In this document: in pieces, positions 1-64,000 of the stretch | Layout: every line of letters begins with the position of its first letter | How positions within the stretch are numbered: position 1 is the stretch's first letter | Assembly: GCA_018304545.1 (NCBI GenBank) | Contig: JAGVVZ010000002.1 | Location: 16,999 to 80,998 of the forward strand | Length of the DNA: 64,000 nucleotides | Direction: 5' to 3' | DNA from: Candidatus Aenigmatarchaeota archaeon | GTDB taxonomy: Archaea; Aenigmatarchaeota; Aenigmatarchaeia; CG10238-14 | Notes under the pieces: model-generated | Databases searched by the model: none | The model's input: the letters and a program-made list of their open reading frames with translations, nothing else | Told to the model about the DNA's origin: nothing | Position numbers and translations under genes: made by a program

Positions 1-827
1 ATATCAATAGGAAGTTGATGGAACACACCAGTACTGTTGTAAATTAAATATATTATTCCTAGAAAGATGAATATTGAACCGCTTATTATATTGGTAAGTC
101 CTGTATTAACTTCCTTACCAAGTAACCTAAATTTTATTGATTTTTGAAATATCGGCTTTTCGAATATGTGTATTTTATCAAAAAAGAATGAAAATATGAT
201 CAAAGGTATAGATATGCCTAAAGAGTAGACAAACATAAGCAAGACGGCAATCAGAATAGGCAGTGTAGAAGCTAGTGTAAGTATGCTAAATACTATTGGT
301 CCTGCGCATCCAGCATATCCAAATGAAAATAAAGCACCAAATATAATATTTTCAACGAAACTATTTCCAAGTTTATTTTTTATGTTAAACATATTAAATG
401 AAATGCCGAGTATAGACGCTAATCCAAATGCAAGAATCAACAATCCCGATAATAAAACCATTTTAGGTTGGTGTATTAACAACCAATTACCAATTACAGA
501 AGCACCAAGACCTAAAAAAGCATTGAATGAAGCAAATCCAATAAAGAATGCTGTAGTCATCAAAACTAGTTTCGTCTTGTTTTTGAATGAAAATGCGAAA
601 TAAGCAGGTAATATTCCAATACTACATGGTGCAAAGAATAATAATATGCCGCCTATAAAAGCAGATAGCAAAGTTAATTTTTGAACTTCAGATAAACTAG
701 TTGCTTTCACTATTTGCAAATTTTCTGGTATGTTTTCCTCATGAGGATAATCTGCAGAATGTCCTAAAACTATAACTGGAAATAATAAAACAAATATTAA
801 TAACAAAGTGTGCTTCAAGTTCAACAT
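1..827 (-). CDS. CcdA/DsbD-like thiol:disulfide transmembrane electron transporter (5' complete, 3' end beyond window start)
   Basis: Minus-strand ATG at 827-825 (MLNLKHTLLLIFVLLFPVIV...). Multi-pass hydrophobic protein with two membrane Cys motifs (..FAPCSIG.. and ..GYAGCAGP..) typical of CcdA. No stop before position 1. The plus-strand ORF 283..603 is its antisense shadow. Confidence 0.5.
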   Translation of the reverse strand, partial: MLNLKHTLLLIFVLLFPVIVLGHSADYPHEENIPENLQIVKATSLSEVQKLTLLSAFIGGILLFFAPCSIGILPAYFAFSFKNKTKLVLMTTAFFIGFASFNAFLGLGASVIGNWLLIHQPKMVLLSGLLILAFGLASILGISFNMFNIKNKLGNSFVENIIFGALFSFGYAGCAGPIVFSILTLASTLPILIAVLLMFVYSLGISIPLIIFSFFFDKIHIFEKPIFQKSIKFRLLGKEVNTGLTNIISGSIFIFLGIIYLIYNSTGVFHQLPID

Positions 828-868
828 AATTTATCCTTTACAAATCTTGAAAAAGTGATTATTTAAAT

Positions 869-2053
869 TTACTGTTGTTCTTCTGATGGTCTAACTATCT
901 CATTAGAAGAAAGGTTTTTGTATATACCCATAACTTCAGTTCTTCTAAAAACAAAATATCCGTCTGATTCCTTAGTTCCAACTGAATCCCAAACTTGAAT
1001 AAAATTTGGATATTCTTTAGATTCAGATGATAGAATTATTGTTGGTATCTTTGTTATATTATATTTGTTAACTATTCTTTTACCATCACTTGACGATACA
1101 TCATAAGAAAATTCTTTAGTAACAACGACACCAAAATTAGGTATTATTGATTTATGTAATGATACATTATAACATTCAGTACATGATGAATCTGATAGAA
1201 GTGTTAGTGTTGCCAAACCAACAATTTTCTTTGTGTTCAAATCTAGATAAGGCGCCGTATTAGTATGTAAAGCGTAATTGCCGTCGACTTCTGTAGCATT
1301 TAATCTAGGCAAAACAGAAGCTATATTTTCATATTCTTTTATTTCTGCAGAAATAACCAAAGCTGGTATTCTTCTTATGTTATATTTACTTCTAAATTCT
1401 TTTCCTTCCTCAGAATCATATTCAACAGATTTAGCTGATGTTATCTCAACATTAGATGCTCTAAAAGCAGATAAAACATCATTCATTGATGAACATTCTT
1501 TACATTCAGAATCTATAATACTGATCACTGAAACTAGACCGGCAACCTTCTTTTTATTTAGATCAAAGTATGGGGGTTCTATATTTGTAATTAAAACTGT
1601 TTCGTTATTATCAGCATAAGTACCCTTTTCCAACCAATATTGTTGTAATTCGCTCGATTTATCTAACTCGCCTGTTATTATCATGGTAGGTATTTTCTGT
1701 ATACTATATTTTATTATGAAATTTCTTCCCTCTTCTGAATTGAATTCTACTGTTTTTTCATTTAGTATTTTAACATTGTTTTGTTTTATTTCAGCTACTA
1801 TATCATTTATTTCAAAACATTGTTTGCAAGAACTATCCACGATTTTTAACAATTTTAACTCTGCAGATCTTACTACTTCATTTTGTTTAGAAATTTCTGA
1901 TTTTATTTTATTTGTCATATTAAAAAGGATAAACATATTGAATGTGTTGACTATAACAAGAACAAGAAACAAAATTAAAAATAAAGAATTCTGACTAGCT
2001 AAAGTTTTTTTCTTTTTCTTTGCTGTTTTCTGTGATTTATTTTTTTCGTCCAT
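869..2053 (-). CDS. Membrane-anchored protein with three tandem thioredoxin-fold repeats, each with a CxxC motif
   Basis: N-terminal TM helix, then three ~110-aa repeats with CKQC / CKEC / CTEC and a conserved ..SEEG..F..KY.I.(K/R)IP.. core. Directly downstream of the CcdA-like gene on the same strand. Confidence 0.6.
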   Translation of the reverse strand: MDEKNKSQKTAKKKKKTLASQNSLFLILFLVLVIVNTFNMFILFNMTNKIKSEISKQNEVVRSAELKLLKIVDSSCKQCFEINDIVAEIKQNNVKILNEKTVEFNSEEGRNFIIKYSIQKIPTMIITGELDKSSELQQYWLEKGTYADNNETVLITNIEPPYFDLNKKKVAGLVSVISIIDSECKECSSMNDVLSAFRASNVEITSAKSVEYDSEEGKEFRSKYNIRRIPALVISAEIKEYENIASVLPRLNATEVDGNYALHTNTAPYLDLNTKKIVGLATLTLLSDSSCTECYNVSLHKSIIPNFGVVVTKEFSYDVSSSDGKRIVNKYNITKIPTIILSSESKEYPNFIQVWDSVGTKESDGYFVFRRTEVMGIYKNLSSNEIVRPSEEQQ

Positions 2054-2075
2054 TAAAAATCAACTAAATAAAAAA

Positions 2076-2291
2076 TCAGCAGCCACCAACCATCGACGGT
2101 AAGTTTTCTAAATTAGATGGTAATTGAGCTGATCCACTGTTTCCAGCAGGAGATGAACTCACTGATTTACTGCCACCAACAGAAACGCCACTAACCAAAG
2201 TCGATTGAAGACTAAATAGTTGTATAGCTTGCAAAACTGAAACTAGTACCATTGCTCCAATCAAAATAGTTAATAACAAATTCGTATTCAT
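2076..2291 (-). CDS. Small membrane protein (one TM helix plus G/S-rich tail), hypothetical
   Basis: 71-aa ORF, hydrophobic N-terminus, same strand and tightly spaced within the thiol-disulfide operon. Confidence 0.3.
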   Translation of the reverse strand: MNTNLLLTILIGAMVLVSVLQAIQLFSLQSTLVSGVSVGGSKSVSSSPAGNSGSAQLPSNLENLPSMVGGC

Positions 2292-2332
2292 TCATTAACC
2301 TCCTTTTAATTCTATTAATAAAAACATAAATA

Positions 2333-3031
2333 TTAAGCTCCCACAATATTTTGTGATTCTACTGATATTCTTTGAATTGTTGGCCCGGGGTAGAAAAGTG
2401 TTTTCCATCTAGTCATCTCACCAAATATTTCGGCATCCGAATATTCTGGGTGATACTTAATAAACCATTTTGCTATGCCTCTCCAACTTGCAGCATGTGC
2501 ACAACCGCATCTAGTTATAATCGTTGGATTTGATGGGGAACCACAACAATAATCACAAGTAAAAGAATTAACTATTTTATTCCATCTTTGTTGTTCTTCA
2601 TCAGTTAATTTTATAGATCTTTCATGATTACTCCAAGTTTGTAGAGATTCTAAAGGATCATCAAAACTCACCTTAGCTTCTTCGCCATAGAAAGGCGTTC
2701 CTGTTGGTATTAGATTATTTATCATATCTTGAACCGAATCTCCTGTAGACGGTTTAAGTTGTAATTCACTTATGGACGGCATAGATTTTATCCTAGTTCT
2801 ATAACCAGATATAACTGGTTTTTCTCCTTCAGATAACAGAACGGGACCAACAGCCGTTTTTCCATCTATTTTTATATTCAAGTTTTTAAGATCTACTGTC
2901 TGGACATTTCTAGGTATTAAAGTTGAATATACTTTCAATGTAATAATTTGATTAACTAAAACTAAAGCCACAATCAGAATCAAAAAATGATAAAAATATT
3001 TGTGTGAAAGTATAGCATCTTGTTTTGGCAT
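2333..3031 (-). CDS. Membrane-anchored Cys-rich protein, hypothetical (CDYCCG...CGCAHAASW motif)
   Basis: 232 aa, N-terminal TM helix, C-terminal cluster of 6 Cys. First gene of the minus-strand operon, divergent from the blaI-like gene. Confidence 0.4.
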   Translation of the reverse strand: MPKQDAILSHKYFYHFLILIVALVLVNQIITLKVYSTLIPRNVQTVDLKNLNIKIDGKTAVGPVLLSEGEKPVISGYRTRIKSMPSISELQLKPSTGDSVQDMINNLIPTGTPFYGEEAKVSFDDPLESLQTWSNHERSIKLTDEEQQRWNKIVNSFTCDYCCGSPSNPTIITRCGCAHAASWRGIAKWFIKYHPEYSDAEIFGEMTRWKTLFYPGPTIQRISVESQNIVGA

Positions 3032-3050
3032 TTGATCACTTTATTAGCTT

Positions 3051-3135
3051 TACAATAGTTGTAAATATTACCTGTAAAATATTTAAAGTTTCTTAAAGTA
3101 TTACTTTACATATTTTGTAAATATTTACATATTTA
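3051..3135. promoter_or_regulatory. Divergent intergenic region with BlaI/MecI-type TACA/TGTA dyad operators
   Basis: TACAatagtTGTA at 3051-3063. TACAtatttTGTA at 3107-3120, overlapping the perfect 14-bp palindrome TGTAAATATTTACA at 3117-3130. Lies immediately upstream of the BlaI-family repressor gene (3150). Confidence 0.35.
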
Positions 3136-3149
3136 AATGTATTAATAAA

Positions 3150-3542
3150 GTGAGGTTAATGGTCAATATAAACAAAATAAGGTTAAATAAAATAGGACTT
3201 GAACTCTTTCTTAGTCCTCTAGAATCGGATGTCATTGGTATATTGTTCGGGAAAAAGGAAGCAAAAGTCAGAGAAATACATAACATACTAAAAAGAAAAA
3301 AGAAAGTTGCTTTGACAAGTGTTGCAGTAATATTAGATAGATTGTATAAAAAAGATCTAGTGAAAAGAAAGGTAGAAAATGGAAGAGGCGGCATACATTA
3401 CATATATTCGACGTCTGAGAGTAAAATAAATATAGAAAAATCCATAATCGAAAGTTCCATAAATAAACTAATAGATGTTTTCGGGTCTTCTGCCGTTAAT
3501 TATTTTGATGAAAGATTTTCTAAAAGAGGGGACAAAAAATGA
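3150..3542 (+). CDS. BlaI/MecI/CopY-family winged-helix transcriptional repressor
   Basis: 130 aa; ..LTSVAVILDRLYKKDLVKRKVENGRGGIHYIYSTS.. matches the BlaI family wHTH. TGA stop overlaps the next gene start (ATGA). Confidence 0.6.
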   Translation: MRLMVNINKIRLNKIGLELFLSPLESDVIGILFGKKEAKVREIHNILKRKKKVALTSVAVILDRLYKKDLVKRKVENGRGGIHYIYSTSESKINIEKSIIESSINKLIDVFGSSAVNYFDERFSKRGDKK

Positions 3543-4294
3543 TAGAGAAAATAGGCTGTTATATAGGACTTATTCTTGACCCACAAAAAATAATTTTATC
3601 TTTAATTTCATTATCAATATCTTTTTTTACATTATTACTCTTGAAAAAAACCGGCGTTTCAACTAAACTAAAAATATCGCTTATATACGCACATTTAACA
3701 TCTCTAGTATTTCCTTTCGTATTATTTGGAACGCATGTTGGATGCGGCATAGCATGTATGCCCTGCTACAATAATGTATTATCTCTAGTATCGTATGCGT
3801 TACCTACCACTCTATTTATTTCTACTATATCGAGTTTTTTTGTTGTACCATCTTTGTATATAATAACAAACAAGAAGAGAATTATCAAATCTGGTCATTT
3901 ATATAGATTTATAAAAAAATATTCAGAAAAAATGAAAATATCTGAACCAAAAATCTACGTTATAGATAAGGCTGAACCAATAGCATTCTCATTCAGAACA
4001 TTTAAATCCGCTATATTTTTATCCGTAGGTGTTTTAGATATACTTAAAGATAGAGAGATAGAATGCGTTGCTTTACATGAATTATCGCATCTAAAAGAAA
4101 AATCATCTATCACAAAAATTTCTTTGTCTATGTTAAAACTGTTTTCGCCTTTTTCTTTAATTTCTGGATTTAATATAGATTCTACAGACGAAGAAAAAAA
4201 AGCAGATAATTTTGTTCTAAAAGAGCAGAAAACAAAAAAATATCTGATATTAACTAAAAAAAGGTTTCAACAGTTCAAATGTTATAAAAAATAA
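3539..4294 (+). CDS. BlaR1-like M56-family membrane metalloprotease/sensor (HEXXH), truncated type without penicillin-binding domain
   Basis: Multi-TM protein with ALHELSHLK (HExxH) in the expected position. Translationally coupled to the BlaI-like repressor. Extra Cys cluster HVGCGIACMPC in TM2. Confidence 0.5.
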   Translation: MIEKIGCYIGLILDPQKIILSLISLSISFFTLLLLKKTGVSTKLKISLIYAHLTSLVFPFVLFGTHVGCGIACMPCYNNVLSLVSYALPTTLFISTISSFFVVPSLYIITNKKRIIKSGHLYRFIKKYSEKMKISEPKIYVIDKAEPIAFSFRTFKSAIFLSVGVLDILKDREIECVALHELSHLKEKSSITKISLSMLKLFSPFSLISGFNIDSTDEEKKADNFVLKEQKTKKYLILTKKRFQQFKCYKK

Positions 4295-4489
4295 CTATTT
4301 CTTTGCTAAATAAGCGTATACATGAGCCAATAATGACAGTACTACCATTAAAATTCCTAAATAAAACACATTATAACTCTCCACGTATTTGTAAATTAGC
4401 AGACCCAGACCTAAACCACCTATCACATGCGCAATGTTAGCAAAGTATACGTGCTTACTCCAATATTTTTGCATTTTTTCTAAACACAT
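4295..4489 (-). CDS. Small two-TM membrane protein, hypothetical
   Basis: 64-aa hydrophobic ORF; weak. Confidence 0.2.
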   Translation of the reverse strand: MCLEKMQKYWSKHVYFANIAHVIGGLGLGLLIYKYVESYNVFYLGILMVVLSLLAHVYAYLAKK

Positions 4490-4574
4490 AAAATCATTAA
4501 ATACTTATCACCGTGTAATAAATAGTTATTCAATTTGAGTAATGTTTAAAAATACAGTAATATAACAGTGTAAT

Positions 4575-4907
4575 ATGAAAATTATTATGCCGTGTGAAAC
4601 TGTAACGAGATATATTCTTCCAGCTTTAAGAGTGTCCATATCCAAGAAACTTTTCGAGAAATTCAAGTTTAACCAGTCCAATATAGCCAACATACTGGGG
4701 GTGACTCAACCTGTTATCAGTAAATACCTGTCTGAGAATTATGATGAAAAAATAAAGTTAATTCTAAAAAATGAAAGACTGGACAGAATTGCTCTTGAAA
4801 TAACAGAATCAATAATAAATAAAAATATAAATAATGAAGAAATTACTGGAATTCTACTGAAAACTTCATCGGAATTTGTTGATGGATATGAGTATCTGAT
4901 TGACTAG
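4575..4907 (+). CDS. Small HTH-containing putative transcriptional regulator
   Basis: 110 aa; ..QSNIANILGVTQPVISKYL.. helix-turn-helix signature. Confidence 0.35.
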   Translation: MKIIMPCETVTRYILPALRVSISKKLFEKFKFNQSNIANILGVTQPVISKYLSENYDEKIKLILKNERLDRIALEITESIINKNINNEEITGILLKTSSEFVDGYEYLID

Positions 4908-5119
4908 TAGATATATATGAATAGTGAAAAGATTTTGTTTTCTTGTGATATTTGTAAATCCTATATGTTAAGTTTACATTGCAAACTTATTTGTAAAAAT
5001 TGCGGATTTATGAGAGATTGTTCCGATCCATGATACATTGGTTATATGTTTGATATTTGAGAAATTATGTTTGTAATATTTGTATAAAAGTTGTTCTCGT
5101 TTCATTTATCGAAAAAGGT

Positions 5120-6355
5120 TTAATCAACATACATTAACAAGGTGTCAGGATCCTCTAATCTTCTTATTATAGAATTAACGAATTCGGCCACTTCTGCTCC
5201 ATCAACAACTCTGTGATCAAAGGAGAGCGAAAGTGGTAATATTTTTCTAACGACTATTTTTTTATTTTTAATAACTGGTTTTTCTTGGATTTTACCTATT
5301 CCTAATATAGCAACTTCTGGATAATTTATTATAGGTGTTCCAAAGATACCACCAACAGATCCGTAGTTAGTTATTGTAAATGTACCGCCTTTCAAATCTT
5401 CCATATCTATTCTCCTTGCTTTGGACTTTTCTGCTAAATCTTGTATTTCCTTTGCTAGTTCCATTATACTCTTATCATCAACTCTCTTTACTACAGGAAC
5501 CATTAAACCATCAGATGTTTGAACTGCTACTCCTATATTATAATATTTTTTGATTATAATTTCTTGATTCTCATCATCTAAACTGGAATTAAGATAAGGG
5601 TGTTCTTTCAAACCAGCTAAAACCGCTTTTATTATAAAGGGTAGAAAAGTTAAATGGATGCCATAATTTTCTGCTAATTTTTTTTCTTTCTCTCTTACTC
5701 TAACTAAATCTGTAATATCTACTTCATCAATGTGAGTAACGTGGGTTGCTGTAAATTTAGATTTAATCATATTTTCTGAAATTGTTTTTCTCATACCTTT
5801 TAATGGTATTTTTAAAATTTCACCATATTTTTCAAAGGCCAATCTTGGCAAAGTTGTTTTTTCTGTTTCTTTTTGTTTTGATACAATACTAGACCTATTA
5901 GCATAATCTTTAACATCTTGATTTGTTATTCTACCATTGTAACCAGTACCTTTTACATTTAATAAATTAATCTCCAATTGCTTAGCTAAATTTTTTGTTG
6001 CAGGTGTCGCTAATATTGTAGGTTTTAGAACTACTTGTGGGTTTTCTAATTTTTCTTGTATTTTTTCTAACGATTTCATTTCTTGTTTTTCTATTTGAAC
6101 TTCTGATAATTTTTCTCCTTCCTCACCCAAAACAAGCAGATTCTCGCCTACTTCGATAGTATCACCTGGTTTCCAATTTAATTTTAGTACAACACCTGCT
6201 TTAGGAGAGGGTATCTCAACTACAGCTTTATCAGTTTCGATTTCGGCAATAGTTTGATCTATTTTTATTTTATCTCCTTCTTTTACTAACCATTTTATTA
6301 GTTCGCCTTCATGAATTCCTTCACCAACGTCTGGAAATTTAAACTCAAACGGCAT
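5120..6355 (-). CDS. 2-oxoacid dehydrogenase E2 (dihydrolipoamide acyltransferase)
   Basis: Lipoyl domain motif IAEIETDKAVVEIPSP, peripheral subunit-binding domain, catalytic DHRVVDG motif. Confidence 0.85.
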   Translation of the reverse strand: MPFEFKFPDVGEGIHEGELIKWLVKEGDKIKIDQTIAEIETDKAVVEIPSPKAGVVLKLNWKPGDTIEVGENLLVLGEEGEKLSEVQIEKQEMKSLEKIQEKLENPQVVLKPTILATPATKNLAKQLEINLLNVKGTGYNGRITNQDVKDYANRSSIVSKQKETEKTTLPRLAFEKYGEILKIPLKGMRKTISENMIKSKFTATHVTHIDEVDITDLVRVREKEKKLAENYGIHLTFLPFIIKAVLAGLKEHPYLNSSLDDENQEIIIKKYYNIGVAVQTSDGLMVPVVKRVDDKSIMELAKEIQDLAEKSKARRIDMEDLKGGTFTITNYGSVGGIFGTPIINYPEVAILGIGKIQEKPVIKNKKIVVRKILPLSLSFDHRVVDGAEVAEFVNSIIRRLEDPDTLLMYVD

Positions 6356-6364
6356 TAAATCATC

Positions 6365-7345
6365 CTAAAATTTCATTAAATTTTTTGTTTCAGTAACTAT
6401 TCTTCTTACGTCTGGAATATAATTATTTTCTAACTTAGCTAAAGGGACCACTGTGTCAAAACCAGTAATTCTAATAACAGGCGCTTCTAAATTCAGCAAT
6501 GCTTTTTCGTTTATAATTGCCGATATTTCTGCACCTAATCCACATGTTAAAGGTGCTTCATGAACAACAACACATTTGCCTGTTTTCTTAACAGATTTTA
6601 AAATAGTGTCTTTATCTAATGGTGATAATGTTCTTAAATTTATTACTTCGGAATTAATATTATTGCCTTTCAAAATTTCATCTGCCTCTAAAACTGACGA
6701 CATCATAGCTCCATATGAAATTAATGTTATATCTGTGCCTTCTTTGACTACATTCGCTTCGCCTATTGGTATGGTATAAATTTCATCAGGAACTTCTTGT
6801 TTGAATGCTCTATATAATCTTAAAGGTTCAAAAAAAATTACTGGATCAGGGTCTCTAATTGATGATATTAAAAGTCCTTTAGCATCATAAGGATTTGAAG
6901 GCATAACTACCTTTAATCCAGGTGTATGAATAAAAAGAGCTTCTGTACTTTCTTCATGATGTTCCAGTCCCCTGCTGACCCAACTACAAGGTGTTCTTAC
7001 AACTAAAGGACATGTGAATCTTCCTCTGGATCTATTTCTTATTCTTGAAGCATGAGATATTAATTGCTCAAATGCTGAATAAATAAAACCACTAAATTGA
7101 ATTTCAACTACAGGTTTCAAGCCATAAACCGCCATTCCTATTGATGTACCAACTATACCAGATTCACTTAAAGGTGTATCTATTACCCTTTCTTCGCCAA
7201 ATTTCTGCAATAGACCTTCTGTTACTCTGAATACACCTCCATCAACACCAACATCTTCACCTAACACTAAAACATTCTGATCTCTTTCCATCTCTTGAGC
7301 CAAAGCCTGGTTAATTGATTGAACCATATTCATTTGTGACATCAA
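6365..7345 (-). CDS. Pyruvate/2-oxoacid dehydrogenase E1 beta subunit
   Basis: 326-aa transketolase-like C-terminal/pyrimidine-binding domains. Gene order E1alpha-E1beta-E2. Confidence 0.85.
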   Translation of the reverse strand: MMSQMNMVQSINQALAQEMERDQNVLVLGEDVGVDGGVFRVTEGLLQKFGEERVIDTPLSESGIVGTSIGMAVYGLKPVVEIQFSGFIYSAFEQLISHASRIRNRSRGRFTCPLVVRTPCSWVSRGLEHHEESTEALFIHTPGLKVVMPSNPYDAKGLLISSIRDPDPVIFFEPLRLYRAFKQEVPDEIYTIPIGEANVVKEGTDITLISYGAMMSSVLEADEILKGNNINSEVINLRTLSPLDKDTILKSVKKTGKCVVVHEAPLTCGLGAEISAIINEKALLNLEAPVIRITGFDTVVPLAKLENNYIPDVRRIVTETKNLMKF

Positions 7346-7354
7346 AACACCTTT

Positions 7355-8371
7355 TTAAGGAAATCTTATCTCTTTTTCTTTTTCGTCTAAATATTTCAAT
7401 AAATATTCTCTTTGCATTTTGATACTATTTGTTTGATTAGCGAATACATAATCAAAAAATTCATCTGGTTTTGGTTTTGATAATGACTCCATGGCAACAA
7501 TGGCCTTCTCCATATTTTCTTCAGCCTCTTTAAATGTTTTATCGCCAAATTCTTTAGTCCAAAGTTTTTTGTTTTCCATAAATCTCCTTAATCTTTCAAT
7601 CGGATCTTTTTGAGACCAAAGTTGAACTTCCTCTTCTGTTCTGTATATGTTATAATCATCAGCTGTAGTATGATGACCCAATCTATAAGTTACACACTCT
7701 ACTAAACTGGGACCATTATTTTGCTTGGATTTTTCAATTGCGTCTTTTGTCGCTTTGATAACAGCAAAAATATCATTACCGTCAACCTGTATACCATTGA
7801 ATCCGTATGCTATGGCCTTTTGCGCTATAGTTTCGGATTTTGTTTGCTTTGATCTGGGAACAGAAATTGCATATTGATTATTCTCAACTACAAATATAAC
7901 AGGTAAATTAAATACACCAGCAAAATTCATAGCTTCATGAAAATCACCTGTACTTGTAGCCGCCTCTCCCATATATGTTAATACTACAACGTCTTTTTTT
8001 TGTTTCTTCGCGGCCCAGGCTAATCCGACTGCGTGTAAAGGTTGAGTACCAACTGGAATTGCCAGAGTAAAGATGTTAAGATTTTCTGGTATTTTTTGGC
8101 CTCTTTCATCCCCACTCCAATATTGTAAAAGTTTCTCCAGCGGCATTCCCCTGGTTATATATGCGCCCATATTTCTATAAGTTGGGAATATCCAATCATT
8201 TTTAGATAAAACAAATGACGTGCCTATATCACTTGCTTCCTGTCCTTTAATTGGAGCATAAGTACCTATTCTACCTTGTCTCTGCAATTTCCAAGCTTTT
8301 TCATCAAATACTCTTGTTTGAACCATCAACCTATATAGTTCTTTAATCTCTTCGTCAGAAAGCTTGGGCAT
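7355..8371 (-). CDS. Pyruvate/2-oxoacid dehydrogenase E1 alpha subunit (TPP-binding)
   Basis: 338 aa, TPP-binding region (..GDFHEAMNFAGVF...VVENNQYAIS..). Confidence 0.85.
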   Translation of the reverse strand: MPKLSDEEIKELYRLMVQTRVFDEKAWKLQRQGRIGTYAPIKGQEASDIGTSFVLSKNDWIFPTYRNMGAYITRGMPLEKLLQYWSGDERGQKIPENLNIFTLAIPVGTQPLHAVGLAWAAKKQKKDVVVLTYMGEAATSTGDFHEAMNFAGVFNLPVIFVVENNQYAISVPRSKQTKSETIAQKAIAYGFNGIQVDGNDIFAVIKATKDAIEKSKQNNGPSLVECVTYRLGHHTTADDYNIYRTEEEVQLWSQKDPIERLRRFMENKKLWTKEFGDKTFKEAEENMEKAIVAMESLSKPKPDEFFDYVFANQTNSIKMQREYLLKYLDEKEKEIRFP

Positions 8372-8572
8372 TAGTCTTTCATCTACATTTGCGTTTTCAT
8401 CTAATATTCCAATGGATTCAATGGAGAAATCTACAACTTTATTTATTGGTATAAAACCACCTTCATATTATATATTAATTTATTTCTATGAATAGATTAT
8501 ATTTCTTATTTTAAATTTTATACAGATTAGAATAAATGACAAAAATATATAAAGTTTGATTAAAATAATTAG

Positions 8573-8839
8573 ATGAGATATTATATGGGTAAGTATAAAA
8601 TTGTATATGATAGAGATGCCTGTATAGGAGCAGCATCTTGCGTTGCAGTAGAACCTAATTTTTGGTCACTAGATAAAGAAAATAAAGCTATATTAGCTGA
8701 TAGTAAAAAAGAAAGCAGCAATATTTTTACAAGAGAAATAGAAGAAAAGGACCTTAATTCAAACTTAGATGCAGCAAAATCATGTCCGGTAAATTGTATA
8801 CATATAATAGAAAAGGATGCAAAAAAACAAATTGTTTGA
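8573..8839 (+). CDS. Small ferredoxin ([3Fe-4S]/[4Fe-4S] single-cluster type)
   Basis: 88 aa; CIGAASCVAVEP ... AAKSCPVNCIHI spacing matches Pyrococcus-type ferredoxins. Confidence 0.55.
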   Translation: MRYYMGKYKIVYDRDACIGAASCVAVEPNFWSLDKENKAILADSKKESSNIFTREIEEKDLNSNLDAAKSCPVNCIHIIEKDAKKQIV

Positions 8840-8841
8840 TT

Positions 8842-10377
8842 CTATTTTCTGAAAAATCTAGCAAAAAAATTAATTATATTTTTTATTGCTTTTGATAACA
8901 GGCTCTGTTTTGTTTCAGAAGTTATAACTGTTTTAGAACTGTCGTTTAATATATGAGTAGAAATGTTTTCTTCTGTTGTCGATATATTTTCTTCTAATCG
9001 TAAATCATCAGTAAAATTTTTTTCAGTTTTAATTAATTTTGTAGAATTAAAATTGGGTATAAAAATTTCTAATTTGTTTACATCATTCAAACATGTTTCA
9101 AATTTACTTCGATCATTTGGATAACACGGTCTTAAATCATAATTCATTGCTTTAAGCAATATATAGTTAAATTCTTCTGAATTATTAACAACGTGATCTA
9201 CATCCAAAATGTATTTATATGCCAATCTTAAACCTTCAATTCCTCTCTTTTTAACAAAATCACGAATAATAAGTTCGCTAAATGCGTAACCAAAGTCTCT
9301 ATTATTGTCCTGATTCAGATTCCAAGTTTCTATAAAATTTTCATTATTTTTGTAGTAATTCCACAATTTCTCTCTATCGCCTTTTGATTTCAAAATAAAT
9401 TTATCGCCTTTGGTAGAATATATTATGCCACCACCAAAAATTTCTGGTTCTATATTGCCCAGTTGTTTATCTGCTAAATGTTCAACAAATTTACCCATAC
9501 CCTCATCAAACCATGAAATATTAGCTTCTTGCCAAGAAAAGACTTTAGAATTATAACCATGAATTGTCTCATGTATGATAATACTAGCATTATTTTCTGT
9601 TTTCATAGTTGATTCTTTAATAAGTATTAATCCTCCTGTTAAATGCGTGCCTGAACTCCAGGACTTTGCTATTTCGTTATATTTTTCATCTGATAATATC
9701 TTCACTGGAAAACGTTTGAATGGTAAATCTATGCCTGTAACAGATTGTATAATAGGATATAATTCATCTGCAGCTGATAAACTAAAATTATCAAAACCAA
9801 TATAATTGTTATAAAATTTTCCTTCAGAACTAAAAAACATTCTTAAATTTATTGGACCATAACCAATAAGCTCGGCATAACTATTTTCGTATTTTTCACT
9901 AAAGTTAAAACTAGCATGACCTGAAATTAAGCCATTTGTTTTAAAATTAACTATGGTAATTTCATTGCTTATACCGGGGAGCGACAAATCTACACTATAT
10001 ACAGGCTTAAATTTATCATCGACGACATTTTCAATCAAAAAATTAATAAAAACTTTTTTTGTGTTGGATCTGTCAGTATTAGTCAAAAAACGCAAATTAT
10101 TGCCATCTATAGAATAATCTTCTATTTCTCCTTTATCATCTTTTATATCCAATATTTTAGAATTATCTGGCAAGATCCAAAACACATCCCATCTAGTAAT
10201 CTTCTCTTCACTTGTCAATATTATTGTTGTATTGATTATAGAATCTCTACCAGAGAGAGAAATGTTATATACAGTAGTAGCGCTAACTAACCCAATAAAA
10301 AAATTAAAAATTAGTAGAGTTAGAATGTAGAATTTTGTCATATTTATCTCGAATTTTTTATTCCGATTTTCGGACAA
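8842..10377 (-). CDS. Secreted/membrane-anchored zinc metallopeptidase (HExxH), hypothetical
   Basis: 511 aa, N-terminal signal/TM, IIHETIHGY zinc-binding motif, C-terminal short repeat LEENISTTEENIST and hydrophobic tail. Confidence 0.4.
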   Translation of the reverse strand: MSENRNKKFEINMTKFYILTLLIFNFFIGLVSATTVYNISLSGRDSIINTTIILTSEEKITRWDVFWILPDNSKILDIKDDKGEIEDYSIDGNNLRFLTNTDRSNTKKVFINFLIENVVDDKFKPVYSVDLSLPGISNEITIVNFKTNGLISGHASFNFSEKYENSYAELIGYGPINLRMFFSSEGKFYNNYIGFDNFSLSAADELYPIIQSVTGIDLPFKRFPVKILSDEKYNEIAKSWSSGTHLTGGLILIKESTMKTENNASIIIHETIHGYNSKVFSWQEANISWFDEGMGKFVEHLADKQLGNIEPEIFGGGIIYSTKGDKFILKSKGDREKLWNYYKNNENFIETWNLNQDNNRDFGYAFSELIIRDFVKKRGIEGLRLAYKYILDVDHVVNNSEEFNYILLKAMNYDLRPCYPNDRSKFETCLNDVNKLEIFIPNFNSTKLIKTEKNFTDDLRLEENISTTEENISTHILNDSSKTVITSETKQSLLSKAIKNIINFFARFFRK

Positions 10378-11006
10378 TAATTATTAATTGGACATTTAGA
10401 ACAAAAAGGTGATACTGTTGTACAAATATTTTGACCCAAACGAACAAAAAGATCATTTAAATCAAGTCTGTTTTTTTTTGATATTATTTTCATCAATTCG
10501 TCCATTGTTTGGTCAGCATTTTTAGTTTTGACCCAACCTAATCTGTTCGTAATTACGTGAACATGTGAGTCTACAGGAATATAATGCGATTTATTATAGC
10601 CGTACACCATTACAATAGAGGCTGTTTTTTTGCCCACACCTTTAAGACTCATTAACTCTTCAAATTTATCTGGAACTTTCCCGTTATATTTCTCTAATAA
10701 AATCTTTGATATATCCTTTATTCTCCTTGCTTTGGTTTTATAATAATTAACTGATTTTATAATTTTTTCTAGTTTTTCTAATGATATATCCGCAATTTCT
10801 TCAGGTGTTTTGGCTATTTCGAATAATTTTTCCGATATGGGTCCTGTTATTTTATCCATGGTTCTGAGACTAAGAAGACAAGAAACTAATACCATAAACG
10901 GATCTCGTGTTTTTTCACTTATCTCTGTTGCTACAGGAGTTTCAAATTTTTTTAGTTTTTTTCCTAAAATAAACATAATTTTAGATATGTTTTCTGTATA
11001 ATTCAT
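10344..11006 (-). CDS. nth: Endonuclease III (HhH-GPD DNA glycosylase with [4Fe-4S])
   Basis: LKGVGKKTASIVMVY HhH-GPD motif and C-terminal C-x6-C-x2-C-x5-C cluster. Confidence 0.8.
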   Translation of the reverse strand: MNYTENISKIMFILGKKLKKFETPVATEISEKTRDPFMVLVSCLLSLRTMDKITGPISEKLFEIAKTPEEIADISLEKLEKIIKSVNYYKTKARRIKDISKILLEKYNGKVPDKFEELMSLKGVGKKTASIVMVYGYNKSHYIPVDSHVHVITNRLGWVKTKNADQTMDELMKIISKKNRLDLNDLFVRLGQNICTTVSPFCSKCPINNYCPKIGIKNSR

Positions 11007-11200
11007 ATTAAGAATTGAATGTGAACTAATTAAAAATTATTTTTAACCTATCAGCATACAAATAATGATCAAGAATTTCTAAAACCTATAATAACCTGTG
11101 TAAATGTATATTTCGTCAGTTAGAAGTAGAAAAGATAGCAGCATTAACATACTGAAAGATTATACAAAATCTTTTCTATTAAATAGTAAAATAATATATT

Positions 11201-12217
11201 ATGCAATTATTAAAAAGGTTGAGTGAAGCATTAGGCCCAAGCGGCTGTGAAACACAAGTCAGACAAATAATAAACCAAGAAATAAAACACTATGTTGATG
11301 AAATTTATGTAGATAAATTTGGGAATTTAATAGCACACAAAAAAGGTAATTCTCCAAAAGTGATGATAGTAGCTCATATGGATGAAATAGGCTTTATGAT
11401 AAAAAATATAGAAGATAATGGATTAATAAAATGTTCTAACATAGGAGAATCTGACCCATCTATATTTGTTGGAGAAAAGGTAAACATCAAAACAAAAGAA
11501 GGTTGGATAAAAGGTGTTATAACAACTAAAAAAGTCTGTGATGGAGAGAGACAAAAAAACAAAGTTGAGTTGACAGACATAGTAGTTGATACCGGATTAA
11601 ACAAAGAAGAATTAATAAAATTGGATGTAGAGATAGGATCATACACGTTCATAGAGAGGGAGTTCGGCTTTCTTGGATCTGAAGATTATATAACCGGTAA
11701 AGCTCTAGATGATAGGATAGGTTGTTATATAATATGTGAATTAGTTAAAAAGATAAAATACTTAAACGGAGACATATTTTTTGTTTTCACCGCTCAAGAA
11801 GAGGTTGGGTTATATGGAGCTACCACATCCACCTATAACATAAGACCTGATTGGTCCATAGTTATTGATGTAACTAATACAAACGAATTTTCCGAAAATC
11901 CGTCTATATACGTCGGCAAAGGACCCTGCATAACAATAAAGGATGCTTCTATGATAGGAAATAGATGTATAAATAATTGGATAACTGAAATAGCAAAAAA
12001 GAACAAAATACCAATACAATACGATGTGGGCGAATTAGGTACAACAGACGCATTGAACATATCGATTTCAAGAGGTGGTGTCCCTTCTGCTGTTTTGGGA
12101 GTTGCTATAAGAAATATACATACAACAATAGGTATAGCTAACAGGAAGGATATAGAAAATACGATAAAAATATTAGAATTACTGTTAAAAGACCCGCCTA
12201 AAGTTTGCCTTGTTTAG
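11201..12217 (+). CDS. M42-family (TET/FrvX) aminopeptidase
   Basis: 338 aa; MIVAHMDEIGFMIKNIEDNG and overall M42 architecture. Confidence 0.75.
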   Translation: MQLLKRLSEALGPSGCETQVRQIINQEIKHYVDEIYVDKFGNLIAHKKGNSPKVMIVAHMDEIGFMIKNIEDNGLIKCSNIGESDPSIFVGEKVNIKTKEGWIKGVITTKKVCDGERQKNKVELTDIVVDTGLNKEELIKLDVEIGSYTFIEREFGFLGSEDYITGKALDDRIGCYIICELVKKIKYLNGDIFFVFTAQEEVGLYGATTSTYNIRPDWSIVIDVTNTNEFSENPSIYVGKGPCITIKDASMIGNRCINNWITEIAKKNKIPIQYDVGELGTTDALNISISRGGVPSAVLGVAIRNIHTTIGIANRKDIENTIKILELLLKDPPKVCLV

Positions 12218-12293
12218 CTAGATATTTTATCATTTATTAAACATAATACAATACTTAATTAAACAATGTTCAAATATACTTAAGGTGAAATAA

Positions 12294-12530
12294 ATGGAAG
12301 TTATAATTTACTCTGCACCGTGGTGTGTATGGTGCAATAAAACAAAAGAATTTTTGAAACAAAACAAGATTGAATATAGAGATATAAATATAGAGGAGGA
12401 CAGGAAAGCCGCAGAAGAAATGATAAGAAAATCTGGACAAATGAGTATTCCTGTTATTGAAGTTGATGGAAAAATGATAATAGGTTTTGATAAAGAAGCT
12501 CTTAAAAGAGCGCTTAATTTAAAAGATTAA
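12294..12530 (+). CDS. Glutaredoxin-like small redox protein (CVWC active site)
   Basis: 78 aa, ..YSAPWCVWCNKTKEFL.. thioredoxin-fold N-terminus. Confidence 0.65.
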   Translation: MEVIIYSAPWCVWCNKTKEFLKQNKIEYRDINIEEDRKAAEEMIRKSGQMSIPVIEVDGKMIIGFDKEALKRALNLKD

Positions 12531-12645
12531 ACTAACAATAAAACTAATTTTACATGTATTTAACTTATTTAAACCAAAGTTAAAATATCAAAAATTTTAT
12601 CGTATACATGATAGTAAACTATATTACATAAACTCTTCGAAACTA

Positions 12646-13749
12646 TTGATTTATAATAGAGGTGAAAAAATGATTGGATTTGATGAATTTGGACCTGAAA
12701 AAATGATTGAGGTATATGATCCAAAAGTTAAAATGAATGGATTTTTAGTCATAGACAATACAGTTAATGGCCCAGGTAAAGGTGGGATAAGAATGACGCC
12801 ATCTGTTACAATGGAAGAAGTTCATAGACTGGCTAGAGCTATGACATGGAAAAACGCTTTAGCCGAATTGCCTTTTGGTGGAGCTAAATCTGGAATAATT
12901 TATAATAACAGTGCTAATAAACATATTCTAATAAAATCTTTTGCAAAATCAATTAAACAGTTCATACCTGATTCATATATAGCTGGACCTGATGTTAACA
13001 CTGGAGAAAATGAAATGGCTTTAATTGTGGAAGAATTAAAAAACAAAAAAGCATGCACAGGCAAACCAAAAAAAATGGGCGGGTTGCCACATGAATTGGG
13101 ATCAACGGGTTTTGGAGTAGCACATTCCACAATAGTAGCGATAGAACATCTTAATATGAACATAAACGACACGACAGTCGCCATAGAAGGTTTTGGTAAT
13201 GTCGGAACATTTACAATGAAATTTTTATCAGAATGGGGAGCAAAAATAATTGCTGTAAGTGACAGTAAAGGTGTTATATATAATGAAAATGGTTTAAGTT
13301 ACGAAGAACTAATAAAAATCAAGAATCAGACAAGCAGTGTTATAAATTATAAACCTGGCAGACTTTTATCAAACAAAGATATATTTGAATTAGATTTGGA
13401 TGTTTTGATACCATCTGCATTACCAGATGTAATCGACAAAAATAACGTAGGCAAAATTAAAGCAAAGATTATTGTAGAAGCGGCAAATATACCTATGACG
13501 GAAGAAATGGAAACGTTACTTTATAAAAAAAACGTGTTAATTGTACCAGATTTTGCTGCTAATGCTGGTGGTGTAATATCATCTTATGCAGAATATTCAG
13601 ATAAAGGAGAAGAAGAAATGTTCAGAATGATCGAAACTAAAATAACTAAGAATGTTAGGCTAGTTTTAGAAAATTCTAAGAATAAAAAAATAAAACCAAG
13701 AGATGCAGCATTAGAAATTGCGAAGGAAAGAGTCAAGAAAAATTATTAA
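12646..13749 (+). CDS. Glu/Leu/Phe/Val dehydrogenase-family amino-acid dehydrogenase (short form)
   Basis: ..PFGGAKSGIIY.. catalytic Lys region and GFGNVG NAD(P)-binding glycine motif; ~360 aa. Confidence 0.75.
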   Translation: MIYNRGEKMIGFDEFGPEKMIEVYDPKVKMNGFLVIDNTVNGPGKGGIRMTPSVTMEEVHRLARAMTWKNALAELPFGGAKSGIIYNNSANKHILIKSFAKSIKQFIPDSYIAGPDVNTGENEMALIVEELKNKKACTGKPKKMGGLPHELGSTGFGVAHSTIVAIEHLNMNINDTTVAIEGFGNVGTFTMKFLSEWGAKIIAVSDSKGVIYNENGLSYEELIKIKNQTSSVINYKPGRLLSNKDIFELDLDVLIPSALPDVIDKNNVGKIKAKIIVEAANIPMTEEMETLLYKKNVLIVPDFAANAGGVISSYAEYSDKGEEEMFRMIETKITKNVRLVLENSKNKKIKPRDAALEIAKERVKKNY

Positions 13750-13863
13750 TTGTTGATCAAGAAATACTATTTCATTAGGCTATACGCATAGTACTCCAAG
13801 TTATTATAAACAAAGGATTGTCTAATTTAATATTTAATGTCGTACTAATTATAGGTAGATTAC

Positions 13864-14547
13864 ATGAATGTTGCAATAGTAGGTAAAACAAATAAAAAAT
13901 GGATAATAAAAATTTTGAAGAGGCATAAATTTAATATAGTACAAAAAAAACCAGAAATAGTTATATCCAACGGAGGAGACGGAACAATACTTTATAGTGA
14001 AAGATTATATCCGGGTATACCTAAACTAACTATTAAAACAAGTAAGATATGCAGAAAGTGTGATTATACTCCGAAATATTTAGAAATTCTATTGGACAAA
14101 ATTAAAGAAGGTAAATATAAAATAAAAGAGATGATAAAACTAAAGGCCACAACAAAACAAAAAAAAATTGTGGCTCTGAATGAGATTAATATACATCATA
14201 AATTACCTACAAAAGCAATAAGATTTTATATAAAATTCGGAAAAAATAAAATCATAAACTTAATAGGCGATGGTGTTATAATAGCAACGCCTTTTGGCTC
14301 TACCGGTTATTACAAATCTGTTGGTGGAAAATTTTTCTCGGATGGAATAGGAATAGCTTTTAACAACCTGCATAATAAAAAAGAGATGTGTCATATTATT
14401 AATGAAAAAAATAAAATTGAGGTTGGCATAGATAGAGAAAACGCTTACATTATAAGCGACAATTATGAAAATTATATACAATTGAAACCAAAAGAAAAAG
14501 TTGTTATATGTGTAAATAGAACAAAAGCTAAATTTATTGAATTTTAA
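13864..14547 (+). CDS. ppnK: NAD(+) kinase
   Basis: GGDGTIL and GDGVIIATPFGSTGYYKSVGG motifs. Confidence 0.7.
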   Translation: MNVAIVGKTNKKWIIKILKRHKFNIVQKKPEIVISNGGDGTILYSERLYPGIPKLTIKTSKICRKCDYTPKYLEILLDKIKEGKYKIKEMIKLKATTKQKKIVALNEINIHHKLPTKAIRFYIKFGKNKIINLIGDGVIIATPFGSTGYYKSVGGKFFSDGIGIAFNNLHNKKEMCHIINEKNKIEVGIDRENAYIISDNYENYIQLKPKEKVVICVNRTKAKFIEF

Positions 14548-14555
14548 CTAATTAT

Positions 14556-14819
14556 ATGAGACAACACGTTCATTTATTTATTTCTGGCAAAGTTCAAGGA
14601 GTGAATTTTAGAAACTATACAAAAAATATCGCTTCTGATCTAAAATTTGTCGGATGAGTTAGAAACCTTAGCGATGGCAAAGTTGAAGTCGTAGCATATG
14701 GAGAAAAAGAAAAAATACAAACTCTATTAAAATTCTTAAAAATCGGCACTAGGTTTTCAAAAGTTAAAAAAATTGAAAGTCATAGAGAGGAATTTGGAAA
14801 TTTTAAGATAATATATTAA
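14556..14819 (+). pseudogene. Acylphosphatase reading frame interrupted by an in-frame TGA at the conserved Trp codon (pseudogene, error, or recoding)
   Basis: MRQHVHLFISGKVQGVNFRNYT...DLKFVG*VRNLSDGKVEVVAYG... The family motifs are GxVQGVxFR and G(W)VRN. The TGA at 14655-14657 replaces the Trp of GWVRN. The frame continues to TAA at 14817-14819. Confidence 0.6.
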
Positions 14820-15706
14820 TTTTTAGTTGTAATTATTGGTTTATCTTTCACAATTAATGTTTCTTCTGTCTGGGCAACATCTCCGTGCGCCTTTTCTCTT
14901 AAAGGTGGATACTCAACAATGATACCTTTAGTAACTAATTCTTTTAGTGCCATATGAAGACTAACCGGATTACAGGTATCTCTCAACCATCTTTTAGCAA
15001 ATGGCAAAGTTTTATAGTTTTCTACCACTTTCTTTAAAACAAATTTAGATTCTTTTAATCTTATTGCACCTAACTTCACAAACATATAAATTAAAGTTGG
15101 AGATGATTCAACAACCCATCCTTCGCCGTTAGTTGTGAAAACTTCCATAGCAATTACATCATCTTCTTTAAATTTGTATTGTAATGTTGACTTGTTATTA
15201 GGAATTGACAAATGACCATGTTGTGTATATTGATCTAATGAATGCCCTGCCAGATTTCTAACTGGATTAAATCCGTGACTAACAACGATTTCATCAACTA
15301 ACGTTGATAATTCTCCTATTGTTTTACCTGGCGATAATTCTTTAATAAAGGAATCTAATGCGTCTTGACTGGCCTTAATAAGTGGGTCTGAACTTTCACC
15401 TATCCTTACACATACAGAAGTATCTGCAATATAACCATCAACTTGAGTTCCCAAATCTAGTTTAACCAAATCACCAGTTTTTAACACAGTTTGGTCATCG
15501 AAATCTGGTGTACAATGAGCTGCCATATCATTTATTGATAAATTAACGGGGAATGCTAGATCAGCTTCTTTTTTTATAAAATTTTCAATATTTTCTACTA
15601 AATCAAGGGCCTTAGTATTGTCTTTAATTTCTTTTTTTGCTAAAATTTTAGCCCTAGCTGCAACGTCTCCTGATTTTTTGTATTTTTCTAACACTTCCTT
15701 TTCCAT
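14816..15706 (-). CDS. map: Methionine aminopeptidase, type 2 (archaeal)
   Basis: 296 aa; pita-bread fold motifs (..DLGTQVDGYIADT.., ..GHSL..) with the MetAP2-type insert. Confidence 0.85.
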   Translation of the reverse strand: MEKEVLEKYKKSGDVAARAKILAKKEIKDNTKALDLVENIENFIKKEADLAFPVNLSINDMAAHCTPDFDDQTVLKTGDLVKLDLGTQVDGYIADTSVCVRIGESSDPLIKASQDALDSFIKELSPGKTIGELSTLVDEIVVSHGFNPVRNLAGHSLDQYTQHGHLSIPNNKSTLQYKFKEDDVIAMEVFTTNGEGWVVESSPTLIYMFVKLGAIRLKESKFVLKKVVENYKTLPFAKRWLRDTCNPVSLHMALKELVTKGIIVEYPPLREKAHGDVAQTEETLIVKDKPIITTKN

Positions 15707-15944
15707 TTAATTCACTTTTTATTTTCTTAGAACTTCAAATATTTCAACATATTCTTTTGCAAATTTATTTCTATCAATTTCAAATTATTTGATATATTCT
15801 GTTTCCATATTCTATCGTTTGTATATTCATCCAACAAAATTCAATGTTATTATATATCACTTGAGTCAAAACTTGATAATTTTTCGTTGGTTACTAAGAT
15901 GTCTGTTCTAAAACTTTAAATATTCAAAGTAATCAATCTCATTC

Positions 15945-16394
15945 ATGATAGATAACAGAGATAAAATGTTAATAAGAGAGTTAGAAAAAAATTCAAAATT
16001 ATCAAGCAGAAAACTTGCAATGAAATCGGGTTTACCTATATCAACAACGCATAGAAGAGTAAAGATTTTAGAGAAAGAAGGTGTCATAAAGGGGTATAAG
16101 GCTATAGTTGATTATGAAAAAATTGGGAAACCTGTGGGTTTAATTTTATTAATAAATATAGCTGAAGATACACCAAAAGAAAGTTATGTTCCATTAAACA
16201 ACTTAAAAGAAGAATTGAAAAAATTTGATGAGATACATGAAATATTGGAAGTAAAAAGTGAAAAATGGGATTTGTTCATTAAAGCCAGATTAAACAATCT
16301 AAAGGATACGAATCCATTTCTAGAAAAAATGAGGAAAATAAAAGGTGTGGAAGAAGTTAATTCTATAATCATAACAGACGAGATAATAATTTAA
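15945..16394 (+). CDS. Lrp/AsnC-family transcriptional regulator
   Basis: N-terminal HTH (..KLSSRKLAMKSGLPISTTHRRVKILEKEGVIKGY..) plus RAM domain; 149 aa. Confidence 0.75.
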   Translation: MIDNRDKMLIRELEKNSKLSSRKLAMKSGLPISTTHRRVKILEKEGVIKGYKAIVDYEKIGKPVGLILLINIAEDTPKESYVPLNNLKEELKKFDEIHEILEVKSEKWDLFIKARLNNLKDTNPFLEKMRKIKGVEEVNSIIITDEIII

Positions 16395-18841
16395 CTATTT
16401 TTAAACCAACTGTCTAGTTTCGGTTGTGCTAAGCCTTTTAAAATAACATCTTCTGTTAATTCAAGAGCTCGAAGTACTCTCATAGCAGCTGGTAAAACTT
16501 GATTATTGATATAATACTCTGGATCATATTCATTATCCTTAACATCTTCAATATATTTTGCTCTATCAGAAATACTACCTTTACCTTTTGTAATTATATA
16601 TTGAATTATCATTCCTTCACTAATTAAATGACCTTTTTTTTTCATAGATAAGGCAACTTTAACATGCGGACCCATTTGTTTATATGAAGAAAGTGGCATA
16701 GTTAATTGAGTATATATTATAATATCATTTTTGTCAATTTTTCCTGATTTTATTTTGCTTATAGTTTCTCTCACTAAATCTATAGCTTTGTTTGAATTTT
16801 TTTCTTGAAGTATTATTCTCAAAACTTCATGTTGTATATTTTTAGCCAGATCACACCAATCCCTCCTAACAGTTTCAAATCCTCTAATCTCCATATTACC
16901 TTTGTAATCAATTAACGCATATCTTTTTTTGGCTCCTCTTTCTTCTCCGCTTTTAGAAACAAAAATACCACCCGCATAAATATCTCTAAATTCCAATTCT
17001 ATAATACCGGGCAACGACTTATTGATTTTGTCAAGCCATTTAATAAAAATGTCCTTTATATTATCCGTTTTTATTTCAGGTAAATTAATAAAACATGAAT
17101 CCGTATCTGAATAAATCACATTAAACCCGTTGGATTTTGCATCATTAATAACTTTGGTTATATAATATCTGCCATACGAGGCAACTGACTCGGCACATTC
17201 TCTGCAAAACCATCTCGCACCTGCATAACCAAGATATCCATAAGCCGCATTGCTAATTATTTTCAGCGAATATTGATAATTATCTATTTTTTTGTATTCA
17301 ACGCTATTTTTTTGAAACTTTTTCATTTTTTCTTTTATTTCAAATCTTTTTTTTATTATATTATTCAAAAATAAAGGTATGAAACCCTTTTTCTTTGAAC
17401 AGAAATTATAGTTTAGATTTGGCACTTTATTATCTTTACAACATTCACAACTCAAGGTTTCTGGAGAAATATTATGAGTAACTATGATGGTTGGATACAA
17501 AGATTTGAAATCAAAAACTATTATATTAGAATGTATACCTCTTTGTGGTTCAGTTACAATTCCGCCGATATATGGCAGTGATTCTTTTCTTTCTTCAATT
17601 TCTTCATACTTGGGTCTATTTGGAAGTAGTATTCCATTTTGAACAGCTTTTTGCGAAAAGAAATTTTCAACTAATTGTGAGTAATAATATCTACTAACGT
17701 CAAAAGGTAAAGAAAATATTAATCTTGACAAAGAAAATATTTGAGGTAATAGGTATTCTCCTAACATCAAAGTTAGTTCAGAATCTTTGAAAGAATATTC
17801 AATTAATTCGTTTAAATTTTCTTTATATTTCCATGCACTGTATATATCTTTCCATTTTAATTCTTTTTTTCCAACACCCAATAATTCTTTAGAAACGGCA
17901 TCAAGTGTTAATACTTCCGTTTTCATCGATGATGATAAAATGTGATCAACAAAATTATATAAATCTATATGAACTCTTCCATTGATAGATGCTGCGGACA
18001 ATCTACCTTTTCTAATAAATTTTAATGGTTCTTTGTCTTTTCCCAAAGTTAATTTTATTTTTAGTTTTTCAGATTTTTCTTTTAATTTTTTAAAATCGAA
18101 TCTATCTCCGTTATAAGTCAATATAAAATCGGGATCTTCTTTTTTTATTATTTCTATAAACTTCTCTATTATTTCTTTTTCGTTATTAACATATATTACA
18201 TTGTTTAATTTTTTATTTGAATTATGAGTTGTTATAACCGTTTTAAAATTATTATTACTGACTAAAGATATCATAATAATTTGTTCCATATTTTTTTCTT
18301 CTACAATTTCAATGTCAAAAGCAAGTATTTTAGGATTTACATCGAACGACTGATTTATTTTTTTTATTAATTCACTCTTAATACAATAATCCACTTGCAA
18401 ATTTGTCTTTATTTTTTTTCCTTTAATCTCTATCCAAGACATTGGTTCTATTTGTTTATCTAGTACAAAACGATAAGGAAATGATATGGAATATTCGTAC
18501 TCGTCTTCAACTCCATCCCAATTCTTTAAAACGTCTCTTATATTATCAACATCTCTTGGGTTCTCAATAGTTACTTTTATTGGTTTTATTTTCTTTCCAT
18601 AAAATTCTTTGTCGACTATTTCTATTTTTTTTATCCCAAATTGTTTTTTTACATCCCTATTTATTTTATCAATAATATGTTTGTTCTCGTCCTTTTTAGG
18701 AAGCACATAAAAATAAGGAAGAAAGGTGTGGTCTAAAACTAAAACGGATTTTCCTTTTTCATTCTTACAAAATAGTCTTATAACTCCTGAGTCGTTGTCT
18801 AAAAAATAGTCTATATCTAATATTACAAGTTTTTCTATCAC
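16391..18841 (-). CDS. polB: Family B DNA polymerase
   Basis: 816 aa; exonuclease motifs (FDIE, YNGDRFDF), polymerase motifs DFKSLYPTII and YSDTDS, C-terminal Cys cluster. Confidence 0.9.
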   Translation of the reverse strand: MIEKLVILDIDYFLDNDSGVIRLFCKNEKGKSVLVLDHTFLPYFYVLPKKDENKHIIDKINRDVKKQFGIKKIEIVDKEFYGKKIKPIKVTIENPRDVDNIRDVLKNWDGVEDEYEYSISFPYRFVLDKQIEPMSWIEIKGKKIKTNLQVDYCIKSELIKKINQSFDVNPKILAFDIEIVEEKNMEQIIMISLVSNNNFKTVITTHNSNKKLNNVIYVNNEKEIIEKFIEIIKKEDPDFILTYNGDRFDFKKLKEKSEKLKIKLTLGKDKEPLKFIRKGRLSAASINGRVHIDLYNFVDHILSSSMKTEVLTLDAVSKELLGVGKKELKWKDIYSAWKYKENLNELIEYSFKDSELTLMLGEYLLPQIFSLSRLIFSLPFDVSRYYYSQLVENFFSQKAVQNGILLPNRPKYEEIEERKESLPYIGGIVTEPQRGIHSNIIVFDFKSLYPTIIVTHNISPETLSCECCKDNKVPNLNYNFCSKKKGFIPLFLNNIIKKRFEIKEKMKKFQKNSVEYKKIDNYQYSLKIISNAAYGYLGYAGARWFCRECAESVASYGRYYITKVINDAKSNGFNVIYSDTDSCFINLPEIKTDNIKDIFIKWLDKINKSLPGIIELEFRDIYAGGIFVSKSGEERGAKKRYALIDYKGNMEIRGFETVRRDWCDLAKNIQHEVLRIILQEKNSNKAIDLVRETISKIKSGKIDKNDIIIYTQLTMPLSSYKQMGPHVKVALSMKKKGHLISEGMIIQYIITKGKGSISDRAKYIEDVKDNEYDPEYYINNQVLPAAMRVLRALELTEDVILKGLAQPKLDSWFKNS

Positions 18842-19347
18842 AATTTTAATTTACTTTTAACCGATTTAATAATATCAGAAACTTTTTTTCTGAATTTACT
18901 ATTACATTGGTAGACATAAAAAAGAAGGAATAAGCCAATTAGATCAATCGAAAACCAAATAAAACTATATTTAACACTAAACGGCTGGTGGGGAAAAGTA
19001 TAACCAATAAAGGGATAAAACCAAGGAATGAAATACGGTATATCTTCAAAAAGGTGCATTACAGATCCAAAAGCTAAAGAAAATGAAATGTCTTTTTTCT
19101 TTGTTATCACATAAGATGAAATAAAAATAAGACCTGACATAAACAAAGTGTGGCCTATATTTCTAGAATTTGGCAATACACCAATAATATTAAGTGGTTT
19201 ATCTATTATGTCGGGAATTTGTGATCCTATAACTGCAAAAATTATATTTAAGGACAGCAAATTTGCAAAAAACGCAGTAAATCCCACGTGTCCAAATGGA
19301 AACATACTAAAGCAATCACATTTGCAGTTATTAAAGATTGTATTCAT
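18838..19347 (-). CDS. Integral membrane protein, possibly a YdjM/DUF457-like membrane-bound metal-dependent hydrolase
   Basis: 169 aa, 4-5 TM helices. Translationally coupled (ATGA overlaps) between S10 and polB. Confidence 0.3.
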   Translation of the reverse strand: MNTIFNNCKCDCFSMFPFGHVGFTAFFANLLSLNIIFAVIGSQIPDIIDKPLNIIGVLPNSRNIGHTLFMSGLIFISSYVITKKKDISFSLAFGSVMHLFEDIPYFIPWFYPFIGYTFPHQPFSVKYSFIWFSIDLIGLFLLFYVYQCNSKFRKKVSDIIKSVKSKLKL

Positions 19348-19664
19348 TCTTGTAATTTCAAAGAAATGTGAATGTTTTGAGGTATCTGAACTCTTAAAAC
19401 TTGCCTTAGTGCTCTATCGTCAGCTTGCATGTCTATAACTCTTTTATGAATTCTCATTTCCCACCTATCAAAAGTCGCGTTACCGTGTCCCGTTCCATCA
19501 CCACAAGGAGTTTTCATTGTTGTCACTTTCAATTTTTTTGTAGGCAAAGGTATGGGACCTCTCCAGTCTACTCCAAATTTCTTTGCAATTCCTATTATTT
19601 CTATACAAATATCGTCTAACTCTTTTGAATTTCTGCCAGAGAGTTTTATTCTAGCCATTTGCAT
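19344..19664 (-). CDS. rps10: 30S ribosomal protein S10
   Basis: MQMARIKLSGRNSKELDDICIEIIGIAKKFGVDWRGPIPLPTKKLKVTT...RWEMRIHKRVIDM typical of S10. Confidence 0.85.
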   Translation of the reverse strand: MQMARIKLSGRNSKELDDICIEIIGIAKKFGVDWRGPIPLPTKKLKVTTMKTPCGDGTGHGNATFDRWEMRIHKRVIDMQADDRALRQVLRVQIPQNIHISLKLQE

Positions 19665-19741
19665 GTAACCACTTCATAATATGTGAAAAATGTATATTTA
19701 AATAGTTTTCTTGCTATCTTCGTGTGGAGAAAGAATCGAAA

Positions 19742-20407
19742 TTATTCTAGTTTAGAGTATATAAGATCCCTTAACATGTCTTTATTTACAAATCCCTGAA
19801 GTGTTTGATTACCAACAACCAATGACGGGGTTTCTGTTATTAAATAAGTACTTTTTAATGTTTTGACAATTGGTTCATCGACACCGATATCCAATACAAA
19901 AACTCTTAATTTAGAATCGAAAACAGTGGATTTTAATTCATCTAGAATATTTCCTTGTTCCAAACATCTTTCACATGGAACAGAATAAAAATAAAGAACT
20001 ACAACCACGCTTTCATCACATTTTTCTTTAGTTACAGAATTTAATATCCATGCTCTTGTGGAGACTAAAGAATATTCTCTTTTTAATTCTTGATAATTAT
20101 AAGAGTTTTCGTTTTTTGGATTACTCTCCAATTTCACTAATTCGTCTCTTATTAACCACATATCCTTAGAAGTGTCATCCAATAGAGCAGATAAAAATTT
20201 GCAGTTAAATTTATCATTAGAAGTGCTTAGATAAATATATTCCAGTTGAAGATTTTCAACTCTTCTTTGGAGAGAAGCAACCTTTTTCTCTGTATATTTT
20301 AGAGTTGAATTCTGTACAACAAAACCTGTAAAAATGCCAGCTAAATATAAAACTAATGACAATACTGCTGCAAAAATATAAGCTTTTTTAATGTGTTTTT
20401 TATTCAT
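19742..20407 (-). CDS. Membrane-anchored thioredoxin-fold protein (CERC active site) with coiled-coil linker
   Basis: 221 aa: N-terminal TM helix, coiled-coil segment, C-terminal ..VLYFYSVPCERCLEQ.. thioredoxin-like domain. Confidence 0.5.
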   Translation of the reverse strand: MNKKHIKKAYIFAAVLSLVLYLAGIFTGFVVQNSTLKYTEKKVASLQRRVENLQLEYIYLSTSNDKFNCKFLSALLDDTSKDMWLIRDELVKLESNPKNENSYNYQELKREYSLVSTRAWILNSVTKEKCDESVVVVLYFYSVPCERCLEQGNILDELKSTVFDSKLRVFVLDIGVDEPIVKTLKSTYLITETPSLVVGNQTLQGFVNKDMLRDLIYSKLE

Positions 20408-20474
20408 TTCAGCACGTTTTAATATTAGTATACTAACTTTAATTAAATTATAGACATTAATTTATAGTGATAAA

Positions 20475-21818
20475 ATGAGCCAATTAACACCATTTATTTA
20501 CAAAGTTATATCAATAGGACAAACAATGCAAGTTTTCATTTCAAATACCATTCAAACAAAACAAATTATGCTGTTCGTCCATGAAACAACTTTATCTATG
20601 TATAATATATTTATCTTTCCTGTGCTTTTTTTTTCACTATTTTTCTTATTTCTTTGTATAAAAACAATATTAACTCACTCCAAAAAAACAAGTATTATAG
20701 ATAAAATAAATATAAATGAATGGCCAAATGTAACTATACAAATACCTACTTTTAATGAAATCGTGGCTTTAAGGTGTGCCAAACAATGTCTAGAATTCGA
20801 TTATCCTAGAAACAAATTTGAAGTGATAATTGGGGATGATAGCAATGACCCGGCAGTTTCAAAAAAAATAGATAATTTTATCGAGAAACATAAAAATTTT
20901 ATCAAAGTAACCAGAAGAGGCTCTAATAGCGGATTTAAAGCCGGCAACTTAAATCATATGCTGAAATACTCCAAAGGTGATATAATAGTAATATTTGATT
21001 CGGATTTTATACCAAACAAATATTTTTTAAAAAGTATAGTAAAACCATTCCTGACAAACAAAAATATTGGTTGTGTACAATCTAAATGGAGTTTTGTTAA
21101 CGATAGCCAAAACTTAATAACAATTTTTGCTTCGTCCATAATTCTTGTTTACCAAAAACTAATAGCGCCTATTAATAATAAACTCAAAGTGCCTCTTCTT
21201 TTTGGATCTGGCCAAGCTATAAGAAAAGATCTTATTAAAAAATTAGGTGGGTGGCAAGAGGGGAGTTTAACCGAGGATGTAGAATTCGCAGTAAGAATTT
21301 TAAAAAATGGATATGAAATAGTCTATTTGGATGAATTAAAAGTAAGGGGAGAAGTCCCATATACACTAAAAGATCTGAGCAAACAACAAAAAAAATGGGC
21401 TTACGGAAATGTCAATGCGTTTCTCTGTCATTGGAAATCTATTATTTTTGGAAATTTTACTATTTCACAAAAAATAATGTTAATGTTTACGTTATTGGGA
21501 TATGCTTCTTCTATATTTTTAGCAATTTTTATTATATTGGGTGTTGTATCATTTTCCACAGGTGAACCAGCCCCGATTAATATAGGAAAATTTTTAATTG
21601 AAACAGTGAAATCTATATCAGTAAGTTCCGGATTTTTGATATCGGCTATTCTTGTTCTTCAAAGAGAAAAAAAGACTCATATGATATCAAAGGTGCTGTT
21701 ATCTGCGTTTACCATTGGGTTTATTATTACTTTAAACGTTTCCATCGGTATATTCAATGCTATTAGCGGTAAGAGAATGAATTGGGATTTAATACAAAAA
21801 AGAGGAAATAAAAACTAA
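20475..21818 (+). CDS. Processive family-2 glycosyltransferase (synthase-like, multi-TM); true start probably at an internal Met
   Basis: ..IQIPTFNE.. , ..IGDDSND.. , ..DSDF.. and a Q-x-x-K-W (QQKKWAYG) motif, followed by C-terminal TM helices. Confidence 0.7.
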   Translation: MSQLTPFIYKVISIGQTMQVFISNTIQTKQIMLFVHETTLSMYNIFIFPVLFFSLFFLFLCIKTILTHSKKTSIIDKININEWPNVTIQIPTFNEIVALRCAKQCLEFDYPRNKFEVIIGDDSNDPAVSKKIDNFIEKHKNFIKVTRRGSNSGFKAGNLNHMLKYSKGDIIVIFDSDFIPNKYFLKSIVKPFLTNKNIGCVQSKWSFVNDSQNLITIFASSIILVYQKLIAPINNKLKVPLLFGSGQAIRKDLIKKLGGWQEGSLTEDVEFAVRILKNGYEIVYLDELKVRGEVPYTLKDLSKQQKKWAYGNVNAFLCHWKSIIFGNFTISQKIMLMFTLLGYASSIFLAIFIILGVVSFSTGEPAPINIGKFLIETVKSISVSSGFLISAILVLQREKKTHMISKVLLSAFTIGFIITLNVSIGIFNAISGKRMNWDLIQKRGNKN

Positions 21819-21896
21819 GTTGCGTTAATTGCCATGGTTCAGATTTATCATTGAAATAAAGGAATAAATGGTGATATTATAATCTACAGTGTAATT

Positions 21897-23156
21897 TTGA
21901 TTATATTATTCGCCTCATTAACTGTCCTATATGTCTCATGGATATTTATCCTTTTGACGAAAAAGGAAAAAAATATATCAAAATTTTTCTTTCCTGATTT
22001 ATCAGTTATATTGCCCGCGCACAACGAAGAGGATGCCATAAAAGAGACAGTAAAAAGCATATTGGATAGCGAATATCCGAGTAATATAGAAATAGTAGTA
22101 ATTAATGACGGTTCTAGTGATAACACAGCTAAGATTGTCAAAAATTTACAAAAGGAAAACAATATAATAAAATTATACACAACAAATCATATCGGTAAAT
22201 CCAGAGCGTTAAATTTTGGTGTTACAAAGGCGTCGTTTAATTATTTTCTATTTTTAGATGCCGATTCTTCAATAGAAAAAGACACTTTAAAAGAAATAGT
22301 AAAACCTTTAAGCGAAGGCGACATCGGAGCGTCATCTGGTATTGTCAGAGCCAAAATAAAATTAAACCCGTTAACATGGTTTCAGGATTTTGAATATATT
22401 TTATCGTCTGGTTGGAGATATCTCTGTTTTCTTATAGGCTCGGTATCTGTATTACCAGGTTTTTTAGTAATAAAAAAGGATGTTTTTAAAAAAATAGGTG
22501 GATTCAGCCAAGATACTTTAACTGAAGATTTCGATATAACACTAAGCTTAAAGAAGGCAGGATATAATGCTGCTGTTACAACAAAAGCAGTAATGTATAC
22601 GAGCACACCTGCCAGCATAAAAACGTTGTTTAAACAAAGAATTAGGTGGGGACGGGGGAACTTTCAGGTTATAAAAAAGCATTCAGATATGTTATTTTCA
22701 AAAAAATTCGGTCCTATTGGTTATTTTACAATTCCTACACAATTATATTGGTATTTGTTTTCTATACTCTATCTACCTTCTGTTCTTTATTGGTTTTTTA
22801 GTGATTATTACAGATATTTTTTTGTTCAGGGGGTTTTTATATCAAAAGACGTTATTCTTTATCTATTCAAATGGATCAGCTCATACGGTATGCTCGATCT
22901 TATATTTAAAGTGTTTACAGGAGTATACAGCATAAATCCACTAATTTTAGCGACAATAATCAATTATATAGTGACGATATTCTATAACATATTAATATTT
23001 TTTAATGTCGGTAAAATAAAATTCGTAAATTTTATTGCGTATCTCTTCATTTTTCCTTATTATTTATTCATAATATTTATACAGTTTACAGCAACTATTT
23101 ACGAAATATATAACTCAATTGTTCGCAAGAAAACAACAAATGTATGGTCAAAATAA
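21897..23156 (+). CDS. Processive family-2 glycosyltransferase (NodC/PgaC/cellulose-synthase-like) with C-terminal multi-TM domain
   Basis: ..LSVILPAHNEE.. , ..VVINDGSSDNT.. , ..LDADSS.. , TED and canonical QRIRWGRG (QxxRW) motifs; 5-6 C-terminal TM helices. Confidence 0.75.
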   Translation: MIILFASLTVLYVSWIFILLTKKEKNISKFFFPDLSVILPAHNEEDAIKETVKSILDSEYPSNIEIVVINDGSSDNTAKIVKNLQKENNIIKLYTTNHIGKSRALNFGVTKASFNYFLFLDADSSIEKDTLKEIVKPLSEGDIGASSGIVRAKIKLNPLTWFQDFEYILSSGWRYLCFLIGSVSVLPGFLVIKKDVFKKIGGFSQDTLTEDFDITLSLKKAGYNAAVTTKAVMYTSTPASIKTLFKQRIRWGRGNFQVIKKHSDMLFSKKFGPIGYFTIPTQLYWYLFSILYLPSVLYWFFSDYYRYFFVQGVFISKDVILYLFKWISSYGMLDLIFKVFTGVYSINPLILATIINYIVTIFYNILIFFNVGKIKFVNFIAYLFIFPYYLFIIFIQFTATIYEIYNSIVRKKTTNVWSK

Positions 23157-23193
23157 TCATACTACTACATTTATGATAGATAAAGGCAAGAAA

Positions 23194-24474
23194 TTACTTA
23201 GTAGCTTTAACTACATCCAAAACAATTCCTGCCGCAACTGTTTGTCCCATATCTCTAATAGCAAATCTTGCTAATTGTGGTATGTCGGACTGCTTCTCTA
23301 CGACTATTGGTTTAGTTGGAACCACTCTAATTCTTGCAGCATCTCCTGTTTTAATAAAATCGGGGTGTTCTTGTACAACAGCACCTGTTTTAGGATCAAT
23401 CTTTGCAATTATCTCTTCTACTTTACAGGCTACTGAAGCTGTACCGCAATGAAATACTGGCGTATAACCAACAGTAACAACAGTTGGGTGATTCAAAACA
23501 ATAATTTGAGCTGTAAATTCTTTAGCAACTGTTGGGGGGTTAGAAGTATGACCTGCTACGTCTCCTCTTTTTACATCACCTTTACCTATACCTCTTACAT
23601 TGAAACCAATATTATCACCTGGTCTCGCCTCGGGTTGTTGTTTATGGAACATTTCAATTGTTTTAACTTCACCTAAAGCCCCACTAGGCATAAATACTAA
23701 TTTATCACCAACTTTCAAAATTCCTGTATCTACTCTACCTACAGGAACTGTACCCACACCTGTGATTGTATAGGCATCCTGAATGGGTATTCTTAAGGGT
23801 TTATCTGTTGGTTGTTCTGGTGGAGAAATGGACCCGTCCATAGCGTCCACTAATGTTGGACCTTTGTACCATGGCATGTTAGAAGATTTGTTAAAAACGT
23901 TGTCTCCAGCAAATGCTGATACCGGAACAAAATGCATATTATCAACTTTATAACCGACTGACTGCAGTAATTTCTTTATATCGGCGATTAAAGAATTAAA
24001 TTTGCCTTCATCATATTTAGCTGCGTCCATTTTATTAACAGCGACAATTAATTGACTTATACCCAAAACTTTCAATAAGAACGTGTGTTCTTTAGTTTGA
24101 TCTTGAATACCTTCACCATCTTTAGCAGAAACAACTAAAATAGCAGCATCAGCTTGACTAGCACCAGTAATCATATTTTTAACAAAATCTCTGTGCCCTG
24201 GAGCATCGATAACGGTATAGTAATATTTCTTAGATTGAAATGGCGTATGCATAATGTCAATAGTAACTCCTCTTTCTCTTTCTTCTTTTAATTTATCCAT
24301 CAAGAAAGCGAATTCAAAAGTTTCTTTTTTTAGTTCCTTGGCTAACTCTCTCATTTTCCTCATTTGATCTTCTCTGACAGCGCCAGAATCAAATAATAGT
24401 CTTCCGATTAACGTAGATTTTCCTGCATCTACATGACCTGCTGTCATTATGTTAATTTTTGGTGATTCAGCCAT
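23194..24474 (-). CDS. tuf: Translation elongation factor 1-alpha
   Basis: [21 protein letters not shown] motifs; 426 aa. Confidence 0.95.
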
Positions 24475-24516
24475 TTCTATACCTCCAATATGATTATAAT
24501 CTTAATGATTTAAATA

Positions 24517-26715
24517 TTATTCAGGTTTAGGTATCTGTTCACTTAAACCTTTCCTTTTTCTGATTTTGATTACCGTCTGATCTTGTAGTTCTTTCGGTAA
24601 TCTTTCAAATATGACGTCTATTAAACTATAAAAACCTTTTCCTCCAGTAGCAGATTTCAAAGATGAGTTAAAACCAAACATTTCAGAAACGGGTAATTTA
24701 CATTTGATCATAGTCACTCCTCTTTCTTCTTCCATCTCTAAAATTTGGCCTCTTCTATTTTGTATTTCTTTAATCGAACCGCCCATTTCTTCTGTAGGAG
24801 AGTCTATTCTGATAATTTGTTTGGGCTCTAATAACGATGGTGTTGCTTGCAGCATTCCGTTCCAAATACCGCTTCTAACTGCTGGCAAGACTTGCCCTGG
24901 GCCTCTATGAACTGGATCTTCGTGCAATTCTGCATTAACTAAAGTTATTTTTGCCCCTATACATGGTTCTTTACATAAGGGTCCTTCATCCATAACGCTT
25001 CTGAAACCTTCTTTGAGCATCTCTTCTATCTCATTCAAATATTGAATACCTTTTGTGGCTTCCATTATCATGTTTTTATTATATATTTGCCATATTTTTT
25101 TTACTTCCTGAGATCCCATGCCTAAATCAATGAGTTTTTTCATAATTTCTGTTTGTTTCTTTTTAAAATCAACGCCACTAGGTATCTCGCCTTTTGACAT
25201 CGCTTCCATTATTTTTTCATTTAGTGGCTCAATAATCATATAAAATTTATTATGTTTATTTGGTGATTTGGCCTCTATTTCTGGTGATTTTCCACCGATT
25301 GTCTCTCTATACACAACTATTGGAGGTGATGTTTCAATTTCTAGTCCTTGTTCCTTCAATTTTCTTTCAACTTTGGCATCCAAATGTAATTCACCTAGTC
25401 CAGAAACCAGGTATTCGCCTGTCTCTTCGTTTATTTTAACTTTTATGGTAGTATCTTCTCTCTCTAATTTCTTCAAAATGGTAATGAGTTTGTTAAGATC
25501 TTGTGGTTTTTTAGGTTCTATGGCTTTAGTAACGACCGGTTCAAAAATATGAGTTATTTGCTCGAACGGTTCGATCATAAAGTCCGGGTTGCATAATGTT
25601 TCTCCTGAAAATGCTTCTCCTATACCAACTATTCCGACAATGTTACCAGCAACAACTTCATCTACTTGAACTCTATGTGGTCCTTTATACACGTTAACCT
25701 GCTGAATTCTTTGTATCTTATGCTGACCTATTAAGTAAACTTCATCGCCCTTTGACATTTTACCAGAAAATATTCTAGCTGTAGCAACGTAACCTGCATG
25801 CGGATCAGGCATCAGCTTAGTAACAACGGCCGCTAATTTACCGTTAGGGTTGACCATAAGCATGTCTTTAGCTATGTCGCTTTCCATATCTCCATGCCAT
25901 ATCTTAGCTACTCTATACTTTTGAGCTTTGATAGGCGAAGGTAAATGGGTAATAATCATATCTAAAACAACTTTATGTAAGGGTGATCTTTTTGCTAATT
26001 CATCTTGCCTTTCTTGATTAGTCAGATCAATAATTTCTTTAAATGTTATGCCTATTTTCTTCATATAAGGAATTGAAATGCCCCATTTTCTTAATGCTGA
26101 ACCAAAAGCAACAGATCCGTTTTCAACATTAACTAACCACTTATCTTTGTATTCATCCTCGGAATATTTTTGTATCAAATAGTTAACTTCGCTTATTATT
26201 TTCAAAAATCTTTGTTGCATTTGTTCTGGGGTGAGTTTTAGTTCTTTGATCAACCTATCAACTTTGTTTATAAACAAAACTGGTTTTACTCTTTCTCTCA
26301 GTGCTTGTCTTAATACAGTTTCTGTTTGGGGCATTATTGTTTCAACTGCATCTACTAATACTATTGCGCCATCTACAGCTCTCATTGCTCTAGTGACATC
26401 ACCACCAAAATCTACATGACCCGGTGTATCTATCAAATTAACCAAATAATCTTTATCATTGAATGTATGTATCATGCTAGCATTAGCTGACCAAATAGTA
26501 ATACCTCTCTCTTGTTCTTGCGGATCAAAATCCATGAACAGTTGCTTACCAGCTAATTCATCAGAAATCATACCTGCTCCAGAGAGTAAGTTATCAGAGA
26601 ATGTGGTTTTACCATGATCTATGTGAGCCACAGTTCCTATATTTCTTATTTGATCAGGATCGTGCATCAATTCCTGAACTCTGATTGTCAAATCCTTCTC
26701 TGCCATTTGTTTCAC
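24517..26715 (-). CDS. fusA: Translation elongation factor 2
   Basis: AHIDHGKTT, DTPGHVDF, NKVDR motifs; 732 aa with a diphthamide-region His. Confidence 0.95.
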   Translation of the reverse strand: MKQMAEKDLTIRVQELMHDPDQIRNIGTVAHIDHGKTTFSDNLLSGAGMISDELAGKQLFMDFDPQEQERGITIWSANASMIHTFNDKDYLVNLIDTPGHVDFGGDVTRAMRAVDGAIVLVDAVETIMPQTETVLRQALRERVKPVLFINKVDRLIKELKLTPEQMQQRFLKIISEVNYLIQKYSEDEYKDKWLVNVENGSVAFGSALRKWGISIPYMKKIGITFKEIIDLTNQERQDELAKRSPLHKVVLDMIITHLPSPIKAQKYRVAKIWHGDMESDIAKDMLMVNPNGKLAAVVTKLMPDPHAGYVATARIFSGKMSKGDEVYLIGQHKIQRIQQVNVYKGPHRVQVDEVVAGNIVGIVGIGEAFSGETLCNPDFMIEPFEQITHIFEPVVTKAIEPKKPQDLNKLITILKKLEREDTTIKVKINEETGEYLVSGLGELHLDAKVERKLKEQGLEIETSPPIVVYRETIGGKSPEIEAKSPNKHNKFYMIIEPLNEKIMEAMSKGEIPSGVDFKKKQTEIMKKLIDLGMGSQEVKKIWQIYNKNMIMEATKGIQYLNEIEEMLKEGFRSVMDEGPLCKEPCIGAKITLVNAELHEDPVHRGPGQVLPAVRSGIWNGMLQATPSLLEPKQIIRIDSPTEEMGGSIKEIQNRRGQILEMEEERGVTMIKCKLPVSEMFGFNSSLKSATGGKGFYSLIDVIFERLPKELQDQTVIKIRKRKGLSEQIPKPE

Positions 26716-26784
26716 CCAAAAATTAACAGTTTGTAATTATGTTAGCAAGCAATTTAAAAGTTGTGTTTTTCTAAAATAATAAGC

Positions 26785-27381
26785 TTATCTAGCACCATCA
26801 GCCTCTCTTTCAATTCTTTCCTTTTCCTTTATAGCTTCAGATTTTGCAGCATCATTTTTATAAGCAGCGTGTATTTCTTCAACCAATTCATTAACAACTG
26901 ATTTCTTGCCAAAGGCTTTTCTATAAGCTGATTGCGTCATTATTGCCAAGGCTTGATCAATTCTCCTCTGTGGTGATGTCACAACGGCTTTCCTAACCAT
27001 AACTCCACCCATTTGATAAGATGTAACCTCCTCTCTCAAAGCTGCATTTTCAATAGCACCAATGAAAACTTTTAATGGATTATCATTCGTTCTTTTTGAC
27101 AATTTTTCGAAGACTTCTTCTATTATGTTAAATATAGTTTGTGTTTTCCCTGCATTTCTCCCAGATGTTAATAAATGTTTTTTGCCTTTGTGGCCACAAA
27201 CCATTAATTTGTTAACAAATCTTTCTACAATATTCATGTTAGACTTATGAAATTGTTGTCTGAACTTTCCTCCAGATTTAGGAACTAAAACGGGATTCAA
27301 GTTAATATATGGTTTTAAACCTAGATCTCTCACTTCTATGCCATCGAAATCCCATTTATTAAAAAGTTTGATATTCGACAC
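26785..27381 (-). CDS. rps7: 30S ribosomal protein S7
   Basis: 198 aa with typical S7 signature and position between S12 and EF-2. Confidence 0.9.
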   Translation of the reverse strand: MSNIKLFNKWDFDGIEVRDLGLKPYINLNPVLVPKSGGKFRQQFHKSNMNIVERFVNKLMVCGHKGKKHLLTSGRNAGKTQTIFNIIEEVFEKLSKRTNDNPLKVFIGAIENAALREEVTSYQMGGVMVRKAVVTSPQRRIDQALAIMTQSAYRKAFGKKSVVNELVEEIHAAYKNDAAKSEAIKEKERIEREADGAR

Positions 27382-27385
27382 GATA

Positions 27386-27814
27386 TTACCTCATTGGTTT
27401 CTGTTTTTTTCCTTTTAAAATTTCAGAAAGTGATATCCCATTTACAGCAACAACTTTATATTTTAATCCCCATTGGCTACCTACAGGACCTCCTTGTGAT
27501 CCACCTATCCCTTCCAGCAATACCTCGTCATGTTCATTAATATGATCTATAGCATGATTACCAGGAACAAAGGCTGTAACTTGAATATTGTTTTTTATCA
27601 ATTGAACTCTTACAGCTTTAATAAGACCTGAAGAAGGTTGTTTTTGTTCAACTGTTCTTTTAGCTATAACTATACCTTTACCTTGAGGAGCTACGCCTAA
27701 AGGCTCTCTCTTTTTCATTTGTAATTTTCTTCTCATATAATGAACGTCTTTCCATCTAAATCTTTGCCTAGATTTACTCAATTTTCTAGCTGAAAACTCC
27801 CCTCTTGCCATCAT
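27386..27814 (-). CDS. rps12: 30S ribosomal protein S12
   Basis: 142 aa, ..KLSKSRQRFRWKD..PQGKGIVIAKRTVEQKQPSSGLIKAVRVQL.. S12 signature. Confidence 0.9.
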   Translation of the reverse strand: MMARGEFSARKLSKSRQRFRWKDVHYMRRKLQMKKREPLGVAPQGKGIVIAKRTVEQKQPSSGLIKAVRVQLIKNNIQVTAFVPGNHAIDHINEHDEVLLEGIGGSQGGPVGSQWGLKYKVVAVNGISLSEILKGKKQKPMR

Positions 27815-28227
27815 TTCACCTTTAAATCTGATATGTTATGCACTCTCTTTAATATCTCCTTATATATTTTAATCTTTTCCCCCCCTCTTCCTATGACATA
27901 ACCTCTATCTTGTTTATTAACTTTAATCTCGATCATATCTTTTCCGTCTTCTTCTAATAATTTTACTTCTTTGACATTGGGTATTAAATTTTTAACAAAA
28001 TCTGGTACATTTGACGAATATTCAAAAACTTTTACTTTTTTTCCTAGAACCTTTTCAACTTGTTTTATCGAATTTCCTCCTTTCCCTATAGCTAAACCTA
28101 TTTTTCCTTCTTCAACAATATAATAAACTGTATCATGATTTTCAAAACAATCTTTTACAGAAACATTAGTTAAATTTTCAAATAATGTTAATAATCTGAT
28201 TGTTTCGGTCGTAAATGTTATCGTCAC
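27811..28227 (-). CDS. nusA: Archaeal NusA-like KH-domain transcription termination factor
   Basis: Two KH domains (..IGKGGNSIKQVEKVLGKKVKV.., ..IGRGGEKIKIYKEIL..); conserved position between L30e and S12. Confidence 0.8.
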   Translation of the reverse strand: MTITFTTETIRLLTLFENLTNVSVKDCFENHDTVYYIVEEGKIGLAIGKGGNSIKQVEKVLGKKVKVFEYSSNVPDFVKNLIPNVKEVKLLEEDGKDMIEIKVNKQDRGYVIGRGGEKIKIYKEILKRVHNISDLKVK

Positions 28228-28499
28228 TTTTGACTACCCTCTATTGCTAATATGCTGACATTGAAAGGTTTACCACAAATAACACCCAAATCAACGTTGC
28301 TCCCTAGAAAGTTTTTAACTTCAATTTTAGCTAATTTAGCATTGTGTTCCACTATATTTCTTCGTTCTTTTGGAATATTATTAGCCATGACTATCATAGA
28401 TGGATGTTCGGTTTTGATCGATTTTATCACTTTCTCATAACCTAAAACAACTTCTTTCTTTTTAATCTTGTCCTGTATTATTTTTGCTAAATCCATCAT
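28224..28499 (-). CDS. rpl30e: 50S ribosomal protein L30e
   Basis: 91 aa, L7Ae/L30e-fold; canonical position after rpoA''. Confidence 0.8.
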   Translation of the reverse strand: MMDLAKIIQDKIKKKEVVLGYEKVIKSIKTEHPSMIVMANNIPKERRNIVEHNAKLAKIEVKNFLGSNVDLGVICGKPFNVSILAIEGSQK

Positions 28500-29641
28500 T
28501 CTTCACCAATTTTAGCTACTAATTCAAACATTCCTGTACCTACTGGTATTTGTTTATTTATCATAACATTATCAAATATACCTTCAAATGTGTCGATTTC
28601 TCCTCTAACTGATGCCTTTACTAAATGTTTTACGGTTTCTTCAAAACCCGCACGAGTTAAAACTGACGTGTGAGTTCCAGCAATTCCATATCTACCAACA
28701 GCTCTAATTTCACCTGTTAATGTCATTATATCAGCAACAAGCATAATGTGTCTTTGATCTATATCAAGACCTTGTTGTTCTAGTGTATCTCTAATTTCTC
28801 TCATCAAAGCTGTTCTTGCGGCCTCAATGCCAAGAAATTTAGCTATTTCATGAATATTATTCGTATAACATTTTCTGATATCAAATTCTTCCATTAGCAA
28901 TATTTTTTCAAAATTCGAGCCTAATGTTTTTATTATCCAATCTTTCCCTTCTTTTACAAGAACCGAATTTTTAATACCCTGTAAACCTGAAACATGAAGT
29001 GCCAAGATTTTCTTTTTCAATTTCTCTAATTCTTTTATTGTTATTTCTCCTTCTTTTGGTTCTATATCTATTCTTTCTCCATTTAATTTTATTGTGTAAT
29101 TTTTGAATGTTTTTTCCAATTTTTCCATCGTTTCTTTTTTTTCTGATTGTTTTATCTTCTTCAACTCAATTTTTATTTTTTTATTTGTCAAATCAACAGA
29201 AATCGTATTGGAAAAATTTCTCATTTTCTTTTCTCTTAATTGCTTTGCGATTTCTTCACCGTCTTCCTTTGTATTAAATTTAGATTTTAGATACAAAGTC
29301 ATCATGGGTGTAGTTGGTTCCTTTCTAGCATCAAAAATTTCAATTAATCTCGGTAAACCCAAAGTAATCTGTAAACCTGCAGATCCAGCAAAGTGATATG
29401 TTCTCATTGTCATTTGAGTCGCTGGTTCAGAAATAGACTGAGCGGAAATTATACCTAAAGCTTCGCCCGGCTCAAAACTGCTTTTCATATATTCTTTTTT
29501 AACAGAATTAATTAATTTTTCTTTTTGTTGTTCGTTAAGTTTTCTATCTTTACTAACCTTGTCTATCTCTTCCCATATCAACTGAGGCAAATCAACATTA
29601 TCTAAATAACTCATTTGCAATTCTTTCGACATTGATTCCAC
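28496..29641 (-). CDS. rpoA2: DNA-directed RNA polymerase subunit A''
   Basis: 381 aa, C-terminal portion of the largest subunit (..FEPGEALGIISAQSISEPATQMTMRTYHFAG..). Start overlaps the end of the upstream ORF; the true start may be one of the downstream ATGs. Confidence 0.9.
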   Translation of the reverse strand: MESMSKELQMSYLDNVDLPQLIWEEIDKVSKDRKLNEQQKEKLINSVKKEYMKSSFEPGEALGIISAQSISEPATQMTMRTYHFAGSAGLQITLGLPRLIEIFDARKEPTTPMMTLYLKSKFNTKEDGEEIAKQLREKKMRNFSNTISVDLTNKKIKIELKKIKQSEKKETMEKLEKTFKNYTIKLNGERIDIEPKEGEITIKELEKLKKKILALHVSGLQGIKNSVLVKEGKDWIIKTLGSNFEKILLMEEFDIRKCYTNNIHEIAKFLGIEAARTALMREIRDTLEQQGLDIDQRHIMLVADIMTLTGEIRAVGRYGIAGTHTSVLTRAGFEETVKHLVKASVRGEIDTFEGIFDNVMINKQIPVGTGMFELVAKIGEE

Positions 29642-32600
29642 CTCTTTGCATTTTTGATGGGTCTAACCCATCTTCACCTGGTATGAATTGAATTATTTTC
29701 TTTGTACAATCTCTAACAGTACCATCATATTCAACCTTTAAATCTTTTAGTGCACCTATGAGCCTTCTTTCCAAATAACCACTATGTCTAGTTTTCAATG
29801 ACTTATCCATTAAACCTTCTCTACTATTCATTGCATCAAAGAAAAATTCAAATGGTGATAGACCGTTTTTATATCCGTGCCTTACGAACCCTTTCGATTC
29901 TAAGCTTAAATCACCTTTTCTGAAATGAGAAAATGTTCTTTTATAATATCCTATTTTAATTCTTTCACCTTTAACAGTTTCTTGACCAATACAAGCAGCA
30001 CACTGAACTAAATTAATAATACTGCCTTTTGATCCACTTTTAGCCATTATTATAGTAGAATTTTCAGGAACTGATTTTCCGACAACTTCACTAATTTCGT
30101 TCAACAATTCAGCCGTTCTTTTCTTGATTGAAATTTCTAAGCTCTCTCTCGGCGTTCTTCCTATAACATCTAGTATTTTATTCTTTTTAAAATCTTGGAT
30201 TGTTTTATCAACCTCTTTTTGAACATCTTCAATCATTTGATTAATTTTCTCTCTTATTTTAGGATTTAAATCATGATCCGCGATAGATACGGTAAACCCA
30301 TATTTCATTAAAACCTCGAGAGATAATCTAGTTATATCGAATAAAAATTTCCTTGTAACTTCATATCCGTATCTTCTTTCTAATTCGTCTAATATTTTAC
30401 CCTTAAACGCACCTATCCCATTTTCATCAATAATACCAGACAAAAGTTTACCATTTTTTATAACAACATCCATATCCGCAACTTTGTATTCTAAATTGAA
30501 GTTTTTCGGCAAAAATAAACTGAAAATTTCTTTCCCAGTTAATTCTTTTTTATCTGGTATTTCAACATCTAAATCATATGCTCTAATTAAATTAACAGCA
30601 TCTTCCCTGTTCAACACGAACTTGTTTGTTAGGATAAAAATACCTGTTATGTGATCGTTTATTGCGCCTATAATAGGACCACTAAATCTTGGACTTCTAA
30701 TTTGTGTTATTGAATTAGTTAATAATTTAGTTTCTGTTTGTGCTTCTTTTGTTTGCGGCACATGCAAATTCATTTCATCTCCATCAAAATCAGCATTATA
30801 TGACGGAGCTACGACCAAATTAAATCTAAACGTATTATAGGGCATCACTCTCATTTTATGACCCATCATACTCATTCTATGCAATGATGGTTGTCTATTA
30901 AATACTGACCAATCTCCATCTTCGATTTGCTTTTCCACAATAAAACCTGATGCCAATTCATCAGCTATATCTTTCTTATTTAACTCTGTCACCTTTTTCC
31001 TTCTACCATCAGGCCTATTAACATAATTTATTGTGGGCCACTCCGGACATCTCGTTATCAATTCTTTTATTTTTTTGATGTTCCTTTCATTTACTACAAC
31101 AGGCAACGTTAATTCCTCTGCCACAAATCTCGGTATGCCAACTTCATTAATATCAAGCATCGGATCAGGACTTATGACGGTTCTTGCTGAATAATTAACC
31201 CTTTTACCAATTAAATTGCTTCTGAATCTTCCTTCCTTTGTTTTTAATCTCTGTGCCAAAGTTTTTAATATTCTACCAGATCTGTGTCTCGCTGGAGGAA
31301 CTCCAGAAATCTCATTATTCATGTATGTTGCTATATGATATTGTAATAACTCCCAAAGATCTTGAATAATAAAATCTGGTGCGCCTAAATCACTGTTTTC
31401 TCTTAATCTTTTGTTTATTCTAACTATATCGACCAATTTGTGTGTTAGATCATCTTCAGACCTTTCACCTGTTTCTAAAGTAATAGAAGATCTAACAGTT
31501 ACAGGAGGCACAGGCAGCAATGATATTATCAAATATTCGGGCCTTGTTCCCCTTATACCTAAATATAATAAATCCTCGTTTGGTATTCTTTCTAACCATT
31601 CTCTCGTTTCAACAGGGGTTAATAATGTGCTATCCTCTTGGAAGCTTGTTGGTTTGACAAATTTAATTTTCTTTTGTTTTTCTTTACAATGGGGACACGT
31701 GCTTTTGACTAAATGTTTAAGTTTTTTAACTGATATTCTTCCTGTTGCTTTGTTTTTCTCCGTATCTTCCTTTGTTATAAGTATTTTTCCACATTTTCTA
31801 CATGTAGATTTTAATATATTGTAAATAAGTTTCGAATAATTTACATGAACAATAGGCTTAGTCAATTCCAAATAACCGAAGTGGCCCTTGCAATCACCGA
31901 CAGTTCCACCGCAAGATCTACATCTTAATCCTGGATCAATAACACCTAATCTGGGATCCATAAGTCCTCCTTCTACAGGATATCCTTCCTGATCATATAA
32001 TTCTGTTTTGCTAATTTTACATTGAGAAATTTTCTTCACTAAATCTGGGTTTAAAACGCTAAATAAAATTTTATCTATTGTGTTCATTTCTTCATTCACA
32101 GTTATTTTAGGATATATTAGCATACTTCTTAATTCGTCCAAAAGAAGTTTGAAGGCATAAGACATTTCGACATCGATGATTTTGGTTCCTCCGCAAACAG
32201 AGCAATACTTTTTGTTTTTTATTCTATCATAAATTGCGTCCATACCACAGTCTTTGCATATCGGTATATAGGTTTTATCGGAATCAAATCTCTCTTTTAA
32301 TAATAACGATGCACCATGCGCTATTAAACAATCTTTTTCCATTTCGCCTAACCTAAGACCGCCCATTTTTGATTTTCCTTCTGTAGGTTGTTTTGTTAGC
32401 AAAGTAACAGGACCTTTCGATCTTGCGTAAATTTTATTTGAAACTAGGTGATCGAGTTTCTGATAATAAATATTCCCGATATAGATTTTGTTGTCAAACT
32501 GTTTTCCTGTTCTTCCGTCAAACATCACTTCTGTGCCATCATTATTGAAGTTATACGATTCCAATTTTTTCCTTAGTTCAGATTCAGGAATTGAATGGAA

Positions 32601-33881
32601 TGCGGGACTGCTAATTCTTTCTCCTTGTAAAGAAGCGACTTTCCCACTTAAAATTTCCAAAAGTTGTCCTATTGTCATTCTAGATGGTATACCATGAGGA
32701 TTAAAAATAATATCAGGAACAACGCCATCTTCAGTAAACGGTAAATCTTCTTGCGGAACAGTTAAGCCTATTACACCTTTTTGACCATGTCTACTGGCAA
32801 ATTTATCTCCTAGTTCAGGTTTTTTCAAATCTCTAATTAATGACTTAACTAATTTATTTCCTTCTCCGCTTTCTGTTATGAATACTCTATCTACTATACC
32901 TTCTTCTCCGTGTCTTATTTTGATAGAGGTTTCTCGAATATTTTCAAGTCCAGTAATAAATTGATCTAATCCTCCCAGAAATCTTAAAGGCGAAACTTTA
33001 GAAATAATTATATCTTCAGATTTCAAAGAAGTTTCTGGATTGGCGATGCCGTCTTCAGATAAGTGTTTATATGAATCCTCGCCTATATATCCCCTAACTC
33101 CTGGTTCAGGTATACCTATCACGTCTTCTTGACCGCCAAGATATCGTTTTTCTTCTGCTTCGTAGGCTCTAAACAAATATGACCAGAACATTCCCCTTTC
33201 TATAGACGATTTATTAATTACTATCGAATCCTCCATATTATATCCCATAAATGGCATAACAGCTAAAGTAACATTTTGACCACCGGGATGATTTTCATCA
33301 CTGACAATTTCATTCATATGAGTTTTAACCAGAGGAACCTGTGGATAAACAAGAATATTTGATTTAGTATCAGTTCTAATCGGAAAATTCAAAGAGTATA
33401 AACCTATGGATTGCCCTATCATTTTTCCTCCAAAATTTACTCTATCACCTCGATCGAACTCAGCAAAAGGAACTAAAGACGTGGCTAAACCCAAAATTAT
33501 TGTAGGATCCAATTCTAGATGAGTATGTTCTGGTGTCAAATCTTCCGGTCTTAAAGCAACATATGCGTTTTCTTCTTCTTCTGTATCAAGATATTCAATT
33601 ACACCACTGTTTATCAAATCTGACCATTTCATTTTTCCTTTTTGAACATTTTCCACGTGTTCTTTAGTTAATTTGGGCTTGCCGTCTTCGACTACTATGA
33701 CAGGCCTTCTTGCACGACCAGCATCAGTAAGAACAGTTACAACATCTAAATGATCCAAATAAACAACATTTACTTGATTCGATAATTGACCTTTTCTTCT
33801 CATTTCTCTTATTGAATTCACTAATTTTTCAGGTGATTTCAAGTTGCCGATGTATCTCCCATCTACAAATAAATCTGTCAT
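29598..33881 (-). CDS. rpoB1-rpoA1: Single 1427-aa ORF encoding RNA polymerase subunit B' (residues ~1-597) fused in frame to subunit A' (from Met ~599)
   Basis: B' C-terminus ..CSVCGGTKIIDVEMSYAFKLLLDELRSMLIYPKITVNEE runs directly into the A' N-terminus MNTIDKILFSVLNPDLVKK...LMDPRLGVIDPGLRCRSCGG. The Met codon is at 32087-32085 (minus strand). There is no stop codon between the two. Confidence 0.8.
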   Translation of the reverse strand: MTDLFVDGRYIGNLKSPEKLVNSIREMRRKGQLSNQVNVVYLDHLDVVTVLTDAGRARRPVIVVEDGKPKLTKEHVENVQKGKMKWSDLINSGVIEYLDTEEEENAYVALRPEDLTPEHTHLELDPTIILGLATSLVPFAEFDRGDRVNFGGKMIGQSIGLYSLNFPIRTDTKSNILVYPQVPLVKTHMNEIVSDENHPGGQNVTLAVMPFMGYNMEDSIVINKSSIERGMFWSYLFRAYEAEEKRYLGGQEDVIGIPEPGVRGYIGEDSYKHLSEDGIANPETSLKSEDIIISKVSPLRFLGGLDQFITGLENIRETSIKIRHGEEGIVDRVFITESGEGNKLVKSLIRDLKKPELGDKFASRHGQKGVIGLTVPQEDLPFTEDGVVPDIIFNPHGIPSRMTIGQLLEILSGKVASLQGERISSPAFHSIPESELRKKLESYNFNNDGTEVMFDGRTGKQFDNKIYIGNIYYQKLDHLVSNKIYARSKGPVTLLTKQPTEGKSKMGGLRLGEMEKDCLIAHGASLLLKERFDSDKTYIPICKDCGMDAIYDRIKNKKYCSVCGGTKIIDVEMSYAFKLLLDELRSMLIYPKITVNEEMNTIDKILFSVLNPDLVKKISQCKISKTELYDQEGYPVEGGLMDPRLGVIDPGLRCRSCGGTVGDCKGHFGYLELTKPIVHVNYSKLIYNILKSTCRKCGKILITKEDTEKNKATGRISVKKLKHLVKSTCPHCKEKQKKIKFVKPTSFQEDSTLLTPVETREWLERIPNEDLLYLGIRGTRPEYLIISLLPVPPVTVRSSITLETGERSEDDLTHKLVDIVRINKRLRENSDLGAPDFIIQDLWELLQYHIATYMNNEISGVPPARHRSGRILKTLAQRLKTKEGRFRSNLIGKRVNYSARTVISPDPMLDINEVGIPRFVAEELTLPVVVNERNIKKIKELITRCPEWPTINYVNRPDGRRKKVTELNKKDIADELASGFIVEKQIEDGDWSVFNRQPSLHRMSMMGHKMRVMPYNTFRFNLVVAPSYNADFDGDEMNLHVPQTKEAQTETKLLTNSITQIRSPRFSGPIIGAINDHITGIFILTNKFVLNREDAVNLIRAYDLDVEIPDKKELTGKEIFSLFLPKNFNLEYKVADMDVVIKNGKLLSGIIDENGIGAFKGKILDELERRYGYEVTRKFLFDITRLSLEVLMKYGFTVSIADHDLNPKIREKINQMIEDVQKEVDKTIQDFKKNKILDVIGRTPRESLEISIKKRTAELLNEISEVVGKSVPENSTIIMAKSGSKGSIINLVQCAACIGQETVKGERIKIGYYKRTFSHFRKGDLSLESKGFVRHGYKNGLSPFEFFFDAMNSREGLMDKSLKTRHSGYLERRLIGALKDLKVEYDGTVRDCTKKIIQFIPGEDGLDPSKMQRGGINVERIANELFR

Positions 33882-35368
33882 ATTGAATTACCCATATTTT
33901 TTTCGATGATATTTTGTAAAATTTTTTGATCTTTTTCAGGTATACCTGTCGTGATTTGAGCCGCAACTGCTAAATATTTTCTTAATCCGATTGTTGCACC
34001 TTCTGGTGTTTGTGATGGATCAATTTTTCCCCAGTGTGATGGATAAAGTTCTCTGGCCTCGAAATGTTCTTGTGTCGATGTCAAAGGTGATAGGACATTT
34101 CTTGCATGCGACAGTGATTTTATAAAACTACTTCTTTCTAATCTTTGAGAAACGCCTGTTCTTCCTCCGACCCAAGATCCAATTGCTATGGCAGAAACTA
34201 TCTGATTGGTCAATACATTGGATTCAACTATAGAAGGTAATGGTGGGAATCTTCCTCTTTTGGTTAGTTTTTGGTAGTTATAAGTTATTCTCGTGATTAA
34301 ACCCCACTTACCAAGTAATATAGATCTGAAAAGAACTTCAAGTAAATCGCCTGATAATCTTAATCTTTTATTTGAGTAATGATCCAAATCGTCTTTAGGT
34401 ATTTTCTTCAAATGAAAACGTAAGATTTTTTCTATGGCTTTTGATAAAAATATTGCTTTATCAATTCTGTCTTTTTTTTCTTGACCTAAATGTGGGAGTA
34501 AGTACTTATCAAGTAATTTATTAACTCTATCTTGTCTATATTCTTTTTGCATTATTTTTAAGAAATCCGCAATTTCTTCTATCGCTTCTTTTGATGTCGC
34601 TGCTTCAGTTTCAAAAAGATTAGGGTAAAATTCTTGTTCGATTTCTGGATCTGCGGATACAGAAGTAATAATATCTCTGTCTGGTTCTAAACCGAGCGCC
34701 CTTAATAAGACTACTACTGATAATTTATTAACATTAGCAAAATTAATTTTTATTATACCATCTGTTTTTCTTTCGATTATATGTCTTTGTATATATCCAT
34801 CTTTTTCGGAATGAATTCTTGCAACTTCAGAAATATTGGGTGTTTTCGTTTTTTCCACCAAAATTCTGTTAGGTGCAATCTCTTCAATTAGAACTAAAAC
34901 TCTTTCTGTTCCATTTATAATAAAATAACCGCCCGGATCATCGGGATCTTCACCTGCCTGTATCAATTCTTGTTTATTCAATGTAGATAAGGGACAAATT
35001 TTAGATTTTAGCATAACAGGCAAATCGCCAAAATTGACTAGTATAGTTTCACTTTCGATGCCATTTAAAACCGGTGTCATCTCTACAAACATCGGAGCAG
35101 CATAAGTAAGATTTCTAACTCTGGCTTCAAGAGGATATGTGTTTCTAACCGATCCATCTGCCTCTTTTACAGATGGTGTGCCCAATTTAAATTTGCCTAG
35201 TTTAATCTTAAATTCGCCTAGATCTGGTACTTCTGGCTTAATTTCTTTTATTTGTCTTATGATGTTTGGAATTCTGTTTGTGATAAAATCATCATAGGAA
35301 TCAATTTGAAATTTAACAAAACCTTGTTCGTCTGAAAATGCCTTCAATAAATCAATATATTCTTTCAT
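33878..35368 (-). CDS. rpoB2: DNA-directed RNA polymerase subunit B''
   Basis: 496 aa N-terminal half of the B subunit; ATGA overlap with the downstream B' start. Confidence 0.9.
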   Translation of the reverse strand: MKEYIDLLKAFSDEQGFVKFQIDSYDDFITNRIPNIIRQIKEIKPEVPDLGEFKIKLGKFKLGTPSVKEADGSVRNTYPLEARVRNLTYAAPMFVEMTPVLNGIESETILVNFGDLPVMLKSKICPLSTLNKQELIQAGEDPDDPGGYFIINGTERVLVLIEEIAPNRILVEKTKTPNISEVARIHSEKDGYIQRHIIERKTDGIIKINFANVNKLSVVVLLRALGLEPDRDIITSVSADPEIEQEFYPNLFETEAATSKEAIEEIADFLKIMQKEYRQDRVNKLLDKYLLPHLGQEKKDRIDKAIFLSKAIEKILRFHLKKIPKDDLDHYSNKRLRLSGDLLEVLFRSILLGKWGLITRITYNYQKLTKRGRFPPLPSIVESNVLTNQIVSAIAIGSWVGGRTGVSQRLERSSFIKSLSHARNVLSPLTSTQEHFEARELYPSHWGKIDPSQTPEGATIGLRKYLAVAAQITTGIPEKDQKILQNIIEKNMGNSI

Positions 35369-35369
35369 T

Positions 35370-35615
35370 TCATCGCTCCACTACTAGTCTATAATAAGGT
35401 GTTTCTTTAGCAGTTACACTCTTTCTTGTTATTTTTATTAAATCTCCAGGCTTAGCATCTATCAATTGTATAGCGGGATCTGTGTGTGAGATGGTTGGAA
35501 ATTGGCTCAATTTTTTTATTTTGTATTTTTCAATCACTTCTTGTTTTTCCACATCAGATAAAATAATATGCTGTGGTACAAGTTCGTGATCCAGTATATT
35601 CACTTTTGGTTTCAA
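35370..35615 (-). CDS. rpoH: DNA-directed RNA polymerase subunit H
   Basis: 81 aa Rpb5-like; apparent TTG start (minus-strand TTG AAA CCA AAA GTG...). Confidence 0.8.
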   Translation of the reverse strand: MKPKVNILDHELVPQHIILSDVEKQEVIEKYKIKKLSQFPTISHTDPAIQLIDAKPGDLIKITRKSVTAKETPYYRLVVER

Positions 35616-35630
35616 TACACCACCTTAACA

Positions 35631-35734
35631 CGCCCTGGTCGGGATTTGAACCCGAGTCCTAGGAGTGACAGTCCTAGATTCTACAACATCATGAAATAAT
35701 AATGTTTTGATAGGCCAGGCTACACCACCAGGGC
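35631..35734 (-). tRNA. tRNA-Asp(GTC) with a ~30-nt insertion between D-arm and anticodon stem (non-canonical intron; exact boundaries unresolved)
   Basis: Minus-strand read: GCCCTGG-TG-GTGTAGCCTGGCCTATCA-[aaaacattattatttcatgatgttgtagaatc]-TAGGA-CTGTCAC-TCCTA-GGAC-TCGGG-TTCAAAT-CCCGA-CCAGGGC-G. Good acceptor, anticodon arm (GUC) and T-arm. Confidence 0.6.
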
Positions 35735-35820
35735 TCACTAAGTAAGTAAATAGAAAATTAGAATGTGAAGGAACTGAGTTGGGGGTAGCTTTAATCAATA
35801 AATGGTCACCATTATGATAT

Positions 35821-35938
35821 GAGTTGGCAACGTCCTGAACTTCCCACCCAAAGGCAGTACAACTCAGATCACCGAAAAACTTAACTTCCGTGTTCGAAAT
35901 GGGAACGGGTGTTTCCTTTTCGTTTTGGTCGCCAACTC
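35821..35938 (-). rRNA. rrf: 5S ribosomal RNA (standalone, not linked to 16S/23S in this window)
   Basis: Minus-strand sequence GAGTTGGCGACC...CACCCGTTCCCATTTCGAACACGGAAGTTAAG...GTTGCCAACTC. It carries the universally conserved 5S loop-C/helix-III block and complementary termini (helix I). Confidence 0.85.
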
Positions 35939-36057
35939 AATAAATATATTTCTATCTCTATTTATGTGTTCAAATATTCACAGAAATAGCTCTCAAGATT
36001 TAAATAGTTTACTGTTTTATGGCTCTGTAAATCCCTGTTTTTAAAACAGATATTAAA

Positions 36058-36173
36058 TCCCCCCGGCCGGAGTTGAACCAGCAACATCACGGTATCTATT
36101 GAGCCCATGCTGGTGACAAACACATAATGTGCTCGTCTACAGCCGTGCGCTCTGCCAGTTGAGCTACAGGGGG
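36058..36173 (-). tRNA. tRNA-Tyr(GTA) with a ~43-nt canonical (37/38) intron
   Basis: CCCCCTG-TA-GCTC-AACTGGCA-GAGC-G-CACGG-CTGTAG[intron acgagcac...caatagat]A-CCGTG-ATGTT-GCTGG-TTCAACT-CCGGC-CGGGGGG-A; acceptor has one G-U pair. Confidence 0.8.
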
Positions 36174-36208
36174 TCAATATAGAAATATTAGGATGGTTAT
36201 ACTTTAAA

Positions 36209-37627
36209 TTAGTTCTTATTTTTATTAACTGGAACGATTCTAGAAGCAATTTTCCCTATTATACCGCCCTTACCTTCGTAAGTCATATGAACTTTTGGCA
36301 GTTTAAATCCACCTAAAATTTCCATTAATGGAATTATATTATAAGTTAAAACGACTTCTTCATAGGGTTTTATTTTATCTATATGCCATGTCAGTCTCGT
36401 CCCTTTTGTTGTCATCTTTATATCAGGTGTTAAAGTATCGAATCTTTTAACGACTTTAGCAACAGATGGAACTAAATCTCTTATAACAATATCTCTTATT
36501 TCTAAAGGAGATTTATTTTTGACGTGTAAAGATATCGTAACCTCCTTTCCGTGAGACAGTGGTGTTATATGTTTTTTATGGACTGTTGGTCTAAAGAATA
36601 TATGATATAAAATAAACATGAAAAACACAAGAATCAATGTGCCTATTATCGCATTTTGAAATCTAAGCTGGTATATAATTACTCTAGACTGATTTGGATC
36701 TAAATTTGAAATTCTCCATTCATAGATTACTCTATTATCTTTTATAGTTTCTGAACTTGGTTCTAATTCTGGATAAAAGAAATATTTCATAATAACTGGT
36801 ATGGATTCTGTAATAGTGTATTCCGAATCTGGTATATTCCCGTTGTTAGTCAACGTTATTGATACTACAATAAAAGTTATATTATAATCGATTTTTTTAG
36901 ATTTCACAAAATTTGTTTTTTCGTTCACTCTAAAGGTTGTCTCTTTATCATCTAAAACATTATTAAGTATGTCTTTGAGTTCAACTAGAATTTTAAACTC
37001 GCCATAACCATAGGGATTTAGTATTTGCAAATCATTTGTTATTGTTTTTGTACTATCTGGATCTATCCTAACTTGATCCTCAAATTTGTCAATTAATAAA
37101 TTGTTTTTAAAAATTTTTGTCGTAACTAAAACGTCTTTATATTTAACTTCATTAAGGTTTGTTATTACTGGTTGTATTATTAAAGTTTCTTCTGTATTCA
37201 AAACTTGCGAATTTGTTTTCAACTCTGATAAATATACTTCATATTCCCTCTTAAAGTTGAAGAGAAAATCCTTTGAATTAGATTTAGAAGTAGCGACAGA
37301 AGTGGCAGAAAACGTATAAAGAAACACTCCTTTTTGTGTATTTCTGGGGGGGTCCAATACGACTAAAAATTCTCCTATTTCGCCTGGCCCAAGCGTTACC
37401 GAATATTTATCAATTGACGTCCACTGATTTGGCCAAACCGAAACATAAAACGTATCTAAATTTTCCGCAGTATTCTTAATGGTCAGTTTAACGTTATTTT
37501 TCTGTCCCATATATATAGTGTAGATACTTTCGGGGCCACCTATTTCTATATCAGCATATACAAAATTTAGGATAAACATATAAGCAAACAAAATTCCTAA
37601 GAAATATTTTGTATTCAATATTACCAC
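36209..37627 (-). CDS. Signal-peptide-bearing surface protein with C-terminal TM anchor, hypothetical
   Basis: 472 aa: N-terminal signal peptide, long beta-rich extracellular region, TM helix (..IGTLILVFFMFILYHIFF..), ~120-aa cytoplasmic tail. Confidence 0.35.
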   Translation of the reverse strand: MVILNTKYFLGILFAYMFILNFVYADIEIGGPESIYTIYMGQKNNVKLTIKNTAENLDTFYVSVWPNQWTSIDKYSVTLGPGEIGEFLVVLDPPRNTQKGVFLYTFSATSVATSKSNSKDFLFNFKREYEVYLSELKTNSQVLNTEETLIIQPVITNLNEVKYKDVLVTTKIFKNNLLIDKFEDQVRIDPDSTKTITNDLQILNPYGYGEFKILVELKDILNNVLDDKETTFRVNEKTNFVKSKKIDYNITFIVVSITLTNNGNIPDSEYTITESIPVIMKYFFYPELEPSSETIKDNRVIYEWRISNLDPNQSRVIIYQLRFQNAIIGTLILVFFMFILYHIFFRPTVHKKHITPLSHGKEVTISLHVKNKSPLEIRDIVIRDLVPSVAKVVKRFDTLTPDIKMTTKGTRLTWHIDKIKPYEEVVLTYNIIPLMEILGGFKLPKVHMTYEGKGGIIGKIASRIVPVNKNKN

Positions 37628-37658
37628 TATAAATATTTGGTTTTTATATATTAAATTT

Positions 37659-38375
37659 CTATTTTGCTAAATTCTTGATAAATTTCACGACTTTTTTTGA
37701 AATTGGTTCAGGCGTTGTTTCTTTTTTTTGAGGTTTTTGTTCTATTTTATTTTTTATACTTTGTTCAGTATCTTTTACATACTCATATAAAGATTTGAAA
37801 TTAAACCTACTTTGTTTCCCATATTTTTTGAACCAAGACCATTCTCTTCTACAAAGTTCTTCCCAAGTTATATTCTCTAAAGGTATTATATTGGGTCTTT
37901 GGACATTCTCTGAAGGATATGGAAAGCCGAGTGTTATTATGCCGACTGGTGTGAGAGACGGTGGTATATCTAAAAGTGTCTTAATTTTGTCATCCTCAAA
38001 AGCATGAACCCATGATGCACCTAAACCCAAAGCATGAACTGTTAATAACATGTTCTGAATACAGGCTGCCGTATCTTGTATTGCATATAAAATCTTGCCC
38101 CTTTCTCCAAATTTTGTTGTGATTCTATCTATATTGGCGCAAACCACAATTAACACAGGCGCTTCTTCAACATGTCTTTGTTTCAGGGAAGCTTCTGAAA
38201 TTTCTTTTTTCATTTTTTTATCTCTAACTATAATAAATTCCCATGGCTGAATATCACCAGTTGAACATGCATAAGTACCGCCCATTATAATATGCGCAAT
38301 CAATTCTTCAGGAACGTCTTTTTTATCATAATTTTTAATCGTAGTTCTAGATTCTATTATCTCAAAAACATCCAT
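37659..38375 (-). CDS. Nitroreductase-family FMN-dependent oxidoreductase
   Basis: ..IESRTTIKNY.., ..PWEFIIV.., ..LLTVHALGLGASWV.. nitroreductase fold signatures; Lys-rich C-terminal tail. Confidence 0.65.
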   Translation of the reverse strand: MDVFEIIESRTTIKNYDKKDVPEELIAHIIMGGTYACSTGDIQPWEFIIVRDKKMKKEISEASLKQRHVEEAPVLIVVCANIDRITTKFGERGKILYAIQDTAACIQNMLLTVHALGLGASWVHAFEDDKIKTLLDIPPSLTPVGIITLGFPYPSENVQRPNIIPLENITWEELCRREWSWFKKYGKQSRFNFKSLYEYVKDTEQSIKNKIEQKPQKKETTPEPISKKVVKFIKNLAK

Positions 38376-38429
38376 ATTATCTCTATTCTTTTTAGTAATT
38401 TAATCTATTAAAAGACTAAGTAAAAAATA

Positions 38430-40157
38430 TTGAATATGAAATACTCTATTCTCTGTGACAGTTACGAAGTTCTAGAATCAATACCATCAAAATTATCAAA
38501 GGCTGATATATTAGCAAAACTTTTTTCAGAGACACATTCAAATGAGTTGCCAAAAATAGTATTGCTAGCACAGGGAATGGTTTTTCCTAAATTTTCAGGA
38601 AACGAACCGGGTGTGGCAATTCAGATTATGATGAAAGCTATTTCTAAAACAACTGGATTTACACAACAAGAAGTAGAAAACAAATTTAAAAAAACAGGTG
38701 ATCTTGGACTTACTGTTGAACAATTTATAAAGAATAGAAAACAATCTACCCTCTCGAAAAAGATGTTGACAATAGACAACATATTCAATAATATACAACA
38801 ATTGTCGTTCATGAGTGGTCATGGATCTCAAGACAGGAAATTAAATCTAATAGCTGAACTTTTAGTTTCTGCGTCTCCCAAAGAAGCAAAATATATTGTA
38901 AGAACTATACTAGAAGAGTTGAGAGTGGGCGTCGGTGAAGGAATAATAAGGGATGCTATAGTAAAGGCGTTTTTAGTTTCTGAAAATACGACAAAAGAAG
39001 AAAAAAATGAAATAACAAAGATCGTGGAGAATGCTTGGTGTATATTTTCCGATTTCGGACAAGTTGCTAAGATAGCAAAGGAGGATGGTATTCAAGGATT
39101 AAAACGGGTTAAAATACAAATAGGGAACCCTGTACAGGTTATGCTAGGTGAAAAGGCAGAATCGATAAAAGAGGTTTTTGATAAATTCGAAAAATTAACA
39201 GTTGAATTTAAGTATGATGGGATGAGAGCGCAAATTCATAAGAAAAATAAAGACATATGGATTTTTACAAGAAGATTAGAAAACGTTACTAAACAATTTC
39301 CAGATCTTGTTGAATTATGCAAAAGGAGTTTGATGGTTGATGAATGTATAATTGAAGGAGAGGTGTTAGGTATCGACCCTAAAACCAAACTTCCTTTAAC
39401 CTTTCAAAAATTATCGCAAAGAATACATAGAAAATATTATATCGAACAAATTTCAGAAAAAATCCCCATACAAATGAATGTTTTTGATGTATTATACGTG
39501 GATGGAAAGATGATATTAGACAAAGAATTCAAAGAAAGAAGAAATATCCTGAAAGGCATAATTAAAGAAATTCCTGACAAATTTAAAATTGCTTCCCAGA
39601 TAATTACAAACGACATAAAAGAAGCAGAAATTTTTTATAAAAAGTCTCTAAAAGAAGGCCAAGAAGGCGTGTTTTTGAAAGTTCCTAGTTCAAAATACGT
39701 TTTTGGAAGACGTGTAGATGGTTGGTATAAAATAAAACCAAATGTAGAAACACTCGATCTCGTGATAATTGGAGCGACTTGGGGGACAGGAAAAAGAGTC
39801 GGTGTTATAGGATCATATATTCTTGGATGTAGGGATGAAGAAACAGGTGATTTTTTAGAATGCGGGATGTTGGGTAGTGGGGTAAAAGAGAAGGAAAATG
39901 AAAAGGAACATACTACATTAAAAGACCTAACAAAATTATTAAAACCTTATATAGTGTCTGATAGAGGTGTTGAAATTAAAATAAAACCAAAAATAATAAT
40001 TTCAGTTGACTATCAAGAAATACAAAAATCATCTAACTATAAATCTGGATTTGCCCTAAGATTTCCTAGATTTGTATCATTGAGAAATGACAAAGGATTA
40101 AATGATGTAGATACATTAGACAGAATAAATAAACTTTACCGGGTTCAAAAAAAATAA
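38430..40157 (+). CDS. lig: ATP-dependent DNA ligase
   Basis: 575 aa; adenylation motif EFKYDGMRAQIH (KxDGxR), plus motifs III-VI and an OB domain. Confidence 0.9.
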   Translation: MNMKYSILCDSYEVLESIPSKLSKADILAKLFSETHSNELPKIVLLAQGMVFPKFSGNEPGVAIQIMMKAISKTTGFTQQEVENKFKKTGDLGLTVEQFIKNRKQSTLSKKMLTIDNIFNNIQQLSFMSGHGSQDRKLNLIAELLVSASPKEAKYIVRTILEELRVGVGEGIIRDAIVKAFLVSENTTKEEKNEITKIVENAWCIFSDFGQVAKIAKEDGIQGLKRVKIQIGNPVQVMLGEKAESIKEVFDKFEKLTVEFKYDGMRAQIHKKNKDIWIFTRRLENVTKQFPDLVELCKRSLMVDECIIEGEVLGIDPKTKLPLTFQKLSQRIHRKYYIEQISEKIPIQMNVFDVLYVDGKMILDKEFKERRNILKGIIKEIPDKFKIASQIITNDIKEAEIFYKKSLKEGQEGVFLKVPSSKYVFGRRVDGWYKIKPNVETLDLVIIGATWGTGKRVGVIGSYILGCRDEETGDFLECGMLGSGVKEKENEKEHTTLKDLTKLLKPYIVSDRGVEIKIKPKIIISVDYQEIQKSSNYKSGFALRFPRFVSLRNDKGLNDVDTLDRINKLYRVQKK

Positions 40158-40278
40158 ATAACAGATTAAAGATAAAAAATGTGGTTATAGAATAGAAATA
40201 ATTTTTTCTAAAAATGTATAACTAAAAATATTAATACTCAACTTCACTATAAAGTAATACAAGGGGGGGTTATTTTAA

Positions 40279-41106
40279 ATGGTAGGATCTGCTCAATTAA
40301 TGGACTCTTTACGTGGTATTGGATTAAATTTGTATGAAAGAAAATTATGGGTAAGTTTACTAGCCAAAGGTGTGGCAACAGCGGGAGAATTATCATCTAT
40401 TGCACATGTTCCAAGATCCAGAACCTATGATGTTCTTCAAACATTAGCTGATAAAGGTTTTGCAATTGTACAAACATCCAAGCCGTTGAAATACGTAGCC
40501 GTTCCACCTTCTGAAGCTTTAGAAAAAGCCAAACAAAGGCTGAAAGAAGATTTGGAAACAAAGGCTGAAAGAATTGAAAGGTTAAAAGGTTCCAAACTTT
40601 TAGATGAATTAGACAGTATCCATAAGCAGGGAATGGAAATGGTATCACCTGAAGATATGACAGGATCATTAAAAGGCAGATATTCCGCAATTCAACAATT
40701 AGATTTTATGTTTAAAGGTGCAGAAAATTCCGTAAATATAATAACCACTGCATCTGGGCTCAACGAATTATTTGAAAATCATTTAAGTGTTATAAAAGGA
40801 CTGAAACAAAGGGGTGTAAAAATAAGAATAGCGACAAAAATAAATGATGGTTGCGCTGATGCTGTAAAAGCTCTTTCTTCCCTAGCAGATATTAGAAAAA
40901 TATCTGAAAAGGATTTACCGATACATGGAAAATTTGCGGTTGTCGATGGACAACAAATGATTTTTGGTTTATCTGATCCGGACGATATGCAATCACAACA
41001 TATGATGTTTTGGACAAAATCTCAACATGCATCTAAAAATCTTGCAAATCCTTTGTTTGATTTAGTATGGGAGAAATCTGCTTCTGTAAACTCGAATAAA
41101 AAATAA
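40279..41106 (+). CDS. TrmB-family transcriptional regulator
   Basis: N-terminal wHTH ..YERKLWVSLLAKGVATAGELSSIAHVPRSRTYDVLQTLADKGF.. and a C-terminal sensing domain; 275 aa. Confidence 0.6.
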   Translation: MVGSAQLMDSLRGIGLNLYERKLWVSLLAKGVATAGELSSIAHVPRSRTYDVLQTLADKGFAIVQTSKPLKYVAVPPSEALEKAKQRLKEDLETKAERIERLKGSKLLDELDSIHKQGMEMVSPEDMTGSLKGRYSAIQQLDFMFKGAENSVNIITTASGLNELFENHLSVIKGLKQRGVKIRIATKINDGCADAVKALSSLADIRKISEKDLPIHGKFAVVDGQQMIFGLSDPDDMQSQHMMFWTKSQHASKNLANPLFDLVWEKSASVNSNKK

Positions 41107-41111
41107 TATTT

Positions 41112-42977
41112 TCATATAAATATTGGTCTCTGAGATAATTTTTTTGGTAAAGATAAAGATTTTAATGGTTTGTCCTTCATTTCGTTTTTAATCAACTTTA
41201 CCAAATCGTCCATCTTCATTTTAGTTTCTTTGCTTTTTTCTTTTCTTATTCTAACATTAAATTCTTTACTTTCTTTTTCTCTCTTTCCAATTACTAAAAT
41301 AAATGGAATCCACTCCATTTCAGAATTTCTAATTTTTTTATCTATACTTTCAACTCTGTCATCAATATCAACTCTAATATTATTCAATTCTAACTCCTTA
41401 GCGATTTCCTCACAATATCCAATAAAGTCGCTATTTATTGGGCATAATCTTACCTGTATAGGAGACAACCAAACGGGTAATTCTGGGTTATTACCTTTTT
41501 TAGATTCCAAATATGCTTTCTCCAAAATAGCGTAGAACACTCTTTCTAAACTCCCTGATGGAGAACAGTGTAAAACCAAAGGGTATTTTGATTTACCATC
41601 TTCATCAGTATATTTCATATTAAATCTTTCTCCGTTTTCATGATCTATTTGAACCGTTGAAAGAGCTGAAGCTTTGTCCATAGAATCCACAAAATTAAAT
41701 TCAAATTTGGGATCAAAATATGCATATCTAAAGTTCCACATTTCAATTAATACAGGTTTATTAACAAGTTCGACTAGATTGATAACAAAGTTTTTGTTTT
41801 CTTTCCAAAAATCTTTAGTGAATCTAATAGCAACTTCAAAATCATCCACGCTCAAACCAAGATCATTCAAGGCCTCTATAGATAATTTATATTGATTTGT
41901 ATATTCTTTCTTTGCTTGTTCCAAATCTTTACATAGGGTATGCATATCAGGCATCGTAAATGCCCTCAATCTTCTTAATCCGACTAACTCTCCTGCCTTT
42001 TCTAATCTGAATGAATATCTAGTTAATTCATAAATTTTCATTGGTAGGTCTTTGTATGATATCTGAGATGCCGCTGCAGTTAAAAATTGACCAAAACAAG
42101 CGCTGAATCTAAGGAAGAATTTTTTCTTTGCTGATTCTACTGTATATTGTCTTGCGGGGAATCTATTCAAATAACTTTTTAGTGCTGGATGATCATAATC
42201 ATACATTATAGGTGTTTCTACTTCCATCCCGCCATAATTGATTATTTTTTGTGTTACCCACATTTCCAACAAACTTTTCATTAATCTGCCTTTAGGTAAA
42301 AATCTAAAATTACCAGGATCACTGCCTGGTTCATAATCTACTAATTGTAAAGCTTTCATCAATTTTACATGTGCGGGAACTTCAGAAACAGCTCTTACTT
42401 TGGCATATTCGTAATTGAAAAATTTCTCAAGATTTTTGTGTTTCTTAAAATCAAATTTCTTCGCATCTACCAAACTACCGTCCGGCTTTAATATAAACCA
42501 TTCTGAAATGACTTTTTCTTCTTGTTTTAATGCCTGCGAAACTTCTCCGTCATCCTCTCTAACACTGTCAGAAGAAAATACTTTAAACTGTTCTGCCATG
42601 GGGTGTGCTTTAATTTTAATTGAAAATTGTTTATTCCAACCAAATGGTGATCTATATGTCTCGATACCGATTTCTTTCATGAAAATTTCCATTTTTTTGA
42701 GTAAATCCAAAGCATCGGAAGGCTTAGCCAAATTACTACTTAAATGAGCATAAGGATGAATCAAAACTTTATTAACTTTTAGATTATCCAAACTTGATTT
42801 TATTTCTTTTATTGCAGATTTAATAATTTTTTCATTATCATCTTTTTCTATAGAAACGAACAACACAGCTAAATCATCAAATTTTACTTTCTTTTTTTCC
42901 GCATTCTCGGCTATTGAGATTTCCTTTTCTATCGGTTCATACTCAAAATAATCTGCGTGGTGTTGTATTACTCTCAT
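41112..42977 (-). CDS. thrS: Threonyl-tRNA synthetase (archaeal type with N-terminal editing domain)
   Basis: Class II motif 2 FRLEKAGELVGLRRLRAFTMPDMHTLC (R-x-E...GL-R-R-FT..D-H), 621 aa, C-terminal anticodon-binding domain. Confidence 0.75.
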   Translation of the reverse strand: MRVIQHHADYFEYEPIEKEISIAENAEKKKVKFDDLAVLFVSIEKDDNEKIIKSAIKEIKSSLDNLKVNKVLIHPYAHLSSNLAKPSDALDLLKKMEIFMKEIGIETYRSPFGWNKQFSIKIKAHPMAEQFKVFSSDSVREDDGEVSQALKQEEKVISEWFILKPDGSLVDAKKFDFKKHKNLEKFFNYEYAKVRAVSEVPAHVKLMKALQLVDYEPGSDPGNFRFLPKGRLMKSLLEMWVTQKIINYGGMEVETPIMYDYDHPALKSYLNRFPARQYTVESAKKKFFLRFSACFGQFLTAAASQISYKDLPMKIYELTRYSFRLEKAGELVGLRRLRAFTMPDMHTLCKDLEQAKKEYTNQYKLSIEALNDLGLSVDDFEVAIRFTKDFWKENKNFVINLVELVNKPVLIEMWNFRYAYFDPKFEFNFVDSMDKASALSTVQIDHENGERFNMKYTDEDGKSKYPLVLHCSPSGSLERVFYAILEKAYLESKKGNNPELPVWLSPIQVRLCPINSDFIGYCEEIAKELELNNIRVDIDDRVESIDKKIRNSEMEWIPFILVIGKREKESKEFNVRIRKEKSKETKMKMDDLVKLIKNEMKDKPLKSLSLPKKLSQRPIFI

Positions 42978-43033
42978 ATAATTACCTCATTAATCTTTGA
43001 CCTATATATTTAAATTTCATACTAAATGTCGTA

Positions 43034-43246
43034 TCAATATCTTATGGGTTCAGCTTCTTCTAATCCATATCCATAACTTTCTCTAAACTGACGTTTTACC
43101 GCCATATCTGGATGTATGGGATGATATTTAGCAATAGCTCTTTTGGCCAGTTTTTTAGCTTCTATCAATCCTAGTACATAAACAAGTTTACTCGTGATTT
43201 CCAAACTTGGCACTGGATCTGGCCAACCACAATCTGTTTCTGTCAA
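43034..43246 (-). CDS. Hypothetical 70-aa protein (TTG start); see 43243..43515
   Basis: MTETDCGWPDPVPSLEITSKLVYVLGLIEAKKLAKRAIAKYHP...; no recognisable family. Confidence 0.25.
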   Translation of the reverse strand: MTETDCGWPDPVPSLEITSKLVYVLGLIEAKKLAKRAIAKYHPIHPDMAVKRQFRESYGYGLEEAEPIRY

Positions 43247-43515
43247 AATATCATCTTTTCAAGTAAGTTTGGTCTACCTCTATCTTTTTCAGAAACAGAT
43301 AATTGAATGTTACTAAATTCTAAAAAACCAAATCCACCAGAATTTCTCCTAAAGGCAGATTTAGAGCATGAAATTTTTTTAATGTTGGGACATTTCAACA
43401 AAACTTTTTCTATTAATTTTTTATTTAAGAATTTTCTAAAATGAACTATTTTTATATTAGGTGAAAGTTTTTCTAAATCTGAATAACTAGAAATAGAGAC
43501 TTGTTTGGCGTTCAC
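43243..43515 (-). CDS. Hypothetical 90-aa protein; possibly the upstream half of a frameshifted/split gene together with 43034..43246
   Basis: Ends ..LLEKMIF-TGA. The next ORF begins with TTG one nucleotide into that stop codon (TTT TGA CAG vs T TTG ACA G), i.e. in the -1 frame. Confidence 0.25.
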   Translation of the reverse strand: MNAKQVSISSYSDLEKLSPNIKIVHFRKFLNKKLIEKVLLKCPNIKKISCSKSAFRRNSGGFGFLEFSNIQLSVSEKDRGRPNLLEKMIF

Positions 43516-43600
43516 CCTGTCCGATTTTCACCAGTCATCACAACCACTTACCTGAGTAATTATAGGTTTAACCTTATAAAATTTTCTAAATGTCACGAAT

Positions 43601-44098
43601 TTAGAATATATACCCGAACCAGAACCATGAAATGGCTGCTATGCTACCAAAAGCTATAACTAGCGTATTCATTAAATCTGACAAATCTTCCTTCTTTGAA
43701 GAAATGTGCAAACCTACGCCATATAATGAAAGCCAAACCCATTGATATATAAAAAACGATACTATACCATTTTGCAAATTGTATTTAGAAGAAAAAGTAA
43801 CCGCTTCAATGACTGAGATAAAAAATCCTGTTAAAGCAACCAGAATATGAACATGTTTATTATCTATACGAGTGAATTTACCTATTATTACCGCAAATTC
43901 TAAAAAAATCATAAAAAAGGCAAAGGCTATGTTATCTGGGTTCCACGCATAAATAAGCGTCGCCATGACTATCGGCAGAAGTAAAAAAAGTGCCGTTATT
44001 ATGTGAATAAAGTTATTCTCCAAATCAAATATTTGCATATAATACACTTTTAAACAATATTCATCAAACAATATTATAAAAATTTGAATAAAAAACAA
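43601..44098 (-). CDS. Integral membrane protein (4-5 TM), hypothetical
   Basis: 165-aa hydrophobic ORF. Confidence 0.3.
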   Translation of the reverse strand: MFFIQIFIILFDEYCLKVYYMQIFDLENNFIHIITALFLLLPIVMATLIYAWNPDNIAFAFFMIFLEFAVIIGKFTRIDNKHVHILVALTGFFISVIEAVTFSSKYNLQNGIVSFFIYQWVWLSLYGVGLHISSKKEDLSDLMNTLVIAFGSIAAISWFWFGYIF

Positions 44099-44440
44099 AC
44101 TATAATATTATTTAGTGATTTAATGAAAAATATACAAATAGTTGGTTTTGAAGAGATAGATCTACATACAATAAGCATAATAAAACAAAAGATTTGGGAT
44201 TTAGTTAATAGACATGAGAAAATTTTCGGTGAAAATAGGATTACCGATTTTAAGCTTGTTGCAAACAAGATAAGAAAAAGAGAGCACCCAGATTATGAAA
44301 TAAGTGCACATCTTGATACTCCATTAGGTCATTTTAGAACCTCTAAGTCTGGATGGAAAGTTTTAGATGTAACTGAAAACGTACTAGAAGAATTAGAAAG
44401 ATTAGTAATTGAAAAAAAAGATAAAATTAAGCAATTTTAA
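44084..44440 (+). CDS. Hypothetical soluble protein
   Basis: 118-aa charged ORF with no recognised motif. Confidence 0.25.
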   Translation: MNKKQTIILFSDLMKNIQIVGFEEIDLHTISIIKQKIWDLVNRHEKIFGENRITDFKLVANKIRKREHPDYEISAHLDTPLGHFRTSKSGWKVLDVTENVLEELERLVIEKKDKIKQF

Positions 44441-44495
44441 TAGATGCATAGTCCATGAATGTATAATAAATAAATTAAACTACAGCTAAATATAA

Positions 44496-44585
44496 AGCCC
44501 GGTAGTGTAGCGGTCAAGCACACTCTTTTGAGGCTTAAAGTGGGCTTTGGACCCATTAACTCAGGTTCGAATCCTGACCGGGCTA
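44496..44585 (+). tRNA. tRNA-Gln(TTG) with a ~17-nt insertion between position 26 and the anticodon stem (non-canonical intron)
   Basis: AGCCCGG-TA-GTGT-AGCGGTCAA-GCAC-A-[ctcttttgaggcttaaa]-GTGGG-CTTTGGA-CCCAT-TAAC-TCAGG-TTCGAAT-CCTGA-CCGGGCT-A. Confidence 0.65.
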
Positions 44586-44596
44586 TTGGTGATTTT

Positions 44597-45274
44597 TTGG
44601 AGCCAATTCTTGAAAAGAAAAAATTACAAGATATATATAATATCATTGCAGATTCATGGACAAATCTCAGATCAAAACCAAAAGATTTTATTGTGGAAAT
44701 TAGCAAAAAAATTAACGGCAATAATATACTAGATCTTGGTTGCGGTAACTGTAGTGGTATGATACCATTTTTAGAAAGAAAAATGATGTGTGTTGGATTA
44801 GATTATTCTAAAAGTATGATAAGAGAAGCAAAAAAATTATTAGACAGAAAAAAAGTGAGAGGTTACTTAACCATAGGTGACGTGATAAATCTTCCATTTA
44901 AGAATTCAACGTTTGATGTTGTTTTGTACATAGCCGCATTTCATCATATACCAACAAGAAAGCTGCGCCTGATTTCTTTAGAAGAAATAAAAAGAACCAC
45001 TCCAATCAAATGCAACGTTTATATCGCGGTTTGGAACAGAATGCAATTTAAATTTGTGCTAAAGCTTTTCATTTCGCTATTTAAGAAAAAATATGAATTT
45101 GGTGATATATTTCAACCATGGAATTATCACGGGAAAACCTTTAAGAGATTTTATCACTTATATACAAAACACGAGTTAGAAACGGATATAGAAACAGCTG
45201 GATTCAAAATAAATAAAATCGATGTTGGAAAAGGCTATAATAGGAGAAATATATTCATGGAAGTGTCAAAATGA
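44597..45274 (+). CDS. Class I SAM-dependent methyltransferase (start inferred as TTG just after the tRNA)
   Basis: Motif I ..ILDLGCGNCSG.. and post-I acidic motif ..CVGLDYS... The tracked ORF start (44528) lies inside tRNA-Gln. Confidence 0.6.
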   Translation: MEPILEKKKLQDIYNIIADSWTNLRSKPKDFIVEISKKINGNNILDLGCGNCSGMIPFLERKMMCVGLDYSKSMIREAKKLLDRKKVRGYLTIGDVINLPFKNSTFDVVLYIAAFHHIPTRKLRLISLEEIKRTTPIKCNVYIAVWNRMQFKFVLKLFISLFKKKYEFGDIFQPWNYHGKTFKRFYHLYTKHELETDIETAGFKINKIDVGKGYNRRNIFMEVSK

Positions 45275-46209
45275 GTAAATGCTCGAGTTGTAAGAACGAA
45301 TCTGTGTATTTTAGAACCAACGAAGGTAGGCATTATTGTAAAGTATGTTTCAGTAAAAATATAGAAAAAAAAGTGAGACTTACAATATCTAAAAACAATC
45401 TTATTAAAAATGGGGATAAAATAGTTGTTGCGTTTTCTGGAGGTAAAGATTCTGGAAATTTACTATATTTACTTCATAAAATCTTCAAAGATAATCCTAA
45501 TGTTAAGATTGTAGGAATGACAATAGATGAGGGTATTAAAGGATATAGGAATATCACTATAGACAAATGCGCTGATTTCTGTAAGAAATTGGACGTGGAA
45601 CATCATATTTTTACTTATAAAGAGTATTTCCATACAACCATCGATAACCTTGCCAAAGACAATGATGATAGTATGTGTGGTTTTTGTGGAATTTTTAGGA
45701 GATATTTGCTTAATGAGGGAGCAAGGAGATTAGATGCAACTAAATTAGCTACAGGACACAATTTAGATGACGAAACTCAAAGCATATTAATGAATGTTTT
45801 AAAGGGGGATCTTATGAGATTCGCCAGAATAGGTCCGATACCAAAAATAAAGAGGCACATAAAATTTGTTCAAAGAATCAAACCTTTGATAAGTATTCCT
45901 GAAAGAGAGTCTGCTTTGTATGCTATGCTTAATAGCATTCCTGCCTATTTTACTGAATGCCCATATGCACAAAGAAATGCACTCAGGATGGAAACAAGAG
46001 ATTTTCTTAATAAAATGGAGGAAAGATCACCCGGTATAAAATATAGTATAATATCCAGTGCCCAAAGAGTTGCTCCTTTTATAGAAGCAAGTTTTAAAAA
46101 ATCAAATATTAAGGAGTGTGAAACTTGTGGCGAACCAACTTCCGGAAATATATGCATAGTATGTCAAACTATGAAAAAAGTAAACATAAAGCTCTCAAAA
46201 TCTTCCTAA
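45271..46209 (+). CDS. PP-loop ATPase of the TtuA/Ncs6 family (tRNA thiolation) with N- and C-terminal CxxC zinc fingers
   Basis: N-terminal C-x2-C...C-x2-C, PP-loop ..VVAFSGGKDSGNLLYLL.., C-terminal ..CETCGEPTSGNICIVCQ..; 312 aa. Confidence 0.7.
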   Translation: MSKCSSCKNESVYFRTNEGRHYCKVCFSKNIEKKVRLTISKNNLIKNGDKIVVAFSGGKDSGNLLYLLHKIFKDNPNVKIVGMTIDEGIKGYRNITIDKCADFCKKLDVEHHIFTYKEYFHTTIDNLAKDNDDSMCGFCGIFRRYLLNEGARRLDATKLATGHNLDDETQSILMNVLKGDLMRFARIGPIPKIKRHIKFVQRIKPLISIPERESALYAMLNSIPAYFTECPYAQRNALRMETRDFLNKMEERSPGIKYSIISSAQRVAPFIEASFKKSNIKECETCGEPTSGNICIVCQTMKKVNIKLSKSS

Positions 46210-46550
46210 AGATTTTCCATTTTCTAATTCGTCTATTCTTGTTTGAAGAAAATTGATTCTATCTTGAAGAAATCTTACTTGTTTAATGCTTTTAGCCCCA
46301 AAAAGTCTTTTTTTCGTTAAAAATAACTCTTCTTGATAGAATCTTAATCTATGCATGTTTCTTCTATCCATTTGATCACTTAATATTACTTATTGGTGGT
46401 ACTAGTATATAAATGTTACTACTATTAGATAGAAATTATCAGATGTGGTTATTTGCTGTTCAAAGGTTGTAAATAGAGGTATGCAAGCAAAAGTCAGCAT
46501 ATTATAAAAGAAACAATTTAAGATAATACGTAGAAATCCTTTTTGATAGT

Positions 46551-48137
46551 ATGCTAGTTGAAGAAAAAATAAGCAAAGAAATTATTCAGAATATAGATAA
46601 AGGCAATGTAAAAACAAAAAAAGATCTTGAGAAATTCAAGAAGCAACTAAGTATGAAATATAAACTAAAGCACATGATAACAAGTCCTGATATAACAAAA
46701 TATATGTCAGATGAAAAGATAACAAAATTTTCTGAAATTATGCATATTAAGCCCACAAGAACCATTTCTGGTGTTGCTACAATAACTATTTCTTGCAAAC
46801 CAGGACCGTGTGGTGGCGCGTGTACTTATTGCTTACCGGCAACAAAAATAACTCCTAAGAGTTATAGTCCTTTAGAGCCTGCTATACAAAGAGCGATAAG
46901 AAATGAATTTGATCCTACAAGACAAATAAGAGATAGACTTAATCAGTATAAAATAATGGGTCATCCAAATGACAAAATAGAAATTATAATAATAGGTGGT
47001 ACTTTTCTAGCTCTAGAAAAGGACTATAAAGAATGGTTTATCAAAGACATTTATGATGGATTGAATGGCTTTGAATCTGGAGATCTACAACAGGCAATAA
47101 AAAAAAATGAATCTGCTAATCACAGATGTATAGGACTAACAATAGAAACCAGACCCGACTATTGTTTTGAGCCACATGTCGATGAAATGCTTAACTATGG
47201 GGCCACAAGAATAGAACTCGGCGTCCAATCAATATATAATGATGTTCTCTTGAAAATAAACAGAGGACATGGTGTCGAAGAAAATATAAAAGCAATAAGA
47301 ATAGCTAAAGACGCGGGATACAAAATTGTTGCTCATATAATGCCGTTCCTCCCGGGTTCTGATTTTAAACGGGAATTAAAAATGTTTAATATCTTATTTA
47401 CTAACCCAAATTTTATGCCTGACGATTATAAAATATATCCAACAATGGTTATGCCAAACACCATATTATATGAAGAATGGATGAATGGGAATTATACTCC
47501 ACCAACAGATGAAGATGTCAAAAATCTATTTGTCGAGATAAAAAAAATGGTTCCACCGTTTGTAAGATTTAGAAGAATGTTGAGAGATATGCCAGCAACT
47601 GAAATAGCAAGTGGCCCAAAAAAAAGTAATATAAGAGAAATTGCGTTACAAGAATTAAAAAATCAAGGATTAAAATGTAGGTGCACAAGATGCAGAGAAC
47701 CAGGACATGCCAAAAGGCTGCATAATATAGAACCAAATATAGAAAATATAGAACTTATAAGGAGAGATTACGATGCATCAGAAGGTAAAGAAATATTTTT
47801 ATCTTTTGAAGATACAAAAAATGATATTTTGATTGCATTAGCTAGATTAAGGGTCCCATCTGAAAAGACTCATAGAAAGGAAATAAAAAAAGTTGCAAGT
47901 GTTATAAGAGAACTACATACTTATGGTCCTTTAGTCCCGATAGACAAACAACCTAAAAATGAATGGCAGCATAGAGGATATGGAAAAGAGTTGATATCAG
48001 AAGCAGAAAAAATAAGCAAAGAAGAGTTTGATAGAAAAAAATTAGTTATAATAAGTGGCGTTGGCGTGAAAAAATATTTCACAAAACTGGGCTATTCTTA
48101 TGACGGGCCCTATATGTCTAAATTTTTAAATAAATGA
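46551..48137 (+). CDS. elp3: Elp3-family radical-SAM/GNAT tRNA-modification enzyme (elongator protein 3 homolog)
   Basis: 528 aa; N-terminal Cys cluster ..CKPGPCGGACTYC.., radical-SAM TIM-barrel region, C-terminal GNAT ..IRELHTYGPLVPIDK...WQHRGYGKELISEAE... Confidence 0.8.
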   Translation: MLVEEKISKEIIQNIDKGNVKTKKDLEKFKKQLSMKYKLKHMITSPDITKYMSDEKITKFSEIMHIKPTRTISGVATITISCKPGPCGGACTYCLPATKITPKSYSPLEPAIQRAIRNEFDPTRQIRDRLNQYKIMGHPNDKIEIIIIGGTFLALEKDYKEWFIKDIYDGLNGFESGDLQQAIKKNESANHRCIGLTIETRPDYCFEPHVDEMLNYGATRIELGVQSIYNDVLLKINRGHGVEENIKAIRIAKDAGYKIVAHIMPFLPGSDFKRELKMFNILFTNPNFMPDDYKIYPTMVMPNTILYEEWMNGNYTPPTDEDVKNLFVEIKKMVPPFVRFRRMLRDMPATEIASGPKKSNIREIALQELKNQGLKCRCTRCREPGHAKRLHNIEPNIENIELIRRDYDASEGKEIFLSFEDTKNDILIALARLRVPSEKTHRKEIKKVASVIRELHTYGPLVPIDKQPKNEWQHRGYGKELISEAEKISKEEFDRKKLVIISGVGVKKYFTKLGYSYDGPYMSKFLNK

Positions 48138-48173
48138 ATTATTTTTTATACACTAAAAAAGAAATAGTAATGA

Positions 48174-49601
48174 ATGTCAAATAACACACATATTAAAATA
48201 TTAAGAACTGTTCTAAAAAAAATTAAACCGAAAATTAACCAAGAAAAAAAAATAAAGACGCTAAGTGAAAAAATATTAAACATAGCAAACGAAGAAGCAA
48301 AAAAATATGATTCCAAGGCTATAATTGCTGGTTCTTTGCCTAGAAATACTTGGCTTGTTGAAAAAAACGAATTTGATATATTTATTATTTTTCCTAAAAA
48401 TACAGACACGATAAAATTAGAAAGAATAGGATTACAAACAGGGAAGAAAATTATTCAAAAAGCTAATGGGAAATGGAAGATTAGTTATGCCCAACATCCA
48501 TATATAATTGGAGAATTTAATGGCGTAGAAGTTGATATAGTCCCTTGTTGCGAAATAAAAATCGGCGAAAAAATAATTTCTGCTGTGGACAGAACACCTT
48601 TGCACGTAGAATACTTAAATAAAAACTTACCCAAAAATCTGAATGAAGATGTAAGACTATTAAAGCAATTTTTAAAGGCCAATGATATATATGGAGCAGA
48701 CGCAAAAACACAGGGGTTTTCTGGCTATTTATGCGAATTATTAATAATTATACATGGATCTTTTCTAAATTTATTAAAATCGATAATAAAGTGGACGCCA
48801 AAACAAATACTCGACAAAGAGAATTACTGGGATAAAAATGAGTTCAAAGCCTTGAAAAGAAGATTTAAAGAGGATATTTTAATAGTAATAGACCCTGTCG
48901 ATAAAGAAAGAAATGTTGCATCACCAGTATCTGCAAAAACGTTTTATAAATTAAAAAAAATCTCAAAGGAATTCATAAACAAACCGGATGAAAAATATTT
49001 TTTTAAGATGGAATTAAAACCATTAAGAAAAACGGATTTTAAGAAATATTTGAAATCAAGAAAAACGGATTTTTTATGTATAATTTTCAAAACACCTATA
49101 GTTGTGCCTGATATTTTATGGCCGCAATTGAGAAAAACTCAAAAAAGAATTGAGAATATATTAAAGGAAAGTGAATTTTTCATTCTTAGGAGCGAATGTT
49201 GGAGTGATGAAGTAAAAACTTCTGTGATTTTAATTGAAATGCAGGTAAGTAGATTACCTGTTGTAGACAAAAAAATCGGTCCCTGGGTTTTTGACGAAAA
49301 GAATACAAAAAGCTTTATTAATAAACATGAAACGTTAGCTATCACTGGACCTTTCATAGAGGATAACACATGGGTCGTAGAAGTTAATAGAAAATTTGTG
49401 ACAGCAAAGGATAAATTAATTGATTTTTTGAAACAAAAAAAATCTATTTTAGAATCAAATGGTATCCCAAACTTTATAGCAGAGAGTATTAGTAGAGAAT
49501 TTGGGATTTTAGAAAATGAACAAATCAATAAATTAATTAGAAAGAGAAATTTTGGAATATTTTTGAGAAATTATTTCGAAAAAGAGAAATTATTCGTATG
49601 A
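48174..49601 (+). CDS. cca: Archaeal class I CCA-adding tRNA nucleotidyltransferase
   Basis: ..AIIAGSLPRNTWLVEKNEFDIFIIF.. nucleotidyltransferase motif; ~450-aa archaeal CCA architecture. Confidence 0.75.
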   Translation: MSNNTHIKILRTVLKKIKPKINQEKKIKTLSEKILNIANEEAKKYDSKAIIAGSLPRNTWLVEKNEFDIFIIFPKNTDTIKLERIGLQTGKKIIQKANGKWKISYAQHPYIIGEFNGVEVDIVPCCEIKIGEKIISAVDRTPLHVEYLNKNLPKNLNEDVRLLKQFLKANDIYGADAKTQGFSGYLCELLIIIHGSFLNLLKSIIKWTPKQILDKENYWDKNEFKALKRRFKEDILIVIDPVDKERNVASPVSAKTFYKLKKISKEFINKPDEKYFFKMELKPLRKTDFKKYLKSRKTDFLCIIFKTPIVVPDILWPQLRKTQKRIENILKESEFFILRSECWSDEVKTSVILIEMQVSRLPVVDKKIGPWVFDEKNTKSFINKHETLAITGPFIEDNTWVVEVNRKFVTAKDKLIDFLKQKKSILESNGIPNFIAESISREFGILENEQINKLIRKRNFGIFLRNYFEKEKLFV

Positions 49602-50360
49602 GTGATTACCGTAATATTCTGCACTAGCAATTTTTTGATTTTCATTTAGTTGGTCTATAGCTGGATTAAGTGCACTCTCTAGTTCTGGATAATTTTTGAT
49701 TAAATTATAAATTACAACTTGATGTTTCGGATATTCTTCAATTATATCTTGCGAAATTCTCGAAATATTAATGTTTCTGTCTTTAGCTCTTTTCATTAAT
49801 TCGTTAGTGATTATCATCTCTCTCCTGTAATCTCCAATCAAATTTAATGTTTCTAATGTTCTCCCTTGGTTAATCATTATTTTAGTTTCTTGTAATCTTT
49901 TGCTGGTTAATGAAAAATGTATTTCAACTTTTTCTATATCTCCACGAACAAAAAATATTTCTATATTCTCTCTAGTTCTTTTTAGAGAATAGAAAGGATT
50001 CCCTGGATTCAAATCTAAAGATGAAACATAAAAACTACTCATAATTAAGAATAATATCGTAGTAAAAACGAACACTAATTTATAAGACTCGGGATGTAGA
50101 ATTTTTCTACCATCTTTACTAAGTTTATAATAAATCCATTTTCTGCCCGGTCTTTCTATTTTTTCTATTAATTTAGTAGTAGATAAAACTCCTAAATGTT
50201 CATGAACGGTCGTGACATGTTTATTCAAATATCTAGATAACTCTGAAGCTGTCATCTGTCTTTTATCCAAAGCTTTCAATATATCAGATCTCGTATCTGC
50301 GCTAATGGTTTTTATTAAATCTCTGGAAAGTCTAAATTCATCATTTTCCATGTTAAACAA
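49590..50360 (-). CDS. ArsR-type HTH regulator fused to a TM helix and C-terminal domain
   Basis: N-terminal wHTH ..TRSDILKALDKRQMTASELSRYLNKHVTTVHEHLGVL.., a central hydrophobic helix, ~120-aa C-terminal domain. Confidence 0.45.
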   Translation of the reverse strand: MFNMENDEFRLSRDLIKTISADTRSDILKALDKRQMTASELSRYLNKHVTTVHEHLGVLSTTKLIEKIERPGRKWIYYKLSKDGRKILHPESYKLVFVFTTILFLIMSSFYVSSLDLNPGNPFYSLKRTRENIEIFFVRGDIEKVEIHFSLTSKRLQETKIMINQGRTLETLNLIGDYRREMIITNELMKRAKDRNINISRISQDIIEEYPKHQVVIYNLIKNYPELESALNPAIDQLNENQKIASAEYYGNHSYE

Positions 50361-50682
50361 TAAAAAACCAAGAGATTTAAATATGACAAAGATTTAGGGT
50401 GAAATCCAAAAAAATTCTAATCACTTAAAAACGTTCGATTATATTAATTTCTTAGATAAAAAATATGGACAATAATTATGCAAACTTTCAGCAATCAAGT
50501 ATTTCAAGAATTTGGGAGGTTCTTTAATGATTTTTGAGCCAATATATGATCAAATCTCTCCCCAGACATATTGGAATGTTGAAAAAATCCGAAATGTAAG
50601 GAGCATTGAAAATCAAACTAGTATAGATATAATAGCAAAACATGCCAAATCCATAAAAGTTTAGTTGAAATAGCACCTCCAA

Positions 50683-52386
50683 TTGTGTTTTTATTTTTCT
50701 TTTTTTATATTTTCTAGCATGAAAGATGTTATATTAAAACATTGTTTATTGAACGCCGTTCAACATGAAGGTAAAGCAAACTTTCAAGCTGTATTAAGTA
50801 AAATATTAGGAGAAAGCCCAAAATTAAAATCAGATATAAAGATGCTTGCGATTGAAATTCAAAAAGTTTTAGACGAGATAAATTCTTGGAGTTTAGAAAA
50901 ACAAAAAAACGAGGTAGAAAAATTAAATATAATTATAGAAAACAAACCACATCATAAAGAAGAAAGAGTGCTACCAGATTTATCGAACGTGGAAAAAAAT
51001 ATCATAATGAGGATGGCTCCTTTCCCATCAGGCCCACTACATATAGGAAATGCAAGAATGGCTATATTGAATGACGAATATGTAAAAAAATACCATGGGA
51101 AATTATTCTTAGTTATAGATGATACCATAGGATCAGAAGAAAAAATACCGATCTCTGAAGCATATGGTATGATAAAAAATGGCTTAAAATGGCTCGGGAT
51201 TAAATGGAATAAGGTATTTTACAAATCAGACAGATTAGAAATATTTTACAAATACGCAAAAAAAATGCTAGAAATAAATGTTGCTTATGTTTGCGAATGT
51301 CCTACAGATAAATTAAGAAAAAATAGAAGAGATGGAACAGAATGTTATTGTAGGTCCAATGACGCAAAAACAAATATAGAAAAATGGGAGATGATGCTAA
51401 AGGGAGGATATAAAGAAGGAGAAGCCATAGTCAGATTAAAAACCGATATGAACCACGAAAATCCTGCATTCAGAGATAGAGTATTATTGAGGATATCGAA
51501 CAGAGAACATCCTCGTGTTGGAAACAAATACAAAGTGTGGCCTATGTTGGAATTTTCTTGGGCGATAGATGATCATTTTCTCGGTATCACTCATATTATA
51601 CGAGGTAAAGATTTGATTATTGAAGATATGATGGAAATTTTTATTTGGAACCTAATGGGATGGGAAATGCCAGAATTATTACATTATGGCCTTCTTTCAC
51701 TGGAAGGAGCTAAACTGAGTAAATCTAAGTCGCAAAAATCAATTTCTGAAGGGCAGTTCAGTGGGTGGGAAGATCCAAGAACATGGAGTTTACAGTCTCT
51801 AAGAAAAAGAGGTATTAAACCAGAGGCTATTAGAAATTTCATATTAAATTTTGGTATGAGCATGAATGATATAACTGCACCAGATAATGCTTTATATAAT
51901 GAAAATAGAAAACTGATTGAATCTGAAGCTAACAGGTATTTCTTTGTACAAGATCCTATTCAAATAAAAATTAAAAACTCGCCTAAAATTAAAATAGCTG
52001 AAGAATCGTTTCATCCGGATTTCCCTGAAAGAGGAAAAAGGAAAATACACGTGAATTTAAATAAAATTTTTGTTTCCAAAAATGATTTTGAAAAATTAAA
52101 AACCACGCAAGTAAGATTGATTGGATTATTCAATGTATTATTAGATAAAAACTCCAATTTTACTGGAAACGAAATAGAACAAGATATACCGAAAATTCAA
52201 TGGGTATCGGACAAAAATATAAACGTAAAAGTAACCATGGTGGACGGAAGTATTATCAATGGTGTAGGAGAACTAGATATGAAAAGATTAAAAGTGGGTG
52301 AGATTGTTCAATTAACTAGAATGTTCTATGCAAGAGTTGATAAAAAAAATAAAAACTATATGCAACTTTTTTATACGCATAAATAA
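50683..52386 (+). CDS. gltX: Glutamyl-tRNA synthetase (archaeal Glu/Gln-type class I)
   Basis: HIGH motif ..PSGPLHIGNAR.. and KMSKS variant ..LSKSKSQ..; 567 aa (true start likely the Met at MKDVILKH). Confidence 0.85.
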   Translation: MCFYFSFFIFSSMKDVILKHCLLNAVQHEGKANFQAVLSKILGESPKLKSDIKMLAIEIQKVLDEINSWSLEKQKNEVEKLNIIIENKPHHKEERVLPDLSNVEKNIIMRMAPFPSGPLHIGNARMAILNDEYVKKYHGKLFLVIDDTIGSEEKIPISEAYGMIKNGLKWLGIKWNKVFYKSDRLEIFYKYAKKMLEINVAYVCECPTDKLRKNRRDGTECYCRSNDAKTNIEKWEMMLKGGYKEGEAIVRLKTDMNHENPAFRDRVLLRISNREHPRVGNKYKVWPMLEFSWAIDDHFLGITHIIRGKDLIIEDMMEIFIWNLMGWEMPELLHYGLLSLEGAKLSKSKSQKSISEGQFSGWEDPRTWSLQSLRKRGIKPEAIRNFILNFGMSMNDITAPDNALYNENRKLIESEANRYFFVQDPIQIKIKNSPKIKIAEESFHPDFPERGKRKIHVNLNKIFVSKNDFEKLKTTQVRLIGLFNVLLDKNSNFTGNEIEQDIPKIQWVSDKNINVKVTMVDGSIINGVGELDMKRLKVGEIVQLTRMFYARVDKKNKNYMQLFYTHK

Positions 52387-53946
52387 TTAGCGTGAACCGA
52401 ATTTTTGATAAAAAATTTCCCACTGTCTATAAGCAGAAGATAAATCCCTATCCATTTGTTGGTTCATCTGCCGAATTGCTTGTTCTCTGGTCGTAAACTC
52501 CCCTCTAGCAAAATCTTCCATTGCTTGTTGGAAACCTAACTCAACAGCTGATTGTCTACCTTCATGTTTAGCTACTAGATAATCTACGGCAGCATCAAAA
52601 TAAAATGGGTCCACATACACATTCGTACCTGGAACTAAAGCGCCTTTTTTAGGATCTATCTCACCACCTGCGTTATAATAAACTGTCTCACCTGTATAAG
52701 TCAATACAACAGCAAGAGCTTCTTTTACTTCAGGTGATACGTCAGCTGAGCTATATCCAGAAAGTTCAACACTTCTTTCCACAATAAGTGTTGCTAAAGG
52801 GTGAGCTTGTTTGGCAAACATCACTGGCAGGGGCATTAATTCGTATGTATCATTATCATAAACCCAAACGTCATTTCTGTATGCTGCGCTTTGCACCGCA
52901 TAGGATAAAACATCGGAATTGTGTATATCCAATTCCTGTTCTATAATACCAATACTTTCATCTAATGGTCGATCAGGTGTTTGCAATATCTGATCAACTC
53001 TACTCTGTTGTGAATAAATTCTGTCAACATAGTTTATAGCTTCATCAACTATGTCTTGACCCAGCTTTGCTCTAAATATACCCAATACTCTATCCACATC
53101 TCTGGGATCAAATGGGCCATATCTTATATCTTTCAATACGGAAAATACGTAAGCAAATTTTACGTCTCTCGGAACTTCCTTGTACATGAAAGCGCCTGGA
53201 CCCAAAATTTCAAAATTTTCAAATGTTACGTCTTGTATGCAAATTGGGTTATCAAGTATCTCATCACATCTATTATCAGTGTTTTGAATTACTATATTTG
53301 TTCTACCATCGTAATCTAAATCAATCAGAAATAGTACACCATAAAATGTTTTGGCGAATAAAAGATCTCTGGGTTCATCGCTATCGCCTTTGTATATTTG
53401 GACAAAAGCACTATGTGGTGTTATATTTTGACCTGATTCGTCCTGTCCCTTTACAACTAGTTCATATTTCCTATCACCTTCTAAATCAACCACTTCAATC
53501 ACAGAATATTTTTCAGGTAAACTTATCGATCTACTAGGTTTTTGTGGATATGTCTCCCCCCAAATACTATTCGAACCGAGATATACATGGACATTGGAAT
53601 CACCAACCCCAACTTCAGCCCATCCTAACAATTCGTAATATTGTTCATAGGCAGTTCTTGTAGAAACGATCATGTCCTGAAGACCATCACCGTTTATATC
53701 TGCGATAGCGCCTTTAACCACTAAAATCCTCTGATGCGGCACGCCTGTTTCAAATTCAGGATCCTCAAGTTCTGATAATTGTGGGTACAGGGATAATAGA
53801 GTGCTTCTGTCTTCAATATAAATAGGTGGTTTTGGTGCATAATTTTGATAATATTCGGGTGATGGATTTGACCCACTGGCAGAAAACAATAATAATAGTG
53901 TTGCTATTAGGTTTTTTAGGCCTTTAAACATAACGTGTTCTAACAA
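52387..53946 (-). CDS. Secreted FG-GAP/beta-propeller repeat protein, hypothetical
   Basis: N-terminal signal peptide; repeated ..D(I/L)(N/D/E)GDG..D(L/I)(V/I).. calcium-binding FG-GAP-like motifs (DINGDGLQDMIV, DLEGDRKYELVV, DLDYDGRTNIVI). The coding sequence looks noticeably more GC-rich than its neighbours. Confidence 0.45.
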   Translation of the reverse strand: MLEHVMFKGLKNLIATLLLLFSASGSNPSPEYYQNYAPKPPIYIEDRSTLLSLYPQLSELEDPEFETGVPHQRILVVKGAIADINGDGLQDMIVSTRTAYEQYYELLGWAEVGVGDSNVHVYLGSNSIWGETYPQKPSRSISLPEKYSVIEVVDLEGDRKYELVVKGQDESGQNITPHSAFVQIYKGDSDEPRDLLFAKTFYGVLFLIDLDYDGRTNIVIQNTDNRCDEILDNPICIQDVTFENFEILGPGAFMYKEVPRDVKFAYVFSVLKDIRYGPFDPRDVDRVLGIFRAKLGQDIVDEAINYVDRIYSQQSRVDQILQTPDRPLDESIGIIEQELDIHNSDVLSYAVQSAAYRNDVWVYDNDTYELMPLPVMFAKQAHPLATLIVERSVELSGYSSADVSPEVKEALAVVLTYTGETVYYNAGGEIDPKKGALVPGTNVYVDPFYFDAAVDYLVAKHEGRQSAVELGFQQAMEDFARGEFTTREQAIRQMNQQMDRDLSSAYRQWEIFYQKFGSR

Positions 53947-54061
53947 AAATATAGTCTTCTATAAAGATTAAATTAACGAAAAAGCTAAGTTTTATAAATT
54001 TTCAATAGCTATGTTGATTAGCAAATATGTAGGAAATTGATCCAATTGGAGGTGAAATTGA

Positions 54062-54421
54062 ATGACTAAATTTAATGTACCTAAAGAAATATCAGATAAA
54101 GCCATACAAGCTTTAGAAATCGCCAGAAATACTGGCAAAATTAGAAAGGGAACAAACGAAACTACTAAAACAGTAGAAAAAGGTGCAGCTAAACTAGTTT
54201 TATTGGCTGAAGACGTACAACCACAGGAAATAGTAATGCATATACCTGTTTTATGCGATGAGAAAAGGTCTGCTTATGTTTTTGTTCATTCCAAAGAGGA
54301 ACTCGGAAGGGCCACAGGAATTGGCGTTCCGACAGCAGCCGCATGTATAGTTGAACCAGGAGAAGCAAAGGATCTCGTAAATGAAGTAATAGAAAAAGTA
54401 AGAGTTTTAAGAAAGAGTTGA
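54062..54421 (+). CDS. rpl7ae: 50S ribosomal protein L7Ae (K-turn binding)
   Basis: 119 aa, ..GTNETTKTVEKGAAKLVLLAEDVQPQEIVMHIPVLCDEKRSAYVFV.. L7Ae signature. Confidence 0.9.
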   Translation: MTKFNVPKEISDKAIQALEIARNTGKIRKGTNETTKTVEKGAAKLVLLAEDVQPQEIVMHIPVLCDEKRSAYVFVHSKEELGRATGIGVPTAAACIVEPGEAKDLVNEVIEKVRVLRKS

Positions 54422-54425
54422 TTGA

Positions 54426-54638
54426 ATGGCCGAAAACGAAGCTGTACCAGCAGAAGTGTTAGAATTACTTGGAAGAACAGGTGTAAGGGGTGTAATGCAG
54501 GTCAGGTGCAGGGTACTTGACGGTAGAGATAGAGGTAAAATACTAACGAGAAACGTTTTTGGACCTATCAGAGTTAAAGATATACTAATGCTTAGAGAAA
54601 CAGAAATGGAAAACGCTGGCAGAATGGAGAGGAAATAA
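54426..54638 (+). CDS. rps28e: 30S ribosomal protein S28e
   Basis: 70 aa, ..[34 protein letters not shown].. S28e signature. Confidence 0.9.
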
Positions 54639-54812
54639 ATGAGTAAATGCTCTTTTTGCGGGGAAAAATTAATCCTAGGAAAGGGTAAAATGCATGTTTT
54701 AAAATCAAATATTATTAAGTATTTCTGCGGTAGTAAATGTGAAAAAAATTGGCACATGGGCAGAGATCCTAAAAAAATTAAATGGACTAAAACTTTCAGA
54801 GAAGATAAATAA
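54639..54812 (+). CDS. rpl24e: 50S ribosomal protein L24e
   Basis: MSKCSFCGEKLILGKGKMHVLKSNIIKYFCGSKCEKNWHMGRDPKKIKWTKTFREDK. C4 zinc ribbon, start overlaps the S28e stop (TAAATG). Not in the supplied ORF track (57 aa). Confidence 0.8.
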   Translation: MSKCSFCGEKLILGKGKMHVLKSNIIKYFCGSKCEKNWHMGRDPKKIKWTKTFREDK

Positions 54813-54872
54813 AGTGTTATAATTATTTTGTTTAAAAAATAAGAATTTCGTATATTTATATTATTATAACAC

Positions 54873-54955
54873 GGGCTAGTAGATCAACGGTAGATCGCTT
54901 CCTCGGCATTATAACGAATTGGAAGAGGCTTGGGGTTCAAATCCCCACTGGTCCA
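54873..54955 (+). tRNA. tRNA, probably Ala (G3:U70, A73; candidate anticodon GGC) with an ~11-nt insertion in the anticodon arm; encoded CCA follows (54956-54958)
   Basis: GGGCTAG-TA-GATC-AACGGTA-GATC-G-CTTCC-[tcggcattataacgaatt]-GGAAG-AGGCT-TGGGG-TTCAAAT-CCCCA-CTGGTCC-A-CCA. No splice position yields the usual U33, so isotype and intron placement are uncertain. Confidence 0.55.
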
Positions 54956-55033
54956 CCAAACATTTAAATTATCTGCTATTTGTCTCTAAAAATAATGTAA
55001 ATTAAAAAAATGACATCTATAATGTTTTTATTT

Positions 55034-55282
55034 CTACATACATCCATGCGCCGAGCAGTTACAATAGGATAGGCGTTTTACGAATTTTCCTACCACAAGT
55101 AATAATAGCCCGAAGAAATACAACGGTAATACAGATGTGTATCTAGACCAACCACCGCTGAATTGCACTCCTACACCGCCTAAAACAAGAAATAAACCCA
55201 ACGACATCAATAATAAAGCTATTAATAGATGCAAAAAACTGCACGTGCATTTTCCTTTTTTATCTTCAGATTTTTTTAACAT
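55034..55282 (-). CDS. Small two-TM membrane protein with Cys-rich C-terminus, hypothetical
   Basis: 82-aa ORF; weak. Confidence 0.2.
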   Translation of the reverse strand: MLKKSEDKKGKCTCSFLHLLIALLLMSLGLFLVLGGVGVQFSGGWSRYTSVLPLYFFGLLLLVVGKFVKRLSYCNCSAHGCM

Positions 55283-55385
55283 ATAGATATATTAGTTTAA
55301 TATAAGATAAAATTATTCTCGAAACGGCTAAATTATAAAATCTAAATCTTTAAAAACATTAGGCTCAAATTAAATGTGAGATTAA

Positions 55386-55874
55386 ATGGCTAAACAGGAA
55401 CAAAAACAAGAAAATTTAAGAGGTATAGTCAGAATAGCGGGCACTGATATAAAGGGTGAAAAAAAATTATTTGTATCTTTGCAAAAAATAAAGGGCGTCA
55501 GTTCATTCATAGCTAATTTCGTATGTAGAATACATAATTTTGATAGAAGCAAAAAGATTGGATCTCTAACTATCGAAGAAACGAAACTAATAGAAGAAAC
55601 TATAAATAATCCTATTAAATATGGGTTGCCCGTGTGGGCTGTCAACAGAAAATCTGATCCCGAAACAGGTGTCAATCATCATCTTATTGGATCTAATCTA
55701 GTATTCACACATAAACAAGATCTTAGAAAAATGATGGATTTAAGAAATTACAAGGGTGTTAGGCATGGTCTTGGCCTACCGGTAAGAGGACAAAGAACTA
55801 GAAGTTCATTCAGAAAAGGTAAAAGTGTCGGCGTAGTAAGAAAAAAACAGATGCCTGCTAAAACTAAAAAGTGA
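55386..55874 (+). CDS. rps13: 30S ribosomal protein S13
   Basis: ..RIAGTDIKGEKKLFVSLQKIKGV.. and C-terminal ..GLPVRGQRTRSSFRKG.. S13 signatures. Confidence 0.9.
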   Translation: MAKQEQKQENLRGIVRIAGTDIKGEKKLFVSLQKIKGVSSFIANFVCRIHNFDRSKKIGSLTIEETKLIEETINNPIKYGLPVWAVNRKSDPETGVNHHLIGSNLVFTHKQDLRKMMDLRNYKGVRHGLGLPVRGQRTRSSFRKGKSVGVVRKKQMPAKTKK

Positions 55875-55878
55875 TTAA

Positions 55879-56367
55879 ATGAGAAAATTAAAAAATCAGT
55901 TAAGAAAACCGAGAAGACCTTGGGATAAAGAGAGAATAGAACAGGAAAAAAAGATATTAAAATCTTATGGACTTCGAAGAAAAAAGGAAATTTGGAAAAC
56001 AGAATCCATTTTAAGAGCATTTAGAAGAAGAGCAAGAAATCTGGCGGCCAAAAAAAATGAAATGGAGGAAAAAAAATTGCTAGATAGATTACAAAAATTG
56101 GGTGTTTTCGAAAAAAGAGCTACACTCACTGACGTTCTTGGTTTAACGGCAGAAAATTTACTAGAAAGAAGATTGCAAACGATTGTGTTTAGAAAGGGTT
56201 TTGCTAATACATTAAAACACTCCAGACAACTGATAACACATGGCCATATTCTTATAAATGATAAGAAAATTATTTATCCTGGGTTTTTAGTTTCTAAAGA
56301 ATTGGAAAGTAACATCTCAACAAAAATAACTATTCAAAAAGGAAAAGAGGCATTAGAGAGTGGCTGA
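55879..56367 (+). CDS. rps4: 30S ribosomal protein S4
   Basis: ..[31 protein letters not shown].. S4 N-terminus and S4 RNA-binding domain. Confidence 0.9.
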
Positions 56368-56809
56368 AAAAAAACAACCCGTAAAGAAAGAGAGAGCAAA
56401 AAAATTTGAGATAAAAACTATCAAAGAAGGTGCTTGGGGAGTCGCTAATATTTATTCAACCGTAAATAATACTATCATTCATATCACAGACATCACCGGA
56501 TCAGAAACAGTATCAAAATGTACAGGTGGTATGATAACTAACAAAGATAGAGATCAGGGTGGTCCGTTTCCAGCAATGCAAGCAGCAACTAGAGCTGCGC
56601 AAGAAGCGATTGAAAAGGGTATAATAGGAGTTAATATCAGGGTACGAGGAAAAGGCGGACATCATAAAAAGGCACCAGGTGCAGGAGCTCAACCATCAAT
56701 TAGGGCACTCGCAAGAAGTGGATTAAGAATTGGACTAATTGAAGACGTAACACCAATACCAAGTGATGTTACAAAAAGACCTGGTGGTAGAAGAGGTAGA
56801 AGAGTTTAA
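56360..56809 (+). CDS. rps11: 30S ribosomal protein S11
   Basis: ..[32 protein letters not shown].. S11 signature. Confidence 0.9.
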
Positions 56810-56839
56810 TTAAACCAAAAAGGTACTTAATAAGGTGAT

Positions 56840-57460
56840 ATGTTGAAAGTAAAAATATTTGAAAAAAACGATGAAAAAATGAAATTTATGGTTTCAGACT
56901 TATCCTTGGGTATGGCTGGCGAATTAAGAAGAATAATGACATCTGAAATTTCAACTATGGCAATAGAATGGGTCAATTTCATAAAAAATGATTCTCTACT
57001 CTGGGACGAAATTGTTGCTCATAGACTTGGGTTAATACCATTAACTTTCGATGTACAATTTTATTCATTGAAAAAGGAGTGTAAATGCAAAGACAAAGGT
57101 TGCGCACATTGTGAGGTTACTTTAGTTCTGAAAAAAAAAGGGCCTTGTATTGTTTATTCCGGGGATTTAAAATCAACTGATAAAAAGGTTAGACCTGTTT
57201 ATGATAAGATACCTATTGTAGAATTAAATGAAGAACAAGAAATAGAATTAGAAGCAACTGCACAACTAGGCACAGGAAGAGAGCATGCAAAATGGCAGGC
57301 GTCCGTAGTCGGATACAAAACAGATGAAAAGAAAAAAGATTTCACATTCAACTTGGAAACGGCAAGTGGATTAAAACCAGAAGAAATTTTAACTAAATCT
57401 ATAGAAACTCTAGAAAACAAATTAAATGAACTATCAAAAAGATTATCAGATTCGAAGTAA
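56840..57460 (+). CDS. rpoD: DNA-directed RNA polymerase subunit D
   Basis: 206 aa; conserved S13-S4-S11-rpoD order; ..MAGELRRIMTSEISTMAIEWVNFIKNDSLLWDEIVAHRLGLIPL.. Rpb3-like dimerisation domain; C-x-C-x4-C-x2-C insert. Confidence 0.85.
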   Translation: MLKVKIFEKNDEKMKFMVSDLSLGMAGELRRIMTSEISTMAIEWVNFIKNDSLLWDEIVAHRLGLIPLTFDVQFYSLKKECKCKDKGCAHCEVTLVLKKKGPCIVYSGDLKSTDKKVRPVYDKIPIVELNEEQEIELEATAQLGTGREHAKWQASVVGYKTDEKKKDFTFNLETASGLKPEEILTKSIETLENKLNELSKRLSDSK

Positions 57461-57494
57461 CATTTTAAAGTCTAATACTCTTATTATTTCTCAT

Positions 57495-57613
57495 GCGGGA
57501 GTTGCCAAGCCTGGTCAACGGCGCAGGACTGATTAACTCAGTGTGAGACTTAAGTTGACTATAGGATATCCTGTCCCTTAGTGGGTTCGCAGGTTCGAAT
57601 CCTGCCTCCCGCA
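57495..57613 (+). tRNA. Type II (long variable arm) tRNA, Leu-like D-arm, with a ~33-nt insertion in the anticodon arm; anticodon not resolved
   Basis: GCGGGAG-TT-GCC-AAGCCTGGTCAAC-GGC-G-CAGGA-[ctgattaact...ataggata]-TCCTG-TCCCTTAGTGGGTTC-GCAGG-TTCGAAT-CCTGC-CTCCCGC-A. Simple exon joins give GAT/GAA/GGA loops with U37, so splice sites are probably non-canonical. Confidence 0.55.
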
Positions 57614-57658
57614 TCAGACAACTATTTCTAATGAAACATTAGTTAATAAATATTGATT

Positions 57659-57757
57659 GCAGGGGTACCTGAGTTTGGTTAAAAGGGTAGGGTTCAGGAC
57701 AACGGTGGAAGGCCCTATGGTTTAGTACCTTCGAGAGTTCGAATCTCTCCTCCTGCA
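57659..57757 (+). tRNA. tRNA-Leu(CAG), type II, with a 13-nt intron at or next to position 37/38-38/39
   Basis: GCAGGGG-TA-CCT-GAGTTTGGTTAAA-AGG-G-TAGGG-TTCAGGA[caacggtggaagg]-CCCTA-TGGTTTAGTACCTTC-GAGAG-TTCGAAT-CTCTC-CTCCTGC-A. Mature loop TTCAGGA = U33, CAG, G37, A38. Confidence 0.65.
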
Positions 57758-57816
57758 CAACTAGTCCTATGGAGTAAAACCATAAGAAAACCTTAAAAAT
57801 ACTAATAGATAGTTAC

Positions 57817-59055
57817 TTGAATATAATAGCCGATATTATTGAATCAATTGTAGGCAATAACATGAATTTTGAGATCGTTTCCGTTATTGGTTTTTTAATT
57901 TTTCTAGTTTTAATTATATATAAGGATAGAAAAAATATTGAAATCAAATCATTACTTTTCATAAAAAGAAGTCAGAGTGGAAAAAAATTTATTTATGATT
58001 TCTCAAAAAAACATGAAAAAATATTAAGATTAATCGGAACAATAGCTGTCATAGTTGGTTTTATTGCATCTATATATGCCATATGGTTACTTTCAGAATC
58101 TACTATCAATTTATTTTTAAAATTATTTTACAAAAAAGAAGTCGCTATAAAACCATTCAAGTTAATATTGCCAACAGTAAGTGGTGTGAGACTTCCTGGT
58201 TTTATTCTCGGTGTTCCTTTTTGGTATTGGATAATAGGTGTTTTTGTTGTAATGTTTGCACATGAGCCGATGCATGCATTTCTTGCAAGAGTCGAAAAAG
58301 TTAGAATAAAATCGTTTGGTGTTCTATTATTATTAATATTACCTGGAGCTTTTGTAGAACCTGATGACAACCAATTGAAAAAATTATCTAGAATGAAAAA
58401 ATTAAGAATATACGCTGCTGGAAGTTTTGGCAATTTTATCATTGGATCTTTGTTTATATTATTATTTCTAAGTTACAATTTTTCCTTAAATCAAATAATG
58501 AAACCCGAAGGTGTGGTATTTACAAAAACTGTTGATAAAAGTCCTGCACAAGAAGTGGGGTTAAATGGTGTGATAATAGAAGTCAACTCAAAGAGTATAA
58601 AAAGTATTTCAGATTTTGAAAATGTGATGAAAAATGTCAAACCTAATGATGTAATAACTATCAAAACGACATCTGGCGCTTTTGACATAAAAACATCCAC
58701 AAATCCGGATGTACCAGAATTACCATTTATAGGGATAGAATATCCAAGAACATATCTTGTTTATAGCGGAATACTGAACGGCAAAGGACCTGTATCTATC
58801 AATGCAATGAATATAATATTCTGGTTTTTAGATTTATTCGGGTGGCTAATATTACTAAATTTAGGTATAGGTGTTTTTAATTTGCTACCAGCAAAACCCT
58901 TAGATGGTGGTTTAATGTTTGAAGAGGTAATTGGGATATTCTACAAGGGTGAAAATAAAGAAAAAATAGTGCAAATTGTCTCTGTTACCATTCTAATATT
59001 AATATTGATAAATCTTTTTGGAGAAAACATAATAAATTTATTCAAATTTGGTTAG
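57817..59055 (+). CDS. Site-2 protease (M50 family) with PDZ domain
   Basis: HEPMHAF (HExxH) in a TM helix, downstream ..NLLPAKPLDGG.. LDG motif, central PDZ-like segment; 412 aa. Confidence 0.8.
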   Translation: MNIIADIIESIVGNNMNFEIVSVIGFLIFLVLIIYKDRKNIEIKSLLFIKRSQSGKKFIYDFSKKHEKILRLIGTIAVIVGFIASIYAIWLLSESTINLFLKLFYKKEVAIKPFKLILPTVSGVRLPGFILGVPFWYWIIGVFVVMFAHEPMHAFLARVEKVRIKSFGVLLLLILPGAFVEPDDNQLKKLSRMKKLRIYAAGSFGNFIIGSLFILLFLSYNFSLNQIMKPEGVVFTKTVDKSPAQEVGLNGVIIEVNSKSIKSISDFENVMKNVKPNDVITIKTTSGAFDIKTSTNPDVPELPFIGIEYPRTYLVYSGILNGKGPVSINAMNIIFWFLDLFGWLILLNLGIGVFNLLPAKPLDGGLMFEEVIGIFYKGENKEKIVQIVSVTILILILINLFGENIINLFKFG

Positions 59056-59614
59056 TTGGAACTTCAATTTTTCTAAACTCAAAATTTCTTATAGGATAAA
59101 TTTTCGATCCTTCTTTCATTACTTGTCTTTTCACAGAATCGTCTATAACTTTTGTTAAAAACAAATCAAGTTTATTGCTTTCAACTATTTTCTTTATATT
59201 ATTTTTAACAAAGTCATTAATAGACTTTTCTGTTCCTCTTTTTACTTTTCTGTTAGTTACTAGAACTGATTTGACTATAATTTTTTTATCGTCTTTAGTT
59301 GTTAATTTCTGAACTGTATCTATTCTATCTATGCCATGTCTTATCATTCTTGATACATAATCACGTAAACATTCTAAACCAGAGAACTCTGTGTTTGCAT
59401 TTTTATCTTTTATATTTATTATCCTGAAATTAACTTTAAAATAATATTTATTCATATCATTAGTCAAGTTTATTAACGGTGTTTCAACTTTTCTCCAAAT
59501 AAGTTTTTTCTGATCATCTACTGGTGTTTGACCTAGAACTTTATTTGAAAATAATTCCGGTGCGACAATAGAATACCATTCTTTTCCTTTAATTTTTTTA
59601 GACATTAATATCAC
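59042..59614 (-). CDS. rps3ae: 30S ribosomal protein S3Ae
   Basis: ..KKIKGKEWYSIVAPELF...LIWRKVETPLINLTND...YFKVNFRI.. S3Ae signature. Confidence 0.85.
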   Translation of the reverse strand: MILMSKKIKGKEWYSIVAPELFSNKVLGQTPVDDQKKLIWRKVETPLINLTNDMNKYYFKVNFRIINIKDKNANTEFSGLECLRDYVSRMIRHGIDRIDTVQKLTTKDDKKIIVKSVLVTNRKVKRGTEKSINDFVKNNIKKIVESNKLDLFLTKVIDDSVKRQVMKEGSKIYPIRNFEFRKIEVPTNQI

Positions 59615-60072
59615 TTTTGTTGTACTAATAATTTGGCTAGTGCCGGATCATAAGACCAACTAGGATCAATGATTTTTCTTCTGGAATAATATTTACCCAG
59701 TCTTCTTACTTTAGATTCTAATAATTCTAAATTTCTTTTAGAAGTGTAGTCTTTTTTATTTTTTTCTAAGTGATACCGTAAAACAACAGCTCGTTTAAGC
59801 AAATTCAACAAATCTTCAGGGAATTTAGAATATAAGTTATTTTCTTTCATGATAGAACTTATGGTTTTACCTGTCATACTTCTAACAGATGGTATACCAA
59901 ACTGGTCCCTTAGAATCAGACCGATTTTAGAAGATTGGTTGCCTTCTTTAGCTGTATTTAAAACTAGTTTCTCTACTTCATTTTTTTTATATCTAATCCA
60001 TTTGGGAGGTGTTTTAATTGACGGTTTCTTGGATCCAGACTTTCCTCTTACTCTTGCGTGGATTCTTGCCAT
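59611..60072 (-). CDS. rps15: 30S ribosomal protein S15 (S15P/S13e)
   Basis: MARIHARVRGKSGSKKP...; 153 aa with S13e N-domain and S15 C-domain. Confidence 0.9.
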   Translation of the reverse strand: MARIHARVRGKSGSKKPSIKTPPKWIRYKKNEVEKLVLNTAKEGNQSSKIGLILRDQFGIPSVRSMTGKTISSIMKENNLYSKFPEDLLNLLKRAVVLRYHLEKNKKDYTSKRNLELLESKVRRLGKYYSRRKIIDPSWSYDPALAKLLVQQK

Positions 60073-60315
60073 TTATTCACCCTTTATTTCTTCTAACAGC
60101 CAAACAATAACCAATGCTATGGTCGATAAAAAAGATATTAAGCTTCCATACATAGCCAAAATTGCTGATATACCCTTTGTCCCGAAAATATTTAAAGCGA
60201 TACCTAAAGATAACATGAAAGCTCCACCCAAAAGCCCATAAATACAATAGGCCTCAATTTTGCTGTATTTGTCTTTTTCTTTCGATAAATTTAGCAAATC
60301 TCTAAACACGTTCAT
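60073..60315 (-). CDS. Small two-TM membrane protein, hypothetical
   Basis: 80 aa hydrophobic ORF, coupled to the S15 gene start. Confidence 0.25.
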   Translation of the reverse strand: MNVFRDLLNLSKEKDKYSKIEAYCIYGLLGGAFMLSLGIALNIFGTKGISAILAMYGSLISFLSTIALVIVWLLEEIKGE

Positions 60316-60672
60316 CTCCTTTATTACAAGAGTGTATCTTTATATTCTTTTTTATATACTTTTAAAAATTCTATTTATGAGATAATTTTAAGAATATAGC
60401 GGATATAAATTGGATATAAATTGGAGGTTAAGTTTTTTAATGTGTGATGTTCGAGAAGGCCGTTCATGTAATAATTTCAGTACATGTCCTGTTTTATTAG
60501 CGAATTTACAAAGGAATTATATGAATAGAACTTTAGACGCTATTTTTAAAACTTTATACAATATAGAAAAACATCTTGAAACAACAAATGGGCTTGCTAA
60601 AACAAAGAAAGAGGAAAGGAACTCTTGAAATAGATATTAGTTTATTATATCAATTCTTTATTAGTGCGATAA

Positions 60673-61413
60673 ATGGTAACTGTAGTTTTGATACCTGCAT
60701 ATAACGAAGAAGCAACAATAAGGGATATTATAATAAGACTTAAAAAAATAGATTATTTAGTTCCACTAGTAATAGATGATTATTCGTCTGATAAAACTGT
60801 AGAAATATCCAAAAAAGAAGGTAGTATCGTAATAAAGCATAAAAAAAACAAAGGGAAGGGTGAGGCATTAATAACAGGTTTCAACTTTATTTTAAAAAAA
60901 CTTAAAAAAGCAGAATATGTAGCTATTTTGGATGCTGATTTGCAATATATGCCTGAAGATATCCCTAAACTAATAAAACCTCTAAAAAATAAAAATGCCG
61001 ATTATGTAACGGGTTATAGAAACTGGATGAAAATACCTTTTAGACACACTCTTGGTAATTTCATATGGAGAACTTGTTTTAATCTGCTTTTTGGAACAAA
61101 TTTCAAAGACACCAACTGCGGATTTATAGCAATGAATAGAAACTCCATGAAAATTCTAATAAAAGGGGGTTATGGTGGTTACATAATAGAAAATGTAATG
61201 TTAGTAGAAGCCTTAAATAATAATTTAAAAATAAAACAAATACCCGTTGATGTATATTACTACGAAAAAAGGGATATCATCACAGGTTCTAGGTATGTTC
61301 TAGGAAATTTGATTTTTATTATAGAATCTGGTATAAGACATAGATTTGGAATAGAATTAAAATTATATGAAAAAATCGAGAAAACAAAACTGATTTTCAC
61401 TAAAGGTAACTGA
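60673..61413 (+). CDS. Family-2 glycosyltransferase, dolichol-phosphate sugar transferase-like (soluble GT-A domain, no TM region)
   Basis: ..VVLIPAYNEEATI.. , ..LVIDDYSSDKT.. , ..LDADLQ.. DxD motif; 246 aa. Confidence 0.65.
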   Translation: MVTVVLIPAYNEEATIRDIIIRLKKIDYLVPLVIDDYSSDKTVEISKKEGSIVIKHKKNKGKGEALITGFNFILKKLKKAEYVAILDADLQYMPEDIPKLIKPLKNKNADYVTGYRNWMKIPFRHTLGNFIWRTCFNLLFGTNFKDTNCGFIAMNRNSMKILIKGGYGGYIIENVMLVEALNNNLKIKQIPVDVYYYEKRDIITGSRYVLGNLIFIIESGIRHRFGIELKLYEKIEKTKLIFTKGN

Positions 61414-61510
61414 ATAAAAAATAGCTATAGCTCGCCTAGAACCTCTTCTATTGAGTTTTTTCTAACAACCGTTGGATGAAAGAAAAACATAGAACGAGAA
61501 TTATGCTTGC

Positions 61511-61828
61511 CTACCACATAAATTTAGGTTTGCCGAACAAAATTTGAGATAATACAGCAACACCTAGCTCGACAAACATGCCACTTCCCCCCTCATCGCT
61601 CAACAAAATCATCACATCACAACTTTTGACGCCATTTATATCTTCAATCGAATAATTACTAGAAGTTTTATGGTTTTTTTCGTATGGTTTAATTGGCTCA
61701 TGCGAAGTCCAATCCACAGAAATTTTATGACCTATTTTGATCAATTTTTCGTATAGCTTTCGAACTATATCCTTTTTTTCAAATCTCGCAGCAACATAAA
61801 TTTTCATAATATAGTTTATATTGGACAA
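61511..61828 (-). CDS. Small Rossmann-like protein, possibly nucleoside 2-deoxyribosyltransferase-like; hypothetical
   Basis: MKIYVAARFEKKDIVRKL...CDVMILLSDEGGSGMFVELGVAV pattern; weak assignment. Confidence 0.3.
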   Translation of the reverse strand: MSNINYIMKIYVAARFEKKDIVRKLYEKLIKIGHKISVDWTSHEPIKPYEKNHKTSSNYSIEDINGVKSCDVMILLSDEGGSGMFVELGVAVLSQILFGKPKFMW

Positions 61829-61870
61829 AATATAAGATTAAAGAAGTTTACTGTAGATATTTAGTTAAAT

Positions 61871-61993
61871 GGGACTGTAGCTCAGACTGGGAGAGCACAT
61901 ACATAAAGTAGCTCAAACGGCTGAAGCCCGTGGTGTCGCTGGAAGATAACGAGTGTATCTCTTATCTGGCGAATTCAAATCCGGCCAGTCCCA
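61871..61993 (+). tRNA. tRNA-Phe(GAA) with two non-canonical introns: 18 nt at 27/28 and 31 nt at 53/54
   Basis: GGGACTG-TA-GCTC-AGACTGGGA-GAGC-A-C[atacataaagtagctcaa]ACGG-CTGAAGC-CCGTG-GTGTC-GCTGG[aagataacgagtgtatctcttatctggcgaa]TTCAAAT-CCGGC-CAGTCCC-A. Removing both insertions gives a 74-nt cloverleaf with perfect stems, U33, GAA, G37. Confidence 0.65.
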
Positions 61994-62150
61994 TTATTTT
62001 AATCTTTCATGTTTTTTTATTGATGATAAACCAACACGATTTAAGAATTTGTATGAACGAAATGATAATATATTATATATTTATTAACCAATATATTCAG
62101 GTGATATTATCAAATTAAACATAGTTCCTCTGGGCAATATTGATCAAGTA

Positions 62151-62618
62151 TTGTTAGATAATATCAAAAGAGAGTTAAGAAAAAAATTCAAATGGTCTGT
62201 TGATATCACAAATCCCTTAGAAATACCGCAGAATATTTTTAACAAATTTAGGAACCAATATGAATCATCGCTTACCTTAGAATTTTTAACAAAACAATTT
62301 CCAGATGATCATGTAGTAGCTATAACTAATTCTGATTTATATACTACGGGATTAAATTTCATTTTTGGACAGGCAAAAATAGGAAAGGCTATGATAGTGT
62401 CAACTCACAGATTGGCTCCGACATTCTACAAAGACCGAGGCAATGAAAAATTACATCAAGATAGAGTATTAAAGGAATGTGTGCACGAAATAGGTCATAT
62501 GTTTGGACTGCAGCACTGCAAAGAAAGAGGTTGTATAATGTCACCTTCTGGAACAATTAAAGATATAGATAACAAATCAATAGAATTCTGTCATATGTGC
62601 GAACTTCAATTAAAATAA
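62151..62618 (+). CDS. amzA: Archaemetzincin (zinc metallopeptidase)
   Basis: HEIGHMFGLQHC ... C-x2-C signature (HExxHxxGxxHC plus Cys4 zinc site); 155 aa. Confidence 0.85.
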   Translation: MLDNIKRELRKKFKWSVDITNPLEIPQNIFNKFRNQYESSLTLEFLTKQFPDDHVVAITNSDLYTTGLNFIFGQAKIGKAMIVSTHRLAPTFYKDRGNEKLHQDRVLKECVHEIGHMFGLQHCKERGCIMSPSGTIKDIDNKSIEFCHMCELQLK

Positions 62619-62680
62619 AGACCTTGAATCCATATCATATGGTCTTATAATAATACTTAAATATTTTAATTATTAGTTGA

Positions 62681-63229
62681 TTGCTTATGTTAGAAGGAGA
62701 GTTAATTGAAAACAGAGTAAACATAAATGACAAAGAAGGACTGGATTTATATGATGAAAATGGGTATGGTAAGCCATTAGAAAATGAATTGGAATTGGCT
62801 CTTGTAGAAGCAGTTTTTTTGTTGAAAAAAGACAAACTAAAAGTTTTCAGCACAAAAAATAATAAAAGAAATTTTTGGAAATATGATGACTTCTATAGAT
62901 ATGCTTCTGAAAAAGAACCTGAGTTCCATCAAAAATTTGTTGTGTATTCAGATTTGAGAGAAAGGGGTTATTTAGTTAAAACTGGTTTTAAATTCGGTGC
63001 CCATTTTCGTGTATATGAAAGAGGTGTTAAATTAAAAAGGGGGCCAAAAGCACCGCATGAACACACAAAATTTGTAGTTCATTCTATTAAAGAAGAGGAT
63101 AGATTCTCTTATCCAGAATTGTCTCGAGCTGCTAGATTAGCACAAAATATAAGAGCGAAAATGGTATGGGCTGTTGTGGATTCTGAAAATGATGTAACAT
63201 ACTATACAATAAATAGATTCACACCATAA
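62681..63229 (+). CDS. endA: tRNA-splicing endonuclease, catalytic (alpha-type) subunit
   Basis: 182 aa; ..YSDLRERGYLVKTGFKFGAHFRVYERG.. and C-terminal ..HTKFVVHSI......SRAARLAQNIRAKMVWAVV.. with catalytic Tyr/His/Lys positions. Confidence 0.85.
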   Translation: MLMLEGELIENRVNINDKEGLDLYDENGYGKPLENELELALVEAVFLLKKDKLKVFSTKNNKRNFWKYDDFYRYASEKEPEFHQKFVVYSDLRERGYLVKTGFKFGAHFRVYERGVKLKRGPKAPHEHTKFVVHSIKEEDRFSYPELSRAARLAQNIRAKMVWAVVDSENDVTYYTINRFTP

Positions 63230-63234
63230 AGATT

Positions 63235-64000
63235 TTAATAAAATAACTTGTATCTTAAAACTGCTCCTATACCGCCAAAACTGGTAAATTGCTGTCCTAT
63301 TTCGTGTGATATAGATATAATAAAAACTTCTCCATTTTTGTTTTCAACATTCCTAGCTATATTATCTATTTTTTGGTCGCGTATTTTTTCTTCTGATACA
63401 AGCAGAAACAGGATTGCGCCAGAAACTTCTGCTTGTTCTATTTCGTCCATCTTGTAAACTACAAGACCATCATCTTTTTTTAAATGTAAGAAAAATTCTT
63501 CAATTAATTTAGTTTCTTTAATTACTTCACTATCTTTAATTATTTTCTCTAGCATACCTCTTTTTAAAATCTCTATCACTCCAGATTTTGTAGCAGATGA
63601 AGTAGAGTCTATTTTTATTTTTTTATACAGAGATTCGTCTCTATCTTTAATTATGTTTGAAACGTGTTCTTTGACAAACCCGGGACCTGCAATTATAATA
63701 TTCTGTACGTTTTCTGATAATTTCTCAATTTCGGTTGCTATTTTTTTATAATATTCTATCAATCTATCTTCTTCCTGTATGGAATGTGGATTAGAAAATT
63801 CCGATATAATATCTGCTGTGCCTTTTTTCAACATAGCGATAGTAATTTGATCGTAATCCATAACTGCGATGAGTATATTGGGAACTTTAGTTTCGGCTTT
63901 TTTAAGTTTTTGAAACTGATATCTACTCCATTGTTTTTTGGTTATAGACAAGATGCTTCCTGGTTTAACTTCAATTGTATGATATGAACTAAGTTCTGTT
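63235..64000 (-). CDS. Pelota/Dom34-like mRNA surveillance factor (N-terminus beyond window end)
   Basis: Central-domain ..IIAGPGFVKE.. and C-terminal ..FGGIGAVLRYKL.. eRF1/Pelota signatures. Frame stays open from 63951 to position 64000 (…TIEVKPGSIL…). Confidence 0.65.
   Translation of the reverse strand, partial: TELSSYHTIEVKPGSILSITKKQWSRYQFQKLKKAETKVPNILIAVMDYDQITIAMLKKGTADIISEFSNPHSIQEEDRLIEYYKKIATEIEKLSENVQNIIIAGPGFVKEHVSNIIKDRDESLYKKIKIDSTSSATKSGVIEILKRGMLEKIIKDSEVIKETKLIEEFFLHLKKDDGLVVYKMDEIEQAEVSGAILFLLVSEEKIRDQKIDNIARNVENKNGEVFIISISHEIGQQFTSFGGIGAVLRYKLFY

Follow-up and report, generated by a model that had tools for sequence, protein, structure and literature searches.

In Synechocystis sp. 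PCC 6803 the BlaI-like repressor PetR binds a dyad with an N5 spacer and is degraded in a copper-dependent manner, while for its partner PetP, a protease of the M48/M56 type that has no sensor domain and whose gene overlaps petR, copper sensing via the loop between transmembrane helices 2 and 3 (TM2-TM3) has been proposed. Judged by this published description, PetR/PetP is the closest regulatory precedent for the archaeal gene module presented here. In both cases the stop codon of the repressor gene overlaps the start codon of the protease gene, the protease gives matches to Pfam M48 as well as M56 and has no C-terminal sensor domain, an N5 spacer separates the halves of the operator or putative operator dyad and, comparing the layouts by description, the sole candidate sensor appears to be a short TM2-TM3 loop that faces outward and carries soft-metal ligands. 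The two systems differ in that the archaeal loop holds three cysteines and the PetP loop two conserved methionines, in the dyad itself (TACA-N5-TGTA here, GAC-N5-GTC for PetR), and in the target, which is an envelope thiol operon in an archaeal host instead of plastocyanin/cytochrome c6.

The BlaI/BlaR1 and MecI/MecR1 systems of Staphylococcus and Bacillus likewise combine a Penicillinase_R repressor and TACA/TGTA dyads with a co-encoded M56 protease (HExxH), but the spacer in the bla/mec operators is shorter than the N5 of the archaeal dyads, and the archaeal system contains neither an extracellular penicillin-binding domain nor a resistance gene. With CopY/TcrY it has the repressor family, an operator resembling the "cop box" (TACA..TGTA) and a possible link to copper in common, whereas the archaeal repressor is free of cysteine, which would leave sensing to the protease. 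For the thiol proteins the nearest parallels are DsbD-DsbC/G and ScsABCD of Salmonella, where a DsbD-type transporter feeds envelope proteins of the thioredoxin fold; ScsABCD also includes a small membrane protein with a Cys motif and defends against copper-induced thiol damage, and can in these respects be likened to the archaeal module. No homology to either is apparent beyond CcdA and the thioredoxin folds, and both the regulation and the Cys5-His/tail protein pair described below differ. Compared with the pathway CcdA/DsbD > CcmG/ResA > CcmH the archaeal module shows no heme machinery, its thioredoxin is triplicated, three invariant ligands are added in its terminal protein, which is not matched by the CcmH profile, and the partner of that protein has a Cys tail.

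The stretch of DNA analysed (the window, 64,000 nucleotides) is part of a metagenome contig from Candidatus Aenigmarchaeota (DPANN), a tiny groundwater archaeon. All six genes of the original prediction were found at the positions it had given, and profile searches placed their proteins in the CcdA, thioredoxin, BlaI and M56/M48 families. Four of the genes are located on the minus strand, separated by gaps of 22-41 nt, and run divergently from the two regulatory genes on the plus strand. A literature search revealed no paper on this gene arrangement, in agreement with the suggestion that it had not been described in archaea.

The first plus-strand gene (positions 3159-3542) encodes a winged-helix repressor of the BlaI/MecI/CopY family; its open reading frame opens at a GTG at position 3150, but 127 aa are obtained when counting from the ATG, as in the gene call on the parent contig. 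Residues 21-110 match Pfam Penicillinase_R well above the cut-off (4.7e-11, 43.5 bits, cut-off 22.6), bearing out the proposed BlaI/CopY membership, and the NCBIfam families CopY_TcrY (8e-7) and BlaI are matched as well, each below its own cut-off. Repressors of this family are inactivated by a site-specific cut in the C-terminal dimerisation domain; homologues of the present one have a conserved C-terminal motif, FG..AV.YFNERF. The repressor sequence does not contain a single cysteine, and metal binding through the CopY site CxCxxxxCxC is therefore impossible.

Between the repressor and the first gene of the thiol operon lies a divergent control region (3032-3158) holding two perfect TTACA-N5-TGTAA dyads; by expectation the 64-kb window would have 0.21, and it contains no others. 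O1, TTACAATAGTTGTAA (3050-3064), is centred 26 bp upstream of the ATG of the Cys-rich gene and O2, TTACATATTTTGTAA (3106-3120), 46 bp upstream of the repressor ATG and 56 bp from O1. Conservation was surveyed in 81 DPANN loci, the counts given here and below being raw and uncorrected for phylogeny or contig truncation. In these loci the density of TACA-N5/6-TGTA is 2.75 per kb in the sequence upstream of BlaI and 0.078 per kb overall (~35-fold enrichment), relatives show dyad pairs at the equivalent position, and all dyad pairs spaced 40-90 nt are found either at the junction between BlaI and the thiol operon or at the edge of the module. The dyads had been put forward as candidate operators, and this enrichment in relatives supports viewing them as operator-like, putative binding sites of the BlaI-like repressor.

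The second plus-strand gene (3539-4294) shares the four nucleotides ATGA with the repressor gene, its start overlapping the repressor stop, and encodes a membrane zinc protease of 251 aa with the motif HELSH. It matches Pfam Peptidase_M56 (38.5 bits, cut-off 31) and Peptidase_M48 (31.4 bits, cut-off 20.3) alike, so the two families cannot be told apart here. Three transmembrane helices are predicted, with an outward TM2-TM3 loop (C69-x3-C73-x2-C76) and a cytoplasmic catalytic domain (HELSH...EE..AD). Six residues (C69, C76, H180, E181, H184 and E219) do not vary among the homologues, and C73 is conserved in at least 90% of them. A structure model of moderate confidence (AF2, pLDDT 75.5) gave Foldseek matches to ZMPSTE24, HtpX and BlaR1 (8exq and 8exr, E about 0.01). 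The original prediction described the protein as a truncated BlaR1-type M56 protease; the M56 family agrees with the profile match, but the shortness is that of a natural sensor-less class, exemplified by PetP, and not a truncation. Similarly, the predicted cysteine cluster HVGCGIACMPC exists (residues 66-76) but is predicted not to be intramembrane, since both the positive-inside rule and the AF2 model locate it in the outward-facing TM2-TM3 loop and the adjoining outer end of TM2.

The membership of repressor and protease in these families could suggest that beta-lactams are sensed and resisted as in the classical BlaR1/BlaI systems. This is contradicted already by the protease, which stops at residue 251, covers only positions 112-254 of the M56 profile and in the profile searches shows no penicillin-binding (class D beta-lactamase-like) sensor domain; the operon furthermore lacks a beta-lactamase or PBP and the host is an archaeon, leaving this explanation with a negligible probability.

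The BlaI-M56 pairing is retained in 34-35 of the loci surveyed, and of the 59 loci whose flank extends for 2 kb or more, 31 have it upstream of the core genes. When the search was instead started from M56 homologues, all four contigs found carried the module (4/4), and the neighbourhood is conserved in many DPANN relatives, as the original prediction required, from whichever side it is approached. Clades of M56 retain a pair or triple of cysteines in the TM2-TM3 loop or at the N-terminus, some having Met-rich sensor loops such as CMMPMMNC. Loci without BlaI/M56 usually harbour a winged-helix membrane regulator with two transmembrane helices and an outward loop of the type C-x4-6-C. This regulator was found in 29 loci, BlaI in 35 and both in four, so that one or the other is present in 60/81.

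The core order, Cys-rich protein > tail protein > triple thioredoxin, is kept in 72-77 of the 81 loci, and its first two members, both undescribed, are the conserved heart of the module. The Cys-rich protein (2333-3031, minus strand, 232 aa) is a single-pass membrane protein with a putatively outward Cys5-His domain, FTCDYCCGSP...RCGCAHA. It had no Pfam or NCBIfam match in the profile searches and, as judged from its sequence, is the first member of a Cys5-His family that is free of annotation and whose fold resembles CcmH only weakly. The PCYCGC domain (PF13798) matched neither this protein nor 60 family members; a true PCYCGC protein adjoins BlaI/M56 in one other locus (L094). The small protein (2076-2291, minus strand, 71 aa) consists of an N-terminal transmembrane helix, a low-complexity linker and the C-terminal sequence LPSMVGGC-COOH, which hardly varies across 79 homologous ORFs. 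Of 89 Cys-rich homologues, 15 end in the same tail as a C-terminal fusion, as do distant relatives, and when 1.07 Mb of loci was scanned it was confined to these two kinds of protein.

The resemblance to CcmH brings to mind the thio-reduction branch of cytochrome c maturation, in which CcdA, a CcmG-like thioredoxin and a CcmH-like protein would keep the CxxCH cysteines of apocytochromes reduced. CcmH/NrfF proteins are three-helix bundles whose LRCxxC motif lies in the loop following helix 1. The three-part logic is the same, and hhalign aligns the CxxC of the Cys-rich protein and its preceding helix with E. coli CcmH, albeit weakly (E 0.02, probability 2%). Against this, Pfam CcmH matches none of 60 family members, Foldseek was negative, and CcmH offers no equivalent of the tail or of the additional invariant residues (three Cys and one His). 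Moreover no heme-handling-like family was seen among the neighbour families conserved in at least 4 loci, ten of which were profile-searched, and DPANN archaea are generally not known to have cytochromes c. A role in cytochrome c maturation is consequently regarded as extremely unlikely. The tail might instead be a signal for sorting, lipidation or processing, with the Cys-rich protein as the enzyme recognising it, as could be expected from an almost invariant eight-residue motif in a small protein encoded beside a conserved partner. The motif is however situated at the very C-terminus with no transmembrane helix following it, is in the loci scanned limited to the small protein and the Cys-rich family without any varied cargo, and is often fused to the putative enzyme itself, which makes a signal function very improbable.

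The last two genes of the operon fit a thiol-disulfide pathway. The triple thioredoxin (869-2053, minus strand, 394 aa) matches Pfam Thioredoxin_3 (1.7e-11) and Thioredoxin (1.8e-9) and would be anchored in the membrane, its N-terminus having 8 K/R ahead of a transmembrane helix. It is a real triple, as had been proposed, each domain containing a CxxC (CKQC, CKEC and CTEC) followed by the cis-Pro motif IP[TA]; pairwise identity between the repeats is 32-40% (z 11-20) and all three CxxC motifs are kept in 68 of 73 homologues. The gene downstream (1-827, minus strand) is cut by the left edge of the window, which holds the N-terminal 275 of 333 aa, and the full-length protein was read from the parent contig (L001, 11227-12228). 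Its match to Pfam DsbD_TM is marginal (1.2e-6; 28.5 bits for the truncated and 27.6 for the full-length protein, cut-off 27.1), and both cysteines in the transmembrane helices (PC... and C.GP) are conserved in 19 homologues, which together sustain its assignment as a membrane electron transporter of the CcdA/DsbD type.

That electrons would flow in the reducing direction is suggested by the occurrence of CcdA together with CxxC/cis-Pro thioredoxin domains, by the anti-correlation between CcdA and an N-terminal CPxCQ membrane domain on long forms of the Cys-rich protein (odds ratio 0.2, p 0.003), and by neighbouring genes, thioredoxin-reductase-like in some loci and DsbA-like in nine, in one of these (L098) directly inside the operon. 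On the other hand CcdA was found in only 26 of the 81 loci, and the DsbA-like oxidases adjoining the module in some loci could rather indicate oxidative folding. Disulfides would then be made or shuffled in surface proteins by a triple thioredoxin acting as a PDI/DsbC-like isomerase, with the Cys5-His protein and the tail as a DsbB/Erv-like re-oxidant in organisms lacking quinones. A multi-thioredoxin architecture is reminiscent of PDI and a mobile C-terminal Cys tail of the shuttle arm in Erv2, and in bacteria Cys5-His domains occur fused to FKBP prolyl-isomerases. The only known role of CcdA is nevertheless the import of reducing power, the module shows no obvious electron acceptor or site for a cofactor, no flavin or quinone family was detected, and proteolytic regulation of the stress type fits a housekeeping folding pathway poorly. 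Oxidative folding is for these reasons considered unlikely.

A link to copper is suggested by the genes that surround the module elsewhere. In 30 of 81 loci there are Met-rich secreted proteins or an HMA/YHS P-type ATPase, mostly encoded within the module and on the same strand, and in one locus (L097) the module, a Met-rich protein and an HMA ATPase form one string of genes. The module could thus be dedicated to handling copper or another thiophilic metal, with Cu(I) bound in a thiolate cluster by the Cys5-His domain and the Met/Cys tail, to be sequestered or handed over. The thioredoxins and CcdA would do no more than keep the ligands reduced, and the protease would be a direct sensor of copper, the role proposed for PetP. 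Besides the copper-dependent precedent of PetP/PetR, the metallothionein-like spacing CxxCC...CxCxH with the MxxxC tail, the Met-rich loops of some M56 clades and a weak MerT-like match of the N-terminal domain in long Cys-rich forms (E 0.031) all agree with this possibility. Conversely, genes for a Met-rich protein or a metal ATPase are absent from the locus in the window, neither Met nor His accompanies the Cys pair in most regulator loops, the repressor is devoid of the CopY metal site and the Cys-rich protein matches no metal-binding family. Dedicated copper handling is accordingly a possible but not the preferred explanation.

We somewhat favour, by a cautious judgement, a module functioning as a proteolytically switched, stress-inducible relay that reduces thiols in the envelope and is probably linked to copper, the redox relay being what we infer from the families of its proteins. 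At rest the repressor would sit on both dyads and silence both divergent promoters. Oxidation of the Cys-rich TM2-TM3 loop, predicted to be the only outward-facing element of the protease, or binding of a thiol-seeking metal to it may then trigger the cytoplasmic zinc-protease domain to cut the repressor, as BlaR1 does with BlaI and PetP with PetR. Once derepressed, the operon would set up a reducing relay at the outside of the membrane, where CcdA could pass cytoplasmic electrons to the anchored triple thioredoxin, which in turn would keep both the membrane-anchored Cys5-His protein and the flexible, tethered tail ending in Met-Val-Gly-Gly-Cys reduced. These two are the putative working end, their task most likely being capture of Cu(I) or else repair of surface cysteines damaged by copper or oxidants, and re-reduction of the sensor loop would switch the system off.

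A wider and clearly more tentative proposal is that the LPSMVGGC arm and the Cys5-His domain form an unrecognised envelope thiol system of DPANN and some other archaea and bacteria. Here the arm might stand in for small-molecule thiols and ferry electrons or Cu(I) among the domain, the triple thioredoxin and surface targets, and interchangeable transmembrane regulators might read an outward Cys pair, one of them being the first archaeal proteolytic switch of the BlaI/BlaR type.

DPANN archaea are tiny, largely uncultured and attached to other cells, and the chemistry of their surface is central yet almost unknown. The module is one of few multi-gene arrangements common to Woese-, Pace-, Aenigm-, Iain-, Micr- and Nanoarchaeota and assigns a context to two protein families free of annotation, while proteolytic signalling of the BlaI/BlaR type would extend to Archaea with a sensing loop open to mutation. 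It probably guards the cell surface against copper or oxidant damage, and offers a route to asking how surface cysteines are kept working under copper or oxygen stress in cells that have no quinones and probably no small thiols.

The six genes of the original prediction were all located where it had placed them. On the minus strand a Cys-rich protein (2333–3031, 232 aa) is followed by a small membrane protein (2076–2291, 71 aa), a protein with three thioredoxin (Trx) domains (869–2053, 394 aa) and a CcdA-like protein (827–1) that leaves the window at its left edge and is 333 aa long on the parent contig, with gaps of 41, 22 and 41 nt between the four genes. On the plus strand lie a BlaI-family repressor (3159–3542, from ATG) and an M48/M56 protease (3539–4294, 251 aa), the ATG of the protease overlapping the TGA of the repressor. 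Pfam profile searches agree with the proposed CcdA, Trx, BlaI and M56 families, with matches to DsbD_TM (28.5 bits, cut-off 27.1) for the CcdA-like protein, Thioredoxin_3 (E 1.7e-11) and Thioredoxin (E 1.8e-9) for the triple Trx, Penicillinase_R (43.5 bits, cut-off 22.6) for the repressor and both Peptidase_M56 (38.5 bits, cut-off 31) and Peptidase_M48 (31.4 bits, cut-off 20.3) for the protease; NCBIfam agrees at the family level only. The tandem Trx repeats, also foreseen, are 32–40% identical in pairwise comparison (z 11–20 against shuffles), each with a CxxC and a cis-Pro motif, and are, judged from their sequences, a genuine triplication. A 64-aa ORF (4295–4489) and a 110-aa HTH protein (4575–4907) were rejected as parts of the module, their recurrence being limited to two or three of the closest relatives, and a 106-aa ORF (283–603, plus strand) antisense to the CcdA gene was taken as spurious.

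Scanning with the Cys-rich family, one genome per species, gave 80 loci spanning Woese-, Pace-, Aenigm-, Iain-, Micr- and Nanoarchaeota, which were mapped by phmmer and by HMMs made from the window's own proteins. The order Cys-rich protein, small protein, triple Trx is retained in 72–77 of 81 loci, and CcdA was detected in 26 of 81. Of the 59 loci in which 2 kb or more could be read upstream, 31 have a divergent BlaI-M56 pair there, in 20 of these at a distance of 300 nt or less. When the search was begun from the protease, all four longer contigs had the triple Trx, a small protein with the tail and a Cys-rich relative beside BlaI/M56; for several distant homologues the contig ended too soon for any context to be seen. 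The arrangement had been proposed as not described in archaea, and in the literature searched we found no account of the module and nothing relevant on MVGGC, the Cys motifs, CcdA or disulfide chemistry in DPANN, or archaeal BlaR1.

The Cys-rich protein has no match in Pfam or NCBIfam, and a Pfam search with 60 members of the family and 10 distant members revealed no common family. Homologues share the invariant residues C159, C162, C163, C175, C177 and H179, inside FTCDYCCGSP..PTIITRCGCAHA, and the distant members retain C[DE][YF]CC...C[GA]C[AS]H; an exhaustive profile search gave 274 clusters. In the AF2 model, which is confident (pLDDT 92), a single TM helix is accompanied by a helical domain and a small beta unit. 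Foldseek against PDB gave nothing under E 1 for this protein, and a sequence search of PDB with the family profile gave no match even at E 10. Using hhalign, a 19-column match to E. coli CcmH (sequence identical to 2kw0_A) was obtained with E 0.02, limited to the CxxC and the helix before it, so that the likeness to CcmH may serve as a lead and not as membership.

Roughly half of the homologues are extended at the N-terminus by a membrane domain of four helices, with CPxCQ and, on the cytoplasmic side, CxxC. In these long forms of ~400 aa (P0041, P0010 and others, from loci such as L015 and L061) CPxCQ lies within a helix of the four-TM domain, which shows a weak MerT-like match (E 0.031). The presence of the CPxCQ domain and of CcdA in a locus is anti-correlated (odds ratio 0.2, p 0.003, uncorrected for phylogeny), which suggests that the N-terminal domain can stand in for CcdA. 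The clusters of the profile search also include a fusion from a Desulfobacterales bacterium (L096, 7075–9416, and L090), where the Cys5-His domain, the outward domain of the Cys-rich protein, and an MVGGC tail are joined to an FKBP prolyl isomerase, preceded by a DUF1573 protein and an uncharacterised 205-aa protein, with no BlaI/M56 at the locus. In L094 (2496–3396) an HCPLC multi-TM protein and a protein with a true PCYCGC domain (PF13798) are situated immediately upstream of BlaI/M56; the PCYCGC motif, CYCGC..H, looks like a condensed Cys5-His motif.

The small protein ends in LPSMVGGC, a C-terminus that is nearly invariant among 79 small-protein ORFs. The same ending is found in 15 of the 89 Cys-rich homologues and in numerous distant relatives. 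A general sorting signal would be an unlikely function, since in the window and in the 1.07 Mb of loci the tail was confined to these two kinds of protein. The flexible linker and the conserved Met...Cys end of the sequence, sometimes tethered to the Cys5-His domain itself, fit a mobile arm that would work with this domain better than they fit a cargo signal.

The cysteine cluster of the protease, originally described as intramembrane, is present (C69, C73 and C76) but K/R counts place it in an outward loop. There are three hydrophobic helices, and the counts put the N-terminus and the 65–90 loop on the outside and the HELSH domain on the inside. In the clade of this protease C69, C76, H180, E181, H184 and E219 are invariant and C73 nearly so (at least 90%), and other M56 clades have either a Cys pair in the equivalent loop, which in some cases is rich in Met (CMMPMMNC), or a CxxxC in the N-terminus, on the outward side. 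The AF2 model (pLDDT 75.5) gave structural matches to ZMPSTE24, HtpX and BlaR1. Beta-lactam sensing was rejected, the protease having no sensor domain. The same layout is seen in PetR/PetP of Synechocystis, a BlaI-like repressor and a sensor-less M48/M56 protease whose genes overlap at the petP start and the petR stop; PetR, with the operator GAC-N5-GTC, is degraded when copper is present, and the proposed sensor of PetP is its TM2-TM3 loop, carrying two conserved Met in place of which the protease of the window has Cys. The BlaI-M56 pair adds a new archaeal example to the sensor-less BlaR/PetP kind.

Loci without BlaI/M56 mostly have a two-TM winged-helix protein with C-x4-6-C in an outward loop, matching HTH_24, MarR and, at 23.5 bits, Penicillinase_R. 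It was found in 29 loci and BlaI in 35, with both in only 4 and one or other in 60 of 81, so that the two nearly exclude each other; examples in which it replaces BlaI/M56 upstream of the module are L015 (8818–9327), L058 (3–662) and L074 (1–426). That this position is occupied by two unrelated regulator designs, both with a Cys pair turned outward, argues for a signal read via cysteine chemistry outside the cell.

The window (GC ~30%) forms the left part of a 160.9-kb metagenome contig (ENA ERZ4903137 k141_2261864), and NCBI lists the identical proteins under a Candidatus Aenigmarchaeota MAG. The archaeal origin is confirmed by tRNAs of intron-containing length, by split genes for RNA polymerase, by a DNA polymerase of family B and by a ThrRS editing domain of the archaeal type. 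Rfam identified tRNA genes of 90–119 nt at 36058–36173 (minus), 44496–44585 (plus), 57495–57613 (plus) and 57659–57757 (plus), all presumably containing introns, of which ARAGORN detected one only, and a 5S rRNA lies at 35822–35936 (minus). Downstream of a separate RpoB' gene (33878–35368, minus) a 1427-aa ORF (29598–33881, minus) comprises Rpb2 domains 4–7 (residues 5–594) followed by Rpb1 domains 1–5 (residues 600–1405) and looks like an RpoB''-RpoA' fusion. Close beside the module this DPANN genome has a complete operon for the E1-alpha, E1-beta and E2 components of a 2-oxoacid (pyruvate-type) dehydrogenase (5120–8371, minus). Two ORFs of ~510–520 aa (8842–10377 and 52387–53946, both minus) matched nothing in Pfam at E 1e-5.

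The candidate TACA/TGTA operators correspond to two perfect dyads in the 127 bp divergent region between the operons: O1 (3050–3064, TTACAATAGTTGTAA), centred 26 bp from the ATG of the Cys-rich gene, and O2 (3106–3120, TTACATATTTTGTAA), centred 46 bp from the repressor ATG. They are the only matches to TTACA-N5-TGTAA in 64 kb, where 0.21 are expected, and two matches were reached in 1 of 100 shuffles. Among relatives the density of TACA-N5/6-TGTA is 2.75 per kb upstream of BlaI compared to 0.078 per kb over the whole 1.07 Mb, and dyad pairs 40–90 nt apart are all located either at the BlaI junction or where a contig end truncates the edge of a module. A sigma-70 promoter scan was set aside because of the archaeal host, and both dyads are placed where an archaeal repressor would be expected to obstruct the TATA/initiation region.

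At other loci the neighbours found no more than 7 kb from the module are a SnoaL-like membrane protein (59 loci), two families of Met-rich secreted proteins (19 and 7), an HCPLC membrane protein (15), a DsbA-like protein (9), a thioredoxin-reductase-like protein (7) and an HMA/YHS P-type ATPase (6); in L098 a DsbA-like gene and CcdA stand immediately ahead of the module. The module is often followed by a gene for a C2H2 zinc finger, TM helix and His-rich ectodomain, relatives of which, frequently as multiple copies, are present in 61 of 81 loci. On the parent contig of the window (L001, 12239–12928, just past the left edge) it is the last gene of the operon, its product combining a cytoplasmic zinc finger and a TM helix with an outward domain in which HxH...HxH and two Cys are conserved.

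Met-rich or ATPase genes are found in 30 of 81 loci, mostly on the same strand and within the module. Insertions of Met-rich genes are seen in L070 (10660–11052), L023 (9700–10242) and L097 (10357–13773), the latter with the gene string tail protein, Cys-rich protein, Trx-CcdA fusion, Met-rich protein and HMA ATPase. A link to copper is supported by these neighbours, in about a third of the loci, and by the PetR/PetP precedent; the window's own locus has none of the copper genes. A module strictly dedicated to copper we regard as less likely than not. Families, gene order, dyads, conservation and invariant residues are what the analysis shows directly; beyond these, known CcdA-fed thioredoxin pathways together with the BlaI/BlaR and PetR/PetP switches point to a reducing relay that would be inducible and act at the membrane's outer face, which we consider slightly more likely than not; the two readings are separate and overlap, and their probabilities do not sum to one. 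Oxidative folding and cytochrome c maturation are ranked lower than both, as are the sorting signal and beta-lactam sensing. The regulated module consists of the familiar CcdA and Trx and two undescribed proteins, and in the reducing relay the Cys5-His protein and the Cys tail would be the terminal players.

Follow-up and report, generated by a model that had tools for sequence, protein, structure and literature searches.

The window, by which we mean the whole stretch of Candidatus Aenigmatarchaeota DNA analyzed (64,000 nucleotides), carries on its minus strand a set of RNA polymerase genes in which parts of the two largest subunits share one reading frame. The two largest RNA polymerase subunits together form the active-centre cleft of the enzyme. 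The features concerned are the following, in the order of transcription:

35370 to 35615, minus strand: rpoH (Rpb5 C-terminal domain), first gene of the operon, from Pfam
33878 to 35368, minus strand: rpoB'' (Rpo2N), a gene of its own, from the ORF list and Pfam; its stop overlaps the start of the fusion (ATGA)
29598 to 33881, minus strand: fused rpoB'-rpoA' (Rpo2C-Rpo1N) ORF, 1427 aa, ATG start, about 162 kDa
32088 to 33881, minus strand: B' (Rpo2C) part of the fusion, aa 1-598, Rpb2 domains 4-7 including the C-terminal zinc-ribbon clamp element, from Pfam
32079 to 32087, minus strand: junction codons ATG-AAC-ACA (Met599-Asn600-Thr601), from alignment with split relatives
29601 to 32087, minus strand: A' (Rpo1N) part of the fusion, aa 599-1427, Rpb1 domains 1-5 (of domain 5 the N-terminal part) and the NADFDGD motif, from Pfam and translation
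28496 to 29641, minus strand: rpoA'' (Rpo1C), a gene of its own, from the ORF list and Pfam

The likely start of rpoA'' is the ATG at 29632, which is preceded by AGAGGTGG and gives an overlap of about 35 nt with the 3' end of the fusion ORF. Downstream of the RNA polymerase genes lie those for L30e, a NusA-like KH protein, S12, S7, EF-2 and EF-1alpha. Apart from the single frame of B' and A', the operon has the layout usual for archaeal RNA polymerase genes. The GC content of the window is 28-35%; in DNA of 30-34% GC, an open frame of 4.3 kb is not a product of chance, and the real question, that of a single junction codon, is answered by comparison with relatives.

The ORF list, the translation and the Pfam assignments agree on a single continuous B'-A' ORF of 1427 aa at 29598-33881, as the original prediction had it; the Met codon at 32087-32085 is residue 599 and the GAA codon at 32090-32088 is Glu598, both as it had described. 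Translation across the junction reads ...YAFKLLLDELRSMLIYPKITVNEE-MNTIDKILF... and is free of stops, also over a longer stretch (...MSYAFKLLLDELRSMLIYPKITVNEE-MNTIDKILFSVLNPD...). The frame thus runs uninterrupted from the C-terminus of the second-largest subunit into the N-terminus of the largest, and a tryptic peptide predicted from the sequence to span the junction is ITVNEEMNTIDK. By Pfam, aa 5-594 hold Rpb2_4/5/6/7 and aa 600-1405 hold Rpb1_1/2/3/4/5, with scores far above gathering and a gap of about 5 residues between the last Rpb2 and the first Rpb1 domain. The B' part holds Rpb2 domains 4, 5, 6 and 7 in order, with E-values down to 3e-126, and matches residues ~519-1116, including the C-terminus, of solved archaeal B chains; its zinc-ribbon cysteines (CxxC...CxxC) are invariant in the alignment of homologues. 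The A' part holds Rpb1 domains 1-4 and the start of domain 5, matches residues 6-871 of solved A' chains and contains the catalytic NADFDGD motif in its translation (YNADFDGDEMNLH). By its domains this is an A' subunit. As a separate gene with a start of its own, A' was not found at the locus: the upstream stop is absent and the ancestral start position reads ACA.

A stop codon between B' and A' could have been lost in sequencing or assembly, an explanation that the original prediction had offered beside that of a genuine fusion. One base change would be enough, and some close relatives do carry an in-frame stop at exactly the same place. The open junction, however, is found far beyond this assembly. 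The exact protein of the window is present on 3 ENA contigs, and a copy 98% identical to it occurs in another MAG with identical junction codons. A search with the whole protein against NCBI, JGI, ENA and Logan assemblies returned, among the matches listed, at least 120 clusters at 52-98% identity, each with Rpb2 and Rpb1 domains (those with names are mostly Candidatus Aenigmatarchaeota), and the junction is continuous in 120 of the 120 best homologues. Individual 90%-identity clusters contain a dozen full-length copies from separate metagenomes. Moreover, a scan of GTDB species-representative genomes revealed 42 of 80 loci without a stop between the B' and A' parts, one of these 42 being on a closed chromosome of 875 kb (CP066684.1). 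All 13 clusters closest to the window in a search with A' alone are fused, except for one fragment that starts past the junction. The fusion is therefore not confined to one assembly: it recurs in at least 120 clusters and in 42 GTDB species genomes, and the clade of the window is uniformly fused. Because the fused frame is conserved in so many independent assemblies, the error reading is excluded for practical purposes and we give it next to no weight; the decay of the former start codon and of the Shine-Dalgarno-like sequence, described below, is a further feature that such an error would not yield. The comparison with junctions of relatives, proposed along with the original prediction, thus shows an open frame common to the clade of the window, while some other relatives are split. 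The nearest relatives of the window are MAGs of uncultured archaea, followed by MAGs labelled Aenigmatarchaeota, which places the window in this DPANN phylum.

In split relatives, B' ends in ...KEE, with codons AAAGAGGA that resemble a Shine-Dalgarno site for A'; the last B' codons carry a GAGG-type motif, and the stop is followed by 0-3 nt and then ATG. Examples are ...AAA GAG GAA TAG AAA ATG ATA GAT AAG in L039 (KEE, stop, K, MIDK), ...GAG GTA TGA AAG/AAA ATG in L013, L016 and L030, and ...GGT GAA TAA ATG in L035, L048 and L054. The window reads ...AAT GAA GAA ATG AAC ACA ATA GAT AAA, and its length from YPK to IDK equals that of L039. The arrangement of a stop followed in frame by ATG is present in L039, L013, L035 and L053, among others. 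As a general ancestral state it was rejected. In all loci of the genome scan (80 of 80), B' and A' share a frame; this reflects a retrieval bias in favour of in-frame loci, as an in-frame stop does not end a tblastn alignment. In three split relatives that were retrieved without this bias, via the A' protein alone, the spacers are 1-2 nt long and out of frame (GAG GAG TAG gc ATG ATA GAC AAG; GAG GAT TAA t ATG; GAG GAA TAA tt ATG). Some fusions must therefore also have needed an indel.

By alignment, the former stop of the window corresponds to ATG (Met599), the spacer codon to AAC and the former start to ACA (Thr601). The TIDK of the window stands opposite MIDK or MLDK at the start of standalone A' proteins, and it is for this reason that we place the old A' start at ACA. 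Met599, which the original prediction took for the start of A', is thus probably not the ancestral one. Nor does the GAA codon preceding it, proposed as the position of a lost stop, hold that place: it is the ATG codon that aligns with the old stop, and within the fused clade of the window this position is TTG, TTA, CTC or ATG, the first two being one substitution away from TAG and TAA, respectively.

An ATG at the junction, in the window and in its nearest relatives, does raise the question of whether separate subunits are made from the continuous frame, by internal initiation at Met599, by proteolysis of the linker or by both. Archaea can initiate translation without a strong Shine-Dalgarno site. 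Several observations nevertheless make this improbable. Among the 120 best homologues, the junction Met is confined to the nearest relatives and two other lineages; elsewhere the position is occupied by L, S, E, Y, T or G, and sister species of the same clade have CTC, TTG or TTA (Leu). The GAGG motif has decayed to TGAAGAA in the window. No GGTG/GAGG motif was found upstream of Met599, where there is only GTGA, while such a motif is present at 7 of the 8 other gene starts checked in the operon. Since B' has no stop, it would never be released without cleavage, and a linker of about 3 residues, which a low-confidence structural model draws as a turn between strands, would be a poor protease substrate. 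The decayed start signals therefore indicate an old fusion in which A' has lost its separate initiation.

The junction sequence, G TGA ATG AAG AAA TGA, also holds out-of-frame TGA triplets. Programmed recoding could in principle use them, with a frameshift near the junction ending B' at the +1 TGA (GTGAATG) and the fused frame as a minor product. Neither a slippery site nor a conserved structure was seen at the junction, however, the out-of-frame stops are not conserved among fused relatives, and in AT-rich DNA chance alone is expected to produce such triplets; A' would, moreover, remain without an initiation signal. We consider the chances of this scheme minimal. Taken from the conserved open frame and the decayed start signals, the reading we prefer, with a probability of roughly 0.9, is that of a genuine, vertically inherited fusion from which B', the C-terminal half of the second-largest subunit, and A', the N-terminal two-thirds of the largest, would be translated as one polypeptide of about 162 kDa. 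The claim of a genuine B'-A' gene fusion is in this respect well supported by the open junction in many independent assemblies.

Its origin may be pictured as follows. In the ancestor, the B' and A' genes would have been translationally coupled, with a Shine-Dalgarno-like site in the last B' codons (K-E-E, AAAGAGGA). Where the arrangement was in frame, loss of the stop would have joined the two frames, and subsequent decay of the old start codon and of the Shine-Dalgarno-like sequence would have left A' no longer producible alone.

Solved archaeal B chains end at aa 596-600 of the query, and solved A' chains start aligning from their residue 5-7 at aa 601-603. Judged from these alignments, a linker is effectively absent (about three residues). 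A close counterpart exists in PDB entry 3QQC, whose chain A is an engineered Pyrococcus furiosus clamp composed of B 1053-1115, a short linker, A' 3-318, a linker and A'' 334-371 (Martinez-Rucobo et al. 2011, PMC3094117). This rClamp folded, bound Spt4/5 and was crystallized (PMC3094117). As in the window, C-terminal residues of B are tethered directly to the N-terminus of A', in rClamp by a linker of 2 residues. The alignment is gapless over the engineered junction (ypkitvneemntidkilf in the window, rpklnlseggkvigsief in 3QQC), with 49% identity over the clamp. The construct differs in being an artificial 436-residue domain that also includes a piece of A'', whereas the window encodes complete B' and A' parts in a natural essential gene. 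The natural tether is as long as an engineered one that the clamp accommodates, and it is therefore structurally plausible that the B'-A' tether is compatible with the clamp fold. An AlphaFold model of aa 536-920, built with an alignment of 15 sequences, is of low confidence (mean pLDDT 57, pTM 0.48); in it, the end of B' and the beginning of A' are drawn as neighbouring strands with the linker between them, and among PDB entries it matches 3QQC best (TM 0.53). The model is consistent with the clamp fold, no more, and because of its low confidence the structural argument rests on the sequence alignment with 3QQC.

In the assembled enzyme, the C-terminus of B and the N-terminus of A' would already be adjacent in the clamp, such that a tether of about 3 residues should leave the fold unchanged. 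One chain of about 162 kDa would then enter the enzyme, with B'' and A'' joining as separate chains. The fused chain would supply hybrid-binding, wall and clamp elements from the B side together with the clamp core and active site from the A' side, and fusion would ensure that the clamp and active-centre halves are synthesized 1:1 and assemble together.

To describe the distribution of the fusion without a preference for fused proteins, we rely on the search with A' alone, in which 120 clusters are listed at 61% identity or more. About 29 of the listed clusters are fused and about 88 are truly standalone A'. P0272 and P0279 were rejected as standalone A', as they are NCBI calls from an internal Met of fused ORFs (L006 and L008); protein length alone thus overcounts split forms. 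Among the matches listed, the split form nearest to the window is P0275, at 72-73% identity. A neighbor-joining tree of 219 A' sequences shows fused forms interspersed with split ones, and Fitch parsimony requires 25 changes on it, or about 22 once three mislabelled sequences are corrected. A test that does not depend on a tree gives 30 fused groups, each nearer to some split sequence than to the fused sequences of other groups: fused-split pairs are up to 85-90% identical, while different fused groups are about 60-65% identical. These event counts are drawn from neighbor-joining trees and identity comparisons of representatives of 90%-identity clusters, and not from a rigorous species tree. 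Given this interleaving of the two forms among close relatives, the junction appears to have switched many times, by gains or by losses; as far as sequence comparison goes, this implies many independent fused/split switches within the phylum. That rpoB' and rpoA' are separate in archaea, a premise of the original prediction, thus holds as the general archaeal rule, but this phylum departs from it, with a fused state that is common and has recurred. Proteins of 1909-1932 aa (about 1911) from two further clades of Aenigmatarchaeota join A' to a B that is not split. P0150 and P0181 are distant proteins that span the junction.

The repeated flipping between fused and split states suggests that the effect of the fusion on fitness is small, and near-neutrality would in turn explain why such flips recur in the phylum. 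The fusion is probably close to neutral for fitness. We know of no cultured representative.

A natural fusion of rpoB and rpoC (beta-beta') is present in Helicobacter and Wolinella, as stated in the review PMC9696931, which cites Zakharova et al. (1998, 1999). The comparison with Helicobacter, already drawn in the original prediction, is apt. In both cases the C-terminus of the second-largest subunit is joined to the N-terminus of the largest in one ORF and with the same gene order, and both are lineage-specific and derive from adjacent or overlapping genes (PMC9696931). The bacterial fusion, on the other hand, joins two whole subunits, whereas in the window the fragments B' and A' are fused and B'' and A'' stay separate. 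The bacterial fusion is fixed in one clade, while the archaeal one is polyphyletic and flips among close relatives; unlike that of Helicobacter, the archaeal linker is essentially of zero length. Among the search matches, fusions of bacterial type (P0223 and P0245) reach no more than ~36-37% identity and contain Rpb2_45, a bacterial domain, and common descent with bacterial rpoBC fusions is not indicated in this comparison. On these sequence grounds the archaeal fusion is an analogue of the bacterial rpoBC fusion and not a member of that group, having arisen independently from split archaeal genes.

Rearrangements of the large subunits described for archaea comprise the B''/B' split, the A'/A'' split and a secondary re-fusion of A' with A'' in Pacearchaeota, and such split and fusion events were called rare (Da Cunha et al. 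2017, PMC5484517). The fusion described here resembles them in that large subunits split and fuse especially in fast-evolving DPANN lineages (PMC5484517). It differs in two respects: the known events concern pieces of the same subunit, whereas the window joins pieces of two different subunits, and in contrast to their reported rarity (PMC5484517) the B'-A' fusion recurs many times in one phylum.

No description of an archaeal B'-A' fusion was found in the literature searched, which covered a minority of subscription journals. Because of this incomplete coverage, we put the odds only a little above even that Aenigmatarchaeota hold a hitherto undescribed natural single-chain link of the two catalytic-cleft subunits, with dozens of gains or losses and, in some lineages, an extended form as a B-A' protein of about 1911 aa. 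In archaea, the way in which the large subunits are split has served as a rare character that is informative on phylogeny. The cross-subunit B'-A' fusion would add a third kind of archaeal rearrangement, and if it is frequent and reversible in one DPANN phylum, subunit-split characters can be highly homoplastic there. It would also constitute a natural experiment indicating that where multisubunit RNA polymerases are divided into subunits is arbitrary in evolution, and would support the view that the C-terminus of B and the N-terminus of A' together act as a single structural unit, the clamp core. For practical purposes, a ready-made tethered scaffold would become available for recombinant assembly of archaeal RNA polymerase and for structural work, with natural tethered enzymes on offer for reconstitution and cryo-EM.

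Finally, the data expose an annotation problem. In NCBI records the fused proteins are named just "subunit A'", and in at least two genomes the fusion is concealed because the protein is trimmed to an internal Met.

Joining of the RNA polymerase subunits goes further in other Aenigmatarchaeota, in which a protein of 1909-1932 aa carries an unsplit B (Rpb2 domains 1-7) and A' in one chain. This arrangement was found at ten loci of related genomes (L034, L036, L037, L040, L042, L046, L050, L052, L056 and L062) and in the related proteins P0074 and P0084-P0118. B-split and B-unsplit lineages coexist within the phylum. The unsplit B-A' protein matches the architecture of the Helicobacter-type fusion nearly completely, with only A'' (Rpo1C) remaining separate.

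The A' frame extends ~1200 aa beyond the B'/A' junction at two further loci, L068 and L051 (the latter labelled Nanohalarchaeota), so that A' and A'' appear to be a single gene in both; at L068, B is unsplit as well. In addition, the search of 50% cluster representatives yielded two single chains in which Rpb2 domains are followed by Rpb1 domains, P0150 (2214 aa) and P0181 (1665 aa; named RPB2 by JGI), both ~38% identical to the window protein. The bacterial Rpb2_45 domain is absent from P0150 and P0181, which may be complete B-A fusions.

Two NCBI A' records of 841 or 860 aa, P0272 (locus L006) and P0279 (locus L008), begin at an internal Met that falls within the B' C-terminus (MGIYPK..., MLIYPK...). 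The frame is uninterrupted at both loci despite this start call, which is an annotation artefact masking a B'-A' fusion. Moreover, several RNA polymerase genes group within the Aenigmatarchaeota clade despite other labels, namely L009 and P0314 (Heimdallarchaeota), L043 and P0302 (Micrarchaeota), and P0079 (Woesearchaeota); these probably represent mis-binned contigs or mislabelled MAGs.

In the window, the fusion ORF and rpoA'' share 35-44 nt at the 3' end of the former (29598-29641), and a strong AGAGGTGG motif lies within the A' coding sequence. Gene calls in the split relatives L081-L083 show this overlap too, at 35-41 nt.

Other features of the window are as follows.

35822-35936 (-), 5S rRNA gene, directly upstream of rpoH
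36058-36173 (-), tRNA match
36209-37627 (-), 472-aa ORF with DUF11 repeat
44496-44585 (+), tRNA match
57495-57613 (+), tRNA match
57659-57757 (+), tRNA match

With lengths of 90-119 nt, the four tRNA matches probably contain introns; only one of them was called by ARAGORN. The DUF11-repeat ORF has the tRNA/5S region on one side and a gene of the nitroreductase family on the other.

Follow-up and report, generated by a model that had tools for sequence, protein, structure and literature searches.

Densely packed, very probably endonuclease-spliced introns in the tRNA genes of an Aenigmatarchaeota genome segment

Analysis of a 64-kb stretch of an Aenigmatarchaeota genome (the whole of the DNA studied, hereafter the window) reveals that all seven of its tRNA genes are interrupted, by nine introns in total. 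These inserts, which are unusually dense, are very probably archaeal introns of the bulge-helix-bulge type that the tRNA-splicing endonuclease would excise in vivo, a reading drawn from sequence features. Four of the nine introns lie at the canonical site 37/38, and the other five occupy the non-canonical sites 24/25, 25/26, 27/28, 30/31 and 53/54. In-silico removal of the introns leaves each of the seven genes with a canonical cloverleaf and a plausible anticodon, ARAGORN and a strict cloverleaf test being in agreement, and all seven are contiguous and colinear with intronless orthologues; none of them has a split or permuted organisation. A first-pass annotation of this DNA had thus recognised real tRNA genes with real inserts: its isotypes (Gln, Asp, Phe, Tyr and Leu-CAG), its insert lengths (17 nt for Gln, about 30 nt for Asp, which proves to be 29 nt, and the first Phe insert, of 18 nt), its anticodon-loop introns in tRNA-Tyr (43 nt) and tRNA-Leu(CAG) (13 nt), both at 37/38, and the high intron density it reported for the region all hold. 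When run on the unspliced window, ARAGORN detects the Gln gene alone and miscalls it Lys(ttt), and the Asp and Phe genes go undetected as tRNAs in Rfam. Thus, on account of the introns, standard tRNA finders overlook or misname the tRNA genes of this window.

The motif tested consists of a 4-bp central helix between two 3-nt bulges, with a splice site after the second base of each bulge. The central helix is paired at all four positions in eight of the nine introns, and the splice-site rule reproduces the exact boundaries of the gaps seen against intronless orthologues. Shuffled introns match the observed motif quality in a fraction of only 0.0001-0.055 of trials for eight of the introns; the ninth, that of tRNA-Ala, is matched by 0.16 of its shuffles, which counts against the splicing interpretation. 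All five non-canonical introns have the bulge-helix-bulge as their local fold of lowest energy; against the splicing interpretation, the local folds of the Gln intron and the first Leu intron are no more stable than shuffled ones (z = 0.26 and 0.17, respectively). The same introns were recovered by two independent procedures, namely a motif scan combined with ARAGORN and a strict cloverleaf-plus-motif solver, the latter giving a single solution for six of the seven genes and ranking the Asp intron solution first. In all introns examined the 3' bulge begins with A, consistent with the flipping-out already described for the first adenine of the bulge (PMC5829648). In the canonical 37/38 introns the anticodon stem serves as the outer helix, but this helix amounts to 0-1 bp for the Gln intron and both Phe introns, a further point against the splicing interpretation; given this departure from the strict two-helix motif, the non-canonical introns are relaxed motifs.

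Three genes carry introns at or near the D stem. The tRNA-Asp(GUC) gene (35631-35734, minus strand; 104 nt, 75 nt spliced) was picked up by its 7-bp acceptor stem and T arm in the scan, and in Rfam only this T arm is seen, as a weak tmRNA match. Its 29-nt intron (35679-35707, minus strand) lies at 24/25 within the 3' strand of the D stem and forms the central helix CUAU/GUAG with bulges CA↓A and AA↓U (arrows mark splice sites), an 8-bp inner helix and, displaced by a single unpaired base, an outer helix of 4 bp; this minimum-energy fold is matched in quality by 3 of 20000 shuffles, and the spliced product passes the strict cloverleaf test and is called tRNA-Asp(gtc) by ARAGORN. The tRNA-Gln(UUG) gene (44496-44585, plus strand; 90 nt, 73 nt spliced; Rfam tRNA match of 44.4 bits) has a 17-nt intron at 25/26 (44522-44538, plus strand), A-CUC-UUUU-GAG-GCUU-AA, which combines four Watson-Crick pairs (AAGC/GCUU), bulges AC↓A and AA↓A and a 3-bp inner hairpin with no outer helix, and hence belongs to the relaxed type. 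It is the sole solution found by the cloverleaf-plus-motif solver, and both ARAGORN and the strict cloverleaf test call the spliced product tRNA-Gln(ttg). The tRNA-Phe(GAA) gene (61871-61993, plus strand; 123 nt, 74 nt without its two introns), undetected by ARAGORN and Rfam, was spotted as a G+C-rich island and yields tRNA-Phe(gaa) upon splicing. Its first intron (61899-61916, plus strand; 18 nt, 27/28), A-UAC-AUAAA-GUA-GCUC-AA, pairs the D-stem 3' strand with an intronic copy of the D-stem 5' strand (GAGC/GCUC; bulges AC↓A and AA↓A), a motif matched in quality by 1 of 20000 shuffles. The second (61943-61973, plus strand; 31 nt) lies at 53/54, the junction of T stem and T loop, with central helix CGCU/GGCG, bulges GG↓A and AA↓U, a 6-bp inner helix AGAUAA/UUAUCU and a local fold at z = -2.4.

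The remaining four genes all have a canonical intron. That of tRNA-Tyr(GUA) (36058-36173, minus strand; Rfam tRNA match of 49.1 bits) spans 43 nt (36094-36136, 37/38), with central helix CUGU/AUAG and bulges AG↓A and AU↓A, and its removal leaves a 73-nt tRNA-Tyr. The tRNA-Ala(GGC) gene (54873-54955, plus strand; Rfam match of 52.3 bits), which carries G3:U70, has an 11-nt intron (54909-54919) whose central helix is paired at only three of four positions. Position 33 of this tRNA is C, the mature anticodon loop reading UCGGCAU. The tRNA-Leu(UAA) gene (57495-57613, plus strand; Rfam match of 40.8 bits) contains a 20-nt intron at 30/31 (57528-57547; CGCA/UGUG, bulges GG↓A and AG↓A) and a 13-nt intron at 37/38 (57555-57567; CUUA/UAGG, bulges AG↓U and AU↓A), a unique two-intron solution that yields an 86-nt Leu(taa). 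The neighbouring tRNA-Leu(CAG) gene (57659-57757, plus strand; Rfam match of 43.6 bits) has a 13-nt intron (57699-57711; UUCA/UGGA, bulges GG↓A and AG↓G) and likewise gives an 86-nt Leu(cag). Across both Leu genes the window is identical to locus L007, which comes from an independent metagenome.

We propose that in the pre-tRNA the four intron bases located two bases before the 3' splice site would pair with the four exon bases located two before the 5' site, forming a 4-bp helix with a 3-nt bulge on either side. The intron hairpin would usually stack on this helix. In Asp, Gln and the first Phe intron its exon strand would come from either the D-stem 3' strand or the last part of the D loop, which would explain why these introns adjoin the D stem. 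Cleavage after the second base of each bulge would be performed by EndA, and an RtcB-type ligase would then join the exons; no RtcB was found among the scanned ORFs of the 64-kb window, which counts against this explanation. The endA gene (62681-63229, plus strand; 182 aa, likely ATG start at 62687) lies ~700 bp downstream of tRNA-Phe, and its product contains the Pfam domains tRNA_int_endo_N and tRNA_int_endo and matches the homotetrameric EndA of M. jannaschii (1A79) over its full length (E 1.7e-29). Between the catalytic Tyr and His, both invariant in eight Aenigmatarchaeota sequences, is a 6-residue basic insert (VKLKRGPK), also invariant in eight orthologues from the phylum; RGVKLKRGPK aligns without gaps to GVIPKKGKRS of N. 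equitans, and at this point six residues are missing from the M. jannaschii enzyme. As most of the non-canonical introns are relaxed, their cleavage presumably depends on this basic loop, which the window EndA has in common with that of N. equitans. The catalytic Lys is replaced by Ala (RAK) or Thr (RTE) in 8/8 Aenigmatarchaeota sequences, which counts against the proposed mechanism, since every solved EndA has this Lys; it is part of an RK motif in the EndAs of M. jannaschii, A. fulgidus, M. kandleri, N. equitans and ARMAN-2. Either another residue substitutes for it or a second subunit is encoded elsewhere.

The assignment of the organism to Candidatus Aenigmatarchaeota is supported by the window ThrRS, which is 98-61% identical to homologues from Aenigmatarchaeota MAGs, and by S15, for which a protein under the name 'Candidatus Aenigmarchaeota archaeon' shows 100% identity. 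Outside the window, the Asp and Phe junction introns are shared by its nearest relatives alone: the Asp 24/25 site is also used in L001 and L002, with substitutions that keep the helix, and L014 has both Phe introns, the first at the same 27/28 site with a drifted sequence and its pairing kept. In the L002 Asp and L014 Phe introns the substitutions preserve pairing (A:U to G:U, U:G to C:G). In the other Aenigmatarchaeota compared, the genes either lack introns or carry them at 10/11, 15/16, 21/22 or 30/31; the Asp intron of L003 is at 21/22, the Gln 25/26 intron is confined to the window among the loci compared, and the genome with the 98% identical ThrRS has a different tRNA-Gln with different introns. 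The Phe gene is intronless in L010, L016, L017, L018 and L021, as are those for Asp and Gln in L004, with alignment gaps exactly at the predicted introns (18 and 31 nt in the case of L010 Phe). These 73-74-nt orthologues are colinear with the window genes, so the extra bases are not absorbed into longer D-loops or variable arms. Given that relatives lack the junction introns or use other sites, these sites are not lineage-diagnostic, as the first-pass annotation had supposed, being confined to a shallow clade. The window introns are evolutionarily young, with quick turnover.

As regards their origin, splicing is compatible with a single intron family having been transposed between tRNA genes, as proposed for Thermoproteales, a history that we consider unlikely here. 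The introns do have a uniform build, with A as the first base and AA as the last two in 10 of 12 non-canonical introns (p ~3e-12), and the window Gln intron shares the 8-mer TTGAGGCT with the L003 Asp intron (uncorrected p = 0.007). However, such termini could equally reflect a requirement of the endonuclease, each intron has a 4-nt pairing segment fitted to its own host exon, and the best p-values among 136 pairs (0.003-0.01) are those expected by chance. Indeed, no closely similar introns beyond chance were found across isotypes among 17 introns, a comparison of limited power given how short they are. The alignment of inserts proposed at first pass therefore turned up a common build, with a bulge-helix-bulge motif in each, but not common sequence, and mobile-intron ancestry is unsupported. 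Several introns point instead to local duplication: tRNA positions 7-14 recur exactly, as GTAGCTCA, within the first Phe intron, the D-stem 3' strand has an exact copy, AGGATA, in the L003 Gln intron, and in relatives the Leu introns consist of tandem repeats. The Phe junction introns and the L003 Gln intron may thus have arisen by local duplication of the D-stem partner strand.

Still less probable is the earlier reading that one site near 26/27, between the D arm and the anticodon stem, recurs through site-specific insertion or homing and marks the lineage. Three of the five non-canonical window introns do lie at junctions 24/25 to 27/28, with the Asp, Gln and first Phe introns sharing the build A-hairpin-4 nt-AA, and 7 of 11 independent non-canonical events in the window and its relatives fall in junctions 10-28 (p ~0.011, with hand-chosen orthologues). 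However, the registers are 24/25 for Asp, 25/26 for Gln and 27/28 for Phe, and their ambiguity permits only 23/24-24/25, 25/26-26/27 and 27/28-28/29, respectively; since these ranges do not overlap, the three introns cannot share one position. The presence of three of five sites within 4 nt has p ~0.06 under random placement, which makes clustering in the window suggestive at most, as a loose grouping in the D-arm region without a fixed site. Moreover, the Asp, Gln and Phe introns of relatives are at 21/22, at 10/11 plus 21/22, at 15/16 or at 30/31, or are absent, and the introns have no common sequence. Finally, that the inserts stay in, the genes being pseudogenes or encoding tRNAs with expanded D or anticodon regions, has next to no credibility: it would account for the failure of ARAGORN and Rfam on these genes, but their exons are intact and form canonical cloverleaves with identity features (G3:U70 in Ala; A73 and a long variable arm in Leu), they lie in conserved synteny as the sole copies seen, the intron helices of L002 and L014 are maintained through substitutions, and endA is present.

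A different arrangement is seen in sister lineages at the tRNA-Leu gene beside rpoD, which has two tandem anticodon cassettes in five related loci (L008, with the identical L015; L016; L017; L019; L021). Its layout is ...CGCAGG↓A-hairpin-AUGCGAR↓ACUCAGA(A)UGCGAR↓ACUUAAGAA...UGGGAA↓A, such that the exon CGCA can pair with either UGCG copy and the single downstream UGGG with either anticodon loop. Given these alternative pairings, alternative splicing by the endonuclease could produce tRNA-Leu(CAG) as well as tRNA-Leu(UAA) from one gene. It is conceivable, if rather doubtful, that introns in this phylum are used combinatorially and not just tolerated. In the window, L014 and L020 there are two distinct Leu genes instead, and the 30/31 Leu intron of the window (AACUCAGUGUGAG) resembles the first cassette in decayed form. 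The window also has a fused rpoB' and rpoA'.

Intron-rich tRNA genes as a general trait are already known from DPANN and TACK archaea (PMC5829648, PMC4090602, PMC4033280), and 25/26, 30/31 and 53/54 are listed non-canonical sites (PMC4090602); what we describe is this archaeal habit in Aenigmatarchaeota, a lineage in which we found no description of it. The Thermoproteales and other TACK archaea (Sugahara 2008; Fujishima 2010; reviewed in PMC4033280 and PMC4090602) likewise have short bulge-helix-bulge introns at 25/26, 30/31 and 53/54, up to several introns per gene, relaxed motifs and rapid gain and loss among relatives. In contrast to these, the window host is a mesophile-like DPANN archaeon of 30% G+C, its EndA resembles the homotetrameric type with a Nanoarchaeum-type loop and not the crenarchaeal one, and its introns lack detectable shared sequence families. 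Further parallels come from within the superphylum: disrupted tRNA genes are numerous in DPANN lineages with a homotetramer-type EndA bearing an 'L3' loop (Kaneta et al. 2018, PMC5829648), and in these and in N. equitans, with its EndA loop 90-98 (Hirata et al. 2012, PMC3488258), a basic insert beside the catalytic His is associated with non-canonical and multiple introns. However, Aenigmarchaeota were not among the 46 species of that survey (PMC5829648), and the solved enzymes of N. equitans and ARMAN-2 keep the catalytic Lys, whereas the window EndA lacks the canonical one. ARMAN-2, of the Micrarchaeota, is likewise an ultrasmall DPANN archaeon with many interrupted tRNA genes (56%) and D- and T-arm introns, but its homodimeric EndA has a three-unit protomer with a specific loop of its own (PMC3239211, PMC3488258), unlike the single 182-aa unit encoded here. 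Similarly, the pre-tRNA-Glu of Methanopyrus kandleri combines a relaxed-motif D-arm intron with a canonical one, but its heterotetrameric EndA, which is without a specific loop, cuts such introns poorly, and few of them occur there (PMC5829648).

The seven tRNA genes of the window were recovered by several routes, as standard annotation tools see them poorly. They are tRNA-Asp(GUC) (35631-35734, minus strand), which emerged from a scan for an acceptor stem and T-arm, tRNA-Tyr(GUA) (36058-36173, minus strand), tRNA-Gln(UUG) (44496-44585, plus strand), tRNA-Ala(GGC) (54873-54955, plus strand), tRNA-Leu(UAA) (57495-57613, plus strand), tRNA-Leu(CAG) (57659-57757, plus strand) and tRNA-Phe(GAA) (61871-61993, plus strand), the last reached via a search for G+C-rich islands. 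ARAGORN called a single gene on the raw window, that at 44496-44585, which it misnamed Lys(ttt); Rfam reported the 5S rRNA and five tRNAs, and at permissive thresholds found no further matches in the remaining window, tRNA-Phe escaping detection even at E up to 5. In all, three of the seven genes were missed or misnamed by ARAGORN and Rfam. These failures imply that tRNA counts for Aenigmatarchaeota MAGs, and the tRNAs listed as "missing" from them, will be wrong where intron-aware tools have not been applied, an annotation problem that Kaneta et al. have also pointed out for DPANN genomes (PMC5829648). Two leads from a T-loop consensus search, at 16872 and 53864, proved false, both lying within coding or AT-rich sequence. 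The gene at 54873 was assigned to tRNA-Ala on the basis of G3:U70 and the anticodon GGC, which rule out Pro and Phe. Position 33 of tRNAs is almost universally U; after splicing, this tRNA-Ala has the anticodon loop UCGGCAU with C33, as do its orthologues in the related loci L014 (15817-15899) and L015 (14144-14227), and the loop is UUGGCAU in the orthologues of L016, L017, L019 and L021.

Introns were located with a motif consisting of a 4-bp helix between two 3-nt bulges, with cleavage after the second bulge base, a geometry reportedly described by Marck and Grosjean in 2003 and by Xue et al. in 2006; it was validated internally, since it reproduces the canonical 37/38 sites. For each gene the motif search was followed by removal of the candidate intron, and the product was tested with ARAGORN and with an independent strict cloverleaf filter, the latter replacing a loose motif scan that accepted any ARAGORN call and yielded many spurious solutions. 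The combined solver returned exactly one solution for six of the seven genes, and for tRNA-Asp the solution reported here ranked first; in silico removal of these introns restored a cloverleaf for every gene. The non-canonical introns thus placed measure 29 nt at 24/25 (Asp), 17 nt at 25/26 (Gln), 18 nt at 27/28 and 31 nt at 53/54 (Phe-1 and Phe-2, the two introns of tRNA-Phe) and 20 nt at 30/31 (Leu-1, in tRNA-Leu(UAA)), and the canonical 37/38 introns 43 nt (Tyr), 13 nt (Leu(CAG)), 13 nt (Leu(UAA)) and 11 nt (Ala). When each intron was shuffled, with five registers allowed and the central and flanking helices scored in combination, the observed motif quality was reached by a fraction of 0.0001 of shuffles for each of Asp, Phe-1 and Phe-2, 0.001 for Leu-1, 0.019 for Gln, 0.020 for Leu(CAG), 0.030 for Tyr, 0.055 for the canonical intron of Leu(UAA) and 0.16 for Ala.

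The motif is visible in the local minimum-energy fold of all five non-canonical introns. The Asp intron folds into an almost complete helix-bulge-helix-bulge-helix, and Gln, Phe-1, Phe-2 and Leu-1 lack the outer helix in their local folds and hence represent relaxed motifs; the fold stability of the Gln and Leu-1 introns does not exceed that of shuffled sequence. The non-canonical introns have a common build, A-hairpin-4 nt-AA, with A as the first base in 12 of 12 and AA as the last two bases in 10 of 12 (p ~3e-12). Furthermore, A is the first base of the 3' bulge in all of the approximately 24 introns examined, canonical ones included, which fits the established observation that the first adenine of the bulge flips out (PMC5829648).

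The first-pass annotation had given the isotypes and insert sizes correctly and had rightly placed the introns of tRNA-Tyr and tRNA-Leu(CAG) at or near the canonical site. It had also proposed that Asp, Gln and Phe share a preferred insertion site near 26/27, which does not hold: the junction repeats leave just two registers open for each gene (Asp, 23/24 or 24/25; Gln, 25/26 or 26/27; Phe, 27/28 or 28/29), so that none is common to the three, and the clustering of the three window sites within four junctions is not significant (p ~0.06).

The data comprise 64 kb of genome and about 20 syntenic loci, and any genome-wide statement is an extrapolation from these. The window has a G+C content of 29-34% and encodes archaeal information-processing proteins (a split rpoB with rpoA, EF-2, EF-1alpha and ribosomal proteins) along with a ThrRS with the archaeal editing domain, GluRS and the CCA-adding enzyme. 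Its ThrRS is 98%, 89%, 71% and 61% identical to the proteins of L001, L002, L003 and L004 respectively, which lie on contigs of uncultured archaea or of Candidatus Aenigmatarchaeota MAGs, and its S15 has an identical counterpart in a protein named Candidatus Aenigmarchaeota archaeon. These matches place the source organism in Aenigmatarchaeota, a phylum of DPANN archaea. Relatives retain the gene order around ThrRS, 5S rRNA and the ribosomal protein cluster. The window also contains an in-frame rpoB'-rpoA' fusion (29598-33881, minus strand; junction near 32090), a single ORF of 1427 aa with no stop codon between the rpoB' part (Rpb2 domains 4-7) and the rpoA' part (Rpb1 domains 1-5). The identical junction (…LIYPKITVNEEMNTIDK…) is found in L001 and L003, and in L002 as far as that locus reaches; in L004 rpoB' and rpoA' lie in separate frames.

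Comparison with orthologous genes bears on whether the extra bases are introns at all. The tRNA-Phe genes of L010, L016, L017, L018 and L021 are intronless and 74 nt long, and when the L010 gene is aligned with that of the window, the two gaps coincide with the predicted sites and measure exactly 18 and 31 nt. Both Phe introns recur at the same positions in L014, which belongs to the same MAG as L002, their sequence drifted and their pairing kept; in L019 the only Phe intron measures 16 nt and lies at 30/31. A tRNA-Phe gene beside the glycosyltransferase gene was sought in L008 and none was found. The ortholog gaps and the kept pairing mark the inserts as real insertions relative to a standard tRNA that are maintained as structured elements, and this excludes the alternative that the extra bases are absorbed into longer loops.

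The Asp and Gln genes reveal considerable turnover. The Asp gene of L001 is identical to that of the window, and the 24/25 intron is kept in L002, where two substitutions leave its inner helix intact; L003 has instead a 17-nt intron at 21/22 and a 13-nt canonical intron. The tRNA-Gln of L003 carries an 18-nt intron at 15/16, and both genes are intronless in L004. Despite its 98% identical ThrRS, L001 has a tRNA-Gln(UUG) with a different body and introns at 10/11 and 21/22, which were set by hand, the solver giving no result and ARAGORN calling the spliced product Gln. This gene lies in an island of 2-3 kb at 71-76% DNA identity with flanks at about 94%, which suggests that recombination at the tRNA locus led to its replacement. 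The island (window 43159-45277 against L001 2931-5754) also holds two small ORFs. Close relatives thereby offer dated snapshots of intron gain, loss and shift inside one tRNA family (for Gln: 25/26; 10/11 with 21/22; 15/16; or none); snapshots of this sort are seldom available and can inform the question of how these introns originate.

Within the loci compared, the junction introns are limited to a shallow clade comprising the window, L001 and L002 with L014, which argues against the earlier view of these sites as lineage-diagnostic, at least as markers of the phylum. Counted over a handful of loci per source rather than a census, interrupted tRNA genes number 7/7 in the window, 3/3 in L001, 6/7 in L002 with L014, 3/4 in L016, 2/4 each in L017 and L019, 2/3 in L021 (including an Ala gene for which the solver gave no solution) and 0/2 each in L004 and L018, the window lineage being the most intron-rich in the sample. 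The L021 gene is an 87-nt tRNA-Ala(GGC) (15487-15573, minus strand) with a 15-nt insert, AGCACUGGCACCGAA, lying directly after the anticodon loop UUGGCAU and before GGAAG; the solver found no standard splice motif for it. L008 (4095-4210) and L015 (4561-4676, plus strand) share an identical 116-nt sequence whose acceptor stem pairs perfectly over 7 bp and which also has a T arm, U as discriminator and an internal CUGCAG loop; it gave no solver solution and could represent a tRNA-Cys(GCA) interrupted by introns in both the D arm and the anticodon loop. In the more distant L006, a 141-nt tRNA-Ser(CGA)-like gene (946-1086, plus strand) has an anticodon-loop intron of about 55 nt with GAUGA-like box motifs.

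We infer that the introns are excised in vivo, and propose that the four intron bases immediately preceding the final two of the intron would pair with the four exon bases that precede the final two of the exon, that the intron hairpin would stack on this four-base-pair helix, and that both bulges would then be cut by the tRNA-splicing endonuclease EndA and the exons joined by a ligase. No RtcB ligase was found among the window ORFs scanned, which lay outside the 13.8-21.8 kb stretch. In Asp, Gln and Phe-1 the D-loop end or the 3' strand of the D-stem serves as the exon strand, and the intron would therefore compete with the 5' strand of the D-stem in the precursor. The Phe-1 segment GCUC is a literal copy of that 5' strand, and the identity extends to GUAGCUCA, tRNA positions 7-14; the corresponding stretch of the window (within 61899-61916) reads GTAGCTCA. 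Likewise, the Gln intron of L003 (gene at 8624-8714, minus strand) contains AGGATA, which matches the 3' strand of the D-stem plus position 26. Identities longer than the 4 nt needed for pairing hint that the partner strand was duplicated locally to give rise to these two introns. Mobile-intron ancestry, raised earlier along with the prospect of shared bulge-helix-bulge flanks or sequence, fares less well: the inserts do have the motif in common, but an all-against-all comparison of 17 introns (136 pairs; best uncorrected p = 0.003-0.01) shows similarity at chance level, and homology is plausible only between the orthologous Leu 30/31 introns.

Several relatives have a tRNA-Leu gene beside rpoD in which a pair of anticodon cassettes, CUCAGA and CUUAAGA, stand in tandem (L015 16463-16594, identical to L008 15997-16128; L016 13010-13136; L017 13965-14091; L019 12992-13122; L021 13021-13146). 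Each cassette is preceded by the same 3' splice half-site, AUGCGAR/A, and predicted splicing to Leu(CAG) and to Leu(UAA) satisfies the motif and cloverleaf tests in both cases. Conservation of the cassette region resembles that of exons, and the neighbouring hairpin varies with compensating changes; the predicted CAG product has A37, against G37 in standalone Leu(CAG) genes. A single gene could give rise to either Leu(CAG) or Leu(UAA) by alternative endonuclease splicing; our literature search turned up no report of an archaeal pre-tRNA being alternatively spliced in cis. In the window the two Leu tRNAs are encoded by separate genes, and the 30/31 intron there (57528-57547) looks like a relic, a decayed first cassette.

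The endA gene lies about 700 bp downstream of tRNA-Phe (62681-63229, plus strand) and encodes both tRNA-intron endonuclease domains, with a full-length match to the homotetrameric EndA of M. jannaschii. Between the catalytic Tyr and His it contains a 6-residue insert, RVYERGVKLKRGPKAPHEH, that is missing from the M. jannaschii enzyme. The insert gives an ungapped alignment with VIPKKGKRS in the catalytic subunit of N. equitans, the segment delimited by Hirata et al. as that enzyme's specific loop, residues 90-98 with K93, K94, K96 and R97 (PMC3488258). The loop RGVK(L/I)K(R/K)GPK beside the His is invariant in eight Aenigmatarchaeota EndA orthologues, including those of genomes with few introns (orthologues at L010 9490-10017, L014 7292-7834, L016 5525-6061, L017 6415-6951, L018 13261-13788, L019 5627-6169 and L021 5457-5999). 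We likewise infer a role for this loop, and the finding adds a phylum to the evidence tying the Nanoarchaeum-type EndA loop to non-canonical introns. Tyr and His are invariant in all eight sequences; unexpectedly, the Lys of the R-K motif, the third member of the catalytic triad and present in the five solved homologues aligned, is replaced in all eight by Ala (RAK) or Thr (RTE). Either a loop lysine may have taken over its function or a second subunit may be encoded elsewhere. With the enzyme and its candidate substrates within a few kilobases of each other, biochemical tests would be easy to set up.

Thermoproteales and other TACK archaea, N. equitans, ARMAN-2 and several DPANN lineages provide well-documented precedents for multiple and non-canonical tRNA introns that use relaxed motifs, and the sites 25/26, 30/31 and 53/54 have already been listed (PMC4090602, PMC4033280, PMC5829648). 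Aenigmarchaeota are absent from the species surveyed in PMC5829648, and no paper on tRNA introns of the Aenigmatarchaeota phylum emerged from full-text searches. The window shares with the documented lineages all of these traits, namely non-canonical positions, multiple introns and relaxed motifs, and its introns belong to this already known type; given that the type is documented elsewhere and that no description was found for the phylum, they are best filed as a known kind of intron in a new host lineage.

Follow-up and report, generated by a model that had tools for sequence, protein, structure and literature searches.

The 123 nt at 61871-61993 on the forward strand of the 64-kb stretch of DNA analysed here (hereafter the window) very probably constitute a working tRNA-Phe gene, in which, judging from the sequence, both insertions would be introns of the endonuclease type and of the relaxed HBh' kind. 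A gene for a tRNA-splicing endonuclease, endA, begins 693 bp downstream, and its product is likely to be the enzyme that removes both. The features concerned are the following.

61871..61898, + strand: tRNA-Phe exon 1, Sprinzl 1-27 (acceptor 5' strand, D-arm, A26, C27), identical in the independent MAG L001
61899..61916, + strand: intron 1, 18 nt at 27/28, reading A-UAC-AUAAA-GUA-GCUC-AA
61917..61942, + strand: tRNA-Phe exon 2, Sprinzl 28-53 (remaining anticodon arm with GAA, variable loop, T-stem 5' strand)
61943..61973, + strand: intron 2, 31 nt at 53/54, in the T-arm
61974..61993, + strand: tRNA-Phe exon 3, Sprinzl 54-73 (T-loop UUCAAAU, T-stem and acceptor 3' strands, discriminator A73)
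62687..63229, + strand: endA, tRNA-splicing endonuclease, 180 aa from ATG, with PF02778 and PF01974 (the start in the ORF list is TTG at 62681)

Excision of 61899-61916 and 61943-61973 leaves 74 nt that ARAGORN calls as tRNA-Phe(GAA) and that form all 21 stem pairs of the cloverleaf. The first-pass annotation of this DNA had read a perfect 74-nt tRNA-Phe(GAA) after removal of an 18-nt and a 31-nt insertion, and it was exact to the base; Sprinzl numbering with a 9-nt D-loop likewise agrees with its placement of the junctions at the non-canonical positions 27/28 and 53/54, one of them in the T-arm. In segment order the gene reads GGGACUGUAGCUCAGACUGGGAGAGCAC / AUACAUAAAGUAGCUCAA / ACGGCUGAAGCCCGUGGUGUCGCUGG / AAGAUAACGAGUGUAUCUCUUAUCUGGCGAA / UUCAAAUCCGGCCAGUCCCA, the second and fourth segments being the introns. 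The conserved and Phe-identity nucleotides that can be read in the spliced sequence are U8, A14, G18G19, G20, U33, G34A35A36, G37, the T-loop UUCAAAU and A73, an identity set which we take to be that of yeast and archaeal tRNA-Phe. The gene ends without an encoded CCA and runs into a T-rich tract; the G+C content of the window is 31%. Over the 34 nt that precede the gene, the window and the related locus L161 hardly differ, as would be consistent with a conserved promoter region. A scan for sigma-70 promoters and intrinsic terminators returned nothing above background, these being bacterial-type models that are not applicable to archaea, and sub-threshold Rfam matches to the C/D-box families snR75 and snoZ165 were set aside as noise.

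In its unspliced form the gene escapes standard tools: ARAGORN finds no tRNA in it, and against the Rfam tRNA model it scores 20.5 bits, with a gathering score of 29. These misses are a detection limit and not counter-evidence. Of the window's seven genes for tRNAs or tRNA-like RNAs, three (Phe, Ala-like and Asp-like) are missed by both ARAGORN and the Rfam gathering threshold, and a fourth, Gln, is mis-assigned as Lys by ARAGORN, which offers a concrete explanation for apparent gaps in the tRNA sets that such tools report for genomes of this kind. The tRNA-Gln gene (44496-44585) carries an intron of like design at 25/26.

What marks the two insertions as introns is their geometry. The bulge-helix-bulge (BHB) geometry applied here comprises, on each strand, an outer helix, a 4-nt central helix, a 3-nt bulge that is cut after its second nucleotide, and the other outer helix. 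At both introns the central helix H is built from exon nucleotides -6 to -3 and intron nucleotides -6 to -3, and forms in the proposed register only. In intron 1, GCUC (61911-61914) pairs at all four positions with GAGC, the 3' strand of the D-stem (61893-61896); the intron helix h' consists of three base pairs, UAC at 61900-61902 with GUA at 61908-61910, the 5' bulge is AC/A and the 3' strand AA/A, the slash marking the cut. In intron 2, GGCG (61968-61971) pairs, again at four of four positions, with the exon nucleotides CGCU (61937-61940; C48-U51); here h' has 6 bp (61944-61949 with 61962-61967) and is extended by a stem of GAG with CUC, and the 5' bulge and 3' strand are GG/A and AA/U. The outer exon helix h has a run of zero at both introns; the 3' strands nevertheless lie at the symmetric distance, and both 3' splice sites fall into 3x3 internal loops in the minimum-energy as well as the constrained folds.

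Neither intron therefore has the strict hBHBh' motif, in which an outer exon-exon helix h closes the 3-nt 3' bulge, and both have the elements of the relaxed HBh' class as defined in the literature, namely H, one intact bulge and h' (PMC3488258; PMC6379350). The check proposed with the first-pass annotation, to fold the precursor and look for a BHB or relaxed motif at both junctions, thus comes out in its favor. Since the outer helix is absent from both introns, cleavage of the 3' sites would be unexpected for classical alpha4 and alpha'2 endonucleases, and the relaxed kind of both introns implies an endonuclease with relaxed recognition, as the first-pass annotation had proposed.

The central helices dominate the predicted ensemble of the precursor, with pair probabilities of 0.99-1.0 for H1 and 0.96-0.98 for H2, and the mature D- and T-stems are nearly absent from it (0-0.02). 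With both BHBs enforced the precursor folds at -40.4 kcal/mol, versus -42.4 kcal/mol for the minimum-energy structure. These probabilities suggest that the introns act as decoy strands which keep the precursor cleavable. The solution is also specific: the 123 nt hold 20 BHB-like candidate excisions, and the single combination that restores a cloverleaf is the proposed pair. The geometry is lost when either intron is displaced by -4 to +4 nt. When the introns were shuffled, the observed geometry arose at frequencies of 2e-5 for intron 1 and 3e-5 for intron 2, and for both together in none of 200,000 trials.

Comparison with relatives was anchored on EndA and drew on 80 genome loci, 80 metagenome loci and four Logan contigs. 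The 123-nt gene recurs without change in L001, an independent MAG. Two further loci, L161 and L003, whose EndA proteins are 81% and 85% identical to that of the window, share both intron positions with the window but differ in the loop sequences, and the acceptor pair 4:69 has undergone a compensatory change from A-U to G-C, which argues for selection on the mature tRNA. Other loci have an intron at one of the two sites: L039 has a 24-nt intron at 27/28, and L036 and L040 have introns of 22 nt and 23 nt at 53/54. As in the window, the outer helix h has a run of zero in all of the relatives' 27/28 and 53/54 introns. The central helix at 53/54 tracks the T-stem of its host gene, appearing as CGCU:GGCG, CGCG:CGCG and CGGG:CUCG. 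In the alignment of the five sequences with this intron (window, L003, L161, L036 and L040), 100% of cells are paired, versus 15-51% in shifted registers; in five of the eight pairs both partners vary, and none of 500 shuffles, which score 0.21, attained the observed covariation score of 0.75. For intron 1 the four available sequences are likewise 100% paired (14-39% in shifted registers), but with one double change among them covariation is not statistically supported, 124 of 500 shuffles reaching the score. The exon partner in this helix is the D-stem, which is invariant and so limits what can vary; for intron 1 we rely on register specificity instead. Other loci are silent or differ: in L004 the tRNA-Phe near endA is uninterrupted, in L081-L086, the closest metagenome relatives at about 74% EndA identity, tRNA-Phe is absent near endA, the Logan contigs P0008, P0009 and P0004 either stop short of the tRNA position or contain no tRNA-Phe there, and the sequence of L002 ends 703 bp upstream of endA.

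How general is this arrangement? A BHB-constrained solver run over all loci resolved 70 distinct orthologous tRNA-Phe genes with perfect cloverleaves, 24 of them uninterrupted, 24 with one intron, 19 with two and three with three. The resulting 71 introns, 13-35 nt long, occupy 17 positions; by preceding nucleotide they follow 9 (15 introns), 26 (15), 30 (9), several D-loop sites (8), 22 (4), 53 (4), 27 (3), 46 (3) and others. The canonical 37/38 site accounts for one of the 71, a share that must in truth be higher, as the counts omit some 20 orthologs with insertions, several of them inside the anticodon loop or stem (e.g. L067, L068, L070, L093, L122), which strict geometry did not solve. 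The ends of the introns are biased, with A as the first nucleotide in 59/71 and AA as the last two in 49/71. An outer helix of at least 2 bp, as in the strict motif, is present in 46 introns and absent from 25, and all introns at 27/28 and 53/54 are among the 25. In 97 of 132 judgeable loci the tRNA-Phe gene precedes endA on the same strand at a distance of no more than 1.6 kb, and in 44 of those the distance is no more than 150 nt. The intron pattern is phylum-wide and, for the tRNA-Phe gene, very dynamic.

The endA gene of the window is separated from tRNA-Phe by an archaemetzincin gene, in a region flanked by genes for ribosomal proteins and a Pelota-like gene. The endA product matches PF01974 with 92.8 bits and PF02778 with 48.7 bits, aligns over its whole length with the M. 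jannaschii enzyme (1a79; E = 1.7e-29), corresponds to it in size and domain layout, and has a conserved acidic L10-like loop (D-S-E-N-D); its closest named homologs are all from Candidatus Aenigmatarchaeota. The catalytic residues Tyr110 and His126 are present, and between them lies a 15-residue basic L3 loop, ERGVKLKRGPKAPHE, the Tyr-His spacing being 15 residues versus 9 in M. jannaschii and 7 in M. kandleri. This loop aligns with DIGVIPKKGKRSERE of N. equitans NEQ205, where it corresponds to residues 90-98, occurs in 165 of 165 orthologs and is nearly invariant in the lineage. Among published enzymes, the alpha4 and alpha'2 forms are confined to the strict motif, and broad specificity belongs to the (alpha-beta)2 form with a Crenarchaea-specific loop and to the epsilon2 form with the ARMAN loop. 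A third loop, which holds the catalytic His, was described in NEQ205 (residues 90-98, with K93, K94, K96 and R97) and in ARMAN-2, and its positive charges were proposed as a second route to broad specificity (Hirata 2012; PMC3488258). Kaneta 2018 (PMC5829648) named the loop L3 and linked L3-bearing alpha4-type enzymes in several DPANN phyla to more disrupted tRNA genes, an association that covered species of Pacearchaeota, Woesearchaeota, Nanohaloarchaea and Mancarchaeum and left Aenigmarchaeota unsampled. By analogy, the basic L3 loop of the EndA described here would permit recognition of relaxed motifs, and its presence supports the inference of the first-pass annotation.

The activity of this EndA is, however, not self-evident, since it lacks the catalytic lysine. 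At the canonical site (motif HSVRK), here residue 157, it has alanine (QNIRAKM), with no gaps nearby in four pairwise alignments to solved structures, a MAFFT alignment and an HMM alignment; the equivalent lysines are K156 in M. jannaschii, K282 in ARMAN-2 and K287 in A. fulgidus, and the mutation K282A inactivates the ARMAN-2 enzyme (PMC3488258). The 165 orthologs have Ala (157), Thr (5) or Ser (3) at this site and never Lys, and in all of them the Tyr, the His and the Arg that precedes the site are invariant. The following residue, Thr in 115 and Lys in 30 of the 165, is not a conserved substitute. The protein of the window thus does not have the catalytic Tyr-His-Lys triad, and on account of the Ala, Thr or Ser found in all 165 orthologs we class it among EndA homologs whose active site is non-canonical and not among canonical enzymes of proven activity. 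A wider sample of 153 domains that bear the Tyr and His, from 150 diverse representatives, puts this loss into context: 127 combine Lys with a short loop and seven combine Lys with a long loop, four of the seven, NEQ205 included, having a basic loop of the NEQ type, while a long loop of the L3 type, with a conserved G-x-K, accompanies Ala or Ser at the site without exception. That Ala or Ser occurs among diverse representatives only with a long basic loop adjoining the catalytic His suggests compensation rather than decay. We found no published description of a Lys-less EndA in the literature, and the sections of Kaneta 2018 (PMC5829648) considered here do not mention loss of the catalytic Lys.

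Several other readings of the locus have to be weighed. The insertions could have inactivated the tRNA-Phe gene, a second intact copy elsewhere doing the work, and the failure of gene finders to recognise 61871-61993 would fit such a pseudogene, as would the relatives with an uninterrupted tRNA-Phe or none near endA (L004 and the clade of L081-L086, respectively). We consider this improbable: the stem pairs and every conserved tRNA nucleotide are intact, the acceptor stem has undergone a compensatory change, the intron helices are kept in relatives while the loops diverge, and the BHB geometry of both insertions would arise by chance at about 1e-5 per intron. DPANN genomes, moreover, are small, and their tRNAs are usually single-copy. 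An assembly or chimera artefact, for which nothing speaks beyond the metagenome-type origin of the sequence, can be practically dismissed, given the identical gene in L001 and the close variants in L003 and L161, which come from different studies. There is hardly more room for a junction of intron 1 at 28/29 instead of 27/28. The two placements, GAGCAC/A...AA/ACGG and GAGCACA/U...AAA/CGG, yield the identical mature sequence, but the register-shift test rejects 28/29 on geometry, with one of four central-helix pairs and no intron helix, versus four of four and a 3-bp h' at 27/28; the latter register also holds in L003, L161 and L039.

A more serious alternative accepts the introns as real and assigns their cleavage to a different enzyme, either a canonical EndA paralog or a heteromeric partner encoded elsewhere, with the adjacent Lys-less protein as a structural subunit. 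The residues found at the lysine site throughout the ortholog set and the inactivity of the corresponding K-to-A mutant of ARMAN-2 EndA (PMC3488258) favor it, and heteromeric endonucleases with a non-catalytic subunit occur in N. equitans, Crenarchaeota and M. kandleri. However, invariance of Tyr and His in 165/165 orthologs is unexpected for a purely structural subunit, neither the 64-kb window nor the surroundings of endA in L001-L080 (+-6 kb or +-3 kb) yielded a second EndA-like ORF, and the restriction of Ala and Ser to domains with the long basic loop suggests compensation; we therefore regard a different enzyme as rather unlikely, if clearly less so than a pseudogene. Two readings are left for the loss of the lysine itself: a lysine of L3 may serve as the replacement, or another catalytic subunit may be encoded elsewhere. 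The former leads to a hypothesis that we put forward tentatively and with less than even confidence, namely that the L3 loop accounts for both the relaxed recognition and the missing lysine. In its full form, which we hold just as tentatively, Aenigmatarchaeota, together with Nanohaloarchaea and some relatives, would possess a Lys-less single-subunit EndA in which K121 of L3 (in 'GPK', beside the catalytic His) came to serve both in stabilising the transition state and in recognising relaxed motifs; the enzyme so rewired would then have licensed an unusually free gain of introns, with 17 positions in a single tRNA-Phe gene that in most genomes lies directly upstream of endA.

Taking the gene as functional and the neighboring EndA as its processing enzyme, we envisage the following course of maturation. 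Transcription would give a 123-nt precursor containing two introns of the endonuclease type, each of which would lend a decoy strand, GCUC to the D-stem GAGC and GGCG to C48-U51 of the variable loop and T-stem. Both pairings would produce a 4-bp central helix with a 3-nt bulge on its 5' side and an intron hairpin, and on this helix-bulge-helix EndA, most likely the copy encoded 693 bp downstream, would dock. The 5' cut would fall after the second nucleotide of the bulge and the 3' cut at the symmetry-related position four base pairs away, within the 3x3 internal loop. An RNA ligase would presumably join the three exons, whereupon the D- and T-stems would be able to form.

Multi-intron tRNAs with relaxed motifs are already known from the Thermoproteales, and a link to L3-type enzymes in DPANN has been published; the locus extends multi-intron relaxed-BHB tRNAs to another DPANN phylum. 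For a clade of Lys-less endonucleases and for a conserved linkage of tRNA-Phe with endA we found no description, and the Lys-less EndA is the more novel lead. If such enzymes are active, the accepted catalytic model of EndA with its 'invariant' lysine would need revision. The locus also provides a natural substrate-enzyme pair side by side, usable for testing whether the L3 loop gives single-subunit endonucleases their broad specificity, and the series of 70 genes is a compact resource on the gain and loss of introns at a single locus.

Among known systems, the tRNAs of the Thermoproteales are one point of reference, and the first-pass annotation had described multi-intron tRNAs with non-canonical introns as known mainly from that order and a few other archaea. 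This holds insofar as multi-intron relaxed tRNAs are well known there; it has to be refined in that the host here is a DPANN archaeon, of the Candidatus Aenigmatarchaeota. The likeness extends to short BHB-bounded introns at non-canonical sites, including the D-arm and the T-arm (Sugahara et al., 2008; Fujishima et al., 2010; PMC4033280), to motifs that are often relaxed (HBh' or hBH), to rapid gain and loss between relatives, and to a maximum of three introns per gene, which equals the maximum found here (PMC4033280); T-arm introns are also mentioned in PMC12397907. The Thermoproteales, however, are crenarchaeal hosts with an (alpha-beta)2 heterotetramer that carries the Crenarchaea-specific loop, whereas the presumed enzyme here is a single EndA of about 180 aa with an L3 loop, and it is one orthologous gene which here accommodates 17 intron positions across a phylum.

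Another is N. equitans, whose (alpha-beta)2 enzyme NEQ205/NEQ261 cuts relaxed BHB motifs (PMC2761253; Randau et al., 2005). The catalytic subunit NEQ205 has a basic Tyr-His loop that is likewise 15 residues long, in which IPKKGKRSE matches VKLKRGPKA of the window residue by residue. Unlike the EndA of the window, NEQ205 keeps the catalytic Lys (RKK), has a truncated N-terminus and needs a separate structural subunit, and its substrates are the joined halves of split tRNAs. The epsilon2 enzyme of ARMAN-2 (PMC3239211; PMC3488258; PMC12397907) likewise comes from a DPANN archaeon; it accepts a broad range of non-canonical introns, as is presumed for the EndA here, and depends on a lysine in a loop close to its active site. 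It differs in being a three-unit protomer of 395 aa with an intact triad (Y236/H251/K282), and its decisive loop is the N-terminal ASL (K161), the L3-like lysines K241 and K244 being dispensable. A further known case also has a relaxed HBh' intron outside the anticodon loop, but there is just one, in contrast to the two introns here, and the (alpha-beta)2 enzyme that processes it has no such loop and works inefficiently. The nearest match is the DPANN set of Kaneta 2018 (PMC5829648), which combines within the same superphylum a single-subunit EndA bearing an L3 loop with non-canonical and multiple introns. It is to this category, of DPANN archaea with an L3-type EndA and disrupted tRNA genes, that the tRNA-Phe gene described here belongs.

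How closely is the interrupted tRNA-Phe gene tied to the endonuclease presumed to splice its two introns? Among the EndA-anchored loci of Aenigmatarchaeota relatives (L001-L164), 97 of the 132 that could be judged (73%) carry a tRNA-Phe gene that precedes endA in the same orientation by at most 1.6 kb, and in 44 of those 97 the two genes lie within 150 nt of each other. In the window, where the pair occupies 61871-63229, a T-rich tract follows the tRNA-Phe gene on its 3' side. The linkage is conserved, and it pairs an intron-rich substrate gene with the gene for its presumed processing enzyme.

Across the relatives, our search for excisions that restore a cloverleaf under a bulge-helix-bulge (BHB) constraint placed 71 introns at 17 positions in 70 distinct orthologous tRNA-Phe genes (L001-L161; none to three per gene), a count that leaves out about 20 further tRNA-Phe genes whose insertions the solver could not place. 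A single one of the 71 solved introns sits at the canonical 37/38 site. The introns have a common signature, typically opening with A and closing with AA, and measure 13-35 nt. Examples of such genes in relatives are:

L036:4529-4658, tRNA-Phe gene
L040:4177-4311, tRNA-Phe gene
L044:1472-1606, tRNA-Phe gene

The hairpins of some introns at 26/27 and in the D-loop of relatives contain a C-box-like RUGAUGA, for example ACCAATGATGAATTGG and CTGATGAGG, which could be either a chance occurrence or a protein-binding (K-turn-like) element. It is found at:

L046:5797-5914, RUGAUGA-bearing intron locus
L049:5835-5930, RUGAUGA-bearing intron locus
L054:4303-4413, RUGAUGA-bearing intron locus

Interruption extends to all seven of the tRNA or tRNA-like genes seen in the window, which include:

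35631-35734, minus strand, 104-nt tRNA-Asp(GUC)-like gene, neighbouring the 5S rRNA (35822-35936)
36058-36173, minus strand, tRNA-Tyr(GUA), with an intron of about 43 nt at the canonical site and a central helix CUGU:AUAG
44496-44585, plus strand, tRNA-Gln(UUG), yielding a perfect 73-nt tRNA upon BHB-constrained splicing
54873-54955, plus strand, tRNA-Ala-like gene with anticodon GGC and G3.U70, within a GC-rich island
57495-57613 and 57659-57757, plus strand, two tandem long-variable-arm tRNAs with insertions of 36 nt and 16 nt

The tRNA-Gln intron (17 nt, 44522-44538, ACTCTTTTGAGGCTTAA) follows position 25 and is laid out as A, hairpin, GCUU and AA, pairing with the 3' region of the D-stem, a design shared with the first tRNA-Phe intron. 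ARAGORN called this gene tRNA-Lys(UUU), a misassignment. The tRNA-Ala-like gene, for which Rfam returned a sub-threshold 'tmRNA' match as its sole result, has an encoded CCA and an 11-nt insertion, TTATAACGAAT, at 37/38; position 33 of its anticodon loop would be C instead of the near-universal U. The tRNA-Asp-like gene went undetected by ARAGORN and Rfam; it holds about 30 additional nucleotides between D-loop and anticodon stem, for which the solver offered several equally poor intron placements.

Elsewhere in the window, a sub-threshold Rfam match to the C/D-box snoRNA family snoZ165 (41810-41900, minus strand; 27.6 bits, gathering score 90, E = 0.78) may reflect an archaeal C/D sRNA or noise.

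The endonuclease itself (62687-63229, plus strand) retains the catalytic Tyr and His, as do all 165 orthologs from L001-L164, and the canonical catalytic Lys is absent from every one of these proteins, the orthologs having Ala (157), Thr (5) or Ser (3) in its place. Among diverse representatives (P0121-P0270), an Ala or Ser in this position is always accompanied by a long basic L3 loop, the loop between the catalytic Tyr and His, in which a conserved G-x-K closely precedes the His.

One tandem two-domain, alpha'2-like relative of the window's EndA, P0122 (360 aa), has Tyr and His as well as Ser at the Lys site in both halves, with a GVKLKRGQK loop in the C-terminal half.

Our literature search found no published description of an EndA lacking this Lys; in the ARMAN-2 EndA, the equivalent K-to-A mutant is inactive (PMC3488258).
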